DNA of 64,000 nt from the NCBI RefSeq assembly GCF_006345805.1, contig NC_043014.1:868001-932000 (forward strand), in the 5' to 3' direction. Each line of letters begins with the position of its first letter. Positions within the stretch are counted from its first letter, which is position 1. Below the pieces are notes generated by a model. It saw only the letters and a list, made by a program, of their open reading frames with translations, had not been told where the DNA came from and made no database searches. The stretch is from Octopus sinensis (Eukaryota). The translations under genes and the position numbers were made by a program. Shown here one piece after another: positions 1 to 64,000 of this stretch.

Positions 1-127
1 GTTAATTTTATGCATGAGATAAACAGGGATTACATTCGCAGCCAATCCATATATGGCTGAATGAACGACCGGATGAAACCGGTCGGAGAGAATGTTATTA
101 CTGCTTAGTTTCATCCACAAATGAACA

Positions 128-168
<41 letters not shown>

Positions 169-1042
169 CATCTCCCACATCATGGAAGAGCTCTGCCCAA
201 GAATCTTTCCTAGAACACAGTTTCCATAATATAAAACATATTTTCTCACCAATTCTCTGCTTGTTAACTTCCATTTAACAGGAAGATGTTGGAGAATTGG
301 TCTTACATAATGGAACTCCATGTTATGAAAACGTATGTATGCATGTGTGTATGTGTGTGTGTGTTTGTATATATACATACATATATATGTGTGTGTATCA
401 AAATAAATGTATGTACGTATTTCTCGACATGTTTGGAAGGCAGACCAACCCATCAGTAATGAAATAGCTTCAAGACAAATGACAAACATTGAATGGTTGT
501 TTTTTGAGCGAAAGAATGAGTGAAGGAGACAAAGAAGAGAGAGAGAGAGAGTGAAGGGGAGAGATGGAGAGAGTGAGAGGAGGAGGAGGCAGAGAGAGGC
601 CATGTAGATAGAGAGAGGAATGTCGTTAGAGTTACAATATTTAATTAGGGTGAAAGTAATTAATTAGACATAATAGAGACAAGACAGAGATGACATGTAA
701 AGACATTTTGTTAATCTATCAGTGTGTTGAAACAAAGATGGGAAGTGGTGACAATCATGCCCTTACTAAGGCAGCAATGCAACCAGTTACAAAGTCCAAA
801 GTTAATTTGAAAGTGAATTTTGTTTGCCAAGAATTTACCACCACTGACTCACCGAACCCTGTTGCCATAACAACACCACCACCAACATACCCCTGGGGCC
901 ACATTGTAGCCCCATACAGTCACCCAGTGTGTGGGGGAGTCACTTTGACTAAAGTGTGGCGGAATTGGGATTCCTGGCATACAGGTTACCTCTATATACA
1001 GCAAAATGGTGACTATTTCTCTCTCTCTCTCTCTCATACAAA

Positions 1043-1200
1043 CATCATCATCATCATCATCATTTAAAATCCGTTTTCAATGCTGGCATGGGTTGGCAGG
1101 ATCTGACAAGCCACAGAATGCTGCACCAAGCTCCAATGTCCTCCTTAGAATGGTTTCTATGACTGGATGCCTTCTCCAACACCAAGCACAAACACATCAG
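1043..1200 (-). mobile_element. Degenerate RTE-LINE 3' UTR fragment with (GAT)n tail
   Basis: (CAT)n then ccgttttcaatgctggcatgggttgg...ggatgccttct; same family as 3851-4325. Confidence 0.6.
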
Positions 1201-2840
1201 TGGTGACTTCTAAGTGTCAGGGAGGGAGTCTCTACATGGTCGTTTGACTTGCTACAAATGGCAGCTAAATATATCTCAAATCACACCCTTTTGTCTTAAA
1301 AGGGAGATGGACATCTTGGGGTGATATAATCTGGAGGAAAGAAGACAGGACAACTTTGATCTCTAAGCAGGTACCACTAGTATGGTGTCATCCACCGAAT
1401 GTTCACAATTACCACCACCAACAACAACAGCTCCATGTACTGAACGGCTGACAGCAACAACAGTAGCAATAAAGAGGAATTCCATTATTATTATTATTAT
1501 TGTCATCATTGATCCAGTAAAGAAGGAAAAGGGTTTACAAACTGGCTTCTACAACTACACCAATAAAGGGGATTAAGGGATTCAATAAAAGAGAGAAAAG
1601 GATAGGGTCTCTTTTAGTCTGATACAATGGAGCAGTTTGGTGCAGGGTAGTGCTGTAGTCAAGGTGGTAGCGCAGAGCCAAGTGGGTGAAACTCAAACCA
1701 AGTTTACATTGATAAATGGTGTTCATGTAATTATTAACAATGTCGGCACAGTTAACGAGTTGTTTTTCTAAAATCGTTACATAAATGGTTGGTCATCTGC
1801 TGCAGTGGACTATAAACCATAGCGTATGGTGGTACCTACTTACAGCTACAAAGACTGTGCTAGAAACAGATAAGTGTGACAAACATAATGATGAGAGTGA
1901 TTTGAACCCCCAACTCCTTGCTTGTCCAGTGTGGCACATCCAGAGTTCTGAAATAGTTATTGACAACAGAGTACAGAGAGGCGAAAAGGATGTCTGCATT
2001 GTACTCTATGGAGTACACTCACCTCAGTTATTATTATTATTATTATTGGTTGAGGAAGGTGAAGAGAGCCAAAACATAGTAGTTGTATTTTGTATTCCTG
2101 GCAATCCCAAAATAAATACCAGTAATACACCAGGCATTCACTAACAAAACTGGTTTAGTTGTGACGACTATTCTAGAGCACTGCCATAGTATAATTATTA
2201 TTATTATTATTATTATGAAGCAGGGGTGAGTTCAGGGAAGATGATCAAAGGATAGAACCATTTTTTCCACAATTTAATGTGTTGTTGTTATGGTTGCTGG
2301 GGTAACAACTTACCCCACCCTACTCTACCACCCCAAAAAACACAAACCCTCCCCCACCCCTGTACTCAGTGATAATGAAATAATGAGTGAAAAAAGGTGC
2401 AATGATGTTGGTTTTGTGGTGCTGGTGGTGATGCTGATGGCATGCAATGGTGAAGGTGGCGGTGATGATGATGATGATGATGATGGGGGTGGTGGTGGTG
2501 GTGAGGGTGCAGTGGACTAAATTTCAGTTGGGGTCAAAATCACATTCCTCGTCTGCCTCCTCCTCCTCTTGCTACCCCTCTTTCTGCCCCTTGCCCCCTT
2601 CTCTCATACTCTCTTCCTCTTTGAAAGGATGAAAGTGTAAGAAGTCACTTAACACACCAACACAGGGAGAGTTTGGGGGGTCGGGAAAGCTGTAGTCAGT
2701 CCAGTTGAGAGGGTCATGGGGGGAATGAGGTGCGATGGTATGGGGGGAGGAGGGTGTCGCTTGGTGTTTAGTAGTAGTGGTGGTAACAGTGTTTAATAGT
2801 AGTAGTAGTAGTAGTTGTAGTGGTTGTGGTAAAGAAGAGG

Positions 2841-2954
2841 TCACTTAAAAAATGATTTATACATCAGCGTTGATCTGCATAAAGATTTGTCTTGTTCCAT
2901 CAAAAATAGCAAATCTCTCAGGTTGACACGTTTGATACGTGGCCGGGACACAAC
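2841..2954 (-). CDS. TAF4: TAF4 exon 14, last coding (VVSRPRIKRVNLRDLLFLMEQDKSLCRSTLMYKSFFK*)
   Basis: ccgcag acceptor; conserved CCTD RI.RVNLRDL; TGA at 2841-2843. Confidence 0.96.
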   Translation of the reverse strand, partial: VVSRPRIKRVNLRDLLFLMEQDKSLCRSTLMYKSFFK

Positions 2955-5205
2955 CTGCGGAAGGAAAGAGAAGACATTAAAATGTTGGCCCCAACGTGAC
3001 TGGATTTACGGGAAATTTGGTGCAAAACAAAAATAACAAAAAAATTCATAAACAAGAAGAAAATACAACAAATAAACAATAACAAAAAGTAACAAAATAA
3101 ATAAAACTTTGTTAATCATGAAAGGATTTGACACCTGACTTCATATATGACCAAGCTCTTGTGGTGCAGAAAACCCTAATCTAGAAAGCAGCCCCTAAAG
3201 CCTGAAGGTTTTCAGTGTTGTCTCGTCTGAGTGGGTAATGGTAGAGAGTAAAAGACACTGTTTAGTCTAACAAAGTGATACGGACCATCTCGTCATCTTA
3301 AAAGGAGGAAGGGTGACCAAGGACTTGCACAGAGCGACTTTGTTTAAAGTGAAGAAGAACTGCACACCCTCAACCTCATTTTCTTGTCTCTGACCATCTT
3401 CAGTCCATTGACAAGACCAGGTCAAGACAACTGGGGATGACCAAGGCATATCAGACCTGCTTCATCTTGCTCTCTCTACTCCACAACATTCTAATAAACC
3501 CATAACTGAGACCTGACCAGTGCTACTATTCTGGGTCAGAGCAGACCTGAGAATAAATAGGGGCTAAGAGCTGGTTCCACACTCTTCAAACCTCTGCAAC
3601 TCCAAAACCAGGGCCCCACAACTTGATGTTGTTTGAAGTCATACCATAGATCAATTGCAAGTAATACCACATATATGAATGCCTCCCACTCTGCTTGGTT
3701 CTGTCTAATTGTCTCTGCAAATACACCTGCCTCACCTTTACCAGAATTTTGAAAGATTCCCAGGTCTTAATTTTTTGTTTCCTGCTTCTCTAATTAAACA
3801 CAGCAAGTAGAAAGTTATATTTCATGTGTTTATACATAAATACATACATACATCATCATCATCATCATCATAGTTTAACGTCCGCTTTCCATGCTAGCAT
3901 GGGTTGGACGGTTCAACTGGGGTCTGGGAAGCCAGAAGGCTGCACCAGGCCAGTCAGATCTGGCAGTGTTTCAACAGCTGGATGCCCTTCCTAACGCCAA
4001 CCACTCCGAGAGTGTAGTGGGTGCTTTTTATGTGCCACCGACATAGGTGCCAGACGAGGCTGGCGAACGGCCATGCTCGGATGGTGCTTTTTATGTGCCA
4101 CTGGCACGGAGGCCAGGCGAGGCTGGCAACGGCCACGATCAGATGGTGTTTGTTACGTGCCACCAGCACGGAGGCCAGACGATGCGGTGCTGGCTACGGC
4201 TATGTTCTGATGGTTCTCTTATGTGCCACCAGCACTGGTACCACAACTACAAATTCCATTGATGTTGATCGATTTCGATTTTGATTTGATTCTTTGATTC
4301 TCACTTGCCTCAACAGGTCTTCACAAGTATACATACACACATACATATATATATATATATATGATATTAGCTAAAGGTAACTGTCCAGTATCCAGGAAAC
4401 TAGTCGAAGACTCCAAGTGAACAAAACCTAACCAACCCATGTCAGCAGGATAAATATGAGAAAACTGACGAGAGATTCTGTTCCTATAGGTGAAGCAGTT
4501 AGTTAATGAAGCGGGGGTTTTTGAATACATAATAATTAGAGTAAGCGATGGGGGGCATGCGAGGGTTTCTTATAACCCCTGCTGGCAACAAAAGGATTCT
4601 TTCATTGAGTCAAAGACAGATTGCATGATTTTTGGGTAGAATCTGTGATGTGAACACTCCACCTGTTTCCCCTGCCAAAGAAAAGAAACTAAACAAAAAT
4701 CTATCCCAAAATATTTCATCTGATGATCTACCGATTCTACCCGTCCATTAACCTTATAGATGTATCACATTTACGTTCTAAACACGGGTTTAAATGTTTG
4801 TATGCCATGACCATCACCTGTGAGGGAGTATGTTTGCCCTGGTAGGTTGCCAATAATGGTTTCAGGTGCTGCTATGGAACATTCTGACAGCTGGAAGCTG
4901 ATACTTATTCCGAGCTGAGTAGATGAGACCAATGTAAAATGAAAATATGCTGCCTGGTCCAGGAGTTGAACCGGAGATCTCATCATCATCATCCTTAACT
5001 CTCAGGTCACAGTTATTATAGCATGCACACACACACACACACACATTGTTGGATCCAAGAATATTCTTCCTTCTGCTGCAACAATATCCTTGTCAGGTGG
5101 ATGTGGTAACGATAATTAGTAATATAACAAGAGAGAGGGGGGTAAAGACAAAGAAAAAGAGAGAAGTAGAAAGAGAGAGAGAGATAAGTAGGGATGGAAA
5201 GATGT

Positions 5206-5236
<31 letters not shown>

Positions 5237-8200
5237 TTGAGTGGTGGAGAATGAAGGTGAAGAGTTGGAACTCCGCCATCTGTTGTAGTTGGAAGAAAAC
5301 ATGAAAAAAAAATTGGTTTTAAATGAAGACTCACAGGTCGAACTGAAGATGAACTTACTCCACCATTTGTGAGAGATGTTGATGAGCCAGTCTGCAATAG
5401 GAAATAAAAAATATATTAGAGAGAAGAACAGTGTTGTTGTGATGATGGTGGTAACAATGTAGGGAGTGAGTGAGTGTGTGTAGATAAGACTGCAGAGTAT
5501 ATTATGAAATTAGTTATTTACAATGTCTCTCACAAAACACAAGAAAATAATGATGACAGCTGGTTGAAATTAGACCATATGAGGTAAGTGAACTGTCGGG
5601 AGATGGGGGGGGGGTATAACAGAATATAGTGTTTAGTATACACCAATGTGAATATAGATAAAGGCAGTTAAAGGGTGAGAAAGTTTGGAGGGGCAGCTAC
5701 TCCTGTGAACCCCTTGTACCTCTACAGGCCTTCTATCACACAAATGTGTGTGTGTAGCTGTAATTGTGGATCTGGTGGGAGAGAATAAGGAAGGAAAGAC
5801 AACACTTTTCTCTCCAGATGATTTACGTTTGTTTTGGGGTGGAGAATACCCAACCCCTCTACACACAACAGATTGTTTTTATTGCTTAGGAAGGAAAGGG
5901 CTGTAAGGATTTCCCTTTATTTCATGGCCTCCACAATTTTTTCACATGGGACACCTGACTTGTATGTATGCAAGAGTGACCAGCACCAAAGGCCCCTGAG
6001 GATTAAGTGGAATGGAATAAATATTTGGCTCAAGGACAGAAATTCAAGAACAAATAGCGCAAAACGTCTCAGGGTAACTCTTTAAGAAACCTACCAATTC
6101 ACTGCCTCAGGCTGGTCCCTTATTTTATGGACCCCAGAAAAATGAAATCTAACGTCCACTTCAATGGGATATGAACCCACAACAGGGATATTCAACTTAG
6201 AACATGGAAGAAGTGCAGTTAAGCATTTGGCTCAGCATAATAATGCTTCTACCTTCCATCACTGTAATAATGACCACCACAAATGGTAAATCCTTTAATA
6301 GGTCGTCAACTCAGCAATATGTCAGTGGGTTGCAAACCCCTCCCAAAAATCAGCGAGCTACATCAGAAAGTACCTGATTCGAGTCTCCTGCTTCTGTTTT
6401 CCGCTTCTTTCTGGGACCAATGGCTGCTAAGGCTGTAATGTTGGCCTCTCGTTGCCTCATCTCTTCCATCTCTGCCAGTTGTAACTGAGAAAACACAACA
6501 AGAAATACAATAAACAGAAATAAACTGCAGATATTTTGCAGGAAGCAACAAATTCAAACGGCCATTCTTAATGCCAAAACCATTTCATTTGGACAGACAC
6601 ACACACCAACTTACCTCCTTAGCTTTCTGCTTTAGTTTCAACTGTTCTGGATCTTCATGTTTTGACCGACTCTGTAAACAGAAAACATATAAATATATAT
6701 AGAATAAAATACAATATATACTCTTTCTCTTCTACTTGTTTCAGTCATTTGACTGCGGCCATGCTGGAGCACCGCCTTTAGTCGAGCAAATCGACCCTGG
6801 GACTTATTCTTTGTAAGCCCAATACTTATTCTATCGGTCTCTTTTTGCCGAACTGCTAAGTGATGGGGACGCAAACACACTAGCATCGGTTGTCAAGCGA
6901 TGGTGGGGGGACAAACACACACATACATATATATATAAATATATACGACAGGCTTTTTTCAGTTTCCGTCTACCAAATCCACTCACAAGGCATTGGTCGG
7001 CCCGGGGCTATAGCAGAAGACACTTGCCCAAGATGCCACGCAGTGGGACTGAACCCGGAACCATGTGGTTGGTAAGCAAGCTACTTACCACACAGCCACT
7101 CCTGCGTAAATATACGTATATAAACGTATTTTCATCCTCCTCATCAGTTAATGTCCCCTTTTTCATGCTTGCATGGGTCAGACAGTTTATTTGAGGCAGA
7201 TTTGTCATAGCTGGATGTCCTTCCTGTCATCAACCCTCACTTGTTTCCAAGTAAGGTAATATTTCCTCCATGGCCAGAAGTGTTTTTGAAGGATATTGGA
7301 GACGTGTGGTGCTTCTTGTATGACAGTGACGTTCATTAACGACTGTCGCACAATGTCAGAGCAAAAAGACATAAACATACATTTCACACACACACAATGT
7401 TTGTGTATGTGTGTGTGTATATATGTATATATATATATATAAAACAGGGTTTCTTTCAGTTTCTCTCAGCTAACTCCACTGACAAGGCTTTGGTTGGTCC
7501 AGGGCTGGAGTAGAAGACACTTGCTCAAGGTGCCATGCAATGAGATTGAACCTGAAACCATGTGGATGGAAAGCAAACTTCTTAATCACACAGCTACACT
7601 GGTACCTGTATGAACACACACACACACACACACACACGAAATCCCATTACAATCCATCTCAATAGAATCTATTTTTCAGTCTAATGAATTTCCTTCCCGT
7701 TTCATCCCCTAATGTTATTGAAACAAAATCAAACCCTTTTCAGCCAAAATTTGTTGCCTTAATGAAAATTAAAATCTATCTTTGAGACAACAGTCCTTTC
7801 ATTCGAGACAGAAACTCTACGAGACTGGGACATGGCCAGTGAAACAGTTACAAGTCCAGTCAGGTAACAGCTGTGTTAGACAAACACACTAAATATACAA
7901 AAATATCTGTGTTTCATTTGATGGCTTGAAATAAAAATTTTCAAACTCATAAAACCATATCAAGTTAGTCTGAATTGCTGTGTTCAAAGCAAGTGTCCTG
8001 AAAATATACAAATCTTAGCTGTTATACCAGCAAGAAATTAGAACTTGTTTAATCAAATATTTGTAAAAACCAACAGCAATCCAACTGTGACCATCGCTTA
8101 TTTTCAAATTGAAACAGACACAATATGAACTGAATGGGTGAATTGCAGGTGTTGGTACAGTAAGGCACCAACACCAGGATTTGACCCTCAAAAGAGAAAA

Positions 8201-11200
8201 ACTTATCATCTTTAGTTTGGTCTTTATGCCAATCAGCCCTTATGATCAAGAATATTGGGTAATGACTGAAAGAGTGAATACAGGGACCTGAAACAAGTTT
8301 GTCTGAAGGATCTCTAGAATAATGTTACTCAAGAGGGTGGTGCATGGTTTGGGGATGAAGGAGTCTCCGCAGGTCAAGTCAGAACTTCTCCAAATTGAGA
8401 GGTTACAGCTCCGGTGCTATGGACAGGAGATTAGAATGTTGCAGCAAAGACAGATTCTTCAAACCAAGCCAAGGAGACTGAGGGGCCAAGCAAGAAGGAG
8501 ATGGTGGGATACTGATCCATAGTCTTAATTGGTCAGGGTTTGGAATGCAGTTGGGAAGTGCAATGATGGGTGCCTAGGGAGGGTACCTGGGGACTCTACT
8601 CTCAGGACCCGCCTTGGAATAGTGGGTAGAAAAGATGAATGGATAAACCCAGAGCTTAAATGGTATTTATTTTATCAACCACAAAGTCAATCAGGCTGGA
8701 AATTGAACTCAAAACATCAAGTTCAATGAATTAATAATCATCATTTAATGTCTGTTTTCAACGCTGGCATGGGTTGGATGATTTGACTGCAGCTGGTAAG
8801 GTCAGGGACCTGCACCAGGTTCCATTGTCTGTTTTGGCATGGCCCTTTCTAACGCCAACCACTCCACAGAGTGCGTCTAATGTGGCATCAATAATAACAA
8901 GTGAGGCTAGGAAAGGAAGACCAAGTGCAGAAACAGCCCCTCCAGTTGCTCCCCTGATTTGTTTGAGTCTAAGGTTTGAATAAGAGAAAACAGGATGGTT
9001 ATTGAGAGCAAAGCTACAGCTGGAGAACCTGGTTTTCCTCCAAACAATTTAACCCCGCAACACTTGTATTTGATATTTCACAAGTTCAAACCTTACTACA
9101 GATACAGTTTGGTCTCCACATACCAAACACCACTCAGTTTGCCTCAGTTTTTTTTTTTTTACTGATTTTAGGCTCCCCTCCCAAGAACAGGTCAACAGTA
9201 GGAACGTCATCCAGTTGGCCCCGAGGGGTGGAGATTTCATAGGTAGGGAGAAGGAAAAACAAACCTTAGCAACCCTTAGTAACATTTCTCGCTCCTGTTC
9301 TTCATGTCTCTTCTTTTCAAGTCGCTCAAGTTCTTCAAAATGTTTCAATATTGATCTGACATCATTTTTCACCTCATACCTGCTGTCCATCTTGGAGAGA
9401 AAAAAAACAACAAAAATTAAAGAAATGAAAAACAATAAATACAGAGATCTGAAAATAGAGAAAAGCAGAATGTAAACAAACCCATCCCTCAATCCACAAG
9501 AAGAGATTGTGTTTTTAGAAAGACTAAAGATTAAGGATCAGCTACTTACTTTGTATATTTCTGTTCTGTGTTCAGCAATCGTAGATAATTTTTCAATGAA
9601 ATCTCGCAATCGTTCTTGGGTTGCATGTGATACAATGTTAGCAACATCGGAAGGTACCTCTTCAACACCGTATTTCTTGGCTGTGTTTAAAATATACAAC
9701 AGAAGACACAGTTAACAGCTTACAATAACAACAAATAAAAACATTAATTAACAGCCATAATAATGCTTGTTGGTGCCAATAGAGCAATGCTTTATCAGTA
9801 GCAACCATATTCCAAATGAAAGACAAATTGCTCCTCTATCAAACTTGCCCCAGGCCAAGTCCTCGCAATTAAGTCCTGGAAATTTCAAATCCAAAGTCAA
9901 TTCCAGCTGATGCCTTTCTGTCACATCAACTCATATTGCAGCTCTGAACCCCTAGTGGGGCAACAACAGCACCAACAACAACAACACAGGGTGTTATTCA
10001 ATAATGTTGTTGCTGCTTGTTTGTTTGTTGAGCGAAGTGGTCTTTGTCTCAGTGGGAGAAGTCCGAAACGTGGTCCTTTGCTATTCGTAAGACCTGCATA
10101 AGAGAAAGCAGGTCAACCCCCGACACCGAGAGCATCGATGGATGGATGAATGTGCATCCAGGCTCAGCGGTTGCATAGGAAGTCGGGGACAAGAAACAGG
10201 AAGAAAGAGTGAGAGAAAGTTGGGGTGAAAGAGTACAACAGGGGTCGCCACCAGCCCCTGCTGGAACCTCGTGGAGCTTTAGGTGTTGTTGCTGCTGTTG
10301 TTATTGTTACTAAGTGGTCTAACTCATTCCATTCACAGAGTTTGAGTGATTTTACAGTTTGGCTCTTTTATTAGTCAGAATATCACAGTGGCCAACATTA
10401 GATCCTATCTGCACACACACACACACACACAATTGTTCCATTTGGTAAAAATCCAAAAATCTGTAAAGATTGCACATACAGGCACAAATGTGTATGTATG
10501 CACATATAAACAAGAGTGAACCCAACCATCTACTCATGAACACACACACACACACAGACAGACATAGTTACGATCAGAGTTAAACTCAAGTGTTGAGTAA
10601 ATACTTACCAATTGAGCTGATTCTACTTAAGAGTGGGCTGTGATAAAGAAAACATTCGTCTTTACAAGACCGAATCTGGGTCCCAATGAAGTCAGCATTG
10701 GTAGCCATGATATTGCGAGTTTCCTCTGACAGGTTGACCCCACCCATCGTTGCTACATCATTGATGTCATCGTCATCTCTGAAATGATTAAAATACACAA
10801 GAGTTAATTAGCTTCACACGACAACCACTGGCTCCACAGTTATGTTGTTTCTCATCTGAGAAAAGATGTCTCAGGGTGAATGAAACGAAGCGGGATCCAC
10901 AGAACAAGGAAACAAAATGTACGAGATAAGGCAAACTTACTTCAGAGACTCGTATTTCCGTTTTTCCTTGTGCGGGGCCAACGTCTCTTTCTTGATCTGC
11001 ATGTGGGATTGAAGATTAGTGGTAGATGTAGGCAATGTGTTGAGAAGGTTGGTCCTCCCAACAGTGGTCATTGTACCAAGGTTAGATTTGGTGACAGTGA
11101 TGCCAGGGTGACCGACGGTTGTCGTTGTCATCTTAGCTTGACCACCACGTACCTGGACATGGCCAATTTGACCACCTGGGCATACCTGTTTGATGATAGT

Positions 11201-12914
11201 CTGTAACAAACAAAACCAAAATCATTAAATGATAAGATTGATTCGATGAAATATTAATTACTAACACAGGCACAAAATTTAAGGGGAATGATGTAACTGA
11301 TTAAATTGACCCCAGTATATTACTGATACTGTGTTCTAATGACCCGGCAAGAAGAACAGTAGAATTAGCCCTTTTGATACCAACCTGCCTGAGACCACTC
11401 TGGTTCTGTGATACAAACTTTCGGTTTTAAAAGGATTTAAATCAAAATCTTCCAACAAAATTCTGTGCAAGTTTATTTTCCCAGAAACCGGATAAATAAC
11501 AACAAAGTTACTTTATAAAATTCTTCATTATTTTGAAAATTAATTGAAACAAAGGCGGTGAATCTCATTATGGTAACGAGAGGATTAACTTTGATGAGAT
11601 GTGAAGTCAGAAAATAAAGGACATAAGAAGACAGCACAAGACATTTTGTTTAGTGCTCTACCGATTCTGTTCAATCCAGGGAGATGTTTGTTTTATGTCT
11701 GTAAATAATTAAAGAAATCACAGACAAAGTATGAGACATAGAAAGCAAGTCCTCGTTTTGGGGCTTCGAAGGACAAGCTTTAGTAACATTCAATGTTGAG
11801 ATAAACTGTGTGCAAGGGTTTCAAATCCCAGTTGGCCCTATTTTGCTTGATAAACATCATGGGGAAAGAATGAACACCAGCCGATGCCATAACTGGTTTA
11901 TCCTTAAAAGAAAGACACGAGAAGAAGATAGTTACCTGAGTGGGTTGATGAATGTGTCCACCTGACATAACGCCATGGACCTGAGGCTGGGTGGTCATGC
12001 GATTGGCTGTGGTCACATGAGTCATTCTGTTGTGGGTGTGGCTGTGTACGTTCTGTTTTGTGTGTGTCATAACAGTTGTATTAGGCACCGAACACATGGT
12101 CTGAACCCGGATCACTTCAGGAGGAGGGGGACGCACCCCATCAATGGACATTTTATTCATGTAGAGAGAATGCCTCAACAGAGGTAAACTTTTCTGCAAA
12201 TATACAAAATATATAAATATATAGATATTGTGGGGGGTGGGGGAAAGAAAGAGAGGGACAAACATAGAGTTATATAGGCATGGAGATGGGAAGAAGGATG
12301 TGGGAAGGTGGACAAGGGGATGGACAAACAGAGACAATGGTGAGGTGGTAGGAGTGGACAGACCAGATATACATAGACGAGACACAAAGAAAAGGAACTG
12401 GGAGAGATTTGACCTGTTTTCCATCTCCACTGCTGCCACCATACACACTCACACACACAGATGTCTACGATGGACATTAAGCACCAAACATGACTGCCAA
12501 GAAGGCACAATTCTCCCCTGTACTTAATAAACAGGGGGTCTGAGTCAAGGATTAGATTGCTGGCAAGTTGTAAGACAAGAAAGGGTCCGCTAAAATTCAG
12601 GGGCTTCATGTAATTCATCAAATACAACACAAAAACACACACACACACACAATTGGAAAAAATGTTGTTTGAGAACAGTGAAACTTATACTGTTTCCATT
12701 AAAATGCATTTGTCATATTTTAAGTTTACATACATGTATGGGCATGTGTATGAGTGTGTGTGTGTGTGTATGAGTGTGTGTGTGTGTGTGTATGAGTGTG
12801 TGTACATACACATTCATTTTAGCATGTTTTTGCTAGCAAGACTTGGAATGTTTTTCTTGTCACCAAGTTAGGAACTTTTTATTTCTTCACAGAAAATTTG
12901 AACAAACAACAACA

Positions 12915-12946
<32 letters not shown>

Positions 12947-15900
12947 TGTGTGTGTGTGTGTGTGTGTGTGACAGGTTTACAGTTTGTCAGTTCAACAAAA
13001 AGAAATTTAATTGGAAATAAAGAATAATTAACATATCCAATATCTAATTAAAGATTATATGTCTTTATAAAGTGGTTAATTAATGCCAATGAAAGAATGT
13101 TTCTTTATAGGACAGCACAAGTGAAGGGATAAAGAACTTACTTTCAAGAAAGGGACCAAACAAGGTTGAGGTGAAGACTGCAGTTCAATTTGAAGTTTCT
13201 CTGTGAAACTTTCGGGGTCAACTTTTCCATCCTAGAATGGAAGATAAAAGAATAAACCCAGAGTTAAATCTATAAAATATACAATTAATATAAAACTATA
13301 TAATTAACATAAAATATACATAATTAATGTAAAACCATTTAGAGAAGAATGGACTTGGTATGAGAATAGTTTGAACAGTGAAGCTTTGATGGGTTGCTCA
13401 AGAATTATTGAGCAGAATTATAAGTGGGAAGTGGGCCCTGACCATTGCACGAAGTGGTTCTGTTGTTGATGGACATATCACATGAAATGTGCTGCCATAG
13501 CACATACCTATTTGTAGTTTCTAACTGTACAATTTGTGCAAAATACTTTAAGTTTAAACTTCTACCACAATAAAACACAAGAGGAACTTGAAAAAAAATA
13601 CTGTTTTTAAACATTATTTTAATTACAAATAATATTAATGACAAAAATAGTTATATTAATGACAAAAAAAGTTATTTCACTTGTGAGTTAATATGAACAG
13701 ATACAGCTGGACTAAAATTATCAACCATCGTACAAACAATAACTCTGAGCACCTTTTCAAACTCCACCCATCTAACACCCGTGGACATATTTACAAAGTC
13801 AGAAAACAGCACAGCTCCCATGACTTTAGGAAACATTTTTTCACGCTGAGAGTTGCTGAAGCATGGAACAAACTGCCGGCATCAGTTGTTAGTTGTCAGA
13901 GCACTGCATCCTTCAAAACTTCCATGCTTTCTGAGATTCGTCAACACTACACCTGATTTTCTCCCCTCCATACACACGCAAGCATGTATCTGACTCATAC
14001 ACTGTTCACTTCCCAGACATTTGTACATTACTGCATATGCTTTATATGCACTTTTGACAAGTTGTGGTGCACCTGAGCACTGTATACAATAATTTCATTA
14101 TTATTATTTTAAACACAGCCTTCAGAGTTAGACAACTTCATTAGCAACAATAAATATACACTGTAGTAAAGATTGTTTGCCAACATAACATGGCAGTCCT
14201 GGTTTAGGACGAATGTTGCTGTAATTTAGCCCCAAGAGACATCGTCTCCAGCTGGCCATACGACCCGATCTGTGTCCTTATATATTTGAACAGATCGTGT
14301 CATACAGCCAGCTGGAGGCGATGTCACCTGGGGCTAAATTACAGCAACATTCATGCCATGTTAAGTTGGCAAACAAACTTTACTCCAAAGAACTGTTGCT
14401 GAATATCCCACGTTGTGAGATTTGCAAATAGTTATTTTCTAACTATACCCTGTAGATTATTAATCCTTTATCATTCAGGTTATTCTGTCAAATGTTTTGA
14501 ATTAATCATGGATTATCTCATAGCTTTGAGATTTCGATGACATGATTGTTTATTTTCTGAATTACATTGTAGAATAGGTGCGAGAGGCCAGATATGGTCA
14601 TTTTCTCCATAAAAATGGTAGAGTATAAGGGGCCAGATAGGGTCAGTTTAAACGCTAAAGGGTTTAATCCAATAGGATAGAAAGGAAAAGAAATGGGTAT
14701 TTTGTCACAAAACAAATATACTTTAAGTACCCTGGGTGTATATAACATTGACCTAAGACTCCGTTGGCTGTGGGGTCACTCCGAAAAGCTCTATCTGCGA
14801 CGTTTTCATCTCAATCGAAGGAGAGGGGCTTTCTCCGTCCAGGTTGCGGATCCGTGGAATAAGCTGCCGGACGAGATAGTGAAGATGCCGATGACCGCTC
14901 GGTTCAAAGTCTCCCTTGACCACAAATGGCCTGAACTCTTTGCATGAACACCACCCTTTACATAACTCCATGTCCCCTACATGGCCTTGCTTTTTGCTTT
15001 TTGAGGCAAAAAATTAACTTAACTTAACTTAAGAATGGAAAGTAGGAGAGGTCTGTTCTTGAAAATTACCATCTTGGGGTGAGAAGGAAGTTTAATTTGA
15101 CAGTATCAATATTTCATAACAGAAAGTGATTGCAGCCTGTTGTAAAACCATTTTCTCCAAGAAATTGTGTCCATATTTACGTTTACAAAACCAAAAGAAC
15201 CTCATCCCTAACATCAATCTCAGGAAAGTGGATGCAAAAGAAATAAGTGACAATTGGTTGTTTCCCACATCTCGGAACAGGAAGTTGGTGTAGAATGGCA
15301 ACCGAGACGAAAGTAGCAATAAATGCCCCAGTGACTCCAGCAAATCTTAGAATGACTGTAATGGGGTTTGAACCCACAACCTCTCAACAAATAAACTTTA
15401 ACACTTTTATTTTTCTTGTTTCCACAGCCATCTGGGAACATGGGAGACATTTACAAAGTTTAGCACTTGCATCGTATTATTGGAGCATAGAGTGTCATTT
15501 AACCCTAGGTCAACCCAGATCCAGCAGATATCATCATCATCATCATCATTTAACATCCATTGAGCATCCTGCATTGTTTAAAGATATCTACAGCTGCATT
15601 ATTTAATATGATCCTCCCATCTTTTACAGGCAGTTGGGTTTGATAAGAAGGAAATTTAGCTGCTGTTTCTAACAAGTCAAGTTACCACATAGAAGCTCCT
15701 TTGGATTATCAAAGAAACAGGTTTTACAGACGGGTGCCACCTCTACAGCTAATGAGCCAATCAAGGGAATAGAAGTGGAACCTATTGTCAGCCAGGTAGG
15801 TAGACTGCACTTTACAGACTCTGTGTAATTAGTCAGTGTGGTCATCAGTCAACATGATCATTAATCAGCATGATCCTTGCTGTTGTAAAAAGACTAAAGG

Positions 15901-18900
15901 TAAATAAAGAGGAAAATAGGTTCACTTACAATCAGTCCCTGGATGAGCTCACGCACGTTGAAGATTGTTTCAGGACGCTGATTAGAAGCTAATTTCAGCA
16001 GTGTTGCCATGAAATTCTTACATTTCCGAACGTTATCAATCATATTGCTGTTCTGATCTAAAAGTAAAACATTTTATACAAATCAAACACAAAGTCCATG
16101 AAACATTATACAAACACAGACATCTCAAAAAGTAAATAGACCCCCCCCCCACTCATTATACCTTTTTATCTGGGACTTCAAACTGTTAATGTTTTATCAT
16201 TTTCCGTTTCAGGATTACAGAATTTTTCATTGTTTATGGCAACTAGCCATATTGTGAACACCAGAAGCAAACGAGTTGTCTGATTTTCAAAGAGGGTGTA
16301 TTGTGGGTGAATCCGAGGGTGACTCAGCCAGTGTAAGACTGCAGAACATTTTGGGATTCCCCTTGATGCAGTCAACAGAGTGATTGTCCAATCCACCAAC
16401 AAAAGAAAGGGATCAAAAGCATTTTGCTCAGGTCACCCTGGGACCCGCTGACAGGCGTGTTTGGGCTGCCAAATAGATTGGTGGAAATAATCCCTGCTGC
16501 AGGGCAGGTGAGGTTGCAGAGCAATTCCAAAATGAATTGGAGTACCTCTGTACGGCATCTCCATCAACTTGGCTATTATGGCTGGGTAGCTGGAATGGAA
16601 CCTTGCCTTCAACCAGCAAAGATCCAAAGAAGAGATGACAAAGAAATCTTTCAAAAATCATGGAGTCAATTTACTTTTATATGTGTATGTATGAAGGGGT
16701 ATGGTTGAGTGGTTAGGGTATTCGGCTCCAGATTGTAAGATCGTGAGTTCGATTCCTGGTGGTGTGCTGTGTCCTTGAGCAAGACACTTTATTTCCAATC
16801 CACTCAGCTGGCAAAAATGAGTTGTACAAGTAATTCAAAGGGTCAGCCTTATCACACACTGTGTCATGTTAAGGGTACATGTGTCTGTGGAGTACTCGGC
16901 CACATGCACATAAATTTGATAAGCAGGCTGTTCCATTGATTGGATCATCTGGAACCGATGGAGTGCCAGTTACACATGTATAGACGAGCATCTTCTTTCC
17001 TACCTTATTTGGATCAGATGCCATTCATTGAAGCAGGTTTTTCTAAGGCCGGATGCTCTTCCGGCTTCCAAGGAAAGTTACACACACACCCACACACTTC
17101 ACCCCTTTTATATGCATGTACCCATGTACACACACCCACCCATGCCTCTATACATACCCAGTCCTATTTACCCACTTAGACAATAACGAGTACCTTTAGA
17201 GCTGCTATAAATGCATCCCCGCCCCTCCACTCCAATTACCCTTGCGTTGAGAAGCTGCAGGGGAAGATTTGAAAGATAAAAAGGGGCTGCTTCAGTGAAG
17301 AGAGAAGGGGTGAGGTGGACATAAACCAGACTGACCAGTACTAACAGTAAGTATGTACACTGTATGTACCACATGGTTGAGGTAGGAATGGACTTTGTAG
17401 GAAGCTGCTGACCGAGTGACAGAGGCTGCATTCTTCAAGTGGACCATTTGGACAAGTGTAATTGGTAACAAACTATTCTGTTGAGGGTGAAAGCTTAATT
17501 CTGTTGCCCGAGGGAATCAGGGATTTCAGTGTTATTGTAGATATATGATTTATTTTTTCTTCCTCCATTTGAGGAGGAGGACCACTGCCACCACCACCAC
17601 CACGATTTAATGTCCATTATCCCTGCTGTCCTAGGTTGGACGGCTTGACAGGAGCTGGCTTCGGCAGAATGATTGAACCATGCTTCATTGTCTGTTTAGG
17701 CATGGATTTTATGGTTGGATGCTCTTCCTAACACCAACCACCTTACAGAGTGGACTGGATGCTTTTTATGTGGCCCCAGTACCAAGGGCCACTTAAACAC
17801 AAATAATGAAACAGATGGGCAAAGGGTTTAGAGTGGTTAGTATTTCCTTAGCACTAAGTGGGAGGAGTTTCACCCTGGTGGTTCCAGAGAAAGATGCCTT
17901 TATAAGGAAGAAGGAGAAGAGAGCATGACTTCTAGAGTCTCTGCAAACACAGAGAAGTAGTTCCCTACCATTTACTGTTAGTGACTAATTGGAATTGGAA
18001 TAAAAAAGCATTGAGATAAGCCATCTTAGAGGGTTGTCATTTTTATGTTTAGAGATCCACATCATTCTCGCTCACAACATCATAAGCGGAAAGTGTAACC
18101 TCTCGAAAGAGCTGTTCTTCACTCCTGCTCCAGAGCGTCGGCTGCGGGGTCATTCCGAAAAGCTCTATCTGCAACAATTTCATCTCAATCAAAGGAGAGG
18201 GGCTTTCTCCATCTGGGTTGCGAATCCGTGGAATAAGCCGCCGGACGAGATAGTGAAGATGCCGACGACCGCTCGGTTTAAAGTCTCCCTTGACCACAAG
18301 TGGCCTGAACTCTTTACATGAACACCACCCTGTACATAACTCCATGTCCCCCTACATGGCCTTGCTTTTTGCTTTTTGAGACAAAAAATTAACTAACTAA
18401 CATCAAATATTTCCTGCAGAGAAACAGGAGATGAGGATAAAAGACGTTCTCTTACTTGGTAATACATTGCTGGCCTGATTATGTCCGACAGGTATGGTGC
18501 TTGGCATTGTGGTTGTTGAGCCTGTACTGTTTTGAGTGACAGGTGACACCTGTACAGGATTGTGGTTAACTGGGACAGTTTGTCGCAGAACTGTGTGATG
18601 GCTGGACGTAGTCGCTTGTCCTTGCGGTTGCTGGATTGTAAGAATAGTTGGAGTGGAGGTTGGCTGTCGAGGTTGACCTTGATTGCACATTGGCTGAAAT
18701 GCAAAGAAAACAATAATTAAGGATGACAAATCAAAAGGATGGTTACCTGGATAATTAAACAAACATACATACACAGAAGATAAATTTAATGCAGTTGCAC
18801 TAAAGTTTGTAATGTCTATGCTGCAGAAAGTAAACAAAAGTGAATACAGATTATTATTTTCTTAGCAACAACACAAATAAGAAAATTGCTTTGACATATT

Positions 18901-21900
18901 TCATGGCAGGTTAGGGTCAGGGTTACAAGAAGCCTGCTCACTCTTCTCTTACAAACAGCACTTCATAGTAATTACTATTTAAGTCAGTCACAAACCAGTA
19001 ACTCAATTGAAATGGGGTGACTAATTCATATTGCTCATTAGGCAGCATAGATATGGATTAAATGAGGAGATAATCAAGATAAATAAATGAGATAGTTATA
19101 ATTAGCTAAATGTATTACTAACCTCGTCAAAAGGTTTATAATTATCTCATTTACGACAGTTTCCTCCCTTGCCTCACACAAATCACACTTAAACTTATCA
19201 ATGATTCAGTTGGTGGTCGTCCGCAATCTATAATATCTGATTAAACAATTAGTTACCATTTAAAAATGTTTAATTACTGCTTAACTCCTCAATCACCAAT
19301 CAAAGTTGTTTAACTCCAGATAAACCTTTATCCAGCACCTGTCACCGATGTGACAATCCCCTTCTTTATTATTATGCCCACCACCAAGTAATGAGGAGTG
19401 ACAGAGGGATGGGTGTTGGGGGGAACTGATGGGGGGGGAAGGCTTTCAGAATCTCATTTTTGCTGCGATGGAAGAGACTTCTTGAACACAATGAATCTTG
19501 GTCCTTCATCATTTCTCTTGCGAGGCTCAGCATCTTGAGATCAGCCTTCACTATGTCATCTTATGTCGTCTTATGTTTTCCCAGGGTCTCCCTCTGCCAC
19601 AGGTCTTGATCATATTGAGTACAATGTTGAATGAAAGATGTCCGCTTCATTTTACTCTCATTAACAAAGAACACACACACACAAAAGGACTTACCTTGAC
19701 ATTTTGCAGTTTCCCTGGTAAAACAGTAGTATTGGTAGATGTCTGTGGTTGTAGAACACTCGACTGACTCGCATGAACCAAAACTAATTGGCCTTGTTCG
19801 TTTTTCACCAATACGGTGCCGGGTTGAAGCTGAATGCTTGTGGGTAAAGTAATGGCATTCTAGAAGGAAGAACAAACGACAAAACATTAGAGATGGTTTC
19901 GGCTTTTGGCCTCATTACTTTCGATGAGATACAATATGTTGCATAATAAAACTATAATCTACACGGTGGTACAAATACGAACAACAAAGCTATCAGAATA
20001 TTGATGCTCGTTTATATTTCATCTCAGTTGATTAAAGAAGCTAAAACAATGAACTGAATTGCTTTAAATGCACAACATTTGAACCAATAATCAGCTGCTG
20101 CAGCTTAGAGGAGGCTTTTGTTCATGGATACCTGTTTGTCTTCTCCCCAAAGGTACTAGCCTTGGCAAGGTACCTTTAGGGAGAAGCTTTCTAGGGGCAG
20201 AAACCATGATTAAAGGTGGCTTTAATCCATGGATCTAATGTAATCTTAATAAGGGTGATCCAAGATGAGTATATTAAACTAAACATGTCGGCCATGACCC
20301 CAGGATAATTCTTTGAGACAGAATTAAGATAAAGACACAAGTTTATAGCAAAGGTACAAATCCCTTTTAATGGTCTGATTAGGGCAGTATAATTATGGTG
20401 GTATAATTAGTGTAGTTTAATTATGGTGGGATGAATATGGTAAATATAAGAATATAAATCTTATATAACTGTATAATTCTTCTGACTGAACAAGAGAGAA
20501 CATAAATGCCAAAACAATTATTGTATGAATTAATTAGGCAATTATTTGTGTAAAAATGAAATTATAACCAGAATTAGTTTCATTAGTATTTACATGAACC
20601 CTCATAGCTGCTCTTTCATTCAACTGGTGAAACTGTTCAGGGAGCAACTGCCAGGAAAGGAGGAGTAATTATTCTACACTCTCAACAGCAATGTGTATGT
20701 TTATACACACACGCGTGTGTGTGTGCATTTTGACCCCATCTGAGGATGTGTTTAGTAGGATTATATACACTGCATTTATAAATTGTATGTATGAATTACA
20801 TTTATTGTGACATCACTAATTAATTACCAAATACATCATAGTCCTCCAGGCAATAGCAGAGGAATTCAAGACAGCTTGCCCCTGGAAGCTCCTCTATGCT
20901 GATGACCTGGCCCTCATAGCAGAATCACTACCAGAACTAGAAGAAACTTCAAGTGTGGAAGCAAGGTTTAGAATCGAAGGACCTTAGAGTCAATGTTACA
21001 AAAACCAAAGAGGTGCAGCAACATCAAAAGAAGATTAACCGGGAAGATAGCTTTCACGTGCAGCAGATGCACAGGGGCAATACACACCTTAATACTCAGA
21101 AAATAGACTCCATCACATGCTAGGAGGAGAAACCAGAAGTAGTTGATAACTTCTGCTACCTAGGTGACCAAGTCTGTAGAGGGGGCTGGATGCTCAAAGA
21201 GTGTTACCACTAGAATAAGAATAGCCTGGGCAAAGTTCAGAAAGCTTTTACCCCTACTGGTGACAAAGGGCCTCTCATACAGACTGAAAGGTAGATTGTA
21301 TGATGCATGTGTGCGAACTGCCATGCTTCATGGCAGTGAAACATGGGCCAAGACTGCTGAAGACATGCGTAGGCTCAAAAGAAATGAAGCTAGCATGATC
21401 TGCTGGATGTGTAATGTCAGTGTGCACACACAACAGAGTATAAGCACCCTGAGAGAAATAAAAGAGTTGCTCTTGAATCTTTCATCCAGACCAGACGACC
21501 ACTCCATCTGAGCCTTTGCTTTAACACAAGAGCTTCTATACTTTCACACCAAGAGCTTTCTAATATTTCAAGGTCACTGATGCGGTCCTCCCACTGAATG
21601 CCACATCTGATGGAAACGTTCCAGTTGTTTAAGGTATTGATATGTAACCCACGTCTCGTAGGCAGAAAGAAGAGAAAAGAGCACACATGCCTTGTACACC
21701 TTTATCTTTGTCTTTCTGCATATGTCTTGCTGACTCCAGAAGCACCTTTCTAGCCTCCCAAAAGCATCACTTGCTTTCTAATTCTGTATGGAATTTCATC
21801 ATCCAAATTGCTATATCTATTAGTGCTTCGCAGGTAGACAAACTGATCAACTACATCAAGTCGTTTATCATTCACATAGATATTTGGTACACTATACTGC

Positions 21901-24900
21901 TTACCAGGGGCAGGTTGATGCATGACAACAGTTTTCTTGAGATTGTCTGTCAATCCTAAGGCAGTGCAAGCATCAGAGAATGCATTAAAAATGTGTTGCA
22001 TATCAATCTCTGTGTGTGCTACTAGATCACAATCATCAGCATACAAAAGGTCTCATGATAGAGATAAATACCTTTGTTTTCGCAGCAAAGCGCCTGATAT
22101 TAAATATGCTGCCAGAGGTTCGATAATGGATGTAAACACCATATCTGCAGCTTCTGAATGCAATACAGAAAACCATGGCAATATATATGGAAAATAGGGC
22201 CGGTGCCAAAATATCCCCCCGTTTCACTCCATTTTGTATTGAGATAGGCTCCGACATTGTCCCTCTAACATTAACCCTACACTTCATATCTTCATGAAAA
22301 GACCTAACCAAAGCAAGGAACTTTTCAGGACACCCAAGTTTCTGGAGGACTTTCCACAGTGCATTTCTATTAATATCTTTTGTCAGATTGACAACAACCT
22401 GATACAAATCCAGACCCTGTTCCACACACTTCTCCTGAAGCTGTCTAGCTGAAATGATCACATCAGTAGTGCTGCATCCTACACAGAAACCAGATTGACT
22501 TTCTGGAAGAACACAATCTGCAACATGTTTCAGCAGACAATACAGAAGTATCCTGCATAAAACCTTTCCTACAGCAGACAGCAATGATATTCCCCTATAG
22601 TTACCACAATCATTCCTGTTGCCCTTTCCCTTATACAAGACCACCATTACTGTATCTTTCCAGTCCTCAGGTACAGATTCACTAGTCCATATCTTACCAA
22701 ACAAAGAGTGAAGTTGCTGCAGAAGTTTCTCACCACCATGCTGTAACAACTCTGCATGTATGCCATTCATACCCGGAGACTTCCCATTATTCATCCTTGA
22801 GACAACCACTGCAACTTCTTCCAACTCTGGTGGTTCTGCAAGAGCCACCTTCACAGGTAATCCAGGGATGAGACTGAGAACATCCTTACTAATTACAGAC
22901 TGCTGATTCAAATGTTCATCAAAGTGTTCTCGCCACCTTTGCAGAATCCCTTGTGAATCATGAAGAAGTTCTTTACCATCCCTGCTTTGAAGTGATGTCA
23001 TCAGGGAAGACGTCGTTCCATAAACTTCTCGCAAGAGACCATACTACAGCTTTGTGTTATTGGAATCTGATGCCGCCTGTATCTCATCAGCCTTCTTACT
23101 CCACCATGTATCCCTCATCTGAGAAAGCCTCCGCCTCATACGTGATTTCACATCTTTGCGTTCCCTCTGCAACACTTCCCTTTCCTGTGGCTTTGCTGAC
23201 AAATAGTGTGACAAAGTACGTCTTTTATCAGCCAATAAATCATCTATATGTTCATTTTCCTTGAACCAATCTTGATGCTTTCTTTGTATAAATCCCAGAA
23301 CTTTCTTGCCTATATCATAAACTGACTTTTTAAGGGACAACCAATCCTCCCCAATATCTGCAGCATTCATTTCCTCTCGTAAATTTCTCTTCACACTATT
23401 ACACCTAAGACGATCAACATTCAGTCTTTTAGGCAGGGTAATCCCTGCAGCTCAGATTTTATGTTTTGTGACTAATTTCACTTTTGCACGTACTAGGCGG
23501 TGGTCAGTCCAACACTCAGCTCCACGAAGAACACGAACACACTGCACATCCTGTCTGGCACACACCCTAACAAGGATGTAATCCAGAATATGCCATTCTT
23601 TAGATGCAGGGTGCATCCATGTAGTCTTAAGCTTATTCTTTTGTTGAAACATGGTATTGGTAACACACAAACTCAGCTCCTCACACATCTGCAGCAAAAG
23701 CATGCCATTAGTATTACACTTCCCCACCCCATGCTTTCCAATTACTGTCCATGTGTTAAAATCCCTACCCACTCTAGCATTAAAGTCAACAAGTACGATG
23801 ACTTTGTCTGCCCGAGGGATATTTCTTATAATGCCCTTCAAAGCATGGTAGAAAGAAAGTTTTTTGTCATCAGTATAGCACATTGTTGGAGCATACACAC
23901 TCACCAAGGTCATATAATTTCCTTTAGCCAAAGGAATTCTCATGGACATAAGACGCTCGTTAATTCCGACTGGGAATTCTTCCAACTTGTCCACAAGAGT
24001 AGTCTTAACAGCAAATGCCACTCCAGCCTCTATTCTAAATTCCTCATTCCTCCAATTCCAAAAGAAAGAATATTTTCCACAAGATTCTGTAAGATGACCA
24101 TCTCCAGCTAATCATGTCTCAGATAATGCAACGATGTCAAGATCATAGCATCGAAGCTCTTTCACAACAAGTGCAGTCCTTCATTCAGGACATTCAGAGG
24201 ACTCGTGGTCAAGCGGCGTCCGTAGATTCCAACAACCAATATTCAATATTTTATTTGGTTCTCTCAAAATATACATACATATGTATATATATTCACACAC
24301 ACACACATATACATATATATACACACACACATATATATACACATATATATATACATATATACACATACACACACATATATATATATGTATACACACATTT
24401 TTTTTTCTCTAGTTTCAGCTGAGAGCTGTGGCCATGCTGATGCACCGCCGTTTTGCTACACTGTTATTACTAAGAGCCTCCTCTAATATGTGGCACTTGG
24501 TGAAGAATGGAGTTTTATATAGCTACCCTCATTTGCACCTCTTGCCGTGAGGTAGGCTCATCTGGGACTCTCGACAGAAAGAGAGTCCAGCTTTGATTTA
24601 AAAACCGCTACATCTACTTTCTGCAAGTTCCTCAGACTCTTTGGGAGAATATTAAAAAGCTGTGGGCCCTTGAAACCCAGGCTGTTGCAGAAGCTGGTCC
24701 TGAAGCGTGATGGCATTGCTGGGATCTTTGGCACTATGCAGTGTCGTCCCGTTCTAGCATTGGTGTAGCTTACAATGCCAAAATTTGGCACAATTCCTTC
24801 CAGGATCTTCCAGACATATATTACTGCATACCTCTCCTGTCTTCTCTCCAGGGAGTAGAGTCTTAGCTGTTTCAACCTTTCCCAGTAGCTGAGCTGTTGC

Positions 24901-27900
24901 AAAGAGATGATCTTCTCTGGATTGCTTCAAGGTCTGCTGTTAATTTTACACTGGTGGGTGACCATAGCTGTGAGCAGTAATCCAGGCAGCTGAGGATGAA
25001 TGTCCGCCAGAGGACCATCATGGTTTCCTTATCTCTGGTTCTGAATGTTCTTAGGATCCATCCAGCCAGTCGTCTGCACTTTGTCACCATCCTGGTAATG
25101 TGCACTTGGAAAGAGGTATCATCACTCATATCAGGTCCCTCACTGACTTAGGCTCTGGGATTGAAATTCCTTGTGGACCGGTGTACCCTGTAGGTTTAAT
25201 ATTCAGTTTTAGATGCTGGTAGCGCAGGGCCTGGAATCTTTCAGCATTAAACTGCATATTATTATCCTTAGCCCATCTGTAAATTGAGTCCAACTCCTGC
25301 TGCAGGTGTGCAACATCGCTGGGGTTCTGTATTTTCTGCAAGACTTTCGTATTGTCTGCATAGCTTGCCAGAGTGGCTATCCGGGCATTTGAGGTCATAT
25401 CTGAGAGGGCCACAATAAAAAGCAGTGGTCCCAAGACAGTGCCCTGTGGAACACCGCTCACTATTTGTGTGCTCATAGAGGTGGCTCCATTAACCACTAC
25501 TGCCTGACTCCTATCTTTCAGGAAGTCATGTAACCACTCTCCAAGTTTTCCAGTTATGCCAAGGTCATGCAGTTTGTGGCATATCATATAATGATCCACC
25601 TTGTCAAAAGCTTTTGCAAAATCAAGGTAGATTACGTCCACATTTGATTTGTTGAGTAACTGCCTCAACACCCAGTCATAATGTTGTAAGAGCTGGGTCA
25701 GGCAGCTCCTACCGGGTCGAAAACCATGCTGGGTCAGCAAGTTATTTTCTTCAAGGAATGCAATTAGTTACCCTCTGACAATCCATTCCATGACTTTCCT
25801 GATATGCGAACTCAGAGAGATAGGTCTATAGTTTTTGGCATCTGCTCTACTTCTCCCTTTACGGATTGGGCATATTATTCCCTCCTTCAGCTTGCTTAGC
25901 AGTTTGCCATTTAGAAGAAAGCTCTAGAAGAGAATCTGGAGGGGTTTTGCCAGGGCATGCTTACACGATTTGAGGAGGATTGCTGGGAAACCATTAGGAC
26001 CAGCAGTTGAGTTTGTGTCCACTTCATCTATGACTAGTAGTATATCTACTAGCCATAGGATAGAAGTAATTATTAAAAAACATGAATATAAATTAGTAAA
26101 ATAATTTACAGCTGTTTCAGCCCATAGATAAAAGCATCTCATTCTGCCTATATTAGTCAAATGTATTGAGGTAATTGGCAGTTGAAAAGCTCTATTATGT
26201 TGTGATCCGAGTTCAATGTCGGCATCACTTTAACATTATCATAAATGTCCATATTGCTTGTGAAGCAGAGATCCAGTATATTATTTGCCCTGGTTGGTTG
26301 CAGCACAATTTGCTCCATGAAAGAGGCATTTGTGAGGTGGAGCAGGGACTCTGCCTGTGCTTGCTGATGGTGTGTCATCCCTGGGAGCATCTGCCCCACC
26401 CAGGCCATTCCACATTGGGGAAGTTAAAGTCACCCATGAAGAATACACTGTTGTGTTGTTTCAGTTTGGTGAGAACTTCTATTTTTGTTAGGCAGTCTTC
26501 AAACATGCCTGTGTGATTTGGGGCATCTGGTGGGTGATATGTAGTACATATGACGATATTCAGTTGTCTTATGTGTACAATTTGAGTATCACACACTGAT
26601 TTTGAATATGACAACAGGACCGGGGGTGTGAGGTCATCTCGGATGTACACTGCAACTCCATCATGACTCCTCTCTTTTCTATCTGAGCGTATAACAACAT
26701 ATTGCGGTATATTTATTTCTGCATCCCCTACATCAGGTCCAAGATGTGTTTCTATGAGTGCCATGCATATAGCTTGATTGCATGTCACAAGGTCTCTCAG
26801 GAATGAGATTTTCCTTTTACAGTTACCGTGCAGCAGCCCTCCTATGTTCAGTAGAAATATTTTTGTGACGTGTGTGTTGGTGTTTGTGGTGGTAGGTATA
26901 GTTCCAGCTTTGTATTTGTAGCCAGGTCAGCTGCTGGACAATTTTTTGTGCCATGCACAAAAAAGATTGCTGTTCAGCTGCTGCCCTTCTCATATATATG
27001 AGATGAGATATATGAGTAACCCAGACTAGGTAGAGGTAAGCTTCCCAAAGTTTAATGCAGTTTAAATATGGAGATTAAGATTGTTTGGTATTGGATAGTC
27101 ATTGCGTTCAGTGTCCCTAGTCAATTTAATGACAGTTGCAGGTGGACATTCAAAATAAATAGACAAAATCCTTTCACCTTTATAATATTCTCTAACCAAG
27201 TAATAATACACAATTACAACATAGAAAGAAATAATAAATTCAAATAATGTGAAAAATATCAAAATCATTGGCATGAGCAATGATGCATCTTTCCAAGTGC
27301 ATACTGCCAATTTGGCGAGCTGGATGGATCCTCCGAACTTTCAGAACAAGAGAGAAGGAGACACTGATGGTCCTTTGGAAGACATTCGTCCTCAGCCACT
27401 AGGACTACTGCTCCCGACTATGGTCGCCACACAATATAAAGTTAACAGCAGAACTCGAAGCAATTCAAAGAAGCTACACAAAGAAGATCGTCTCAATGCA
27501 ACATATCAGCTACTGGGAAAGACTGAAAGTATTAAAACTCTTCTCCCTGGAGTAAAGGTGGGAGAGATATGCAGTGATATACATCTGGAAAATTCTGGAG
27601 GGTCTTGTCCCAAATTTTGGCATTGAAAGTTACCCCAACAGCAGAACGGGGCACCACTGCATGGTGCCAAAGATCCAAACATCACCATCAAAATACAGGA
27701 CCAGATACTGCAACAGCTTGGGTTTCAGGGGACTGCAGCTCTTCAATATCCTTCCTAAATGCCTGAGAGACCTGCATGGTGTGGATGTGGGTTTCTTTAA
27801 AACTAAATTGGATCTCTTCCTGTCAGGGGTTCCACACGAACCTACCTCTCTGCAGGAAACACATATGTGGGCAGTGGAGTCGAACTCCCTTGTTGATCAA

Positions 27901-29945
27901 GTGCCACGTATCAGAGGTGGTTTCACATACTAGAGTAGCACAGTCAATGGTGGGGCCCCAGCATGGCCGCAGCTTTTGGGTTGAAACATTTTTAAGGATT
28001 TAGGGACATATATATATATATATATATATAAAGGTAAGATCCAAGGATCGAAGTGTAGGAAGTTAGTAAGCTTCGAGCAAGCTGTAGAAGATATAAAAAA
28101 CAGCTTTCAAGAACAAATGGTGGTTTAAAATGTTTGATAAGCTGAAAAACTTATTTTATCATCTACGGTTATCAGCTGGGGTTGCTGTGTATGAGAATAA
28201 AAATCCAAAATTAGAAAATGGAGTTGATAAAATCCATGCTACATATGTTTTATAGCTAAAGGAAATTCGGAAGTAGTAATTACCCAAACAAGGGGTAATC
28301 CCCTAGCTACTCATTGGGCCAAAGATACCTTAATCAAATGAAGTTTCCATTGCCATCAAAGGATCCCATATTAACTTGCAAAACATACACACACACACAT
28401 CATCATCATCATCATTTAACATCCATTTTCCATGCTGACATGGGTTGGACAGTTTGACCGGGGTTTGGTAAGCCAGGAGGCTGCACCAGGCTCCAGTCTG
28501 ATCTGGCAGTGTTTCTACAGCTGGATGCCCTTCCTAACGCCAACCACTCCACGAGTGTAGTGGGTCCTTTTTACATGCCACCGGCACAGAGGCCAGAGGA
28601 GGCTGGCAATGGCCACAGTTGGTTGGTGCTTTTTACGTGCCACCGGCATGGAAGCCAGTCAAGGTGGCGCTGGCATCGGCCACGTTTGTATGGTGCTTTT
28701 TACGTACCATCAGCACAGGTATCACAACTACAATTTCCATTTGATTTTTACTTTGATGTTGATGTACTTGACACAATAAGTCTCCTCAAGCACAGCAGGT
28801 CACCCTATGATCCAAGGTAAGCACAGTAGGTCGTCCTACGATCCAAAGTACTTTGAATGGGCTGGAGCTGGTTATGTGAAGTTGGTGTAGGATACGCCGT
28901 GGACTAACTTTATCGGGTATCATCACTGTCATTTCAGCATCTATTTTCCCCTGCGTCCATGCTTCCCTGCAGCCAATTTCTATTTATTTCCAAGCAATGT
29001 AATATTATACTATGGCCAGACATGTTTTTAGAGAATACTGGAAATGAATGACACTGCTTATATGACAGTGACACTCACAGACATATGTATATGTATATAT
29101 GCATGTATGTGTTTATATATGTATGTATGTGTTTATATATGTATGTATGTAGCTGTATATGAATAAAGACAGCTGCATGAAGAGGTGTCAATCTCTAAAT
29201 GTGAAGGGAACTTGTGGAAGAGGAAAGCCTAGGAAGACATGGGACAAAGTGGTGAAAAATAATCTTTGGATATTGTGCCTCATAGAGATGACAAAGGACC
29301 AAGACAATAGGCAATTTGGTGTGCTTGAGAAGATCCATCCAGCTAAATAAAACTGAGGCCAAAAAGTTATGCCCTGTTATGTCCATGTTCTTACATGGAA
29401 TCTGTCCCAGACAAGCCTCTCTTCCACATCCCATGATGATATTGATAATATGTGTGTGTGTGTACGATGGGATGCTGAAAAGTTATCACAGCAGTCCTTC
29501 AGTTTTTCTAAGCCCTGTAAAAGTACTTGGAGGGTTGGGCTTCCAACCAGGCCTTTTGTGATACCTTTAAAGTGAGGAACTTTTCAGCCCTCCTTTGAAT
29601 GTATGTGTGTGTGTGTATATATGTGTCTTCATACACACACACACACACACACACAATGGGCTTCTTTCAGTTACTGCCTATGGTAATCCACTGACAAGGC
29701 ACTTTGGTTAGCCCAAGGCTATAGTCAAAGACACAGGCCAAAGGTGCCCCACGGAGGGACCAAACTCAAAACCATGTGACTGGGAAGCAAACTTCTGACA
29801 GGCATCAATGGAGGAGAATATTGCATTGAAAGAGAGATTTTAACTTATTTGTTTTTTAAAAGTTCTGAAATTCAAAATGAACTAAAAAGAAAAAATAAAA
29901 GAAAATGGAAAATTCCTGTTGGCTTTATTGAATTTCATTCAATTA

Positions 29946-29995
<50 letters not shown>

Positions 29996-30358
29996 GTATA
30001 TATAGATAGATAGATAGATAGATAGTGCCTCACTGTCACTTGTGCCGGTGGCACGTGAACAAGACATTCGAGCGGGGTCGTTGCCAGTGCTGCTGGACTG
30101 GCTCCTGTGCAGATGGCACGTAAAAGACACCATTTCAAGCGTGGCCGTTGACAGTACAAGACTGGCCCTCATGCCAGTGTCACGTAAAAGCACCCACTAC
30201 ACTCTCGGAGTGGTTGGCGTTGGGAAGGGCATCCAGCTGTAGAAACTCTGCCAGATCAGATTGGAGCCTGGTGCAGCCATCTGGTTCGCCAGACCTCAGT
30301 CAAATTGTCCAACCCATGCTAGCATGGAAAGCGGACTTTAAATGATGATGATGATGAT

Positions 30359-30402
<44 letters not shown>

Positions 30403-30766
30403 TGTATATATAGATAGATAGATAGATAGATAGTGCCTCACTGTCACTTGTGCCGGTGGCACGTGAACAAGACATTCGAGCGGGGTCGTTGCCAGTGCTG
30501 CTGGACTGGCTCCTGTGCAGATGGCACGTAAAAGACACCATTTCAAGCGTGGCCGTTGACAGTACAAGACTGGCCCTCATGCCAGTGTCACGTAAAAGCA
30601 CCCACTACACTCTCGGAGTGGTTGGCGTTGGGAAGGGCATCCAGCTGTAGAAACTCTGCCAGATCAGATTGGAGCCTGGTGCAGCCATCTGGTTCGCCAG
30701 ACCTCAGTCAAATTGTCCAACCCATGCTAGCATGGAAAGCGGACTTTAAATGATGATGATGATGAT

Positions 30767-30810
<44 letters not shown>

Positions 30811-33800
30811 GATAAAGACAAACAGATATTGATTTCCTCTTCTGTTTGGGATAAATTAAATTTTATTTTAAATTCCAAGCTGGGCCCTCACTAAAATAAC
30901 AATAATGATAATTTAAAATTTCAAAGAAAAAAAAAATGCTTTTCCCAATCCATGGTTGGTGAAAACAATACAATTGCTTTTCTAGATTCTAGAAAATAAT
31001 CCATTATATTTATGGCAGAATTACAACAATTCCAGTGGATTGTGTTTTGTATCTGTCTCAGTAAATGGGACAGCAGAATGTCAGTCTAGCACAACTAACA
31101 TTTCCAGATGATCTCTTACAGATTACTCACAGCCAAGTGAACCAAGACAAGACATTTTCTCTGCTGCTCCACCGCTCCAGCCAACTTGCTGCTAACTCCA
31201 CCACCCCTACCACACACATCTTAAATAGTAATTCCAACTGAAATAAAATTTATACAAACTTTTGAACATCTTTAAATTCAAAATAAACTGTAGACTAATT
31301 TAAAGGTTCCTTTCTCTATGCTCTTTCTTTTAAACCCCCCCCCCCACCACCATCTAGTACTTCTTTCTCTCTTTCCTCCTCACTCTACACTATAACTCAA
31401 CTAAACGAACATTTTTGCATATTCAGGACGAAGCTATACATTTTGACACACACACACACAGATGTCATTGTCATCATTTTTTACCTTTTCTTCTTCCACA
31501 CTGGCACTGACCAAAGCAAATTTTGTCAGACAATATTCAAGACCCAGACCCTCTTCCTGACCTCAACACTTTTTATTTCAGTTACAGTTTTTTTTATTCT
31601 CAGCCTTCACACGTTGAACACCTGCTGGGCAGTTTATTTAAGGGAGACATATACAGGATGTTCTGCCTAAATTTGAAGATTTTTTAATGTCTCCCTTTCC
31701 CAGAAACAGCCTGAAGAGTCAACAGCGTTGGAGAGCATGAAGATTAAAATTGTAGCTGAGAAAAAGTCAGTTGATGTGGAGGACTGGAAGACATCTGAAT
31801 ATTGGAAAAGAGTTCCTTGTATCCTGATGGTTGGCAGCAGGAATCAAAATACCAGCATCATGTCTGCTGCCCAATGTTCTGTGAACTGTAAGAGGTGTGA
31901 CGGACAGCTGCAACAGAGACTACAAAGCCATGGCCAGCAGGAAGGGGATGGTCTTTGGACATGTTCCCAGCATGCCACCTCACATATTTGAACAGGGCCT
32001 TAGGCTCAGATGGCTAAGTGAAACTGATGGAGATTGTGATCAACTCCTGGCTGGAGAGGGTTGTTGATGGAATGTGATATCTGTGGTCTGATTAATAAGT
32101 ATCTGGACTGTTGCCATAGTAATGAAGTCAAAGCACACAGAGTGAAGCCACTTGGCACAAATTGACCTTGAACTCTGCTATCCATGTGAACTAAGTTTTA
32201 ATGTTCTAGCTCACTTCTGCTGTTTACAGCAGTGCTTGGAAGGAAGGTGTGTAGCATGTGATCATTGCATTGATCAAGACAGAAAGTTGAGCAGAGAATC
32301 TGCATTAAATTTTGCCAAAAGCTTGGTGATACCTGCTCAGAGGCCTATGCAAAGTTTTCAAAAATATTTTCATCATTCTCAGCAGAATCAAGGAGATCTT
32401 GTGCAACTGAAACCCGAGTGTCTTTTTGGCCAGCTGAAAGCAGTTTTGGCACAAACTTGGCAGACACGCATCTCATGCACAAATCTTCAGTGATAATGGA
32501 CTGGACTGAACCGTAACTAATCTGCACATCCTTTGATAACTCACAGATGGGGATTCGACGATTTCCCCTCCCAGCTGCACACGCATCTGCAATGTTTTTC
32601 TCAGTTCTGCTGGTTGCAGGTCTCCCAGAATGTTCATCAATATCGACATTTTTTTGGCCATCTTAGAAACATCTGAACCACTCATACACTTGTGTGTGGC
32701 TCATACATTCCTTTCCATACACTTTCTGCAACTTTGCATAGGCCTCTGAGCAGGTATCGCCGTGACAACTTTCTCTGTCAAGGTAACTGCGACAATCACA
32801 TGCTACACCCCTTCCTTCCAAGCACTGCTGTAAACAGCAGAAGTGAACTAGAATGTAGAAGCTTAGTGCACATGCACAGCAGAGTTCAAGGTCAATCTTT
32901 GCCAGGTGGCTTCACTCTATAAGCTTTAGCTTTGTTACTATGGCAACAGTCCGGATACTTATTGATCAGATCGTCGTTTAATCATCGTTTAACATCCGCT
33001 TTCCATGCTAGCATGGGTTGGATGGTTCACCTGGGGTCTGGGAAGCCAGAAGGCTGCACCAGGCCAGTCAGATCTGGCAGTGTTTCTACAGCTGGATGCC
33101 TTTCCTAACGCCAACCACTCCGTGAGTGTAGTGGGTGCTTTTTATGTGCCACCAACACAGGTGCCAGACGAGGCTGGCGAACAGCCATGCTCGGATGGTG
33201 TTTTTTACGTGCGACCGGAATGGAAGCCAGGCGAGGCTGGAAAAAAGTCCGAAGTGGTTGTTGGAGAATTTCTATAACTTCACCAACCCCAATTGAAATC
33301 TCATGGATTATCATGTGGGATGTGCAGCTGAGAAAGATAGCAGCTGTTCTGCTTGCAACACCAAAGTCGAGTTGCTGGTCAGGGTCAAGGAGGTGTTCAA
33401 AGATGTCCCTAGGCACATAATGAGGAATGCGTGTGCCAGCTTCCGGAGCCTTCTTGAGGCCATGGCAGAAGCTGAGTGCAATTACTCTTACCTTCCAACC
33501 ATAATTTTCTGAGTTTTAAAAATACATTCATTTCTGGATGGGATGTTGTATTTTCTTTTCCTTTTACGCAAACTATCAAATTTAGATTGAACACCCTGTA
33601 TATAGCTACTGCTGAAATGGTATTCAAAGATATTAAGGTGGCGAGCTGGCAGAATCGTTAGCACGTCGGGCGAAATGCTTAGTGGTGTTTTGTCTGCCAC
33701 TATGTTCTGAGTTCAAATTCCACCGAGGTCAACTTTGCTTTTCATCCTTTCGGGGTCGCTAAATTAAGGACCAGTTACGCACTGGGGTCGCTTCTAACCG

Positions 33801-34158
33801 ACTTAATCCACTTGTCCTCTCTGTGTTTAGCCCCTTGTGGGTAGTAAAGAAATAGGTATTCAAAGATATGTGTAGACAAATACATGCACAAGTGTGTATG
33901 TGAAGGGTTACTGTACAGTTTCCATTTCCCGAAATTCACTCACATGATGTCAGCCATCCCAAGGCTATAGTAAAAAGGCACTTGCTCAAGGTATCATTCA
34001 GTGGAATTGAACCTGAAATTATGTTGTTGCACAATAAAACTCTTGACCACACAGCCATGTTTGCCTGTCAAAGACTTCCATTTTTGCAGAGAGTCAAACC
34101 TTGTTTGGTGTTCTCTCATTTGCTTCAACTGTCTTTTTGGTTTTGTACCATTTTCAGT

Positions 34159-34191
<33 letters not shown>

Positions 34192-37018
34192 CAACATCAT
34201 CATTCAATGCCCATGCTGGCATGGGTTGGATGGTTTGACCCGGCTGGCATGCTGGAAGGCTGCATCACACTCCAGTATGTATTTGGCATGTTTTTCTATG
34301 GCTGGATGCCTTTCCTAACGCCAACCACTCCGAGAGTGTAACGGGTGCATTTATGTGCCACCAGCACAGATGCCAATTTGTGTGACACCAGTATCTGCCA
34401 CGACTGTGATTTTGTTTGGCTTGGTGGGTCTTCATCTCAAGCACAACAGAATGACAAAGGTCTTGGTCATTACCTCCATGAGGCCCAACGCTCGAAAGGT
34501 GTTCTTTACATGCCACCAGCATGGGTGCACTTGGCTATGTGGTTAAGAGGTTCAATTTTCAATCAAGTGGCTCTGAGTTCAATTCCACAGCACAACACGT
34601 TGGGTAAGTGTGTTTTACTATCGCCCTGTAACAATCAAAGCCCTGTGAGAGTATCTGGTATATAGAAACCGTGTGTGTGTGTGTGTGTGTGTGAATGTAT
34701 GACTCTGTGGTGAGCTGCACTCCACTTGATGATGTCACCAGTGACAGCTGGGCAGTAATGGGTGACACTTGTTGACATTTCTTGTCAACAAGTCATCCGT
34801 AATTTCTGCACTTTCAAATTCCTCTGGAATTACAAAATCCCTTACTAGTAAAACAGGTAAAGGTGGGTGACAGAAAAACCCTGGCCATAAAAACCCTGCC
34901 TCAAATACTGTCCCCATCTAACCTACACTAGCATGGAGAAACAGATGTTACACAAACAAATACACACACACACCAGAAAGATAGATTCAATTTCATAGAG
35001 TTATTAACTGGTTTATTTATTTAGAAGTATTCTGCCTGTCTTCATGTTCTGAGCTCAAATTCCACCAAGGTTGACCTTACCTTTCATCCTTTTTGGGGTC
35101 AATAAAATAAGTACCAGTTGAACACTGGGAGTAATGTAATCGAGTAGTCCCGTCCCTTAAAATTTCAGGCTTTGGGCCTACAGCAGAAAGGATTAAAGTT
35201 GTTAATGAAAGGCATGTAAGGTCCAGTATTTAGCTGACTTAGGAATGGTCAGTGCCAGAACCCATTAAACCATCGGGTCACTGCTGAAGAATTCATTGCT
35301 AAAGCTTTAACTGCTTGGGAAATTGAACTCCATTCTGTGAAGTTTACAGTATTCTTGCTGCTTGCAGCACATTCGTATGTGGTACCCTATATACAGCTAG
35401 CAAGACAGCCGTTTTCAATTTTAGGGACAAGCTGATCGTTGGTGATGAGCTATGAACCCCTGATCCTGTAGATTAAAGTCTGTTACACTACCAATCAATC
35501 CTGCAGTCAGTTGGTAACTCACCAGATTTGGGGGAAACTTGGCTGCTATTTCTAGCTAGTTGAGAGACTACAAAGAAATTTTGGTGTTTTATGGCCAATA
35601 CTTTGCTACTGCACTGCCTCCTTTATATTTTAGCAGAAAAAAACCAAAACAGAAAAAGCCCAATGATCCTTTTTTCCTACAGACATAATGATAAAGATTG
35701 GCAAAGATTTAAACCTATCATCGCCTGTAATATGGCACCAAACTGCCAATTTTGGGCGCTGACAGTTTTAGTAAACAAAACGAGTGAGATGCTAACCCAG
35801 GTAATCTCAATAAGCCAGGTAATCTTGTTGCCAAAATTAAAATCATTGGAACATCATTACATCAATATTCCAAGAATATTAAAGATTAATGCTGTAAATA
35901 TGCCAATTTTAGAAGTAATCTTTGGGTACTGTCAGTGTACAAGGGGCATACACCTTGAAGACCATTTGTCTATAAGATACTAGTAAATAATTAAAAATGT
36001 ATTTAGCCCCAGGTCAGCCCTGTTTGAGCAGACTAATGATCAAAAATATTTAACCTGTAACAACCTATTCCTTTTAGGAGTCACCGGGAATAGTACTATT
36101 CAATGTAAGGTGTAATGTGGGTAACCTACTTATTGCATTTAGCAGGTAAGCAACCATGTAAAGGTACACTTGTTATCTAAATCTGGAGGTGGATTACAAA
36201 ACTGGTAGTCATCTTAGTTCCTCAAAGCACAACAGTGTCAGAAGTGTGTGTGTGTGGAGAATGTTTAATGTTCAGTTTGAATCCTAACCAGGAACCTATT
36301 TCAGAAGGATCTGATATAGGAGAGCAGAGTATTGAATCGGAATGGTTATCTGGGGCTGGTCAAAGACAGGTGTTTTCATAATTGACATCCTAACAGTTCA
36401 CAGAGTTATTTATAGATTAGTAAAAAGACGAAGATGTTGATAAAGAGATCCTCTCGTTATCAGCAATATTCTAAGTCATCATTCTAACGAACTTATTGCC
36501 TAAGCCGTCCGCTAGTTTGGTTCAGTCACGATTTACCTGGAGCTAATCAATAGCAACATTTCCTCTCAGGTAAACAAAGAAGGAAAATACATATATCTAT
36601 AAAAACGAAAATGTTTCATTTTCAAATTGAAAACAAGAGGAAGAAACGAGTTTGAAAATGGAGAGATTGGAGGAGGAAACCGAAAAAATGGGGGAAAATA
36701 ATAATAAAACAACAAAGTGATCTGCGATCGTTGTTGAAATTGAGAACGAGGAAATGTAATCGATATGTTTAACCGTTCGGCCACAAGTGTCTTTTTTCTT
36801 CTTCTTTAGATCCTTTTTTCTTCCTAAAGTATAACCGAGCTCCTATTATTAAAAATTAGCACAGCTACCTTGCCTACTTTTAGCCTTTCGTTTCGTTTTA
36901 ATGAAGGGTTTTCATCAAAACACTGCACAGTTACACACATTTACTAATTAAGAAACAGGTCAGAGTGAAAGATCAAACAAAGTTCTGCTACAATATGTAG
37001 AAGGGATGGCGGTGGCGT

Positions 37019-37069
<51 letters not shown>

Positions 37070-37969
37070 ACACACATACAGAGGGGAGGGGGAAACACGA
37101 AAACAAACATTAAACTGAAAAATAAGAAATCAATGTGTATTAATTACAAAATTATATTCCAATTCCATGTTTAAATATTAATGATAAAAATTGTCCACGG
37201 AAAATAAACTACATTAATATATTTGAGAAGCAAACGAAACCCCAGTTTCTATATACACCACACTACCGATCTAATTGAGTTATTGTTGTTTTTAGCCCCA
37301 GGTCAGACTCGATCCAGCAGACCAATGATCAAAGACATTCCATCCATGAGCATCCCGTTCCTTCCGTAATACGTAAGACTGCATTATCTAATGTGCCCTT
37401 TCCGTAATCAAGATAGATTCGGCTGCTGCTTCTAGTAAATTAAACAGGCCATATAGAGTCTTCCTAGTTGGCTCGGTCCCAGTTCGCTGCATGCTATATA
37501 TATATATATATACATACATATGTATATATATATATATATGTGTGTGTATACACACACACACACACTCATGTTTCACACGTCACACTTGCCAATAGTAACT
37601 GTTTTCTCGTTAGGTGTCGAGAGAGAATGCACCATCCCAATCAAAATTACCACAATCACCAATCATAACCACTTTACCAACTTCCAACTTAGGTCTTCCT
37701 TAATTGAATTTTCTTTTCTAATTAAGAAAGAGAAGGAAACAAAAAACAACAACAAGGGAAAACAAAGACAAACTTTCGTTGTTGGAGTAAATAGGACGAT
37801 GATATAATAAAACCTTAGAAACCTGAGTGTGGATGGGTGAGAATAATGTAAGTGTTGTGGTGTAGTGGTTGAAGAAATCAGTTGTGTGTGTGTATACATA
37901 TGGCATGTTGGGGGAGCACCTGCTACATTTAGAACACACAGAAATACACACACATAGCTGTGAGAGTGA

Positions 37970-38016
<47 letters not shown>

Positions 38017-40227
38017 CACACTGAAATACGAACTGATGTAGTGAAATAAGTGTTTGCTGTAGTATTTTGATGTTGTTTAACCTGTTTTCTGGCAGTCACA
38101 CTTTCGGACTTTAATGTCAGGCTAAACTTAAAACTTGGATTCACTCTGTCAAAATACTTCAGCATCTTTCACAAACAGCGAATAAGAATCTTTCAGAGAT
38201 GAGAGGTTTTCGATCAGTAGTCATAACAATATCGATAATGATGATGATGATGGTGATGAAGATAAGTGTAAAATCGATCCCGCGAATATGTGAAAATGTT
38301 CTTGAATAACATCTGAGGCTGGGTGGAATATTTGAATATTCGAAAAGATAAAGATTGGAGCAGATCGAGTGGAACTGATGTGAGTCGGGGATATTAGGGG
38401 GAGGAGATGTTCTGGGTCCTGTTTTGATAATGGCATTGGTGTGTGTGTGTAAAGGAACAAGGAACAGTGGCAATTACTGTGTGTATACGCGTATCTGTAT
38501 ATATGTGTGTGTGTGTGTAAGGGAACAAGGAATAGCAATAATCTGAACAATAATAATCTTCAAAGAGAAGAAGGAGAGGAGCAAAAGATGAGGTGGGGAG
38601 GGCGATAAAGAGAGCAACAAGTAAACAAATGGTACTTTACCGTTCCTCCTGGTCGTGGGGCGATGTTGATCTGTTGTGATGGTTGTGAAGTATTTATACG
38701 AACCGCCCCTACACGGTTGTTGGTCGTTTTGCCAAGACTTCCAGCATTTACGGTTAGAGCTCGAGATGTGTGGATATTCTGATTGTTCAGAGTTACAATT
38801 CTCATTTGGGTGGCATTATTGGTGAGTATTTGAGGTTGAACCATGCTGACTTGAGGTTGGGTTCGTGAAACTGTGATGACATTAGGGTTGACTTGTTGAG
38901 ACAAACCCTTCACTATGTGTACGTTCTGTAGATTCTGCTGTGTTGAGGTGACAACAGACGAGGTGACACGGGCCATCGTGTCCCTAGAACAGGTTATCTC
39001 TGTTTTAGGTGATGCTGTGGTGATATTACGTGTTGTATCCTTAATAACAAAGTGGCCAGTACTTTGATCGGGTTTCATAATTGGTGTTGAAGTAACTGGT
39101 GGAGTCGTGGTGGTGGTAGTTGTAATCTTCTGTCCTCCAGTTTTGTCCTGCCTCTGGTCAATCTGCTCGCGGACAGTCATTCGATTAGCAGTTTGCATTG
39201 ACTTAGTCTGTTGGACAGTCATATGTGGGACCATCAGAGGTTTCCGTTCGGCGGCAATTGTAGCCAGATTATAAATAGCACTGTTTGTTGTTTGGTTCGT
39301 TTGGTTGGTGACCACGCCGGAGGTAGCAGTGTTTTTCTGCACAGCTGTTGCCGCTCCATTACTGTCTGTCGTTACAACTTGATGCTGGACAGGTTGTGGT
39401 TGAGTTGGTCCCAGTGGCCTCGCAATTGGATGTACATAGGGAACATTTGGGTTCGAGTTGTTGGTGTTTGCAACCGACGATGTTTGAGTAATGATTCGAA
39501 TTGTCTGTGTATTTCCGATTTTGCCGCTGTTGGTTGGGATTTGCACAGTATTTGGAGTGTTAACATTCAGTAGAGAGACACCACTTGCTCCTGGTACGGT
39601 AGTAGCTCCACAAGCAGGTGACCCAGTGCCAACTACACCACCGGCTCCAGTGCCCGTTACTGTCGCGTTTGTAGGACTTAGGATGGAACTGATGCCGATA
39701 ATTTGGGTATCCATAGGTGCTTTGGAAATTGGTGCTGTGTTTTTGTTCATTTGGGGTCCGCCTGCTGTTACCAAGGGGATGCCCTTCTGTCCTTGACTGA
39801 CAGCCTGGATAGATGCGAATGGGGCACTGACGGTGGACGAAGCGGGTTGCGATGACGCTGCCACAGTCACGACGGTGGGGGCCGTGGCAGGACCGATTCC
39901 CAGGTTTGCTCCGACACACGATGTAGCAGTGTTGTTGATGTGATTGGTGCCAGTCGCTCCGATACCAGTTGTATTTCCAGTGCTTTTCGTGGCACCACTT
40001 CCACCAACATTGCTATTGCTAGTAGCACCAGAATTCCCGTTGCTCCCAACACGGTCCGTCGTCGCAGGAGCAGTAATGGGAACAACTACACTGTCCGATA
40101 CATCCTGCGACGACTCCTTGTGGGTAGGCGAGGCCAGCCTCGACTCTAGGCTCCCAACTAAGGCACTTACTTCGTTCTCGTCCACCTCAGACGACAACAA
40201 TTCCTCGATTGAGTTGGTGGCCGCCAT
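2841..40227 (-). CDS. TAF4: TFIID subunit 4 (TAF4), gene span; 14 coding exons, 3492 nt, about 1163 aa
   Basis: N-terminus MAATNSIEELLSSEVDENEVSALVGSLESRLA, TAFH domain, DDDDINDVA..GVNL + histone fold, and C-terminal RPRIKRVNLRDL all match the TAF4 family. All 13 introns are GT-AG and the phases join into one open frame ending in TGA. Confidence 0.97.
3851..4325 (-). mobile_element. RTE-LINE 3' UTR repeat with (GAT)n tail and several GTGCCnnnGGCAC monomers
   Basis: Family motif ggatgcccttcctaacgccaacc; about 10 similar copies in the window. Confidence 0.75.
5335..5391 (-). CDS. TAF4: TAF4 exon 13 (TGSSTSLTNGGVSSSSVRP)
   Basis: ttgcag / gtgagt, 57 nt, phase 0-0; S/G-rich linker, weak homology support. 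Confidence 0.75.
6374..6484 (-). CDS. TAF4: TAF4 exon 12 (LQLAEMEEMRQREANITALAAIGPRKKRKTEAGDSNQ)
   Basis: tctcag / gtact, 111 nt; AN.TALAAIGPRKKRK motif. Confidence 0.96.
6615..6671 (-). CDS. TAF4: TAF4 exon 11 (SRSKHEDPEQLKLKQKAKE)
   Basis: ttacag / gtaag, 57 nt; EDPEQL.LKQKAKE motif. Confidence 0.95.
6724..7106 (-). mobile_element. Full-length tRNA-derived SINE (tRNA head, CORE-like segment, internal microsatellite, CR1-type tail)
   Basis: Head gcaggagtggctgtgtggtaag...ggttccgggttcagtccc (A/B-box-like); near-identical copy at 52098-52468. Confidence 0.8.
7447..7602 (-). mobile_element. Degenerate 5' half of the same tRNA/CORE-like SINE
   Basis: agacacttgctcaaggtgcc...gattgaacctgaaaccatgtg; similar heads at about 29655-29800, 33905-34055 and 34535-34670. 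Confidence 0.65.
8300..8560 (+). mobile_element. RTE-clade LINE ORF C-terminal remnant
   Basis: LLQIERLQLRCYGQEIRM...RGQARRRWWD resembles RTE QLRW.GH..RM...RGRP..RW.D. Confidence 0.6.
9265..9390 (-). CDS. TAF4: TAF4 exon 10 (MDSRYEVKNDVRSILKHFEELERLEKKRHEEQEREMLLRVAK)
   Basis: tccaag / gtttgt, 126 nt, phase 0-0. Confidence 0.94.
9550..9680 (-). CDS. TAF4: TAF4 exon 9, histone fold (KKYGVEEVPSDVANIVSHATQERLRDFIEKLS)
   Basis: acacag / gtaag, 131 nt, phase 1-0. Confidence 0.95.
10609..10778 (-). CDS. TAF4: TAF4 exon 8 (DDDDINDVATMGGVNLSEE...CKDECFL)
   Basis: tttcag / gtaag, 170 nt, phase 2-1; start of conserved region II. Confidence 0.96.
10941..11200 (-). CDS. TAF4: TAF4 exon 7 (TIIKQVCPGG...KRKYESL)
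   Basis: ttacag / gtaag, 260 nt, phase 0-2. Confidence 0.9.
11365..11588. mobile_element. MITE with TTAA-CCCT-type termini (piggyBac-like)
   Basis: ttagcccttttgatacc ... ggtaacgagaggattaa, imperfect terminal inverted repeats. Confidence 0.5.
11936..12193 (-). CDS. TAF4: TAF4 exon 6 (KSLPLLRHSL...HQPTQ)
   Basis: ttgcag / gtaac, 258 nt, phase 0-0; end of TAFH helix. Confidence 0.92.
13142..13231 (-). CDS. TAF4: TAF4 exon 5, TAFH part 2 (DGKVDPESFTEKLQIELQSSPQPCLVPFLK)
   Basis: ttctag / gtaag, 90 nt, phase 0-0; SSPQP.LVPFLK motif. Confidence 0.95.
13693..14108 (+). mobile_element. CR1-clade LINE 3' end
   Basis: NTRGHIYKVRKQHSSHDFRKHFFTLRVAEAWNKLP motif, followed by 3' UTR and (ATT)n tail. 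Confidence 0.85.
14166..14383. repeat. 218-bp foldback (long inverted repeat), probably MITE-like
   Basis: Arms gtaaagattgtttgccaac...gatctgt and acagatc...gttggcaaacaaactttac are near-perfect reverse complements around a loop of about 16 nt. Confidence 0.85.
14460..14667. mobile_element. MITE, TTAA-flanked, CCCTTTAGC-type termini
   Basis: ttaatcctttatcattcag ... aacgctaaagggtttaa; second copy at 45905-46092. Confidence 0.65.
14750..15032 (+). mobile_element. CR1-clade LINE 3' end (second family)
   Basis: GHSEKLYLRRFHLNRRRGAFSV.V..PWNKLPDEIV; (TTAAC)n tail; near-identical longer copy at 18035-18400. Confidence 0.85.
15930..16057 (-). CDS. TAF4: TAF4 exon 4, TAFH/NHR1 domain part 1 (DNVRKCKNFMATLLKLASNQRPETIFNVRELIQGLI)
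   Basis: ttttag / gtaagt, 128 nt, phase 1-0; classic TAFH motif. Confidence 0.95.
16260..16655 (+). mobile_element. Tc1-like transposase N-terminal remnant
   Basis: Frames give ELSDFQRGCIVG and HLHQLGYYGWVA...QPAKIQRR, typical of the Tc1 HTH region; disrupted. Confidence 0.65.
16716..16960 (+). mobile_element. tRNA-derived SINE (different family)
   Basis: ggttgagtggttaggg...gagttcgattcc (A/B box) then tgtgtccttgagcaagacacttt. Confidence 0.65.
18035..18400 (+). mobile_element. CR1-clade LINE 3' end, same family as 14750-15032
   Basis: LRGHSEKLYLQQFHLNQRRGAFSIWVANPWNK; (TAAC)n tail immediately beside TAF4 exon 3. Confidence 0.85.
18456..18693 (-). CDS. TAF4: TAF4 exon 3 (PMCNQGQPRQ...SNVLP)
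   Basis: tttcag acceptor, A|gtaag donor, 238 nt, phase 0-1, open Q/T/P-rich frame. Confidence 0.88.
19430..19640 (-). mobile_element. RTE LINE ORF C-terminal remnant
   Basis: TCGRGRP...DIVKADLKMLSLAREMMKDQD; similar to 29155-29350. Confidence 0.6.
19695..19859 (-). CDS. TAF4: TAF4 exon 2 (NAITLPTSIQLQPGTVLVKNEQGQLVLVH...QNVK)
   Basis: ttctag acceptor, AAG|gtaag donor, 165 nt, phase 0-0; resembles the vertebrate LPPGMVLVRSENGQL segment. Confidence 0.9.
20845..21462 (+). mobile_element. RTE-clade LINE reverse-transcriptase fragment
   Basis: PWKLLYADDLALIAES; RIRIAWAKFRKLLPLL...YDACVRTAMLHGSETW. Confidence 0.9.
21490..24270 (-). mobile_element. RTE (BovB-like) LINE, near-complete degenerate APE-RT ORF
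   Basis: IGCWNLRT, VSVYAPTM, DFNARVG, WHILDYILVR (APE); NYRGISLLS, GVKRGDILAPALF, MYADDC (RT); many frameshifts and stops. Confidence 0.93.
24400..26990 (-). mobile_element. CR1-clade LINE, degenerate APE-RT ORF with 3' tail
   Basis: ALIETHL, MGDFNFP (APE); QHGFRPGRSCLTQLL, YLDFAKAFDKV, GVPQGTVLGPLLF, YADNTK (RT); tail cagcatggccacagctctcagctgaaac. Confidence 0.93.
27262..28000 (+). mobile_element. 5'-truncated CR1 LINE, same family as 24400-26990, opposite orientation
   Basis: SNDASFQVH; IYIWKILEGLVPNFGI; CNSLGFRGLQLFNILPK; tail cagcatggccgcagc. Confidence 0.9.
28398..28800 (-). mobile_element. RTE-LINE 3' UTR repeat with (GAT)n tail, long copy reaching the ORF end
   Basis: Family motifs plus gctgtgcttgaggagac (minus, 28780-28796), matching the RTE ORF terminus at 29318-29334. 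Confidence 0.75.
29155..29350 (+). mobile_element. RTE LINE ORF C-terminus
   Basis: MNKDSCMKRCQSLNVKGTCGRGKPRKTWDKVV. Confidence 0.8.
29994..30809 (+). repeat. Exact tandem duplication of a 408-bp unit (RTE 3' UTR copy + flanking microsatellites)
   Basis: Identical ORF translations at 30148 and 30556; gtgcctcactg at 30025 and 30433. Confidence 0.92.
32083..32974 (-). mobile_element. Internally deleted mariner element with TIRs of about 40 bp, nested in the element above
   Basis: gtctgattaataagtatctggactgttgccatagtaa vs ttactatggcaacagtccggatacttattgatcaga; ISYGSVQSIITEDLCMRCVSAKFVPKLLS. Confidence 0.85.
32975..33240 (-). mobile_element. RTE-LINE 3' UTR repeat copy
   Basis: cgtttaacatccgctttccatgctagcatgggttgg...; abuts the mariner TIR. 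Confidence 0.75.
33637..33856 (+). mobile_element. tRNA-derived SINE with Deu/Nin-like central domain
   Basis: ggcgagctggcagaatcgttagc head; gagttcaaattcc B box; tttcatcctttcggggtcg..aaattaag.accag core. Confidence 0.75.
34192..34525 (-). mobile_element. Degenerate RTE-LINE 3' UTR repeat copy
   Basis: catcatcattcaatgcccatgctggcatggg...ggatgcctttcctaacgccaacc. Confidence 0.65.
35040..35196 (+). mobile_element. Deu/Nin-like SINE fragment (CpGs decayed)
   Basis: gagctcaaattccaccaaggttgaccttacctttcatccttttggggtcaataaaataagtaccag. Confidence 0.7.
38641..40227 (-). CDS. TAF4: TAF4 coding exon 1 (529 aa; conserved N-terminal motif, then T/S/G/N/Q-rich low-complexity region)
   Basis: ORF 38560..40227; donor ACG|GTAAAG at 38640, phase 0. 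Confidence 0.93.
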
Positions 40228-40525
40228 TTCGTTTGCTTCGTCGATGGACGACTAAAGAGCGCATGCGCAGTGACCCGGTTGAACCCTGAGATTTGTGTAT
40301 AAAAGACATCGAGCGCCACCTTGCGGAGAGTACAGTGTTACATTGTCGCCATCTTGAGAGATATTTTAGTTTGGGGAGAAGAAAGTCGACTGCTTTGAGC
40401 TCTCTCTCTCTCGAACCGCAACACCACTGGACCCACGACCACCCTCTTTTAATAGCGTTGGGCTCAACGGACAGGCAGACTAAAATTTGTTGGAGAAAAC
40501 TGCGAAAGCGAACCGTGAGAGAACC
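40228..40525. promoter_or_regulatory. Bidirectional promoter / 5' UTRs between TAF4 and LSM14 (298 bp between ATGs)
   Basis: Divergent ATGs at 40227 (-) and 40526 (+). GCGCATGCGC 40259-40268, TATAAAAG 40298-40305, CTCF-like CCGCAAGGTGGCGCT (minus) 40312-40326, CGCCATCTT 40347-40355; CpG-rich. Confidence 0.85.
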
Positions 40526-40649
40526 ATGAGTGGAGGAGGTATTCCGTATCTGGGCAGCAAGATAAGCCTGATATCGAAGGCTGAGATACGTTATGAAGGC
40601 ATTCTCTACACCATCGACCCCCACGAATCCACTGTTGCTCTCGCCAAAG
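40526..40649 (+). CDS. LSM14: LSM14 exon 1 ([41 protein letters not shown])
   Basis: accATGA start, AAAG|gtaac donor, 124 nt, phase 1. Confidence 0.96.
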
Positions 40650-41309
40650 GTAACCCAACACTCCTTTCTTTACTCTACACTTCACTATCAAACACCCATT
40701 GAAGAATCCAACCCAAATACTGGCCATCCCCTCCGACTGGTCTCTTTATTTCTTTGGCGCCGTGAGGAATGGTTTCCCCTTTTTCACAATTTTACTTTGT
40801 TATTTATGTTTGTCTTCACTTCCGCCTTATCCATGTGTCTCGCTGAATTAACCTTCCAATTTCCCCATTTTGCATGCGTGGTGGTGGCCAGCGAATTAAA
40901 CATCCCGCGTTATGTGGAGTCAGGAATTAAACCTCCATTTTACCGCGTTATACATGTGTCGAGGTGGCCAGGCATTTCGCCTCCACTCTACCCGCTTCTA
41001 TATATGTGTATATATGTGTGTGTGTGTGTATATATATATGTGTGTGTGTGTGTATATATATATGTGTGTGGTGTGTATATATATATGTGTGTGTGTGTGT
41101 ATATTATATATGTGTGTGTGTGTGTATATATATATATGTGTGTGTGTGTGTATATATATATATGTGTGTGTGTGTGTATATATATATATGTGTGTGTGTG
41201 TGTATATATATATGTGTGTGTGTGTGTATATATATATGTGTGTGTGTGTGTATATATATATATGTGTGTGAGTGTGTGTGTGCTTGCTCCTCCACTTTAC
41301 CCGCTTCTA

Positions 41310-41350
<41 letters not shown>

Positions 41351-44300
41351 TGTGTGTGTGTGTGTTTGCTCCTCCGCTTTACCACGTTAACACATGGGTG
41401 TGTGGTGCTTGTGAAATATTTGACTCCCATGTATTGCATGTGGGGGTAAGAAGCGAACTCCCCTCCACACACACACGTGTGTCTGATGGTTAGAGTCAAC
41501 CTCCACCTCACCGAGGTAGACACACATCTCTGGTTCATATTGAAAATAAACCCCCCCTCGTTTCCTCGCGGTTTTTTCTAATGACGAAAACAGCTTTCGG
41601 TTTTATCTTTCCCCAGTAAAATACCTTCACTCGAAATGTTGGATATTCTCTTAGTTTTGCAACATTTGTCAATAAACTCTTCGACCAAACTGTCCTATTT
41701 TCAGTTCCACCCTTTTTTAAAATAGTTTTTCTTTAAAAAGCCAGTTCCCTTTAATTTCTTCAGCTTCTGTCAAAATGTAGCGAACTTTTTTAGAACTGAG
41801 AAAAACCTCGCAATTTCTGTTTTTTTCTCGCTTCCCTCGTTTAACCTGAATGAGAAACTTGTTATATAAATGTCTAATTATATTTAAAAGGCAATTCTTT
41901 ATAAAACAGCAAAAACTGAGCTTTGACTCATTCAAATAAAAGTGTATTTGTGTCTTCTTCCCAGCCACAAACCCGCCATTCACATAGTGAAAGTGTCCTC
42001 GTTCTTTCCCTCTTGTTGACATCTTCTATTGATAAAACGTTGACATGTCATCCGACTATTTATTATTATTTTTATTATTATTTCAGTTTTTCTCTTTGCT
42101 TTCAGCCATGACTAAGCTTAATTGAGCTATTTCACTTTACCAAGACAATGTTTCGTACTTTGCACTTCTCTTCTAGAATTTCCATTTCTCTAACAAAAAA
42201 CCCCAAAAATACTGGAAATAAAATATAACTAAAAAACGAGTTATTTTTATGTCCTATCAACTTCCTCCCGTCTGTATCTCTTTCTCTCTCGCTGTCCATT
42301 TGCTGTGTCTGATTGTCCACGTATGCTGGTTCTATATTCATTGACCAATGCATAATAACTCGTGTCCCAGCCAAGCTTTCCATAAGCTGCCAAAGTCTTT
42401 CATTTTCCTCGAATTTCCTAATAATTGTCTTTTTAATTCCCCCGCCATTTTTATATTGCTTTTTTTAAATCAAGCTCCGACCAAGATTGTGTCTCGCTAA
42501 TTTAGCCGACAACTTGCAGGTATTTTATTTGCCAGGTAATAATATGGCATTCAGAACGTTCCAGGTCGCTTAAAATGTTCAACTTATTTACATTGTGAAA
42601 ATGTCCTCTTCGTTCCTCCTCAAATAGTTCTTTTTCCTGCGCTTTTAATTCATAAAAATAATTTCGTTAAACTCTTTTAGTATTACATTAAACGCCTGCC
42701 TTTGCTTTTAAATGAACTTTTATGTCTATAATATACACACGTATTTAGTTGGCACCTGTCCCGAAAAGCTTTTAAATGTTCACATTTTATGGCGGTTAAA
42801 TGTAAAGATGTTTTCTCCGTTTCATTTTTAAGATTTTAATTTTTAAACATTTTTTTTTTTTTTTTAAACAGTAAGATCTTTTGGTACTGAAGATCGTCCT
42901 ACCGACCGTCCTGTTGCCCCAAGAGATGAAGTTTTTGAATATATAATATTCAGAGGTAGTGACATTAAAGACATCCATGTCTGTCAACCTCCCAAGCCAC
43001 AGCCTTTGCAAGGACTACCGCAAGACCCTGCTATTGTGAAGGTAGGCAGTCTTACCGCGTCACCCTTTTAATTCCTATATTATTTCCATTTCAATTGACG
43101 ATACAGTAACCTCGAAATCTTTTTCTTCTCAGTCATCCCAGCCAGTGACCACCACTTCGTCTTATCCTCAACAACAGCAGCAGCAGCAACAACAGCAGCA
43201 GCCTCAGCACACTTACAGCGGTCAATCTTATCAACCTTTTGGAGGAGCTCAGCTTTATGGCGGTCAGTATCTTCATTCTGGTGGCCAGCATTCCTATCAT
43301 GGTTCTAGCCAATTTTCTCTTCCAGGTAACACCTATTGTGAATGTCTTTCATTATACGCTTAGCTTACTGGAGGAATATCAACAACTGCTGTTTTTAAAA
43401 AAGCGGGCCTTATAACATAACCTAAGGTGTAGCAACTAATTTCTTTTGCCGTTCTAATTAGCAGGAGGCTATCCTAATCAAACTTTTGAAATTGCTTTTA
43501 AATTACTGATTCTCTTGATAGGTTTTATGCTGGTTTCCCAGTGCAGCAATTAAGACCTGCAAAAGTCTTTCTTGGAGCAGTTTCCATTGAGCTGACCCAC
43601 TTCGTACTTTGAAGAGTTTCCCTCATTACTCTTTAGATTTGCATCTTTCACTGATTCTTTTATAATTAGTTAATTGTACGATTTTCTAATCAGCTAAATA
43701 TTTAAATTCCATTTATTTTCAAACTTTTCTCCTCTCTTGCTAAATTTTAACATTTTGATTTTACTGAATTTTTCTTGATATTGTTTTTGAAACCCCAATT
43801 GGATTTGGACCTGAATGTTGGCGTTTGTCAGGTTCCTTTATTCGCAGTTATGCCCGTCATACAACTCGGGACCAAGGCATTCAAGTAGATCCCCAGCAAA
43901 TTAGGAAATCTGGTAAATTGAAGCATTCAGAATCTCACATCACTAATCTTACCTAACTTCTAATCAGTGTGCAGGTGACACACAGGTGAACGACCATGGG
44001 AAATGCCAGTTCTACCAGATTCTGTTGGTTTTTTTTGTAACTTCTAACCATTGTCCCTTTCATTATGGATTTCTTAAATTTTTAACCTGACGTACTAAAA
44101 TGGTTGACTAATTAAAAAAATTTTTTCTTAAATCTTAGTTTACATATAACATGCATACTAATATTCAAATATTAACCATTTAAAAATTTTTCTTACATTT
44201 TTTGAATCTTAATATCTAATCCAACTTTTGGCTTTTGCAAAAGTTCCTGGCTTGAATGGTTGCTTGAGTTTGAAATTCTTCTCTTATAGTTTCTCGTGGT

Positions 44301-47300
44301 CCTACCCCACCTGTTGGGCGCAAATCCCCAACAACTGATCAAGGAACTCAGATCAATGTGGATGACAAGATGCAGCAGCAGCATCAGCATCAGCACCAGC
44401 ACCAGCAGATGTCTCCCACGGATCGTCGAGACAAACGCTACAATAATCAGAAAGATCAGCAAGGGAACCGGACTACAACATTCACTCGTGGACGAGGGGG
44501 TAGAGGTATGTTGCTGCTCTCATTCTCTAATCCCCTTTTTTCCCCTTTGTTCTTTGTCTTTGAAATATTCTGATGTACTTAATGTATTTTGGTAGGGGTT
44601 CCAAGAGGCCGACCCCGAGGAATGTCTCGAGGTATGCCAAGAGGCAGAGGGAACTCCAGACAACCTTCAGAACCTCTCAAATTTGAGAATGACTATGATT
44701 TTGAGAGTGCCAATGCTGAATTTGAAGAAGTGGAGAAGGAGCTGAAGAAGTTAACACTGAGTAAGTAGGATTATTGCTGGGGTTTTTTTCTTTTGTAATA
44801 GGGGTGGGTTATTATTGTTTTTGGAGTAACAGTAATTTAAGTATGAACTTGCCTTACCCACTCTGTCCAATCCTCAGAACCACTTATGTTCACCTTCCAT
44901 TTAACTGATTGGCTTTAGGATGGGCACCCAGCCATAGAAACTGTGCCAAAGCTGATACTGGCATTTGGCACAGCCCTGCCTTGTCAAATTGTTCAGCCCT
45001 TGAAGGATAATTTAAACTTGGGATATTTTTAGGCACATTGACTTGTTCTTGGGTGTTTTGTCTTTTATGAAATTAAATTACTGAATCTGATTGAATTTCC
45101 ACATCCCTATCACCCCAAATGTTGTTGTGCTTTTGCTGCCCTGACTGAGTTTGTCTTTTGACTTTGAAATCTTTTCAGATGAAAAGAATCCCACTCCTAT
45201 TGTGAATGGAGAAAAACCAGAAACTGAAGAGGAACCAGAAGTTCCAAAGAAAGATGTGAAGAAGGATGAAGAAACGGTGTACTATGATAAAACCAAATCT
45301 TTCTTTGATAACATCAGCTGTGAGGCAACTGAGCGTGAACATGGGTGAGGAGATTTTCCAGTTTACATCATAATGATCTTCCGTTTTACTGTTTGCCAAT
45401 ATAGTCTACAATTGCAGGAATTATTCTGTTTAATCTTTGGCAGTTCTTGTACTAAAATTTGAAGTTGTTTGCTTTAGGGTTAGCTGTTTTAATTAGAAAT
45501 TGTGAGCTTTGTAACTACATTTTTAAATTTAGAGATTTTAGTAAAAAAAAAAAAAATTGCTTAACTATGGAATACAACTAAAGATTAAGACTATGATATA
45601 CTTTGAAATGTTTTTGTGATAAAATTTGTTTGTCAGTTGGACATGAATTTTGCCCAAATCCAATACGATGATTGAATAAATTTTGGTATTTGAATATATT
45701 CTTAGTATTGGAACCAGTTATGGAAGTTATGCGACTTCCTAATTTTTGTCTTCTGAATAGAATTAAATTTTTAAATCCTTTTGAAAATCCTGCAGATATT
45801 TTCCTTCCAATATGAACTTCCTAATTTTCAACATTAAACTGAACCTTTGTCTTCACTCATTGTTTAGAAATGATCTACTTTTAATAATTTCTAAATGTAG
45901 GCCTTGAACCCTTTCTCATTCGGATTACTCTGTCAAATTTGATATTCACATTGATTTAACTTTAGGATTTTGATGCAATTGTGTTTTTAGGACATTGTTG
46001 GGTAGGTGTAGGAGTCCGGATTTTGACAATTTGCACATAGAACAGGTAAACTATTTGGGCTGGATATGGCTGGCCTAAATGCTAAAGAGTTAGTTGTGCC
46101 AGGTGAGATGTTCATTTGTGAAATGGGCCGTAAGCATTTTTGAAAGTCAACACAAAGAATTATATATTTGGCACTTTATTTCAGCACCAACTTGGTCCCT
46201 GCCTGTTTAATTTTCTGGATTTTCATTTTTAAAAAAATAGGATTTAGAACTGCGATATTTTTGTAAATATTTGCATTTGATATCAAAAAAATTATGGTGT
46301 ACTTTTCCATTTGAAATTTAAATTTTTATATTTGTAACTTATTTTCTGAATTTAAACAGCCTTGCAATTAAAAATTAAAGTATTAGAATATCGAAAAACG
46401 TTTGGAACTAATTTCTCTCTGATTGTGAATTGGTTCAATCTTGTTTTAAAACTACATTAAATGCAAATTTGTGCAAATTATGAAGACAGTTATGGAATTT
46501 GAAACTGATTTTAATTATTAAGCAAGGTTTTTTTTTCTCTCCCAGTCGTGTAAATAGAACAAGTTGGCGAGAAGAACGGAAACTTAATGCAGAAACTTTT
46601 GGAGTGTCAGAACGTTATCGTGGTAGGGGCAGAGGCATGAGAGGTCGAGGTGGTTTCCGAGGTCGAAGGGGGAGAGGTAAATATCAGTTTTTTGCCCAGT
46701 GGCTTTTTCAGCTTGTTAATAATGCACTGTATCTGTGCAGACTAATTGATTGGCCATGTTTCTGTCTTCTTTGGCTTTCCATTGAAATAAAATCAATTTT
46801 CGGCCTGTGCTGTACCTACCATTTAAGATGAAATGTAAAATAGTTAACCTTATTTTTAAAAATTCCATGAATTGTAATAACCATTTCAATGTCTGCTGTC
46901 AACATTAAGATAAAAATATTTTTGTTGCAGCTCCTTTTTATCCATCAGGTAGAGGAATGAACCGTGGTAATTACAGAGGAAACTTCCGACGAAATTCCGG
47001 AAATACTGGTTGGGGTGATTCTAGTTGGGCAGATAACCAACACAATGAAGCAAACAACGTAAACGGTGAAAAAGCTCTGAACAAGGTAAACCCCCTTCCT
47101 TTGTCTTCCCCGTTGAGGACTTAAGCTAAATTGAATTTCAATGATTGTTGGATGCGGCAGAGTTTTGTGATTCAGGAATTCAGAAGATCATGGACTGTTT
47201 TCAGCTTAATTCTGAGTCTTGTCAATCTGTAGCTGACCACTGCTTTGTCATTGTGTCATAAATAGTATCTTTTTTGTTTCTTGTAAACTTAATGACCAGA

Positions 47301-47364
47301 AAATGATCATTAAATTAATGTAAATGTTTTTGTCTTACAGAGGCCCATTGCTGTTTTCACCTAA
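40526..47364 (+). CDS. LSM14: LSM14 (RAP55/Trailer hitch/Scd6 family), gene span; 9 coding exons, 447 aa (474 aa with cassette exon)
   Basis: Lsm domain [36 protein letters not shown] (FDF), FFDNISCE (FFD), [10 protein letters not shown] (TFG) and RGG boxes; GT-AG introns join in frame. Confidence 0.97.
41000..41365. repeat. Compound (TG)n(TA)n microsatellite, about 22-24 bp higher-order period, LSM14 intron 1
   Basis: Direct reading; it produces the spurious VCVYIY ORFs. Confidence 0.95.
42872..43041 (+). CDS. LSM14: LSM14 exon 2 ([38 protein letters not shown]...DPAIVK)
   Basis: poly-T aaacag acceptor, gtagg donor, 170 nt, phase 1-0. Confidence 0.96.
43133..43325 (+). CDS. LSM14: LSM14 exon 3 (poly-Q, Q/Y/G/S-rich)
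   Basis: ttctcag / gtaac, 193 nt, phase 0-1; CAA/CAG run. Confidence 0.88.
43832..43912 (+). CDS. LSM14: LSM14 candidate cassette exon ([27 protein letters not shown])
   Basis: ttgtcag acceptor, TCTG|gtaaat donor, 81 nt, symmetric phase 1-1, no stop in the required frame. Confidence 0.55.
44290..44505 (+). CDS. LSM14: LSM14 exon 4 ([22 protein letters not shown]...(QH)n...RGRGGR)
   Basis: cttatag / gtatg, 216 nt, phase 1-1; RKSPT motif. Confidence 0.9.
44596..44760 (+). CDS. LSM14: LSM14 exon 5 (RGG + [15 protein letters not shown])
   Basis: tggtag / gtaag, 165 nt, phase 1-1; FDF motif. Confidence 0.94.
45179..45344 (+). CDS. LSM14: LSM14 exon 6 (acidic linker + [15 protein letters not shown])
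   Basis: tttcag / gtgag, 166 nt, phase 1-2; FFD motif. Confidence 0.95.
45905..46092. mobile_element. MITE copy, same family as 14460-14667
   Basis: gaaccctttctcattcggattactctgtcaaa ... aaatgctaaagagttag. Confidence 0.6.
46546..46676 (+). CDS. LSM14: LSM14 exon 7 ([13 protein letters not shown] + RGG)
   Basis: ctcccag / gtaaa, 131 nt, phase 2-1; TFG motif. Confidence 0.95.
46931..47085 (+). CDS. LSM14: LSM14 exon 8 (RGG/N-rich; alternative in-frame acceptor at 46949)
   Basis: ttgcag or catcag acceptor, AAG|gtaaa donor, phase 1-0. Confidence 0.85.
47341..47364 (+). CDS. LSM14: LSM14 exon 9, last coding (RPIAVFT*)
   Basis: tcttacag acceptor, TAA TAA tandem stops. Confidence 0.75.
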   Translation, partial: RPIAVFT

Positions 47365-50300
47365 TAATCATCTCAATACTGAAAAAAACAACAAAAAAAG
47401 CATCGGACATCGAAGTAGTCAGATTTTGAATCCTTTCCAACTCATTGCTGCCATTTTTGTTTGGAACGGAAGCAGGGAAGCAACCAGTTAACTACCTTGT
47501 CTGGCTCTGTCCAGGAAGAGAGAAGCTAACAGATGCGGATAGAATTACTGACAGCTTGCCATTGACAGATGCAATAAATCCAGTCACAACAGATTTACTT
47601 AAAATATATATTTATATATACAGAATCAGCATGTATATATAACCCCTGACCCTAAAGTTTTTTACCTCCTGAAAACACCTGCAAAAAATATTTAAAAGAA
47701 ACATTACAGGAAAATACCTGCTAAGTAGAAAGTTGTGTAAATAGAACAGCCACTTTGTGTTGTTAGCAGGCAAACAGCGACGACCAGGATTGAAGACCAA
47801 AAGCCCAAATCTCATGGTTGGATGGCATTTAGAAAGGGCTCATTGCTTGTCTCCCACTTCCCTTGTCCTCAGACCCTTTCATCATCAGACTATTTAAGGT
47901 TCTGATAATAATGTTGGGACATTGTCCAGAGGGTAGTTAAATGTAGCTTTTATTTTTTATTTTCTTTTTTCTTTTTTTCCTTTTTTTTTTTTTGATTTCA
48001 TGGACTTTTTGGGGTTTCTTTGTTTGCTTCCTAAAACCCTGGCAGTAGAATCAGTGCTTTATTAAGCAGGGAAACTAAGAATGTGCTATATCAATATTAA
48101 AGAGTTTAGTGTTATTTTACTTAAATTTCTTCCGGAAATCACTTTATTCCCTGCTTTCTTCATTTTTTTCTGGAAGTTGAATGAGCAGAGGTAGTGGCCA
48201 TACTACATCTAACTGCCTTTGAAGTGCAACTCTATATTTCAACGTAGAAACCATCTGGGGAAGGGATTGATTTTTCTTTAACTCCAGCTACCAAGTTGGT
48301 GGCAGTTTTTGAGGACCTGTTGAGGGTTGAGGATATTTTAAAGGCTCAAAATGACTGACTTCGTAAAAAGGTATGGATGGAAATTTACTAGAAAGAGGAA
48401 TAAGCCATTCTCTTAAGGTTCCTGGGACAAAGTAGTTGCTAATGACCAAAAACTGTTGGCATCTCTCAGAACTGACCAGTTTAGTCAGTTTGGCAGGACT
48501 GGGGAGGGGGGGGAAAAGACAACTTTAACCTACCAAACACTCCAATGTTAAGATACTACACACCTCCTCCTCCTTTAATTAAAAGACATTTGCAGAATAC
48601 CTTATTTGTTTGTTCTTTATTATTGTGTTACCGTTTTCTTTACAGGTTGATAAAGTAAGAAATTGGCTGGGTTTTCGTTGCTCCTTTGTCACCTGCACTC
48701 TGACCCCTTTTAAGTTTCGTTTTCTGATTATGAATGCAGGAGGCAACCAACCAACCCACCCAATTCATATTTTATTAACTTCCGTATTGGTTCTACTACA
48801 AAGTAAAGTTTTTAACGCAACACCTGGCAAAAGATTTTACTGCCATACTGGAGCAGTGAGCTATCCACTACCACCAACAAATGTCATAGCTCTAAGGATT
48901 TTGTAGGGAAGTAAATCAACTTCACATGGAAAAAAATTTGCTAAATACTGGATAATCTGGCTTAATATAATGGAGATTACGAAATCTGAAGCTCAGACAC
49001 CAGATAAAGAATGTGAAGGTATTTCTTGTTTGCTGCTTATTTTCACTTCATCCTTGCATTAATTCTGGATATTTTTAGTTTTTCCTCCCATGGTGCCACA
49101 CATTACAACCATTCAGTGATCTAATGAACTACCAATGTTTGTGTCTAGAGAATGATCCCACCCCCACTTGGTTGTCCAATCACTACTCCAGCTGGGCAGT
49201 ACTTGTTTTCACCTGGCTCCTTGGTTTTCCTCTTGCTAATCCTTTCAATATATAGCATCATTTGGGAGCATTTTATGCCATCAGCACCAGGACTATTTCC
49301 TGCTCACCAAGGATTGTTTATTCGAAGAGATCTATTTTTTCTAGAATGAAATTTGTAGATTTATAATTAAATAATATTGTAATCTATAAATATCTCTGCA
49401 CTCTTTTGACGCCAACCTAAGACGGCTCTTGATGTCACAAACCTGATTTCATTAGAAATATGGTAATGAACAGGTTAACTTTTATCTTGGGGTCACTTTG
49501 GATAACCGAGATGAGTTTTAAGAATTTTACTCTAACAGTAGAACTCCTTACGGTTTCCAATATTCCTATGGAGAAATTAGATAATCTACATTTGTAATTT
49601 AGTGGTTCATTTATCTCAAATTATCTACTTTAATACAAGGTGCCTTGCTTAAATATGACCAGTGCTCTTTATGTAAGACGTCCATGACCCCTATGTTGAT
49701 GGTCTCTGACACTGGGGGGGGGGGGAGTCTGTTCATTTGCAACTAGAACTCCTTTAGAGGTAACCATGAACCAGTTATTCAAGGAATGAATGAATCTACC
49801 AACCAGGTATAGTCACTCTGCAGATAATTGGGTCAGTTTCTCAATTTCAGCTCTGTGGTTTCTGGTAGTCCATTTACCTAAGGATGGTCACTCGGTGGTA
49901 TTAAGCTTAGAACCTCAAATTAACTCTAGCTGTGCTCATAAATAAATGGTCTAGAAAGTCCTCTTTTTGGAAGTAGAATTGTTCTAGCCTAGATCCAGTA
50001 AGCCCATAAGTGGGAACTTGGTATTGCCAGCTATTTGAACCCTCATTTAATCTAGTTCATATTTTTTTAATAAACATAGTTATATCACCATCCTGGAGAA
50101 TTATTACAGGATTTTTCACAAATCTGGTGGCATCTGATCAGATTTCTGAAACAAACCTTAGTTTTTAATTGTTTTCTATATTTTGATTTGAAAGACTGCT
50201 CCAGTTGCTTTCACTGTGAGAGGTGGTCATGGTGCATGGAGGGGGAAATGTGAGAAAGAGAAAAGATGTATCAGGATTTTAATCAACAGGAAATGGTTAA

Positions 50301-50625
50301 ATGAACACAAGAAAACAGTCCAAAATGTAATGGTGCATCACAGTTGTGCTAACAACAAAATCTGTATTAAAAGGATGCAGTTTGGTGAAGGTATGTTATC
50401 CCCAGCTGTAAAATTGCTTGGCTAAAGGGCTGCAGTAAACCCGTTTTAGGGAGCTAGACAAATGGTTCATGGTGACAACTATACGTTAAAATGGGAAACA
50501 CGGAAAAGTTGGTTTCAACCGAAGAAATGTCTTTGAAATCTTCTTCAAACACATCCACTAATCCTGACTTTTGGTTTTAAAAGACAATAGAAACCTTTTT
50601 AATAAAACATCTGAAGAGGTTTATG
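47365..50625 (+). other. Probable long LSM14 3' UTR with candidate poly(A) signals
   Basis: U-rich, no recognisable mobile elements; AATAAA at 49941, 50069 and 50601. The true end is not determinable from sequence. Confidence 0.45.
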
Positions 50626-51049
50626 ATTCTAATTATAGAGAGATAGAAATAATGGATGGCATTAATTTCTGTCTCTTATAAATAACTCGAGTCACTACAG
50701 AAAGGTTTCTAAGTCAACATCATCCGTTCCTCCAACTATATTCAATCTTCAACAGTTCCTATCCTATCAACACCCACGCATAAACCCAAAACAATTCAAA
50801 TAAATAAGAATATACATTTACATAGAAGTTGTTGTTATTACGGTCATGCGGGGCATATTGAATTTCAATCTGTCCAACATATTTTCCGTTGGATGTCTTG
50901 CAATGTGGCCTGCATTTGCATCCAGTTTTGTTCGTCTGGTCGAGAGTCTCTGAGGCTTTATTCAAGGTGTTGCCACTGTTGTAGTTTAAAGCTTCAAGCA
51001 ATAATAGCAGGGGGTGGGGGACCTTGAATAAAGCTTCAGGGATTCATTG

Positions 51050-51190
51050 GATACATTGCTTTGTGGTAATTGTTCTGGTTGTCTGCCCACTGAGTTCAAA
51101 TTCTGCTTAGGTCAACTTTTGCTTTTCATCCTTTCAGAGTTGATAAAGTACCAGTCCCATACTGGGGTCAACTCTTTGCCTATCTTTTGG
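51050..51190 (+). mobile_element. Deu/Nin-like SINE fragment (CpGs decayed)
   Basis: gagttcaaattctgcttaggtcaacttttgcttttcatcctttcagagttgataaagtaccag. Confidence 0.65.
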
Positions 51191-51464
51191 AAGAAATTAC
51201 CTTTAGGCAAATCTGGAGAAGGATGGGCTTCATCAAGTCTCAAAATGCTTAAAACATGTATCTCATCATAGTGTCTCTGTGACCCTATTAACAAGTTAAG
51301 GGCCCAGACACTGCTGATGAGAACCCCAAAAGTTCAAACCATCAATTAAGGATCTTCATTATTTTTCAGTTTTCAGAGAAGTAGCTAAATTAGCCCTGTT
51401 TTTATATATATTTGGTGGTTGTCTACTCCTTATGCAGAGTCTGACCACCTCCTTAGAGCCATCA

Positions 51465-52085
51465 TGGCATCCGATGTGGCTTTTTAAATGTATTGAAAAG
51501 CCACCCACCTAGATTGCATATCTGATTTAGACCACCAAAAGCTGCAGTTAAGTTCTGATCTTTGTGGATCTTAAAATGCTTTTTGATTCGTCCATTAGAT
51601 TTGCAGACCTTATGGCATACACAGCATTGAAAGGTGTGCACAGGTATATAGGCAGAATAGTTAGTGGAGGTTCGTTTTCCATGGGTCTGCAAATGAGATT
51701 TGAACCAGCAAAAGAAAGGCAGGGTCTGTCACAAACTGTGCACACAAAAAGGGTCACTGAGATTCACCTTCTCAATCACAAAATTCTTCTTTAAATCTCT
51801 CTGGGGTCTTGCATGACTTCCTCAAATGCTTTCCCTCCACTCCACATTTTTGTTCACCATCCAGCTCGATCTGAAGCAAGGGTTTCTCTGGCCTTAGGAC
51901 CCATTCCAAGTGACTTCATGGTAGTCCTTTTGCTGTCCTTAAACATCTTTTTAGGTTTACACCAATTGCGGTTCCCCTCTGCAAACTTGCCATAAAACAG
52001 ATGTCCAGGTGTGCTTTCATCCTCCATACGGATTATTATGGCCGGATCATCTCATTTGGCTTTTCAGAATCATTGATTTAATTGG
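51465..52085 (-). mobile_element. RTE (BovB-like) LINE C-terminal remnant with Cys/His motifs
   Basis: Frames give HLFYGKFAEGNRN..KPKKMFKD; CTVCDRPC; CCVCHKVCKSNGRIKKHFKIH. Confidence 0.7.
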
Positions 52086-52097
52086 ATTCCTGCAGAT

Positions 52098-52468
52098 GCG
52101 CAGGAGTGGCTGTGTGGTAAGTAGCTTGCTAACCAACCACATGGTTCCGGATTCAGTCCCACTGTGTGGCATCTTGGGCAAGTGTCTTCTGCTATAGCCC
52201 CGGGCCGACCAATGCCTTGTGAGTGGATTTGGCAGACGGAAACTGAAAGAAGCCTGTTGTATATATGTATATGTGTGTTTGTCCCCCTAGCATTGCTTGA
52301 CAACTGATGCTGGTGTGTTTACGTCCCCGTCACTTAGCGGTTCGGCAAAAGAGACCGATAGAATAAGCACTGGGCTTACAAAGAATAAGTCCCGGGGTCG
52401 ATTTGCTCGACTAAAGGTGGTGCTCCAGCATGGCCGCAGTCAAAATGACTGAAACAAGTAAAAGAGAG
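52098..52468 (+). mobile_element. Full-length tRNA/CORE-like SINE
   Basis: Reverse complement of 6724-7106; ends gctccagcatggccgcagtcaaaatgactgaaac. Confidence 0.82.
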
Positions 52469-52742
52469 TATGCAAAGACATCTGTGTCTGGAGTATAAAT
52501 GCTCCATTTAATGTTTAAAATGCAGTGAAGGTATTTTTAGTGGAACCATTCTAATAATTTGAAATGTCTTTCATAACAACGTCCATGTTTCAGAAGAATC
52601 TAGAAGAAATTCTTCAAGGCATTTTTCTGATTCTCCAACAATTCTGCCAATCCAATATTTTAATCATGATTCTAAGATATGAAATACAGACTAGAGACTT
52701 GTTTCAGAGGAGGAAGTCAGAAGGTGTATCACTGAGACCTGC

Positions 52743-52970
52743 TTAGAAAAATATTGGTTTCAAATTTTGGCACAGTGCCAGAAATTTGTGGATGGGGGGA
52801 GGGTAAGTCGATTATATTGACCCCAGTACACAACTGGTAGTTATTTTATTGACCCACAAAATAAAAGGCAAAATTGACCTCACCGGAGTTTGAACTCAGA
52901 ATGTAAAGACGGACGAAATGCCGCTAAGCGTTTCGTCTGATTTGCTAACAATTTTGCCAGCTGGTCTCCT
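52743..52970 (-). mobile_element. Deu/Nin-like SINE
   Basis: Reverse complement of the head and core seen at 33637; further fragments at about 8630-8730, 11270-11330, 53815-53945 and 63330-63420. Confidence 0.65.
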
Positions 52971-52980
52971 TTATGATTAC

Positions 52981-53540
52981 TCTTTTACTAGTTTCAGTCA
53001 TTTGACTGCGGCCATGCTGGAGCACTGCCTTTAGTCGAGCAAATCGACCCCAGGACTTATTCTTTGTAAGCCTAGTACTTATTCTATCGGCCTCTTTTGC
53101 CTAACCGCCAAGTTATGAGGACGCAAACACACCAGCATCGGTTGTCAAGCGATGTTTGGGGAACAAACACAGACACAAACATATATAAAATAAAATAAAT
53201 GGGACAAGAACGCAAAACATCCGGACAACTAGGTGATACAAAAGGGGACAACAAAACATCCAGAGAGACGATACTATAAAAACACGGACGGGTCATTCAA
53301 AGCCTTTTATCTTCAGTCAAGAACCGGATCATCCTTGCAATTTCGGCTGGTATATATATATATATATACACACACACACATATATACGACGAGCTTCTTT
53401 CAATTTCCATCTACCAAATCCACTCACAAGACCCAAGGCTATAGGAGAAGAAACTTGCCCAAGGTGTCACGCAGTGGGACTGAACCCAGAACCATGTGGT
53501 TGGCAAGCAAGCTACTTATCACACAGCCACTCCTGCGCCT
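52981..53540 (-). mobile_element. tRNA/CORE-like SINE split by extra sequence (about 53195-53385)
   Basis: Tail module 52981-53190 and head 53385-53540 both match 6724-7106. Confidence 0.7.
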
Positions 53541-55422
53541 CCGTAGGAAAATATTAAGACACGAGAGTAAACGATTCAAACTGAAAGTACAATAAGATTT
53601 TTCTTTTTCGGTGGAAGGGCAGATTCTGAGTTGCCCCCGCACGACTTCATTGTCTCCCCCTTTCTCATGGCACATAATGTTGCTTCCCTTTTTAGTCCCT
53701 CAGCTTCTGATTAAACCTTATACAGTGTGCCTTAAACGTGAGAGAACTCATCCATGTTTGGGTCTGACCAGAGAGAAAGAGAAAGAAGGAAAATGTAAGA
53801 GAAGAATCAATAAATAAACTGGTACTTTATTTATCGACCCTGAAACGATGAACGGTAATACTGATCTCGGCAGGATATGAACTCAGTGTGCAGCGAGCCA
53901 GAATAAATACCACGATATATTTTATCCGATTATCTAACGACTCTACCAACATCTAATATTTCGGTTCGTTGGTTTACTAAACCAGCAACACCTTCTCAGT
54001 CCCTAATACAACTGGGAAAGGCATGAACGCCTCCAAATCATATTTTATTTATCTTGTACATTTGTGTGGATCTCTGAAGAATTCACGAATGTACGTAAAG
54101 ACTCAAACACACAGAATTAAAAGAGAAAATTAAGTAAGAGCCAAACTAAACGACGTTTTACCTAGTTGTGTTTCGTTTCGTCGTGAGGTTATTGCCAAGT
54201 GAAAGTTCCACTCCTTGTTCTATAGGCAGCCGACCTTCATCGAGCGTCAGTTGAAACCCAACCATGGCATTGTTCACATCAGTTCGCTCTCTGCCCAGGC
54301 TTCTCCCCGGGGCCTCGCCCCACGCCGGGGCCATCCACAGACTTTCGTAAGTTCATCGTTTTCAATATATCCTTTGCTATATTCTAGCTTTACTTCATGA
54401 AAGACAGCCAATATTTACTTTTCTAACAACCCCTGGCTCCTACGTTGATCACCCGGTCTGCAAGAAATAGCAGCCAATGTCTCCCTAAAATAACACGTGT
54501 CATCTTAAAAAGAGGAAGGCACGTTAGACAGATTAGCCCCTGATGCAAAAAAATAGACAGGATGGTCATATCTGGAATGTCTATGATCATAGGTTTGCTC
54601 GATCAAGGTTGACTCGGGGTTAAATGGAATAATAATGGACACAATTTATACACACACACACACACATTCAATGTGTGTGTATATATATATATAATATATA
54701 ACAGAAATATTGTTTATACAAAAAAAAAAGAGTAAATTTTGTAGAAATTCTGAGTTGATTGTGTGGAGTTAATGTTTTTCTATCAAGTGGGGTGGATTTA
54801 GAGTGTGGCTTTGGACGAGGATCGAAACCGAATCACTAACTTCGCAGAAGTCTGGTGTTTCTTCAGTCCGGATCAAAGTTTTCTTCAGAAGCAGCAAAAC
54901 TGGTGAAATCTTGGATGTCTTGTTAAAAATAGACGACATATGATGTATCTCGGATGAAATGGAAAATTTTATGAAGGCTTTCAGGCCTGCTAAAGATAAC
55001 AGCCAGATCTTCAAATAACCGTTTTAAAGAAGAGCAAAGTACCTGATATAATATAGTCGTACTTGGCTTTTAAAAAGACTGTTTAGTCATGGTTGGACTG
55101 CCTGTGGATTAGGGCGGGCCTGGGTGCAACGCATAATACCTTTCGTTAACCTGTAAAATGTTGGAGCAAATGGAGGCGCCTCTACCTGTTTGTTTAACCT
55201 GTTAGAAATAGCTGTGAAAGTCCCTCAGATTACGCCCTTTCTATATTTGAATGGAAGGAAATACTGGAAAATGTAACCTACTCTGGCCGAGAAAATAGAA
55301 GAAAGATGTGATTGTCATAGTTGGAACGCCTTTCATCGAACGTCTACGCTATCAAAAGCTAAACCCCGACCACCAACACCCGTCCTTCACCCTTCATGTC
55401 GACATAAAAATTATTATTATTC

Positions 55423-55630
55423 GAATCGTTAGCAGACCGGACAAACTACTTCACGGCATTTCGTCTGTCTTCATGTCCCGAGTTCAAATTCCGCCGAGGT
55501 CGACTTTGCCTTTCATCCTTTCGGAGTCGATTAAACAAGTACCAGTTACGCACTGGGGTCGATGTAATCGACTTAATCCCTTCCCCCAAATTCGAGGCCT
55601 TCTGCTTCCAGTAGAAAGGATTATTATTAT
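55423..55630 (+). mobile_element. Deu/Nin-like SINE (CpGs intact), (ATT)n flanks
   Basis: gagttcaaattccgccgaggtcgactttgcctttcatcctttcggagtcgattaaacaagtaccag. Confidence 0.78.
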
Positions 55631-57728
55631 TGTTTTCGTTTATATATTTTATTGTACCTATTGTTGTTTAGTAAGCAGACAACTACGATGAAAGACATTC
55701 CATCTGTGACCATCTCGTATTTTCGTATATTTAGAATTGCATTTTCCAAAGTATATTCAGAGGATTTGACTGCTTTTTTTCTTTCTAGCAGGTCGAGAGT
55801 TGAGTTAAGTACCAGTTAAATACTCGTGTCGATTTTAACACCTGCTCTCAAAACTTACTTTTTATTTAAATCTAATTTAATTGATATCAAAAGTTGCCTT
55901 ATATCCAATTAAAATTAATTAGTCTTTTCATTAGTATAACCGTCCCAAATTCCCTGTTAAATATTCGGTCTAATCGAACCCCTCCACTCTAACGTGCCCC
56001 GACCTGTCTTATAAGAATCGTCCCATTACATTTCCACCCGTTTCCCGTTTTACTTTGACATTGACATTTTTATTTCTGACCCTTTTCGTCTGCGAACCCC
56101 TTCATATGTCACTCCCCTCTCATCGTAAAAGTTCCGTTTCAGTTACCTCAGTACTGAAATCAAAGAAAGGTTAAGGTTATTGCACCACAGCCGTTAGTTT
56201 TGACAAGCCTCAAATATATTTCCTAGAAGAGGGCAAAATAGTAAAGATATGAGGAAGACGAGGGGTTTGGGCCTTTCTTACGTGATATACCTGGTCTTTC
56301 TGAGTATTTTTTCCGAGGTACAATATTTCTGTGTAACCTTTATTTCTCACAAACAGAACCACCCGACTGCTCAAGGTCTTTGGCTAATGTCCTTGTAAAC
56401 GTGCAACTCTGCAACGTTTTGCCTGAAGTTTTTTCTTCTTTTTTATTATTCTTCAGTTTTAACTCAGTCTCTCTTGCCCTTCCTACCGCCCACATTAATT
56501 AGGAAATAGAAGAAGAGGGAGGATTTTTAAAAATAGCTGAGTGTAGATTATATATTTCCAAACATACGTTTATAGACACATACACACTCGCATACAGGGA
56601 TAGTCAAATATGATAATTTGAACCCGAATGTTAAAAATGAAATTGGTATAAATTTATTAATCGTTTTCGAGCAAACTGGACGAAAGTGTTCACGTTTTTC
56701 GGGTCTACGTGCACACACGAGCATATGAATATATTATATATATATATATACATATGTATTTATAAATACACACACACACACACACACAACCACTTTCTAT
56801 TCTCATCCGTTTTCCTTTCTGAACGGTTTACAACGATTTCCCTTCGTTAACCACCAAATATTTCATTATTTCCTGGGGTCATCTTAACCTTTATAGGAAC
56901 CAGGTAAAGCGACCGATCAACGTGAACTTCGATCCTCAATCTTTTCGTCTGAAGTAGGCATGGAAGGAACTGTATTAATTGCATGATGTTTAGCCCCAGG
57001 TCAGCCTAAATTGAGCAGACCTGTGATAAAAACTGTGACCATCCCGTTTGTTTATATACCATATGTATATTAATCAGTGTGTTCTTTTTTAAAGACAGCC
57101 GAAGGAAAGTTGCTTTTTCTAACATATTGTATGACCTACAGTCTAGTTTCGATTCCCGTTTACACCTTCGTTGTCCCTGGGAACGTTTATTCAGATCTTA
57201 TCTCTTAATAATAATCGTGATTATTATAATTATTTCCTGCCTATGCCAGAAAAGAATTTAAAATAAGCTGTAAATTGATATCCTCATATGGGGATATCCT
57301 ATCGCCTATGGCCCAAAGATTATCAATTTTTACAGCTGGTTGTTCGACAAATTTCGTAAAGAACTTTTATTTATTCACTTTTGTTTTCATGTCCTGCTGA
57401 AGTCGATGAGAAGTGAAACACACGAGCACCTTTCTCCTCATTATCTTTCATACACACGTACATGGCATAAATACATAAATTGTGCAAGTGTGAGTATGTG
57501 AATGCAACAAATACATGGAGCTGAACATACTCGAACGCACATCCATTATCTTTGCATGAATACATTGAACGAGTGGGTGTTTCACTATTCAACTCACGAA
57601 CATTAAAAGTCAATGTGTGTGTCACTTTCCACCGACCTCACCGACTTCATAGCAAACAGGGACATGAAAACAAAAGTAAATAAAAGTTCTCTACGGAAAT
57701 TGAGGAACAACCAGCTTTAAAAATTAAT

Positions 57729-58588
57729 AATCAAAGTTTCCAGACTAGTTCTGTAGCGTGCCAACAGATGGCAGCACTTTGCGTTGCAAGTGAGAGCTAG
57801 CCGTGACCTTCACGAGGCAGTGTGCTGAGTGATGTCGCTGTGTTTACTTCACAAGTTGTGAAATTTCTGTTTTTGTGATTATGTGTCTGCTGTAGTCTGT
57901 GATTTTGTCATGGACAGGAACAAAGAGCCAGCATGGAATTTTGTGTTAAACTTGGGAAGTCTGTTACAGGGACATTGAGCATGCTTCAGCAAGCTTACAG
58001 CTACGAGACAATGAGTCATGCGCAATGACTCGAGGGTCACGGGTGCTTCAAAAGCGGAAGAATGTTCCTGGAAGACGATGAGCGATCTGGAAGATCTGCC
58101 TGGAGTGTCACCCACGGAAATGTGGTATTGTGCATCCAGAACTTGTCCCCCGGGGCCAGACCATCAGTCGAGAGTTCTACTGTAACATTTTGAAGCAACC
58201 GGATCTGTGGAGCGCGAAAAATAGGGTTCTTCACCGAGCTCTTCCATTCGTCAGTTTCTCGCCCGAAAGAATATGGCATCGCTTTCGCACCCACCCTATT
58301 CCCCAGATTTAGCACCTGCAGACTTTCATCTCTTCCCCAAGATAAAAATGCTGCCCAAAGGTCGCCGTTTTAACACCTTTGTCGAGATCCAGAGTGAATC
58401 TCAGAAGGTCCTCGACTCGCTTACGGAAAACGACTTCCAGGCCGGATCCCTAAATTGGCGGGAACTTTGGGGCTGGTGTAGTTCTGCGCAGGGTGACTAT
58501 TTCGGAGGGGATGATGTTTAAACGTGGGTAAATGAGTTATTTTCTATTAAACATAACTAATTCAGGAACTTTTTGATACTATCTCGTA
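57729..58588 (+). mobile_element. Mariner transposon remnant (internally deleted)
   Basis: VKLGKSVT.TLSMLQQAY; ELVPRGQTISREFYCNILK; HPPYSPDLAPADFHLFPKIK (mariner YSPDLAP-D); 3' TIR ggaactttttgatactatctcgTA; partial 5' TIR at 57729-57750. Confidence 0.88.
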
Positions 58589-60445
58589 AGTCTTGTATAA
58601 CAGGTTCTTTCACTGATACAGTAAAACGGGTGCATAGGCCGTTTTATGACGGGTATCAGCGGAAATCTACCGTCTTGTAAAGGAAGGACAAATTCGATAA
58701 TGTCCCCCTAGACACACACTGTGTCCCATGTGAAAACGTGATGGTAATGGCTACGTTGTTTAGTGTCGGGTCAATTCTGTTCGAAACATGTTCCAACCGT
58801 GACCAGCCTGTCAGAGATATAGTGAGTATCTCTGAGACTTATTTCTCGCAGATGAAGTTACACACTTTTCATTACACTCTTGATAAATCTATTAAGCTAA
58901 TTAACCTCATAATGTAAGGAACGATTAATAAATTTTTCGTTTTACATAAAAATTACGGTTGCGAAATAATTAAAATATTGATTTTAAATATTTAGATTAT
59001 TGATCTGTCACAATCCGGAATGTATGATGTAAGGGTGGTTATAAATGAAATCAATTATAGATTTCGTGTTTTAATTAATCTAAATCTGAATTGACAGACA
59101 GTGACAAAGTGGAATAATGTGGAAGGATTTTAGCTTAAAATAATATTGTAATTACGAGTATTGATTATTGTTTGACGGACATATTGCCGTGTATGTGAAC
59201 TGACGGCAGCCGGGAATCGAAACCGAATCTCACTGATAAGCGTTTTGTTGAAAATGCTTGCACATTTCGGCGGAATCTCGGAATAGCTGTCTCTCCTTCG
59301 AAATCCCATACCTCATGGAAAGGAAAGGTCTTTTTCCTTTATTATGATTATTTTTAACATTCTTCTGTTGCAGACAACAGATATTACGATCCTGAGAGAG
59401 AGAGAGAGAGATAACTTGTAATTTATTTCTTTGACATGTTTAGATCGTTAGCCATTAGACATTCTTTATTTTCTCTCCTTGTTCCTTTCTGTGGAAGAGC
59501 GTAGGCTTGAAACATTAAAGACCTTTTTCACTTCCCGAGCGCTAAACTAATACATCTGTTTGTTGTCTACACCACCTGTCTTCGTTTTTTTTGTAAATTC
59601 TCCCCATACTTCCGAATACCTTTCTTGTGAGGTATGGGACTTCGAGGGACTGTTATTATTTCCAAATTCCGCTGACGAAAATATTTCTCCTTGTTTACTC
59701 TCCTCTTCATTTTGTGATGACAGGGAGTCTCTACATGGTTACTCAATTTGCTAAAAATAACAGCCAGTTCTCACCGTAATCGTACCATATCGTCTTAAAA
59801 AGAGAAGGACATTATTGTTAGATAATGTGGTTACATTATGCTTGAAGATACGATGGAACGACCATGGTTGGAATATCTTTGATCATAATAAGTCTGCTGG
59901 CTCAGTGTTGACCCGGGGCTAAATACCAATCTTCTTCCTCTTTCGTTTTGGGGTTCTTTTACAGATGTCTTCGTTATTTGTTGTTAACAGGAAACAAATA
60001 GGTTTATTATCGTTGTTGAGCACAAGATCAGACCATCCTTGTTTTTGTTCTTTCCACACAGAGTAAATCGTGGACTACGTTATGTCTTATGACCTCTCCC
60101 CTTTTTTGAAGACAAGTTGTGAGTTAGTTCCATGTCAAGCACATAGAACTGAGGTCATTTGTTGGCCTTATTAGGGCTTAAAGAAAATTGGTGCAATGTA
60201 AAGAAGGATTGGCTGCTGTTTCTAGTAGGTTCATAGACTTAATACGTTGACTCGTATGTCTAGTGCCTCTCTCCCCTGTATGTATATACTGATTTCTTGC
60301 ATCTCGCTTATGGTGGGGAGTTGGTGTCTCTCCTGTCAGTTCAAATATAACATACGACTTCTTGTGGCTAAGGGGTCTTTGACTCCTACTTCTAGCAATG
60401 CTGGTGCTCTTTGCACCTTTGGTCACTTTAAGGGACGATGAATTA

Positions 60446-60597
60446 CCGTATTTTAACGTGTATAAGGAACCCCCTAATTTGGGGGGGGGGGGGTTAACAT
60501 TTGGAAAAAAGACTTCGTAAGGGATTATAAGAAACTCCCGTATTTTTTTAACCTAATTTTTGACAAAAACGGGTTCCTTATACGTGTTAAAATATGG
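60446..60597. mobile_element. 152-bp MITE, TcMar-Tc2-like termini, TA target duplication
   Basis: TA|CCGTATTTTAACGTGTATAAGGAACCC ... GGGTTCCTTATACGTGTTAAAATATGG|TA. Confidence 0.8.
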
Positions 60598-60659
60598 TAT
60601 TTCCTTTTTGGTTTTAAATTGCCTCCAGCCACCTTTATTATATATATATACATATATAT

Positions 60660-60918
60660 ATGCATGGTGGCATGACCGTGCCGGTGGCATGTAAAAAGCA
60701 CCATCCAATCGTGGTCGTTGCCAGCCTCCCCTGGCACCTGTGCCGGTGGCACGTAAAAAGCACCCACTACACTCACGGAGTGGTTGGCGTTAGGAAGGGC
60801 ATCCAGCTGTAGAAACACTGCCAGATCAAACTGGGCCTGGTGCAGCCTCCTGGCTTCCCAGACCCCAGTTGAACCGTCCAACCCATGCTAGCATGGAAAA
60901 CGGACGTTAAATGATGAT
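60660..60918 (+). mobile_element. RTE-LINE 3' UTR repeat copy
   Basis: Two gtgccggtggcac monomers, family core, (GAT)n tail. Confidence 0.78.
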
Positions 60919-62099
60919 GTATGTGTGTGTCTACACACACACACATATATTTTTAGAGAGAGAAACTGTGTGTAGATCTCAATAGTAACTGTTTTTCTTT
61001 ATCATCTGAAGTCTTTCCGCCACGGTTCCTGTCATGGGCTTCTGTGACCCAGCTGTGGAGATCAATATCCATTAGCATTTTCAATCACTCAACCCACAAA
61101 CAGTAAGACAGTGTCAAATATGATTTAACTCGGCACAACTTTGGAATAAAATATCAGTTGGTATCATCCTTTGCCTTTTGAAGATTTTGGATGACTTGGA
61201 ACTGTCACAAGTTCTTCTCTCAGAATGTCACAACTGAAGTTCATCATATGAAGTGTGTCACCCTGGTGTGATCATGTTGAGTTGAGAGCTTTGGGGAGAT
61301 ATTTTGGGGTCAGCCTTGACTAGCACCACTAAATGATGATGGTAGGTGGTGATGTAGGGGTGCTGTGTTGCTGTGTTAAGGGATTACATAAATGTTCTTT
61401 GAGTGGTTTATTCTCTGGTCAGTTTGTCTTGTCCACTTTCTATCTTTTACATCATCATTCTCTTCACTAAATCTCGAACATTTCACATTTTTGTTGTCAG
61501 TGTTCAATGGGGCAGATTTGTGATCCTGGTCGCCTAAATGCCATGAAGATGATATTAATCTCCAATCTTATGAGTCTTATCACTCATGAATAATTTACTG
61601 CTGCTGCTGTCTGTGCCGGGTACTCGTAGCCCCTCTACCAGCAGGGCAATGCAATTGGTGGAGCAGCCATCCAGAAATCCTAAAGCTGTTTAGTGGGGGT
61701 CATGATTGGGGCTGCCCTCGGTGGATAATTCTAGTTGTTAACAAGCGATGTAAATTGATAGATTGATTGACAAACAGACAGACAGAGTACAACCTGTCCA
61801 GGCCGTCCTCAACACTCTGTAATCTCATTCAATAAACCACCACATGTTGGTTTGGTCCTCAGTTAGGTGGAAGTCTTGTGTATCTGGAGACATGAAGGCT
61901 TTGACCATCTACCTGGGTACTCTTGAGGTAAAACCTTTGACCAAAGGAAGTTATTCTCAGACCTTCACTCCAAACAATCTTTGTGGTGAAAGTGTTGTCT
62001 TCTACACATCTTGCCAAGAACCACTCAGAACTCTGCTCTTTGGTCTGGGTCATCTTCATTGAGAACAGAGACTAATCCTGGATCACAATTTTTTCCAAT

Positions 62100-62379
62100 G
62101 ACCATCCAAGCGTGGCCGTTCGCCAGCCTCATCTGGCACCTGTGTTGGTGGCACGTAAAAAGCACCCACTACACTCACGGAGTGGTTGGCGTTAGGAAGG
62201 GCATCCAGCCGTAGAAACACTGCCAGATAAGATTGGGCCTGGTGCAGCCTTTGGGCTTCCCAGACCCCAGTTGAACCGTCCAACCCATGCTAGCATGGAA
62301 AGCAGACGTTAAACGATGATGATGACATCATCATCATCATCGTTTAACGTCCGTTTTTCCATGCTGGTATGGGTTGGAC
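62100..62379 (+). mobile_element. RTE-LINE 3' UTR copy (62100-62325) fused tail-to-tail with an inverted 54-bp tail fragment (62326-62379)
   Basis: ...ggacgtt/agacgttaaacgatgatgatga|catcatcatcatcatcgtttaacgtccg...gggttggac. Confidence 0.8.
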
Positions 62380-62820
62380 ATTACTTCAAAATTCGATGGA
62401 CACTTGATTTTGATATTCCTCTCTCATGACTTGCCTATCACAGATTGTCTTGGATTCCAGCAATAATATGTTCCTAGTCTGTCTGTTTGTCAATGTCCAT
62501 GGTTCAATGGAATGTTCCTTCTGCTCATTCTGAACCATTCCATCTGCTTCAAACTTGTCTTGGATGCAAGTGATGGTAAGTTGCAGAAGTGGATCTCTGG
62601 AACTCCCTCCTAAATTGTGTTACCTTCCTTGCTTGGAAATAGGTGAGGCTTAGTGGCAGGAAAGGCCCCAGCTGTAGAAAATCAGCTTCAGAGAATTTCA
62701 TTTGACCCCAGCAAGCAGAGAAGCCAGGCATTAAAATGGTTGTGATAATATGTACTCACACATGCATACAAGTATACACACACATATATATATCTTTATA
62801 AAAATGTGTGTGTGTGTATG

Positions 62821-62853
<33 letters not shown>

Positions 62854-64000
62854 GTCCTGATATAAAGGTGTTAAGGTAACGTTAGAAACTAGGTGAAGGT
62901 TTGTTAGAATCAGCTGAATTGCACAAAACAATAATATTTGTGTCTAACACACGCACACACGCTGATAGGTATTTAAATTAGGACTGATTACGGGTGTCCT
63001 GATTAGATTTAATTTGAGTGAAGCCCAGTTGTTTATCAAGAGATAGCTTGTATGAAATCTAATAACTACACTGTTGAACTAAATCTGTCTCGTTAAGAAA
63101 TGATTCATTGTCTCTGATTTTTATATTTAGTGAGTGTTTGATAGGTTTATAAATATTTAGACTTATTTAAATAGTTGTTGTACACAAAATGCTCTGACCC
63201 TTTCTAATGGTCAGTTGGAGGTGGGTTCTGTGTTATCGTTGGGTGACCTTAGTTAGTCCTGATTAAACAGACCTTAACACAGAAGTGGGAGATGGACACT
63301 GGTCACTACTAACAATTCCACCAATTCACTGTCCTGCGCTGGTAATTTATTTATTGGCCCTGAACGGATAAGAGGCAAAGTTGGCCTTGGTAGGATTTGA
63401 ACTCAGATTCTGATGTTGTTGTGGCTCTGGTGTTGGTGGTTGTGTCACCCTCAGGTCACCCCTGGTGATGGGTAAATGACTGTATCCAATACAGGTTATT
63501 GGAAATCTTAGTGGTGGGCATGTTTGAGGTTGAGAGATCTTTGGAGGTTTAGCAGTGGCCATGCTGGAGGTGAGCTAAGGAGTCTCTGTTATAACCCCTT
63601 GCTCCATACCATTGCTGTTTTTCTGTGGTTTGAGGCTAATAACATTATTTGTATATTCTAGGCCAGCTCAAATCAGACACATCTAGGGTCAATATGTTCC
63701 AACCATGACTACCACATCTAATTTTCAGGAAAGGTATCCATAGCTACATAACTGAATGTGTCCTTTCCTTTATTAAAGGTTTCACTAAAATCTGTCTCCT
63801 ATTTCTAGCTATCAGACTAACTCCTTTATCAACCCCCATCCCATTGGTTCAGTGTGTGTGTGTTGGAGGTGGGGTTAGGGTTAGGGTACAATATCAACAT
63901 CTCTCACTCCCAGCACCAACGATGGTCTCCAGTAAACCACACTGACCACTGAAGTACCCTGCTCCTCTATCTGGCTGACCACTACCATCTCAGGGCACCC

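Follow-up and report, generated by a model that had tools for sequence, protein, structure and literature searches.

A conserved head-to-head TAF4–LSM14 gene pair in Octopus sinensis, with a candidate bidirectional promoter of less than 300 nt

The 64,000-nt stretch of Octopus sinensis DNA analysed here (the window) holds two whole housekeeping genes arranged head to head: TAF4, encoding a subunit of TFIID, at roughly 2.8–40.2 kb, and LSM14, encoding an mRNP repressor of the Scd6/CAR-1/Tral/RAP55 type, from 40.5 to about 46.6 kb. Read from the sequence, their first coding exons, whose outer limits are 38641 and 40649, diverge from start codons with exactly 298 nt between them (40228–40525), and the open reading frames and GT donors bear out the original observation of a minus-strand TAF4 and a plus-strand LSM14 with ATGs 298 bp apart. 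Pfam matches and homologues confirm both gene identities. The two proteins are not known to be linked physically or through a pathway. The coding features are listed below; beyond the first exons, coordinates are HSP limits, from tblastn for TAF4 (not exact splice sites) and from tblastx to loci L001–L003 with a lead tblastn for LSM14.

38641..40227, minus strand: TAF4 first coding exon (ORF and GT donor from sequence; 529 codons)
2844..19859, minus strand: remaining TAF4 coding exons
19859-19695 and 18609-18553, minus strand: TAF4 exon pieces
16055-15930 and 13231-c.13142, minus strand: TAF4 TAFH pieces
c.12202-11927 and 11203-11108, minus strand: TAF4 exon pieces
10783-10604, 9681-c.9550, c.9390-9265, 6671-6612, 6487-6374 and 2960-2844, minus strand: TAF4 C-terminal domain
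40526..40649, plus strand: LSM14 first coding exon (ATG at 40526; 41 codons, then phase 1)
42871..46606, plus strand: further LSM14 coding exons
42871-43044, plus strand: LSM14 LSm domain, second half
c.44598-44759, plus strand: LSM14 FDF motif
c.45280-45324, plus strand: LSM14 FFD box
c.46547-46606, plus strand: LSM14 TFG box

The 298-nt spacing would be meaningless if the 529-codon reading frame were not the first exon of TAF4 or belonged to another gene. This exon is of low complexity and rich in S/T/N/Q, and gave no match when searched alone against Pfam. About 18.8 kb of intron with retrotransposon remains stands between it and the next TAF4 exon, and in Amphiura and Daphnia its equivalent has been annotated as a gene of its own. 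Against such a mis-assignment, which we regard as very improbable, the N-terminal motif MAATNSIEELLSSEVDENEVSALVGSLESRLASP, conserved from human to cephalopod, begins exactly at the ATG (40227, minus strand), an in-frame stop lies 8 codons upstream (40252–40254), and the phase-0 GT donor (minus-strand positions 38640–38639) gives an exon 1–exon 2 join identical to that of the Sepia protein, with exon 1 ending in ...PRPGGT and exon 2 opening with NAITLP.... Moreover, exon 2 follows after about 0.5 kb in L002 and L003 and about 0.2 kb in L007. The exon 1 N-terminus aligns with that of human TAF4 in PDB (E 0.031), and the exon shares 58–62% identity with its counterpart in the annotated Sepia (Acanthosepion) pharaonis TAF4, where that exon 1 is joined to TAFH and TAF4 domains. 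The downstream same-strand exons were located by tblastn with Sepia TAF4 (P0132), a human TAF4 query serving as a lead only; joined, they match TAFH (PF07531, E 2.7e-26) and TAF4 (PF05236, E 7e-77), and the piece at 2960-2844 ends with the last codon before the stop. The spliced protein matches oyster and gastropod TAF4 at E of about 1e-134. On the other strand, LSM14 exon 1, with its GT donor at 40650, matches the Pfam LSM14 family (PF12701) at E 4e-13 alone and at E 1.9e-32 together with exon 2, and has 370 homologues, the best 120 at 85–97% identity; FDF is also matched in the LSM14 exons (Pfam, E 9e-6).

Between the two start codons lies a compact region (GC 0.49) with a CpG observed/expected ratio of 1.10 against a window median of 0.37, set within a broader island in which the ratio is 0.63–0.97 in every 500-nt window against the same window-wide median. 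A multi-species alignment of the inter-ATG region (alignment A1) delineates the following elements.

38001..41250: CpG-undepleted island, covering both first exons and the intergenic region
40228..40525: inter-ATG region, 298 nt, which must hold both 5′UTRs and the candidate bidirectional promoter
40259..40268: Box A, palindrome GCGCATGCGC; single occurrence in 64 kb, 0 expected
40287..40291, plus strand: Box B position, TGAGA; TGGGA(A) in most other loci of alignment A1
40298..40305, plus strand: TATA-like element TATAAAAG facing LSM14 (sequence and alignment A1), of putative function
40313..40321, plus strand: Box C, GCGCCACCT (AGGTGGCGC on the TAF4 sense strand), conserved in alignment A1
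40347..40355, plus strand: Box D, CGCCATCTT (AAGATGGCG on the TAF4 sense strand); CGCCAT(C/T)TT in alignment A1
40439..40445, plus strand: Box E, CCACCCT (alignment A1, columns c.257-277); CCATCCT in other loci

From the TAF4 side, the motifs run NRF1-like GCGCATGCG, TGGGA, GCGCCAYCT and YY1-like CGCCATYTT. The names denote consensus resemblance only: we take Box A to fit the NRF1/Ewg/P3A2-type consensus, Box B to resemble the core of a ZNF143/Staf site, Box C to resemble the core of a CTCF site (YY1-like in its ATGG variants) and Box D to be YY1-like. Box A stands 31–34 nt from the TAF4 ATG, with at most one mismatch, in all 14 short-gap loci compared, whereas Box B, the weakest of the boxes, occurs as TGGGA at 56–60 nt in 8 of the 14. 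Box C is matched twice in the window, where 0.13 matches would be expected. Boxes A, C and D stand in that order (chain A<C<D) in 10/14 loci, compared with 0/7000 shuffles and 0/14 reverse complements. Box E, rich in pyrimidines and some 80 nt ahead of the LSM14 ATG, probably lies in the LSM14 5′UTR, and in alignment A1 the window shares the TATA-like element with no locus but the other cephalopod one. Conservation is uneven along the gap: the TAF4-proximal 129 nt (40228–40356) can be aligned by blastn to the decapodiform locus L001, and the half nearer to LSM14 shows little conservation even between the cephalopod loci (alignment A1, blastn). Colinear similarity between the two cephalopod lineages was not found in TAF4 intron 1 by blastn or tblastx. 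As far as sequence can indicate, the ordered motif series fits a shared bidirectional promoter.

The same divergent adjacency occurs at 22 further loci, one from a decapodiform cephalopod and the rest on invertebrate contigs, with 191–298 nt between start codons. The gap is 281 nt in the decapodiform locus and 220, 237, 236, 229, 191, 192 and about 222 nt among L002–L013; JGI contigs found through LSM14 alone have gaps of 193–210 nt, with wider ones in L051 (811 nt) and L053 (1167 nt). Twelve JGI loci extend 3.4 kb or more upstream of LSM14, and 10 of them show TAF4; in the L020/L040 cluster and in L088, TAF4 was not found at up to 4 kb from LSM14. A large group of contigs has, 0.5–1.6 kb from LSM14 and on the opposite strand, the exon-2 motif together with a TAF4 exon 1 that has diverged. 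A stretch of L007 no longer than 10 kb, beside LSM14, encodes the TAF4 N-terminus, exon 2, TAFH and the C-terminal domain in colinear order on the same strand, and the domain identities are about level with those between molluscan classes. Beyond these contigs, the brittle star Amphiura filiformis has a true TAF4 exon 1 (ATG at 9012, plus strand) divergent from LSM14 (ATG at about 4016, minus strand) across about 5 kb without an intervening gene. In this gap Box C alone of the boxes is recognisable, its 9-mer lying in the same orientation 104 nt upstream of the TAF4 ATG. Daphnia, where the LSM14 partner is absent around TAF4, has lost the pair, which is thus not universal.

As general background, human TAF4 and LSM14B are divergent and tens of kb apart rather than within the <1 kb of the co-regulated conserved ancestral microsyntenic pairs (CAMPs) considered below; the human and mouse genes, tens of kb apart with separate CpG islands, differ in this from the octopus gap. 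Of the original claim that the human genes are divergent neighbours, the adjacency is borne out by the published gene order. The human order is CDH4–TAF4–LSM14B–PSMA7–SS18L1, and the same orthologues are immediate protein-coding neighbours at human 20q13.33 and mouse 2qH4 (PMC3193386). A PSMA7-like gene was not found in the window or the compared loci. A 49-genome survey (Robert et al. 2022) likewise joins Taf4 (OG0001971) and LSM14A (OG0002432), in ‘Bilateria novel’ block 3767 on scaffold 219 of Lottia gigantea, a block assigned to the bilaterian node (PMC8851819, supplement 4). That block is multi-gene (with ASTE1, SNRPB and others) and defined by orthogroups, listed without orientation or distance, and the survey does not discuss the TAF4–LSM14 pair or its promoter (PMC8851819).

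Could the cephalopod and vertebrate arrangements have arisen independently? Any two genomes share thousands of orthologues, and by chance alone a few neighbouring pairs should be common to both (of the order of one or two by our own estimate); Daphnia lacks this one. But the same divergent pair is found in two cephalopod lineages, at least ten further invertebrate sequence lineages and the brittle star, the pair recurs in the Lottia block and in human, and closely examined loci that had been fetched through one gene alone all carried the other. The adjacency is not due to chance, because it recurs in every related locus examined closely, and convergence is effectively refuted. The predicted antiquity of the pair is thereby upheld, and comparison of orthologue gene order shows it kept in invertebrate contigs, Amphiura filiformis and the Lottia block.

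We think it likely that the pair descends from a divergent 5′–5′ arrangement in the bilaterian ancestor, and that the gap of <300 nt serves as one bidirectional promoter. In the octopus, both first exons would flank a single compact, CpG-rich regulatory region, with NRF1-like, ZNF143-like, CTCF/YY1-like and YY1-like elements interleaved between two back-to-back transcription starts. Nearly any rearrangement breakpoint in such a gap would damage one or both genes, which may be how the tight pair has outlasted even coleoid genome reorganisation; in lineages with widened gaps (brittle star, human), the neighbours persist without a shared core promoter. The arrangement resembles the co-regulated class of CAMPs, likewise non-paralogous neighbours kept across metazoan phyla, 5′–5′ and unchanged in orientation, very closely spaced and with sequence conservation in the gap, features predicted for pairs under shared cis-regulation (Irimia et al. 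2012, PMC3514665). Enrichment for 5′–5′ orientation, short gaps and co-expression is general among conserved ancestral pairs (PMC3514665). The type example, HSPD1–HSPE1 (Hsp60/Hsp10), is likewise arranged head to head with <1 kb between the genes, is deeply conserved and is transcribed from one bidirectional promoter (PMC3514665). Its products, however, are partners in one complex, and it is tightly linked in human, whereas the tight spacing of TAF4–LSM14 is lost in deuterostomes.

The suggestion that the pair is held by a shared promoter thus stands in part. At gaps of 190–300 nt it is plausible, because the boxes recur there in a conserved order. It can account neither for retention in the brittle star, with about 5 kb between the genes and a single motif left, nor for retention in mammals: the mouse Taf4 CpG island is described as bidirectional with the lncRNA 4921531C22Rik, not with Lsm14b (bioRxiv 10.1101/780551). 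A shared promoter therefore cannot be what keeps the two genes together in deuterostomes. In the echinoderm and in mammals, TAF4 and LSM14 no longer share a promoter.

These observations also accord with passive retention, in which independent promoters merely abut and the pair survives because a 200–300-nt gap is a tiny breakpoint target where any break kills a promoter. On this reading co-regulation is not selected for, and TFIID and mRNP repression are not functionally coupled. The neighbours stay together without the motif series where the gap has widened, as in Amphiura, and gaps are also wide in L051, L053 and human; mouse Taf4 sits at a CpG island of its own. The A–D block may belong to TAF4 alone, because it hugs the TAF4 side and Box A keeps a fixed distance from the TAF4 ATG, and the LSM14-proximal half is the poorly conserved one. 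Spacing held at 191–298 nt in coleoids and at least ten other lineages nevertheless suggests constraint on the spacing itself, and conserved metazoan microsyntenies as a class are significantly co-expressed in Euprymna and octopus (PMC9023564). Sequence alone cannot separate passive retention from a shared promoter, because both predict the same pattern; we hold passive retention to be a real possibility, somewhat short of an even chance.

Alternatively, the conservation of a CTCF-like box in the gap could point to insulation rather than coupling, with Box C (AGRTGGCGC) as a CTCF-type boundary between differently regulated neighbours. Counted by eye, Box C fits 11–14 of 15 positions of the CCASYAGRKGGCRSY consensus, and of all the boxes it alone recurs in Amphiura, where its orientation is unchanged and its distance from the TAF4 ATG similar. 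We consider this unlikely: the same bases fit YY1 (ATGGCG) in most loci, a boundary within a 200-nt nucleosome-free region is mechanistically doubtful, and few insulator elements are predicted between co-regulated pairs (PMC3514665).

Whatever maintains it, the TAF4–LSM14 pair is genuine, old and conserved, yet ordinary: a well-documented addition of modest significance to a known class. The argument that its survival is notable given coleoid rearrangement proved weak: Euprymna keeps 275 metazoan microsyntenies against 216 in scallop (PMC9023564), and retention of the pair is unsurprising because coleoids keep about as many ancient microsyntenies as scallop.

TAF4 and LSM14 stand head to head in the window, their start codons diverging across exactly 298 nt (40228–40525), as the original prediction had read directly from the sequence with TAF4 on the minus and LSM14 on the plus strand; the outer exon ends lie at 38641 and 40649. 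The two genes comprise the following coding features.

Coding features of TAF4 and LSM14 in the window
19859–2844, minus strand: other TAF4 exons, from searches with a human lead and Sepia TAF4
38641–40227, minus strand: TAF4 exon 1, ATG at 40227, GT donor beyond 38641; 529 codons, rich in S, T, N and Q
40526–40649, plus strand: LSM14 exon 1, ATG at 40526, 41 codons, then a GT donor
near 44.7, 45.3 and 46.6 kb, plus strand: exons with the LSM14 FDF, FFD and TFG motifs, FDF detected by Pfam and the motifs read in the exons

The TAF4 start codon is preceded by an in-frame stop eight codons upstream. A Pfam search with exon 1 alone returned no domain; its first 35 residues (…SSEVDENEVSALVGSLESRLAS…) match the N terminus of human TAF4 in the PDB (E = 0.031), and over its full length it shares 58–62% identity with the first exon of TAF4 from Sepia (Acanthosepion) pharaonis (CAE1302587.1). 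The downstream exons, traced with a human TAF4 sequence as a lead only and then with the Sepia protein, encode the TAFH (NHR1) domain (Pfam PF07531, E = 2.7e-26, 91.8 bits, cut-off 27; exons 16055–15930 and 13231–13142) and the C-terminal TAF4 family domain, which contains the histone-fold region (PF05236, E = 7e-77, 259 bits, cut-off 33). The spliced product matches TAF4 from Magallana, Batillaria and Nucella with E values of 1e-126 to 1e-134. Because the downstream exons lie on the same strand as exon 1 and the exon 1–exon 2 junction (…PRPGGT followed by NAITLP…) is identical to that of the Sepia protein, we place TAF4 at roughly 2.8–40.2 kb, its first intron taking up about 18.8 kb. Exon 1 and the domain exons are also combined in the Sepia gene model and colinear in the anonymous locus L007, and the N-terminal motif is common to human TAF4. 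These points support a single transcript, and a mis-assigned TAF4 start is very unlikely. Intron 1 contains two decayed non-LTR retrotransposon copies (21700–26950, minus strand), each interrupted by stops, with ORF fragments matching reverse transcriptase (RVT_1, E = 9e-11 and 2e-21) and AP-endonuclease (Exo_endo_phos and Exo_endo_phos_2).

LSM14 belongs to the Scd6/CAR-1/Tral/RAP55 family. Its exon 1 encodes the first half of the N-terminal Sm domain of Scd6 type (Pfam LSM14, E = 4e-13), and joining it to exon 2 (42871–43044) extends the match to positions 1–74 of 75 in PF12701 (E = 1.9e-32). The FDF motif scores just above threshold (PF09532, E = 8.8e-6, 27.0 bits, cut-off 26.1). The introns and 3′ region of LSM14 hold several short non-coding blocks that are retained between the window (40500–48620) and the decapodiform cephalopod locus L001 (1–9750), at 70–84% identity over 77–215 nt (for example, window 43120–43311, 43807–43921 and 47335–47535). 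In three JGI contigs (L024, L041 and L042; Ga02103xx), LSM14 exon 1 runs directly into exon 2, and the phase-1 site that an intron occupies in cephalopods is uninterrupted; TAF4 still adjoins LSM14 in L024 and L042, indicating intron loss in that lineage.

To follow the pair across lineages, loci were retrieved with one gene at a time: TAF4 exon 1 recovered L001, L002/L003, L004, L005, L006 and L011–L013, and LSM14 exon 1 recovered L007 and L008–L010. Whichever gene served as the query, the partner was present and divergent in all of these loci, with ATG-to-ATG gaps of 281, 220, 237, 236, 229, about 222, 191 and 192 nt. Exon 1 of L001 is 84% identical to that of Sepia, versus about 60% for the window, which puts the window in a coleoid lineage outside the Sepia clade, putatively an octopod. 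In L007, a stretch of 10 kb adjoining LSM14 holds, in colinear order, the TAF4 N terminus, exon 2 and the TAFH and C-terminal exons; its TAF4 domains are 72–75% identical to those of cephalopods, oyster and a gastropod, about as expected between molluscan classes, and 60–67% identical to those of non-molluscs, which fits a non-cephalopod mollusc but falls short of proof.

An alignment of LSM14 exon 1, used to scan metagenome contigs from JGI, yielded 80 further loci. In ten of these, which form seven sequence clusters, the N-terminal motif of TAF4 lies upstream on the other strand, across gaps of 193–210 nt and, at the long end, 811 and 1167 nt. In one large group of related, near-identical contigs, TAF4 exon 1 has diverged, and the gene shows itself by a long opposite-strand ORF and by the exon-2 motif 0.5–1.6 kb away; an initial count of TAF4 upstream in only 6 of 41 JGI loci proved to be an artefact of this diverged N terminus. 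Where at least 3.4 kb is available upstream of LSM14, TAF4 is seen in 10 of 12 JGI loci; the L020/L040 cluster and L088 have no TAF4 within 4 kb of LSM14. One contig, L051 (MDSQ01076228.1, 589–1401), encodes a vertebrate-like TAF4 N terminus (…FSEVDEKAVSDLVGSLESQLA…) divergent from LSM14 across a gap of only 811 nt, and its LSM14 exon 1 differs from human LSM14A by a single extra glycine. This contig is a hint that a tight pair survives in some vertebrate or near-vertebrate lineage.

Among named species, the brittle star Amphiura filiformis (GCA_039555335.1) has an annotated LSM14 on the minus strand (ATG at about 4016) and the true TAF4 exon 1 on the plus strand from 9012 (MAGTTSIEDILSSEVDENALSALIGSLES…), annotated as a separate gene of 247 residues; the two are divergent across about 5 kb, with no gene between them. 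In Daphnia pulex, no LSM14 lies within 10 kb of TAF4, a metaxin-like gene occupies the upstream position on the same strand, and the pair is lost. For human, the original prediction had described TAF4 and LSM14B as divergent neighbours, on strands that we take to be minus and plus, respectively. The neighbourhood itself was borne out by a paper on 20q13.33 deletions, which gives the order CDH4, TAF4, LSM14B, PSMA7, SS18L1 (PMC3193386). Whereas PSMA7 belongs to the human LSM14B neighbourhood, a search with a PSMA7 sequence as a lead found no PSMA7-like gene beside LSM14 in the window or in L001–L015. In the mouse, the Taf4 CpG island is described as a bidirectional promoter with the lncRNA 4921531C22Rik, and Lsm14b has a separate island (bioRxiv 10.1101/780551). 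In the gastropod Lottia gigantea, Taf4 and LSM14A fall in one ‘Bilateria novel’ block of a 49-genome synteny survey (PMC8851819, supplement 4).

Adjacent orthologues thus occur in both protostomes and deuterostomes (cephalopods, anonymous invertebrates and Amphiura here, human and Lottia from the literature), and the orientation is divergent in every locus that we read. Taken together, the loci and named species make the adjacency at least as old as the protostome–deuterostome ancestor, which upholds the proposal of an ancient microsynteny. Chance adjacency is effectively excluded.

The gap itself is CpG-rich, with a CpG observed/expected ratio of 1.10, compared with 0.63–0.97 over 38.0–41.25 kb and a window median of 0.37. 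From a multi-species alignment of nine lineages and a census of 14 short-gap loci, we defined a series of short motifs, boxes A–E, which are listed below with one cephalopod-specific element.

Short motifs in the gap, in order from the TAF4 ATG to LSM14
40259–40268: box A, GCGCATGCG(C), sole copy in 64 kb with 0 expected
40287–40291: box B, TGGGA(A), TGAGA in the window; 56–60 nt from the TAF4 ATG in 8 of 14 loci
40298–40305: TATAAAAG, towards LSM14, cephalopod-specific
40313–40321: box C, GCGCCAYCT
40347–40355: box D, CGCCAT(C/T)TT
40439–40445: box E, CCAYCCT, pyrimidine-rich, ahead of the LSM14 ATG

Box A recurs with at most one mismatch 31–34 nt from the TAF4 ATG in all 14 loci, and the ordered chain A, C, D is found in 10 of 14, compared with none of 7000 shuffles and none of the 14 reverse complements. 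Judged by resemblance to consensus sequences, the motifs are of NRF1, YY1 and ZNF143 type: we take box A to be an NRF1/Ewg-type palindrome, box B a ZNF143/Staf core, box C a CTCF-core or YY1-like site and box D a YY1 site. The 129 nt of the gap nearest TAF4 still align between the two cephalopod lineages and the LSM14-proximal half does not, except immediately before the ATG; TAF4 intron 1 has no colinear similarity between the window and L001 by blastn or tblastx. In the 5-kb gap of Amphiura, box C alone of the series is recognizable, in unchanged orientation 104 nt upstream of the TAF4 ATG. In non-cephalopod loci (L004 9764–10000 and relatives), the stretch from the TAF4 ATG to box A holds a near-perfect palindrome (TCGCAAATTTGCGA) about 10–27 nt from the ATG; at this position cephalopods carry another short inverted repeat (GTCGATGGACGAC), and either could form a hairpin in the 5′ UTR or bind a dimer. 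The CpG-rich region is flanked on both sides, at a distance of a few hundred bases, by long compound (TG)n(TA)n microsatellites.

Compound (TG)n(TA)n microsatellites
37400–38030 and 38430–38530: TAF4 intron 1
40990–41370: LSM14 intron 1

The first coding exons of two essential, broadly expressed genes flank a conserved, CpG-rich stretch of less than 300 nt with motifs at fixed positions. With start codons 298 nt apart, the transcription starts would be closer still, barring an upstream non-coding exon. The gap probably acts as one bidirectional promoter, or as two interleaved core promoters sharing a nucleosome-free region; breakpoints anywhere within it would then be deleterious, holding the pair together even through the reorganization of coleoid genomes. 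Judged from sequence, a shared promoter is plausible in the tight-gap lineages. The main rival is passive retention of abutting yet independent promoters: boxes A–D cluster at the TAF4 side and could serve TAF4 alone, and the brittle star and mammals keep the pair without a shared core promoter. Sequence cannot separate a bidirectional promoter from passive retention. The conserved CTCF-like box could also provide insulation between the two genes. A bolder version of the shared promoter, which we consider unlikely, would make the gap of at most 300 nt a single cis-regulatory module from the early bilaterian (or at least the early lophotrochozoan), with the order of its motifs and their exact spacing to the base (A, NRF1-like, at 31–34 nt from the TAF4 ATG, then ZNF143-like, CTCF/YY1-like and YY1-like sites) frozen for hundreds of millions of years; it would tie TFIID-subunit dosage to that of a maternal-mRNA repressor, in the germline for instance. 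If true, this would rank the module with the few cases in which non-coding architecture at the promoter level can be traced between invertebrate classes or phyla.

In its 5′–5′ arrangement, kept orientation, short gap and conserved intergenic sequence, TAF4–LSM14 matches the co-regulated class of conserved ancestral microsyntenic pairs (Irimia et al. 2012, PMC3514665), of which HSPD1–HSPE1 is a textbook member. Our literature search found no paper on TAF4–LSM14 synteny by name, and the Schmidbaur 2022 supplements name neither gene; the two are already catalogued together in a bilaterian block (PMC8851819). The original prediction held that retention would be notable given coleoid rearrangement, which is a weak argument: Euprymna retains 275 metazoan microsyntenies versus 216 in a scallop, and as a class these blocks show co-expression (PMC9023564). 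As coleoids hold a normal number of ancient microsyntenies, the picture of cephalopod genome evolution is unchanged. Claims of special significance for the pair are overstated. TAF4–LSM14 is rather a cleanly documented addition to the deeply conserved head-to-head gene pairs. Its unusual feature, and the most interesting residue of the finding, is the position-fixed motif series, alignable base by base over many invertebrate lineages, which makes the pair a convenient test case for whether such genes are kept through shared promoter elements or because the gap is too tiny to break. Tight-gap lineages (cephalopods and anonymous invertebrates) and expanded-gap lineages (brittle star and vertebrates) offer an informative contrast.

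Public annotations of Amphiura, Daphnia and Sepia either detach or mis-model the first exon of TAF4, which is of low complexity. It is called as a separate domainless gene of 247 residues in Amphiura (L014, 9012–9755) and of 426 residues in Daphnia (L015, 8434–9859), so the annotated TAF4 proteins of both species lack the true N terminus. In the 1642-residue Sepia model (CAE1302587.1), the TAFH domain is separated from the C-terminal domain by some 480 residues of SPLFL/LVRCF repeats (c. 880–1360), which have no counterpart in the window and are probably a translated tandem repeat wrongly taken as an exon. The LSM14 neighbour and the SEVDE..LVGSLES motif can aid in locating the TAF4 first exon.

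Across the window, neither an Rfam nor a tRNA scan gave a hit. A second CpG-undepleted stretch (53750–59500, CpG observed/expected 1.0–1.45) contains no recognizable gene; ORF fragments at 58040–58518 resemble by eye the C terminus of a mariner-type transposase (…PPYSPDLAPADFHLFPK…), and a Pfam search gave no match. Two families of dispersed repeats have near-identical ORF translations (…DLAVFLQLDALPNANHS.SVVG.FY.PP.Q… and …RRHLPK.PRSGTEP.TMWL…) and are presumably SINE or other transposon copies.

Dispersed repeats in the window
28458–28817, plus strand; 32993–33274, plus strand; 60528–60887, minus strand
also 6817–7191, plus strand; 53233–53592, plus strand

Follow-up and report, generated by a model that had tools for sequence, protein, structure and literature searches.

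An alternative exon of Octopus LSM14, conserved in molluscs, and its candidate LC8 docking motif

Within the 64,000 nucleotides of Octopus sinensis DNA analysed here (the window), the LSM14 gene contains an 81-nt segment that is almost certainly a genuine and conserved alternative exon of this gene. The 27-residue peptide encoded by this cassette exon (unit A) is, judging from alignments, very probably a duplicate of a conserved box located at the start of the next exon (unit B), and it includes a sequence resembling docking motifs of the dynein light chain LC8 (DYNLL). The whole explanation proposed here, that a duplicated cassette exon adds an LC8 docking motif to the LSM14 linker, is one for which we regard the balance of probability as even. 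Positions of the features are listed in Table 1.

Table 1. Features of the LSM14 gene in the window, and orthologous exons in other cephalopod loci.
Feature	Position	Strand	Remarks
LSM14 coding region	40526-47364	+	Model from splice sites and reading frames; 10 coding exons with the cassette
Coding exons upstream of the cassette	40526-40649, 42872-43041, 43133-43325	+	
Coding exons from the cassette on	43832-43912, 44290-44505, 44596-44760, 45179-45344, 46546-46676, 46931-47085, 47341-47364	+	
Exon 3, Q/G/S-rich linker	43133-43325	+	Phase 1 end (…SQFSLP G then gtaaca)
Alternative 5' donor in exon 3 (GGCG then gtcagt)	43262-43263	+	63 nt upstream of the main donor
Cassette exon (unit A)	43832-43912	+	81 nt, phase 1-1, 27-residue insert
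Candidate LC8 8-mer RDQGIQVD in the cassette	43867-43890	+	Positions -5 to +2; anchor IQV
Exon 4, constitutive	44290-44505	+	Begins with the conserved linker box (unit B) of 24 residues
Weaker candidate LC8 8-mer TDQGTQIN in exon 4	44334-44357	+	Anchor TQI; Q 30 residues past the cassette Q
Orthologous cassette exons	L001 4990-5070, L004 4662-4742, L005 4681-4761		AG/GTAAA kept

The LSM14 gene and its cassette exon

LSM14 (the Scd6/RAP55/Tral family) is a scaffold of translationally silent mRNPs and P-bodies. By its domains and orthology, the gene in the window is a member of the LSM14/Scd6/RAP55/Tral/CAR-1 family, and the product that skips the cassette is identical to XP_029647917.1, "protein LSM14 homolog B isoform X1 [Octopus sinensis]". 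All elements of the family architecture were found in the protein: an N-terminal LSm14 domain (Pfam PF12701, E 6e-32, residues 7-80), an FDF domain (Pfam PF09532, E 3e-12, residues 290-393), and NDYDFE, SFFDNIS, ETFG and RGRG/RGG runs, which represent the DFDF, FFD and TFG boxes and the RGG repeats. The LSm domain matches the LSM14A structure PDB 6f9w (E 1.6e-43) and has five strands with pLDDT of about 80-87 in an AF2 model. Solved structures of the family cover the LSm domain (6f9w, 2fb7, 2vxe) and the FDF-TFG region (6f9s), and the linker box lies outside them. Residues 100-282, including both candidate LC8 motifs, have pLDDT of 29-39 and no secondary structure and are thus predicted to be disordered; this AF2 run used a 60-sequence alignment, a single-sequence model being uninformative.

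A preliminary description of the window, made from the letters alone, had proposed an 81-nt, phase 1-1 exon with canonical AG/GT boundaries, and the sequence bears this out. The acceptor (ttgtcag followed by G) is at 43831/43832 and the donor (CTG followed by gtaaat) at 43912/43913, and therefore the exon length is 81 nt. The preceding exon ends at 43325 (CCAG then gtaa), after the first base of a codon, and the following exon starts at 44290 (ttatag then TT); the cassette is therefore of phase 1-1, and the reading frame is preserved whether or not it is included, the two products being open to the same stop codon. The translation given for the cassette, and the similar peptide given for the next exon, were both reproduced. 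The statement that the segment is open only in the needed frame holds for the plus strand, but one frame of the minus strand is also open. The open stretch around the cassette (43768-43953) extends beyond both splice sites, and 27 open codons have a chance of approximately 0.27 by simple arithmetic, so openness alone is within chance. The cassette rises above chance because the same exon and splice sites are present in relatives with dN/dS of 0.20-0.26, the peptide is in RefSeq, and spliced cuttlefish transcripts carry the exon.

The alternative donor in exon 3 removes 21 residues when used, and the resulting short forms are O. sinensis X2 (P0123) and O. bimaculoides X3 (P0002). Another small alternative piece of the LSM14 linker is an oyster micro-exon (EKHELEDHDSFGL…).

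Conservation, transcripts and origin by duplication

The genomes of O. bimaculoides, Argonauta hians and Acanthosepion pharaonis have orthologous 81-nt exons in the interval that separates exons 3 and 4, and length and phase are exactly kept in the four cephalopod genomes. The dN/dS of the cassette is 0.20 between octopus and Argonauta and 0.26 between octopus and cuttlefish, with synonymous sites saturated or nearly so. In O. bimaculoides, the RefSeq isoform X1 (XP_052831098.1) carries the identical peptide (27/27 residues) in the same gene, at the same intron position and with the same alternative use, while isoforms X2 and X3 are without it; gene models of O. sinensis, A. hians and A. pharaonis do not contain the cassette. 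Among cuttlefish RNA-seq contigs whose junctions were mapped to the genome, L003 and L002 include the cassette and L006 and L007 skip it; L003 consists of 10 genome-mapped exons including the cassette, and L007 of 9 exons. The spliced contigs with the orthologous exon and exact junctions come from two runs. Inclusion and skipping in transcripts refer to these cuttlefish contigs and the O. bimaculoides RefSeq models, and the O. sinensis exon is known from the genome sequence.

The homologue of the cassette is an alternative exon common to gastropods and bivalves. Units A and B stand side by side in the alignment of cephalopods, abalone, Gigantopelta, oysters, mussels, scallop, pearl oyster and a unionid. 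In Haliotis, unit A is the sole difference between LSM14 X1 and X2, and Ostrea and Mytilus have isoforms both with and without it; isoforms containing unit A include Haliotis rubra X1 (XP_046550531.1), H. asinina X1/X2, Ostrea edulis X3/X4 and Mytilus californianus X1. Genomic ORF fragments of bivalves also present unit A as a discrete exon, and the annelid Ridgeia has no homologue of unit A. The preliminary description had called the exon unannotated-looking, which is true of the O. sinensis models; the exon is nevertheless already known, through the O. bimaculoides annotation and the homologous alternative isoforms of abalone, oysters and mussels. Its two suggestions of searching for splice junctions and for conservation in other molluscs both gave positive results, the former in relatives, where cuttlefish transcripts show both inclusion and skipping, and the latter in cephalopods, gastropods and bivalves.

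The box at the start of exon 4 reads GSRGPxPxxR[KV]SPTxDQGxQ[VT], and its bilaterian form is GSRGPxPxxR[KR]SPTx[DE]Q[GA][TV]Q[VT]. In the Haliotis, Ostrea and Mytilus isoforms named above, unit A has 31-36 residues of the form GSRGPSPxxNR[VIA]SPT[MV]DQ[GS][IV]QV…. The alignment indicates that a tandem copy of the 5' part of exon 4 very probably arose in an ancestral mollusc and became a separate, alternatively used exon. In cephalopods the N-terminal half of the cassette has diverged, GS[FL]IRS…R.TT replacing the molluscan GSRGPSP…R[VIA]SPT, while the C-terminal half retains the form TxDQG[IV]QVD…Q.[IF]RKS; D at +2 completes a full GIQVD or GVQVD, and octopus and cuttlefish share both DQG[IV]QVD and the trailing RKS. 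The [IV]QV anchor is kept in unit A of all cephalopods, vetigastropods and bivalves seen. Heterobranch snails keep the equivalent exon with SPG[IV]D, but most have lost the anchor (…SSEQMPR…, …VEQMNR…), and Elysia has no LC8-compatible anchor in unit A or unit B.

LC8-like motifs in the linker

Known LC8 sites have Q at position 0, flanked on both sides (-1 and +1) by mid-sized residues that are hydrogen-bonding or hydrophobic; the preferences are for a polar residue (Asp) at -4, a large one at -3, and D, E or P but not a hydrophobic residue at +2, and against bulky aromatics at -2 (PMC6607443). RDQGIQVD agrees with all of these rules (D at -4, Q at -3, G at -2, the I/Q/V anchor and D at +2). 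It is identical at 6/8 positions to rat nNOS KDTGIQVD and to DNMT3A KDLGIQVD, sharing the G-I-Q-V-D core, D at -4, a basic residue at -5 and a disordered setting; a difference is Q at -3, where the nNOS, DNMT3A and DLGAP1 sites have T, L or M. Those three sites have been validated by direct binding, and the LSM14 motif is a candidate site. The preliminary description had likewise named GIQVD as the LC8-binding sequence of nNOS. TDQGTQIN agrees with the rules at -4, -3 and -2 and has a neutral N at +2, which together with the rarer TQI anchor separates it from the GIQVD class. The TQI anchor is also present in the validated binders RSP3 and ICE1, and IQV in nNOS, DNMT3A and DLGAP1.

LC8 scores were calculated with a rough single matrix from 79 binders (Table S4), a crude re-implementation that is distinct from LC8Pred and in which the distributions of binders and non-binders overlap. 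On this scale RDQGIQVD scored 13.3. This corresponds to the 35th percentile of the binders under leave-one-out scoring and is higher than 81% of the non-binders that contain an anchor, and its flank-only score of 8.4 exceeds those of all 32 tested non-binders. A random 27-residue peptide of the region's composition reaches the cassette score with a frequency of approximately 7e-4. On this rough matrix the cassette falls within the range of binders. TDQGTQIN scored 10.7 (18th percentile of known binders), and the vertebrate MEQAVQTA and LEQAVQAP are at or below the 1st percentile; the EQAVQT given in the preliminary description for the vertebrate position is found in bird and turtle LSM14A (RRSPTMEQAVQTAS). 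Matrix predictions of LC8 binding are error-prone, 7/19 matrix-predicted peptides having bound (PMC6607443). We lean slightly toward binding of the cassette peptide to LC8 in vitro.

The two Q residues are separated by 30 residues, inside the 11-49 range of validated multi-site clients (Table S4). A splicing switch from one to two LC8 sites, as envisaged in the preliminary description, agrees with two Q-centred motifs at this spacing in a disordered linker, but the constitutive TDQGTQIN falls in the lower fifth of binders. The effects on dimerisation, condensate behaviour or mRNP transport that the preliminary description envisaged are, like LC8 binding, conjectural. DLGAP1/GKAP has the validated sites LSIGIQVD and QSVGVQVE 25 residues apart, comparable with the candidate [IVT]Q[VI] pair of the LSM14 inclusion isoform. 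ASCIZ/ATMIN, Nup159, Chica/FAM83D and Bassoon likewise have tandem Q-centred motifs in disordered regions with spacings of 11-49 residues; LSM14 differs from these multivalent clients in having only two candidate sites, one of them weak, and in that their number would be set by splicing and not fixed.

In the searchable literature, no paper linking LSM14, RAP55, Tral or CAR-1 to LC8 was found, and human LSM14A/B are in neither the 374-hit LC8Pred proteome list nor the supplements of the LC8Pred paper. Purification of the Xenopus vg1 RNP recovers both Dynll2 and LSM14B, which indicates co-occurrence only (PMC8861640).

Possible role of the cassette and alternative explanations

Inclusion of the cassette would place a high-quality docking motif of the GIQVD class in the disordered segment that links the LSm domain to the FDF domain, and two LSM14 chains would be held together there by an LC8 dimer. 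The second site downstream would add avidity, and splicing would decide whether LC8 cross-links LSM14 and hence the self-association of LSM14 and its mRNPs. Splice-regulated LC8/DLC docking sites are known for the Bim isoforms (BimL/EL versus BimS) and for exon B of myosin Va. They share with the present proposal the idea of an alternative exon that gives or removes LC8 docking, but belong to different proteins and pathways, and in LSM14 both the docking and its regulation are putative. Cooperative binding by two LC8 sites has been described (PMC10046861). That LC8 recruitment is the biological purpose of the cassette exon is a tentative view, which we doubt somewhat more than we believe.

Three other explanations have been considered, two of which accept the exon. 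It is hardly credible that the segment is a chance open stretch of intron between AG and GT: such openness is expected about one quarter of the time, three of the cephalopod gene models do not have the exon and the pyrimidine tract at the acceptor is weak (ggcgtttgtcag), but the cuttlefish mRNA contigs, O. bimaculoides X1, the conserved splice sites under purifying selection and the homology to annotated alternative exons of gastropods and bivalves all speak against it. For the orthologous cuttlefish exon it is refuted by the exact junctions of spliced transcripts. It is conceivable, though improbable, that a real exon merely tunes the length or composition of the linker, affecting for example condensate properties, with the motif left as a remnant of duplication. 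The predicted disorder, the free divergence of the N-terminal half in cephalopods and of the motif itself in heterobranchs, and the other small alternative pieces of the linker (the donor at 43262 and the oyster micro-exon) fit such a role. It does not readily account for a dN/dS of 0.2-0.26 at saturated or near-saturated synonymous sites, for the exact length and phase in four genomes, or for the conservation of D-Q-G-[IV]-Q-V-D plus RKS between octopus and cuttlefish and of [IV]QV between cephalopods and bivalves.

Another explanation, unlikely but to be taken seriously, is that the box R[KR]SPTx[DE]Q[GA]xQ serves a different LSM14 partner as a docking or phospho-regulated motif, or forms a proline-directed kinase site together with its recognition context; the cassette would then double the valency for that partner, and the likeness to LC8 sites would be incidental. 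Among 60 bilaterian LSM14 proteins, conservation within the disordered linker reaches 90% or more at RKSPT and one Q; this concentration of the strongest family-wide constraint on RKSPT and Q0 is unlike the LC8 pattern, RKSPT lying outside the 8-residue motif that occupies the LC8 groove. LC8 binding depends on the +1 position, and no position of the box is less conserved (its commonest residue holds 0.2 of sequences); in unit B of 111 sequences the +1 residue is A, M, H, S or Q, atypical for LC8, in 38% and LC8-compatible in 62%. Given this drift of the anchor across the family and the poor scores of vertebrate versions, the partner of the box may be a protein other than LC8; several snail versions also score as non-binders, human LSM14A/B are not LC8Pred hits, and heterobranch cassettes have SPG[IV]D without the Q anchor. 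Against this, the LSM14 complexes with solved structures are confined to the LSm domain and the FDF-TFG region, we know of no such partner of the linker box, and no function for the box was found in the literature searched. Three features also speak against it: the cephalopod cassette has no RxSPT half, yet its LC8-like half DQG[IV]QVD is under purifying selection; unit B has T or V at -1 in 96% and D or E at -4 in 98% of sequences, as LC8 prefers; and [IV]QV is present in unit A of three mollusc classes.

LSM14 gene model and cassette exon

LSM14 serves as a central scaffold in P-bodies and in stored maternal and neuronal mRNPs. The gene model on the plus strand was derived from splice sites and reading frames, and the features located in the window are listed in the table below. 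The product without the cassette is identical at every residue to XP_029647917.1 ("protein LSM14 homolog B isoform X1 [Octopus sinensis]"), and a Scd6-like Sm domain (E 6e-32) and an FDF domain (E 3e-12) were found with Pfam in the LSM14 product. The isoform including the cassette has 474 residues.

Features located in the window (positions in window coordinates)
Feature	Position	Strand	Remarks
LSM14 start codon ATG	40526	+	
LSM14 exon 1	40526-40649	+	splice sites and frames
LSM14 exon 2	42872-43041	+	splice sites and frames
LSM14 exon 3	43133-43325	+	splice sites and frames
Alternative 5' donor	43262/43263	+	GGCG|gtcagt, inside exon 3
LSM14 cassette exon	43832-43912	+	81 nt; acceptor ttgtcag|G, donor CTG|gtaaat
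LSM14 exon 4	44290-44505	+	splice sites and frames
LSM14 exon 5	44596-44760	+	splice sites and frames
LSM14 exon 6	45179-45344	+	splice sites and frames
LSM14 exon 7	46546-46676	+	splice sites and frames
LSM14 exon 8	46931-47085	+	splice sites and frames
LSM14 exon 9	47341-47364	+	splice sites and frames
563-codon ORF	38563-40251	-	reads MAATNSIEELLSSEVDENE…
Tandem repeat, two copies	30018-30342, 30426-30750		identical open stretches
Transposon remnant	~58015-58518	+	judged by eye
Transposon remnant	~32270-32920	+/-	judged by eye
Transposon remnant	27403-27930	+	judged by eye

Since one codon base is left over at the end of exon 3, the cassette is of phase 1-1, and its splice sites, frame and peptide agree with the preliminary description. 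The statement there that the exon is open only in the needed frame holds for the plus strand, on which a single frame is open across the cassette, but not for both strands, since one minus-strand frame is open as well. The open stretch extends past both splice sites, and openness over 27 codons alone is unremarkable.

O. bimaculoides isoform X1 (XP_052831098.1, 469 aa) clusters with the O. sinensis protein at 90% identity. In it all 27 cassette residues are identical and bounded by the same junctions; isoforms X2 and X3 of that species are without them. An 81-nt open exon lies between exons 3 and 4 in each of the genomic loci of O. bimaculoides, Argonauta hians and the cuttlefish Acanthosepion pharaonis, with the splice borders AG|G…CTG|GTAAA kept, and the peptide reads GSFIRSHGRHATREQAVQVDLKNFRKS in Argonauta and GSLIRSHGRMTTIDQGVQVDAQQIRKS in the cuttlefish. 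The dN/dS of the cassette (Nei-Gojobori) is 0.20 for octopus vs Argonauta and 0.26 for octopus vs cuttlefish, values for which synonymous sites are near saturation. Splice junctions were checked on cuttlefish RNA-seq contigs. A contiguous inclusion isoform of 475 residues was found in Logan contigs of both SRR8281664 and SRR8281669; contig L003 aligns to the cuttlefish genome as ten exons, the cassette being mapped at 4678-4763, and contig L007 (SRR3011300) as nine, with exon 3 joined straight to exon 4. The orthologous exon is therefore both included and skipped in vivo. A 67-residue query centred on the cassette gave no matches among protein representatives at 90% clustering, which are without the cassette, and so added no further octopus transcript support.

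The cassette is a true, ancient and alternatively used coding exon, its alternative use being seen in relatives. The gene models of O. sinensis (X1, X2), Argonauta and A. pharaonis do not contain it, so that "unannotated-looking" is right for the models of this species but not for the databases, since RefSeq has the exon in O. bimaculoides X1 and, as a homologue, in other molluscs. LSM14 models of O. sinensis, A. hians and A. pharaonis should gain an isoform with this conserved, expressed coding exon. A chance intronic ORF is excluded as a reading of the cassette, and the view that it is octopus-specific or new was rejected, because the exon is mollusc-wide and already annotated.

Use of the alternative donor inside exon 3, 63 nt before the main one, takes out 21 residues, as in O. 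sinensis X2, O. bimaculoides X3 and the cuttlefish short forms; together with the cassette, this donor gives the linker at least two adjacent independent splice choices. The minus-strand ORF is head-to-head with LSM14, and in O. bimaculoides it aligns to the stretch of the locus in which TAF4 is the called gene. A TAF4/LSM14 pair in this orientation is also present in Argonauta, Acanthosepion, the annelid Ridgeia and the snail Biomphalaria, which suggests an old shared promoter region. A further Logan contig of SRR8281664 (L002, 5788 nt) carries an intron-free LSM14 inclusion mRNA and, upstream on the opposite strand, a 1173-residue ORF reaching the contig end, which by its position is likely TAF4; this arrangement may reflect overlapping divergent transcripts or an assembly chimera.

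Conserved linker box and its duplication in molluscs

The constitutive box at the start of exon 4 (unit B, which contains TDQGTQIN in octopus) is an island of conservation, the rest of the linker being free-running: when 60 bilaterian sequences are aligned, conservation in the linker reaches 90% only at R-K-S-P-T and at one Q six residues on. The box reads RRSPTMEQAVQTAS in bird and turtle LSM14A, RKSPTLEQGVQTAS in frogs, RKSPTVEQGTQVSE in amphioxus and RRSPTADQGVQVSG in centipede, and the human peptide corresponding to it is, we presume, SPTMEQAVQTAS. Positional counts, numbered from the conserved Q, were taken from 111 box sequences that are not independent of each other: D or E occupies -4 in 98%, Q occupies -3 in 80%, T or V occupies -1 in 96%, and V, T or I occupies +1 in only 62%, the remainder being A, M, H, S or Q. 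Solved LSM14 structures cover the LSm domain and FDF-TFG only, and our literature search found no published function for the linker box. The box is a sharply conserved short motif within the long linker of LSM14, with a copy number that is set in molluscs by splicing.

Two adjacent copies are present in several mollusc LSM14 proteins, reading GSRGPTPTLTRVSPTMDQGVQVSPWQPVRKS then GSRGPTPPPNRKSPTSDQGTQVSS in Haliotis and …NRASPTVDQSIQVGSQQAIRRP then GSRGPTPPNVQSNRKSPTLDQGTQMSP in Ostrea, and a pair is also found in Mytilus, Argopecten, Pinctada, Sinanodonta and Gigantopelta. The first of the two copies (unit A) is used alternatively: it is all that distinguishes X1 from X2 of Haliotis rubra, both Ostrea edulis and Mytilus californianus have isoforms that carry it and isoforms that lack it, and it forms a discrete exon in bivalve genomic fragments. 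Since the cephalopod cassette aligns to unit A, the invariant columns being an initial G-S and a core T.DQ..QV, it is the cephalopod form of an old mollusc alternative exon. Judged by sequence similarity, this exon arose by tandem duplication of the 5' portion of exon 4. In the annelid Ridgeia no unit A was found, and the intron there is only about 420 nt. A profile search of a 5.8-billion-protein collection with the two-unit alignment returned 8 short ORF fragments of bivalve exons and did not recover the query proteins themselves, probably because low-complexity words swamped the candidates; the spread of the exon outside molluscs is thus not mappable from this search.

The equivalent exon of Biomphalaria (8370-8459 of its locus, L009) reads GSTRESSPGVDSTTVQTNRTAPIGTRPVAG, and the core of unit A is now …EQM[NP]R… in Aplysia, Elysia, Plakobranchus and Candidula. 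In heterobranch snails (L009 8370-8459; proteins P0056, P0027, P0018 and P0053) the exon is kept, with the core DQG[IV]QV changed to …SSEQMPR… or …VEQMNR…; among them, only Biomphalaria has a VQT anchor in the cassette-equivalent exon, its unit B having VQA. Some oyster isoforms (P0012, P0017, P0019) have a third alternative piece of the linker, a small insert EKHELEDHDSFGL[DE][LF]E between units A and B or in place of unit A. Two LSM14 proteins from Logan/JGI (P0030, P0031) each contain two box-like units, …RRSPALKTGPHQM… then RRSPTADQGVQTSA and RCSPTMDAGVQTIG then RRTPTDQQHLQQ, so that the duplication may extend outside molluscs or have happened more than once.

Fit to the LC8 motif

The cassette motif RDQGIQVD was compared with LC8 rules and training sets of Jespersen et al. 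(2019; PMC6607443). The validated binders there include rat nNOS KDTGIQVD, DNMT3A KDLGIQVD, ATMIN ISTGVQVN and the DLGAP1 sites LSIGIQVD and QSVGVQVE; binding through a TQI anchor is exemplified by RSP3 TDAITQIE and ICE1 RHIGTQIS. Six of the eight cassette positions are those of nNOS and of DNMT3A. The 8-mer agrees with all the stated preferences, with Asp at both -4 and +2 around the I-Q-V anchor, a large residue at -3 and one that is small and non-aromatic at -2.

Scores were calculated with a log-odds matrix from 79 LC8 binders, which is a rough stand-in and not the published LC8Pred. The cassette scored 13.3, at the 35th percentile of leave-one-out binders and higher than 81% of 32 anchor-containing non-binders, and its flanks only scored 8.4, exceeding all non-binders. 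Random 8-mers of linker composition reach 13.3 at a rate of 3.7e-5, or about 7e-4 per 27-residue peptide. The cuttlefish (IDQGVQVD) and Argonauta (REQAVQVD) cassettes scored 11.3 and 8.1, the constitutive TDQGTQIN 10.7 (18th percentile of binders) and the vertebrate MEQAVQTA 3.1, which is non-binder-like. Neither human LSM14A nor LSM14B is in the 374-hit LC8Pred proteome scan or its other supplements (PMC6607443).

In an AlphaFold2 model built with the 60-sequence alignment, the LSm domain and the FDF helix have pLDDT around 80, and residues 100-282 have pLDDT below 50 and no secondary structure, which places both motifs in predicted disorder. A single-sequence model of P0122 was of low confidence everywhere, the LSm domain included, and was uninformative on disorder. 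The conserved Qs of units A and B are 30 residues apart in cephalopods and 31-36 in other molluscs, inside the range of 11-49 for validated multi-site LC8 clients (Table S4, PMC6607443); paired LC8 sites bind cooperatively (PMC10046861). The preliminary description is borne out in its observation and, in part, in its interpretation, namely for the exon, its alternative use in relatives, the LC8-type motif and the tandem Q motifs in a disordered region.

Possible role of the cassette

On the best-supported reading, the LSM14 linker would gain a strong LC8 docking strand of the GIQVD class whenever the cassette is included. Two LSM14 chains would be clamped together at this strand by an LC8 dimer, with extra avidity from the weaker TQI site downstream, and splicing would thereby set LSM14 self-association. 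LC8 binding, LSM14 dimerisation and consequences for granules or transport, if any, are inferred; the cephalopod cassette is reasonably predicted to be an LC8 site, and the prediction is weaker for the box of the whole family. The cassette is accordingly described here as a candidate splice-regulated short linear motif and candidate LC8 client. Should LC8 bind, LSM14 dimerisation would come under the control of splicing, and possibly granule assembly or coupling to dynein-associated complexes as well.

In the main rival reading, the box is a site for another partner or a kinase and only looks like an LC8 site. RKSPT and the conserved Q are the most constrained positions of the box, its +1 position drifts, vertebrate versions score poorly with the matrix, and the anchor is lost in heterobranch cassettes, Elysia being without it in both units, all of which favor this rival. 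However, the half of the box kept under purifying selection in cephalopods is the LC8-like half, and unit A has kept [IV]QV in three mollusc classes. Even if LC8 does not bind, the box would still point to another LSM14 partner. A role of the cassette as a pure spacer fits its conservation poorly.

A broader proposal, which we regard as improbable, is that the box R[KR]SPTx[DE]Q[GA][TV]Q[VT], conserved among molluscs, arthropods and vertebrates, is an unrecognised LC8/DYNLL docking site and LSM14 a core LC8 client throughout Bilateria, with valency in molluscs (one or two sites) tuned by splicing of the duplicated exon and the extra copy sharpened by cephalopods into a canonical nNOS-type GIQVD. 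If true, it would physically link the LSM14-DDX6-4E-T silencing scaffold directly to the LC8 dimerisation hub. In the searchable literature there are only co-mentions and no reported interaction of LSM14/RAP55/Tral/CAR-1 with LC8. Dynll2 and LSM14B are listed separately in a viral proximity screen, and the nearest report is their co-purification in Xenopus vg1 RNP and L-bodies (PMC8861640); the Bilateria-wide proposal, if true, would explain this presence of Dynll2 with LSM14B in localising oocyte RNPs.

Other observations in relatives and in the window

The Argonauta hians model (P0003) has an extra TPALVPVSLIETVSD after …KKLTL, missing from octopus proteins, which may be a further alternative exon or intron retention. 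In Biomphalaria glabrata, an exon reading DLSGQARGPSRGGP…LKFDTEFDFETSNA occurs twice (L009 9649-9780 vs 11418-11600) with 93% protein identity; the FDF exon is duplicated here, and its two copies may be mutually exclusive. The two identical open stretches listed in the table are 408 nt apart and make up a tandem repeat whose period is about 408 bp. Among the transposon remnants, judged by eye from ORF translations, two resemble mariner/Tc1 transposase (…YSPDLAPADFHLFPKIK…; …IKFCQKLGDTCSEAYAKF…) and one resembles a non-LTR retrotransposon tail, and (CA)n-type microsatellites are frequent throughout the window.
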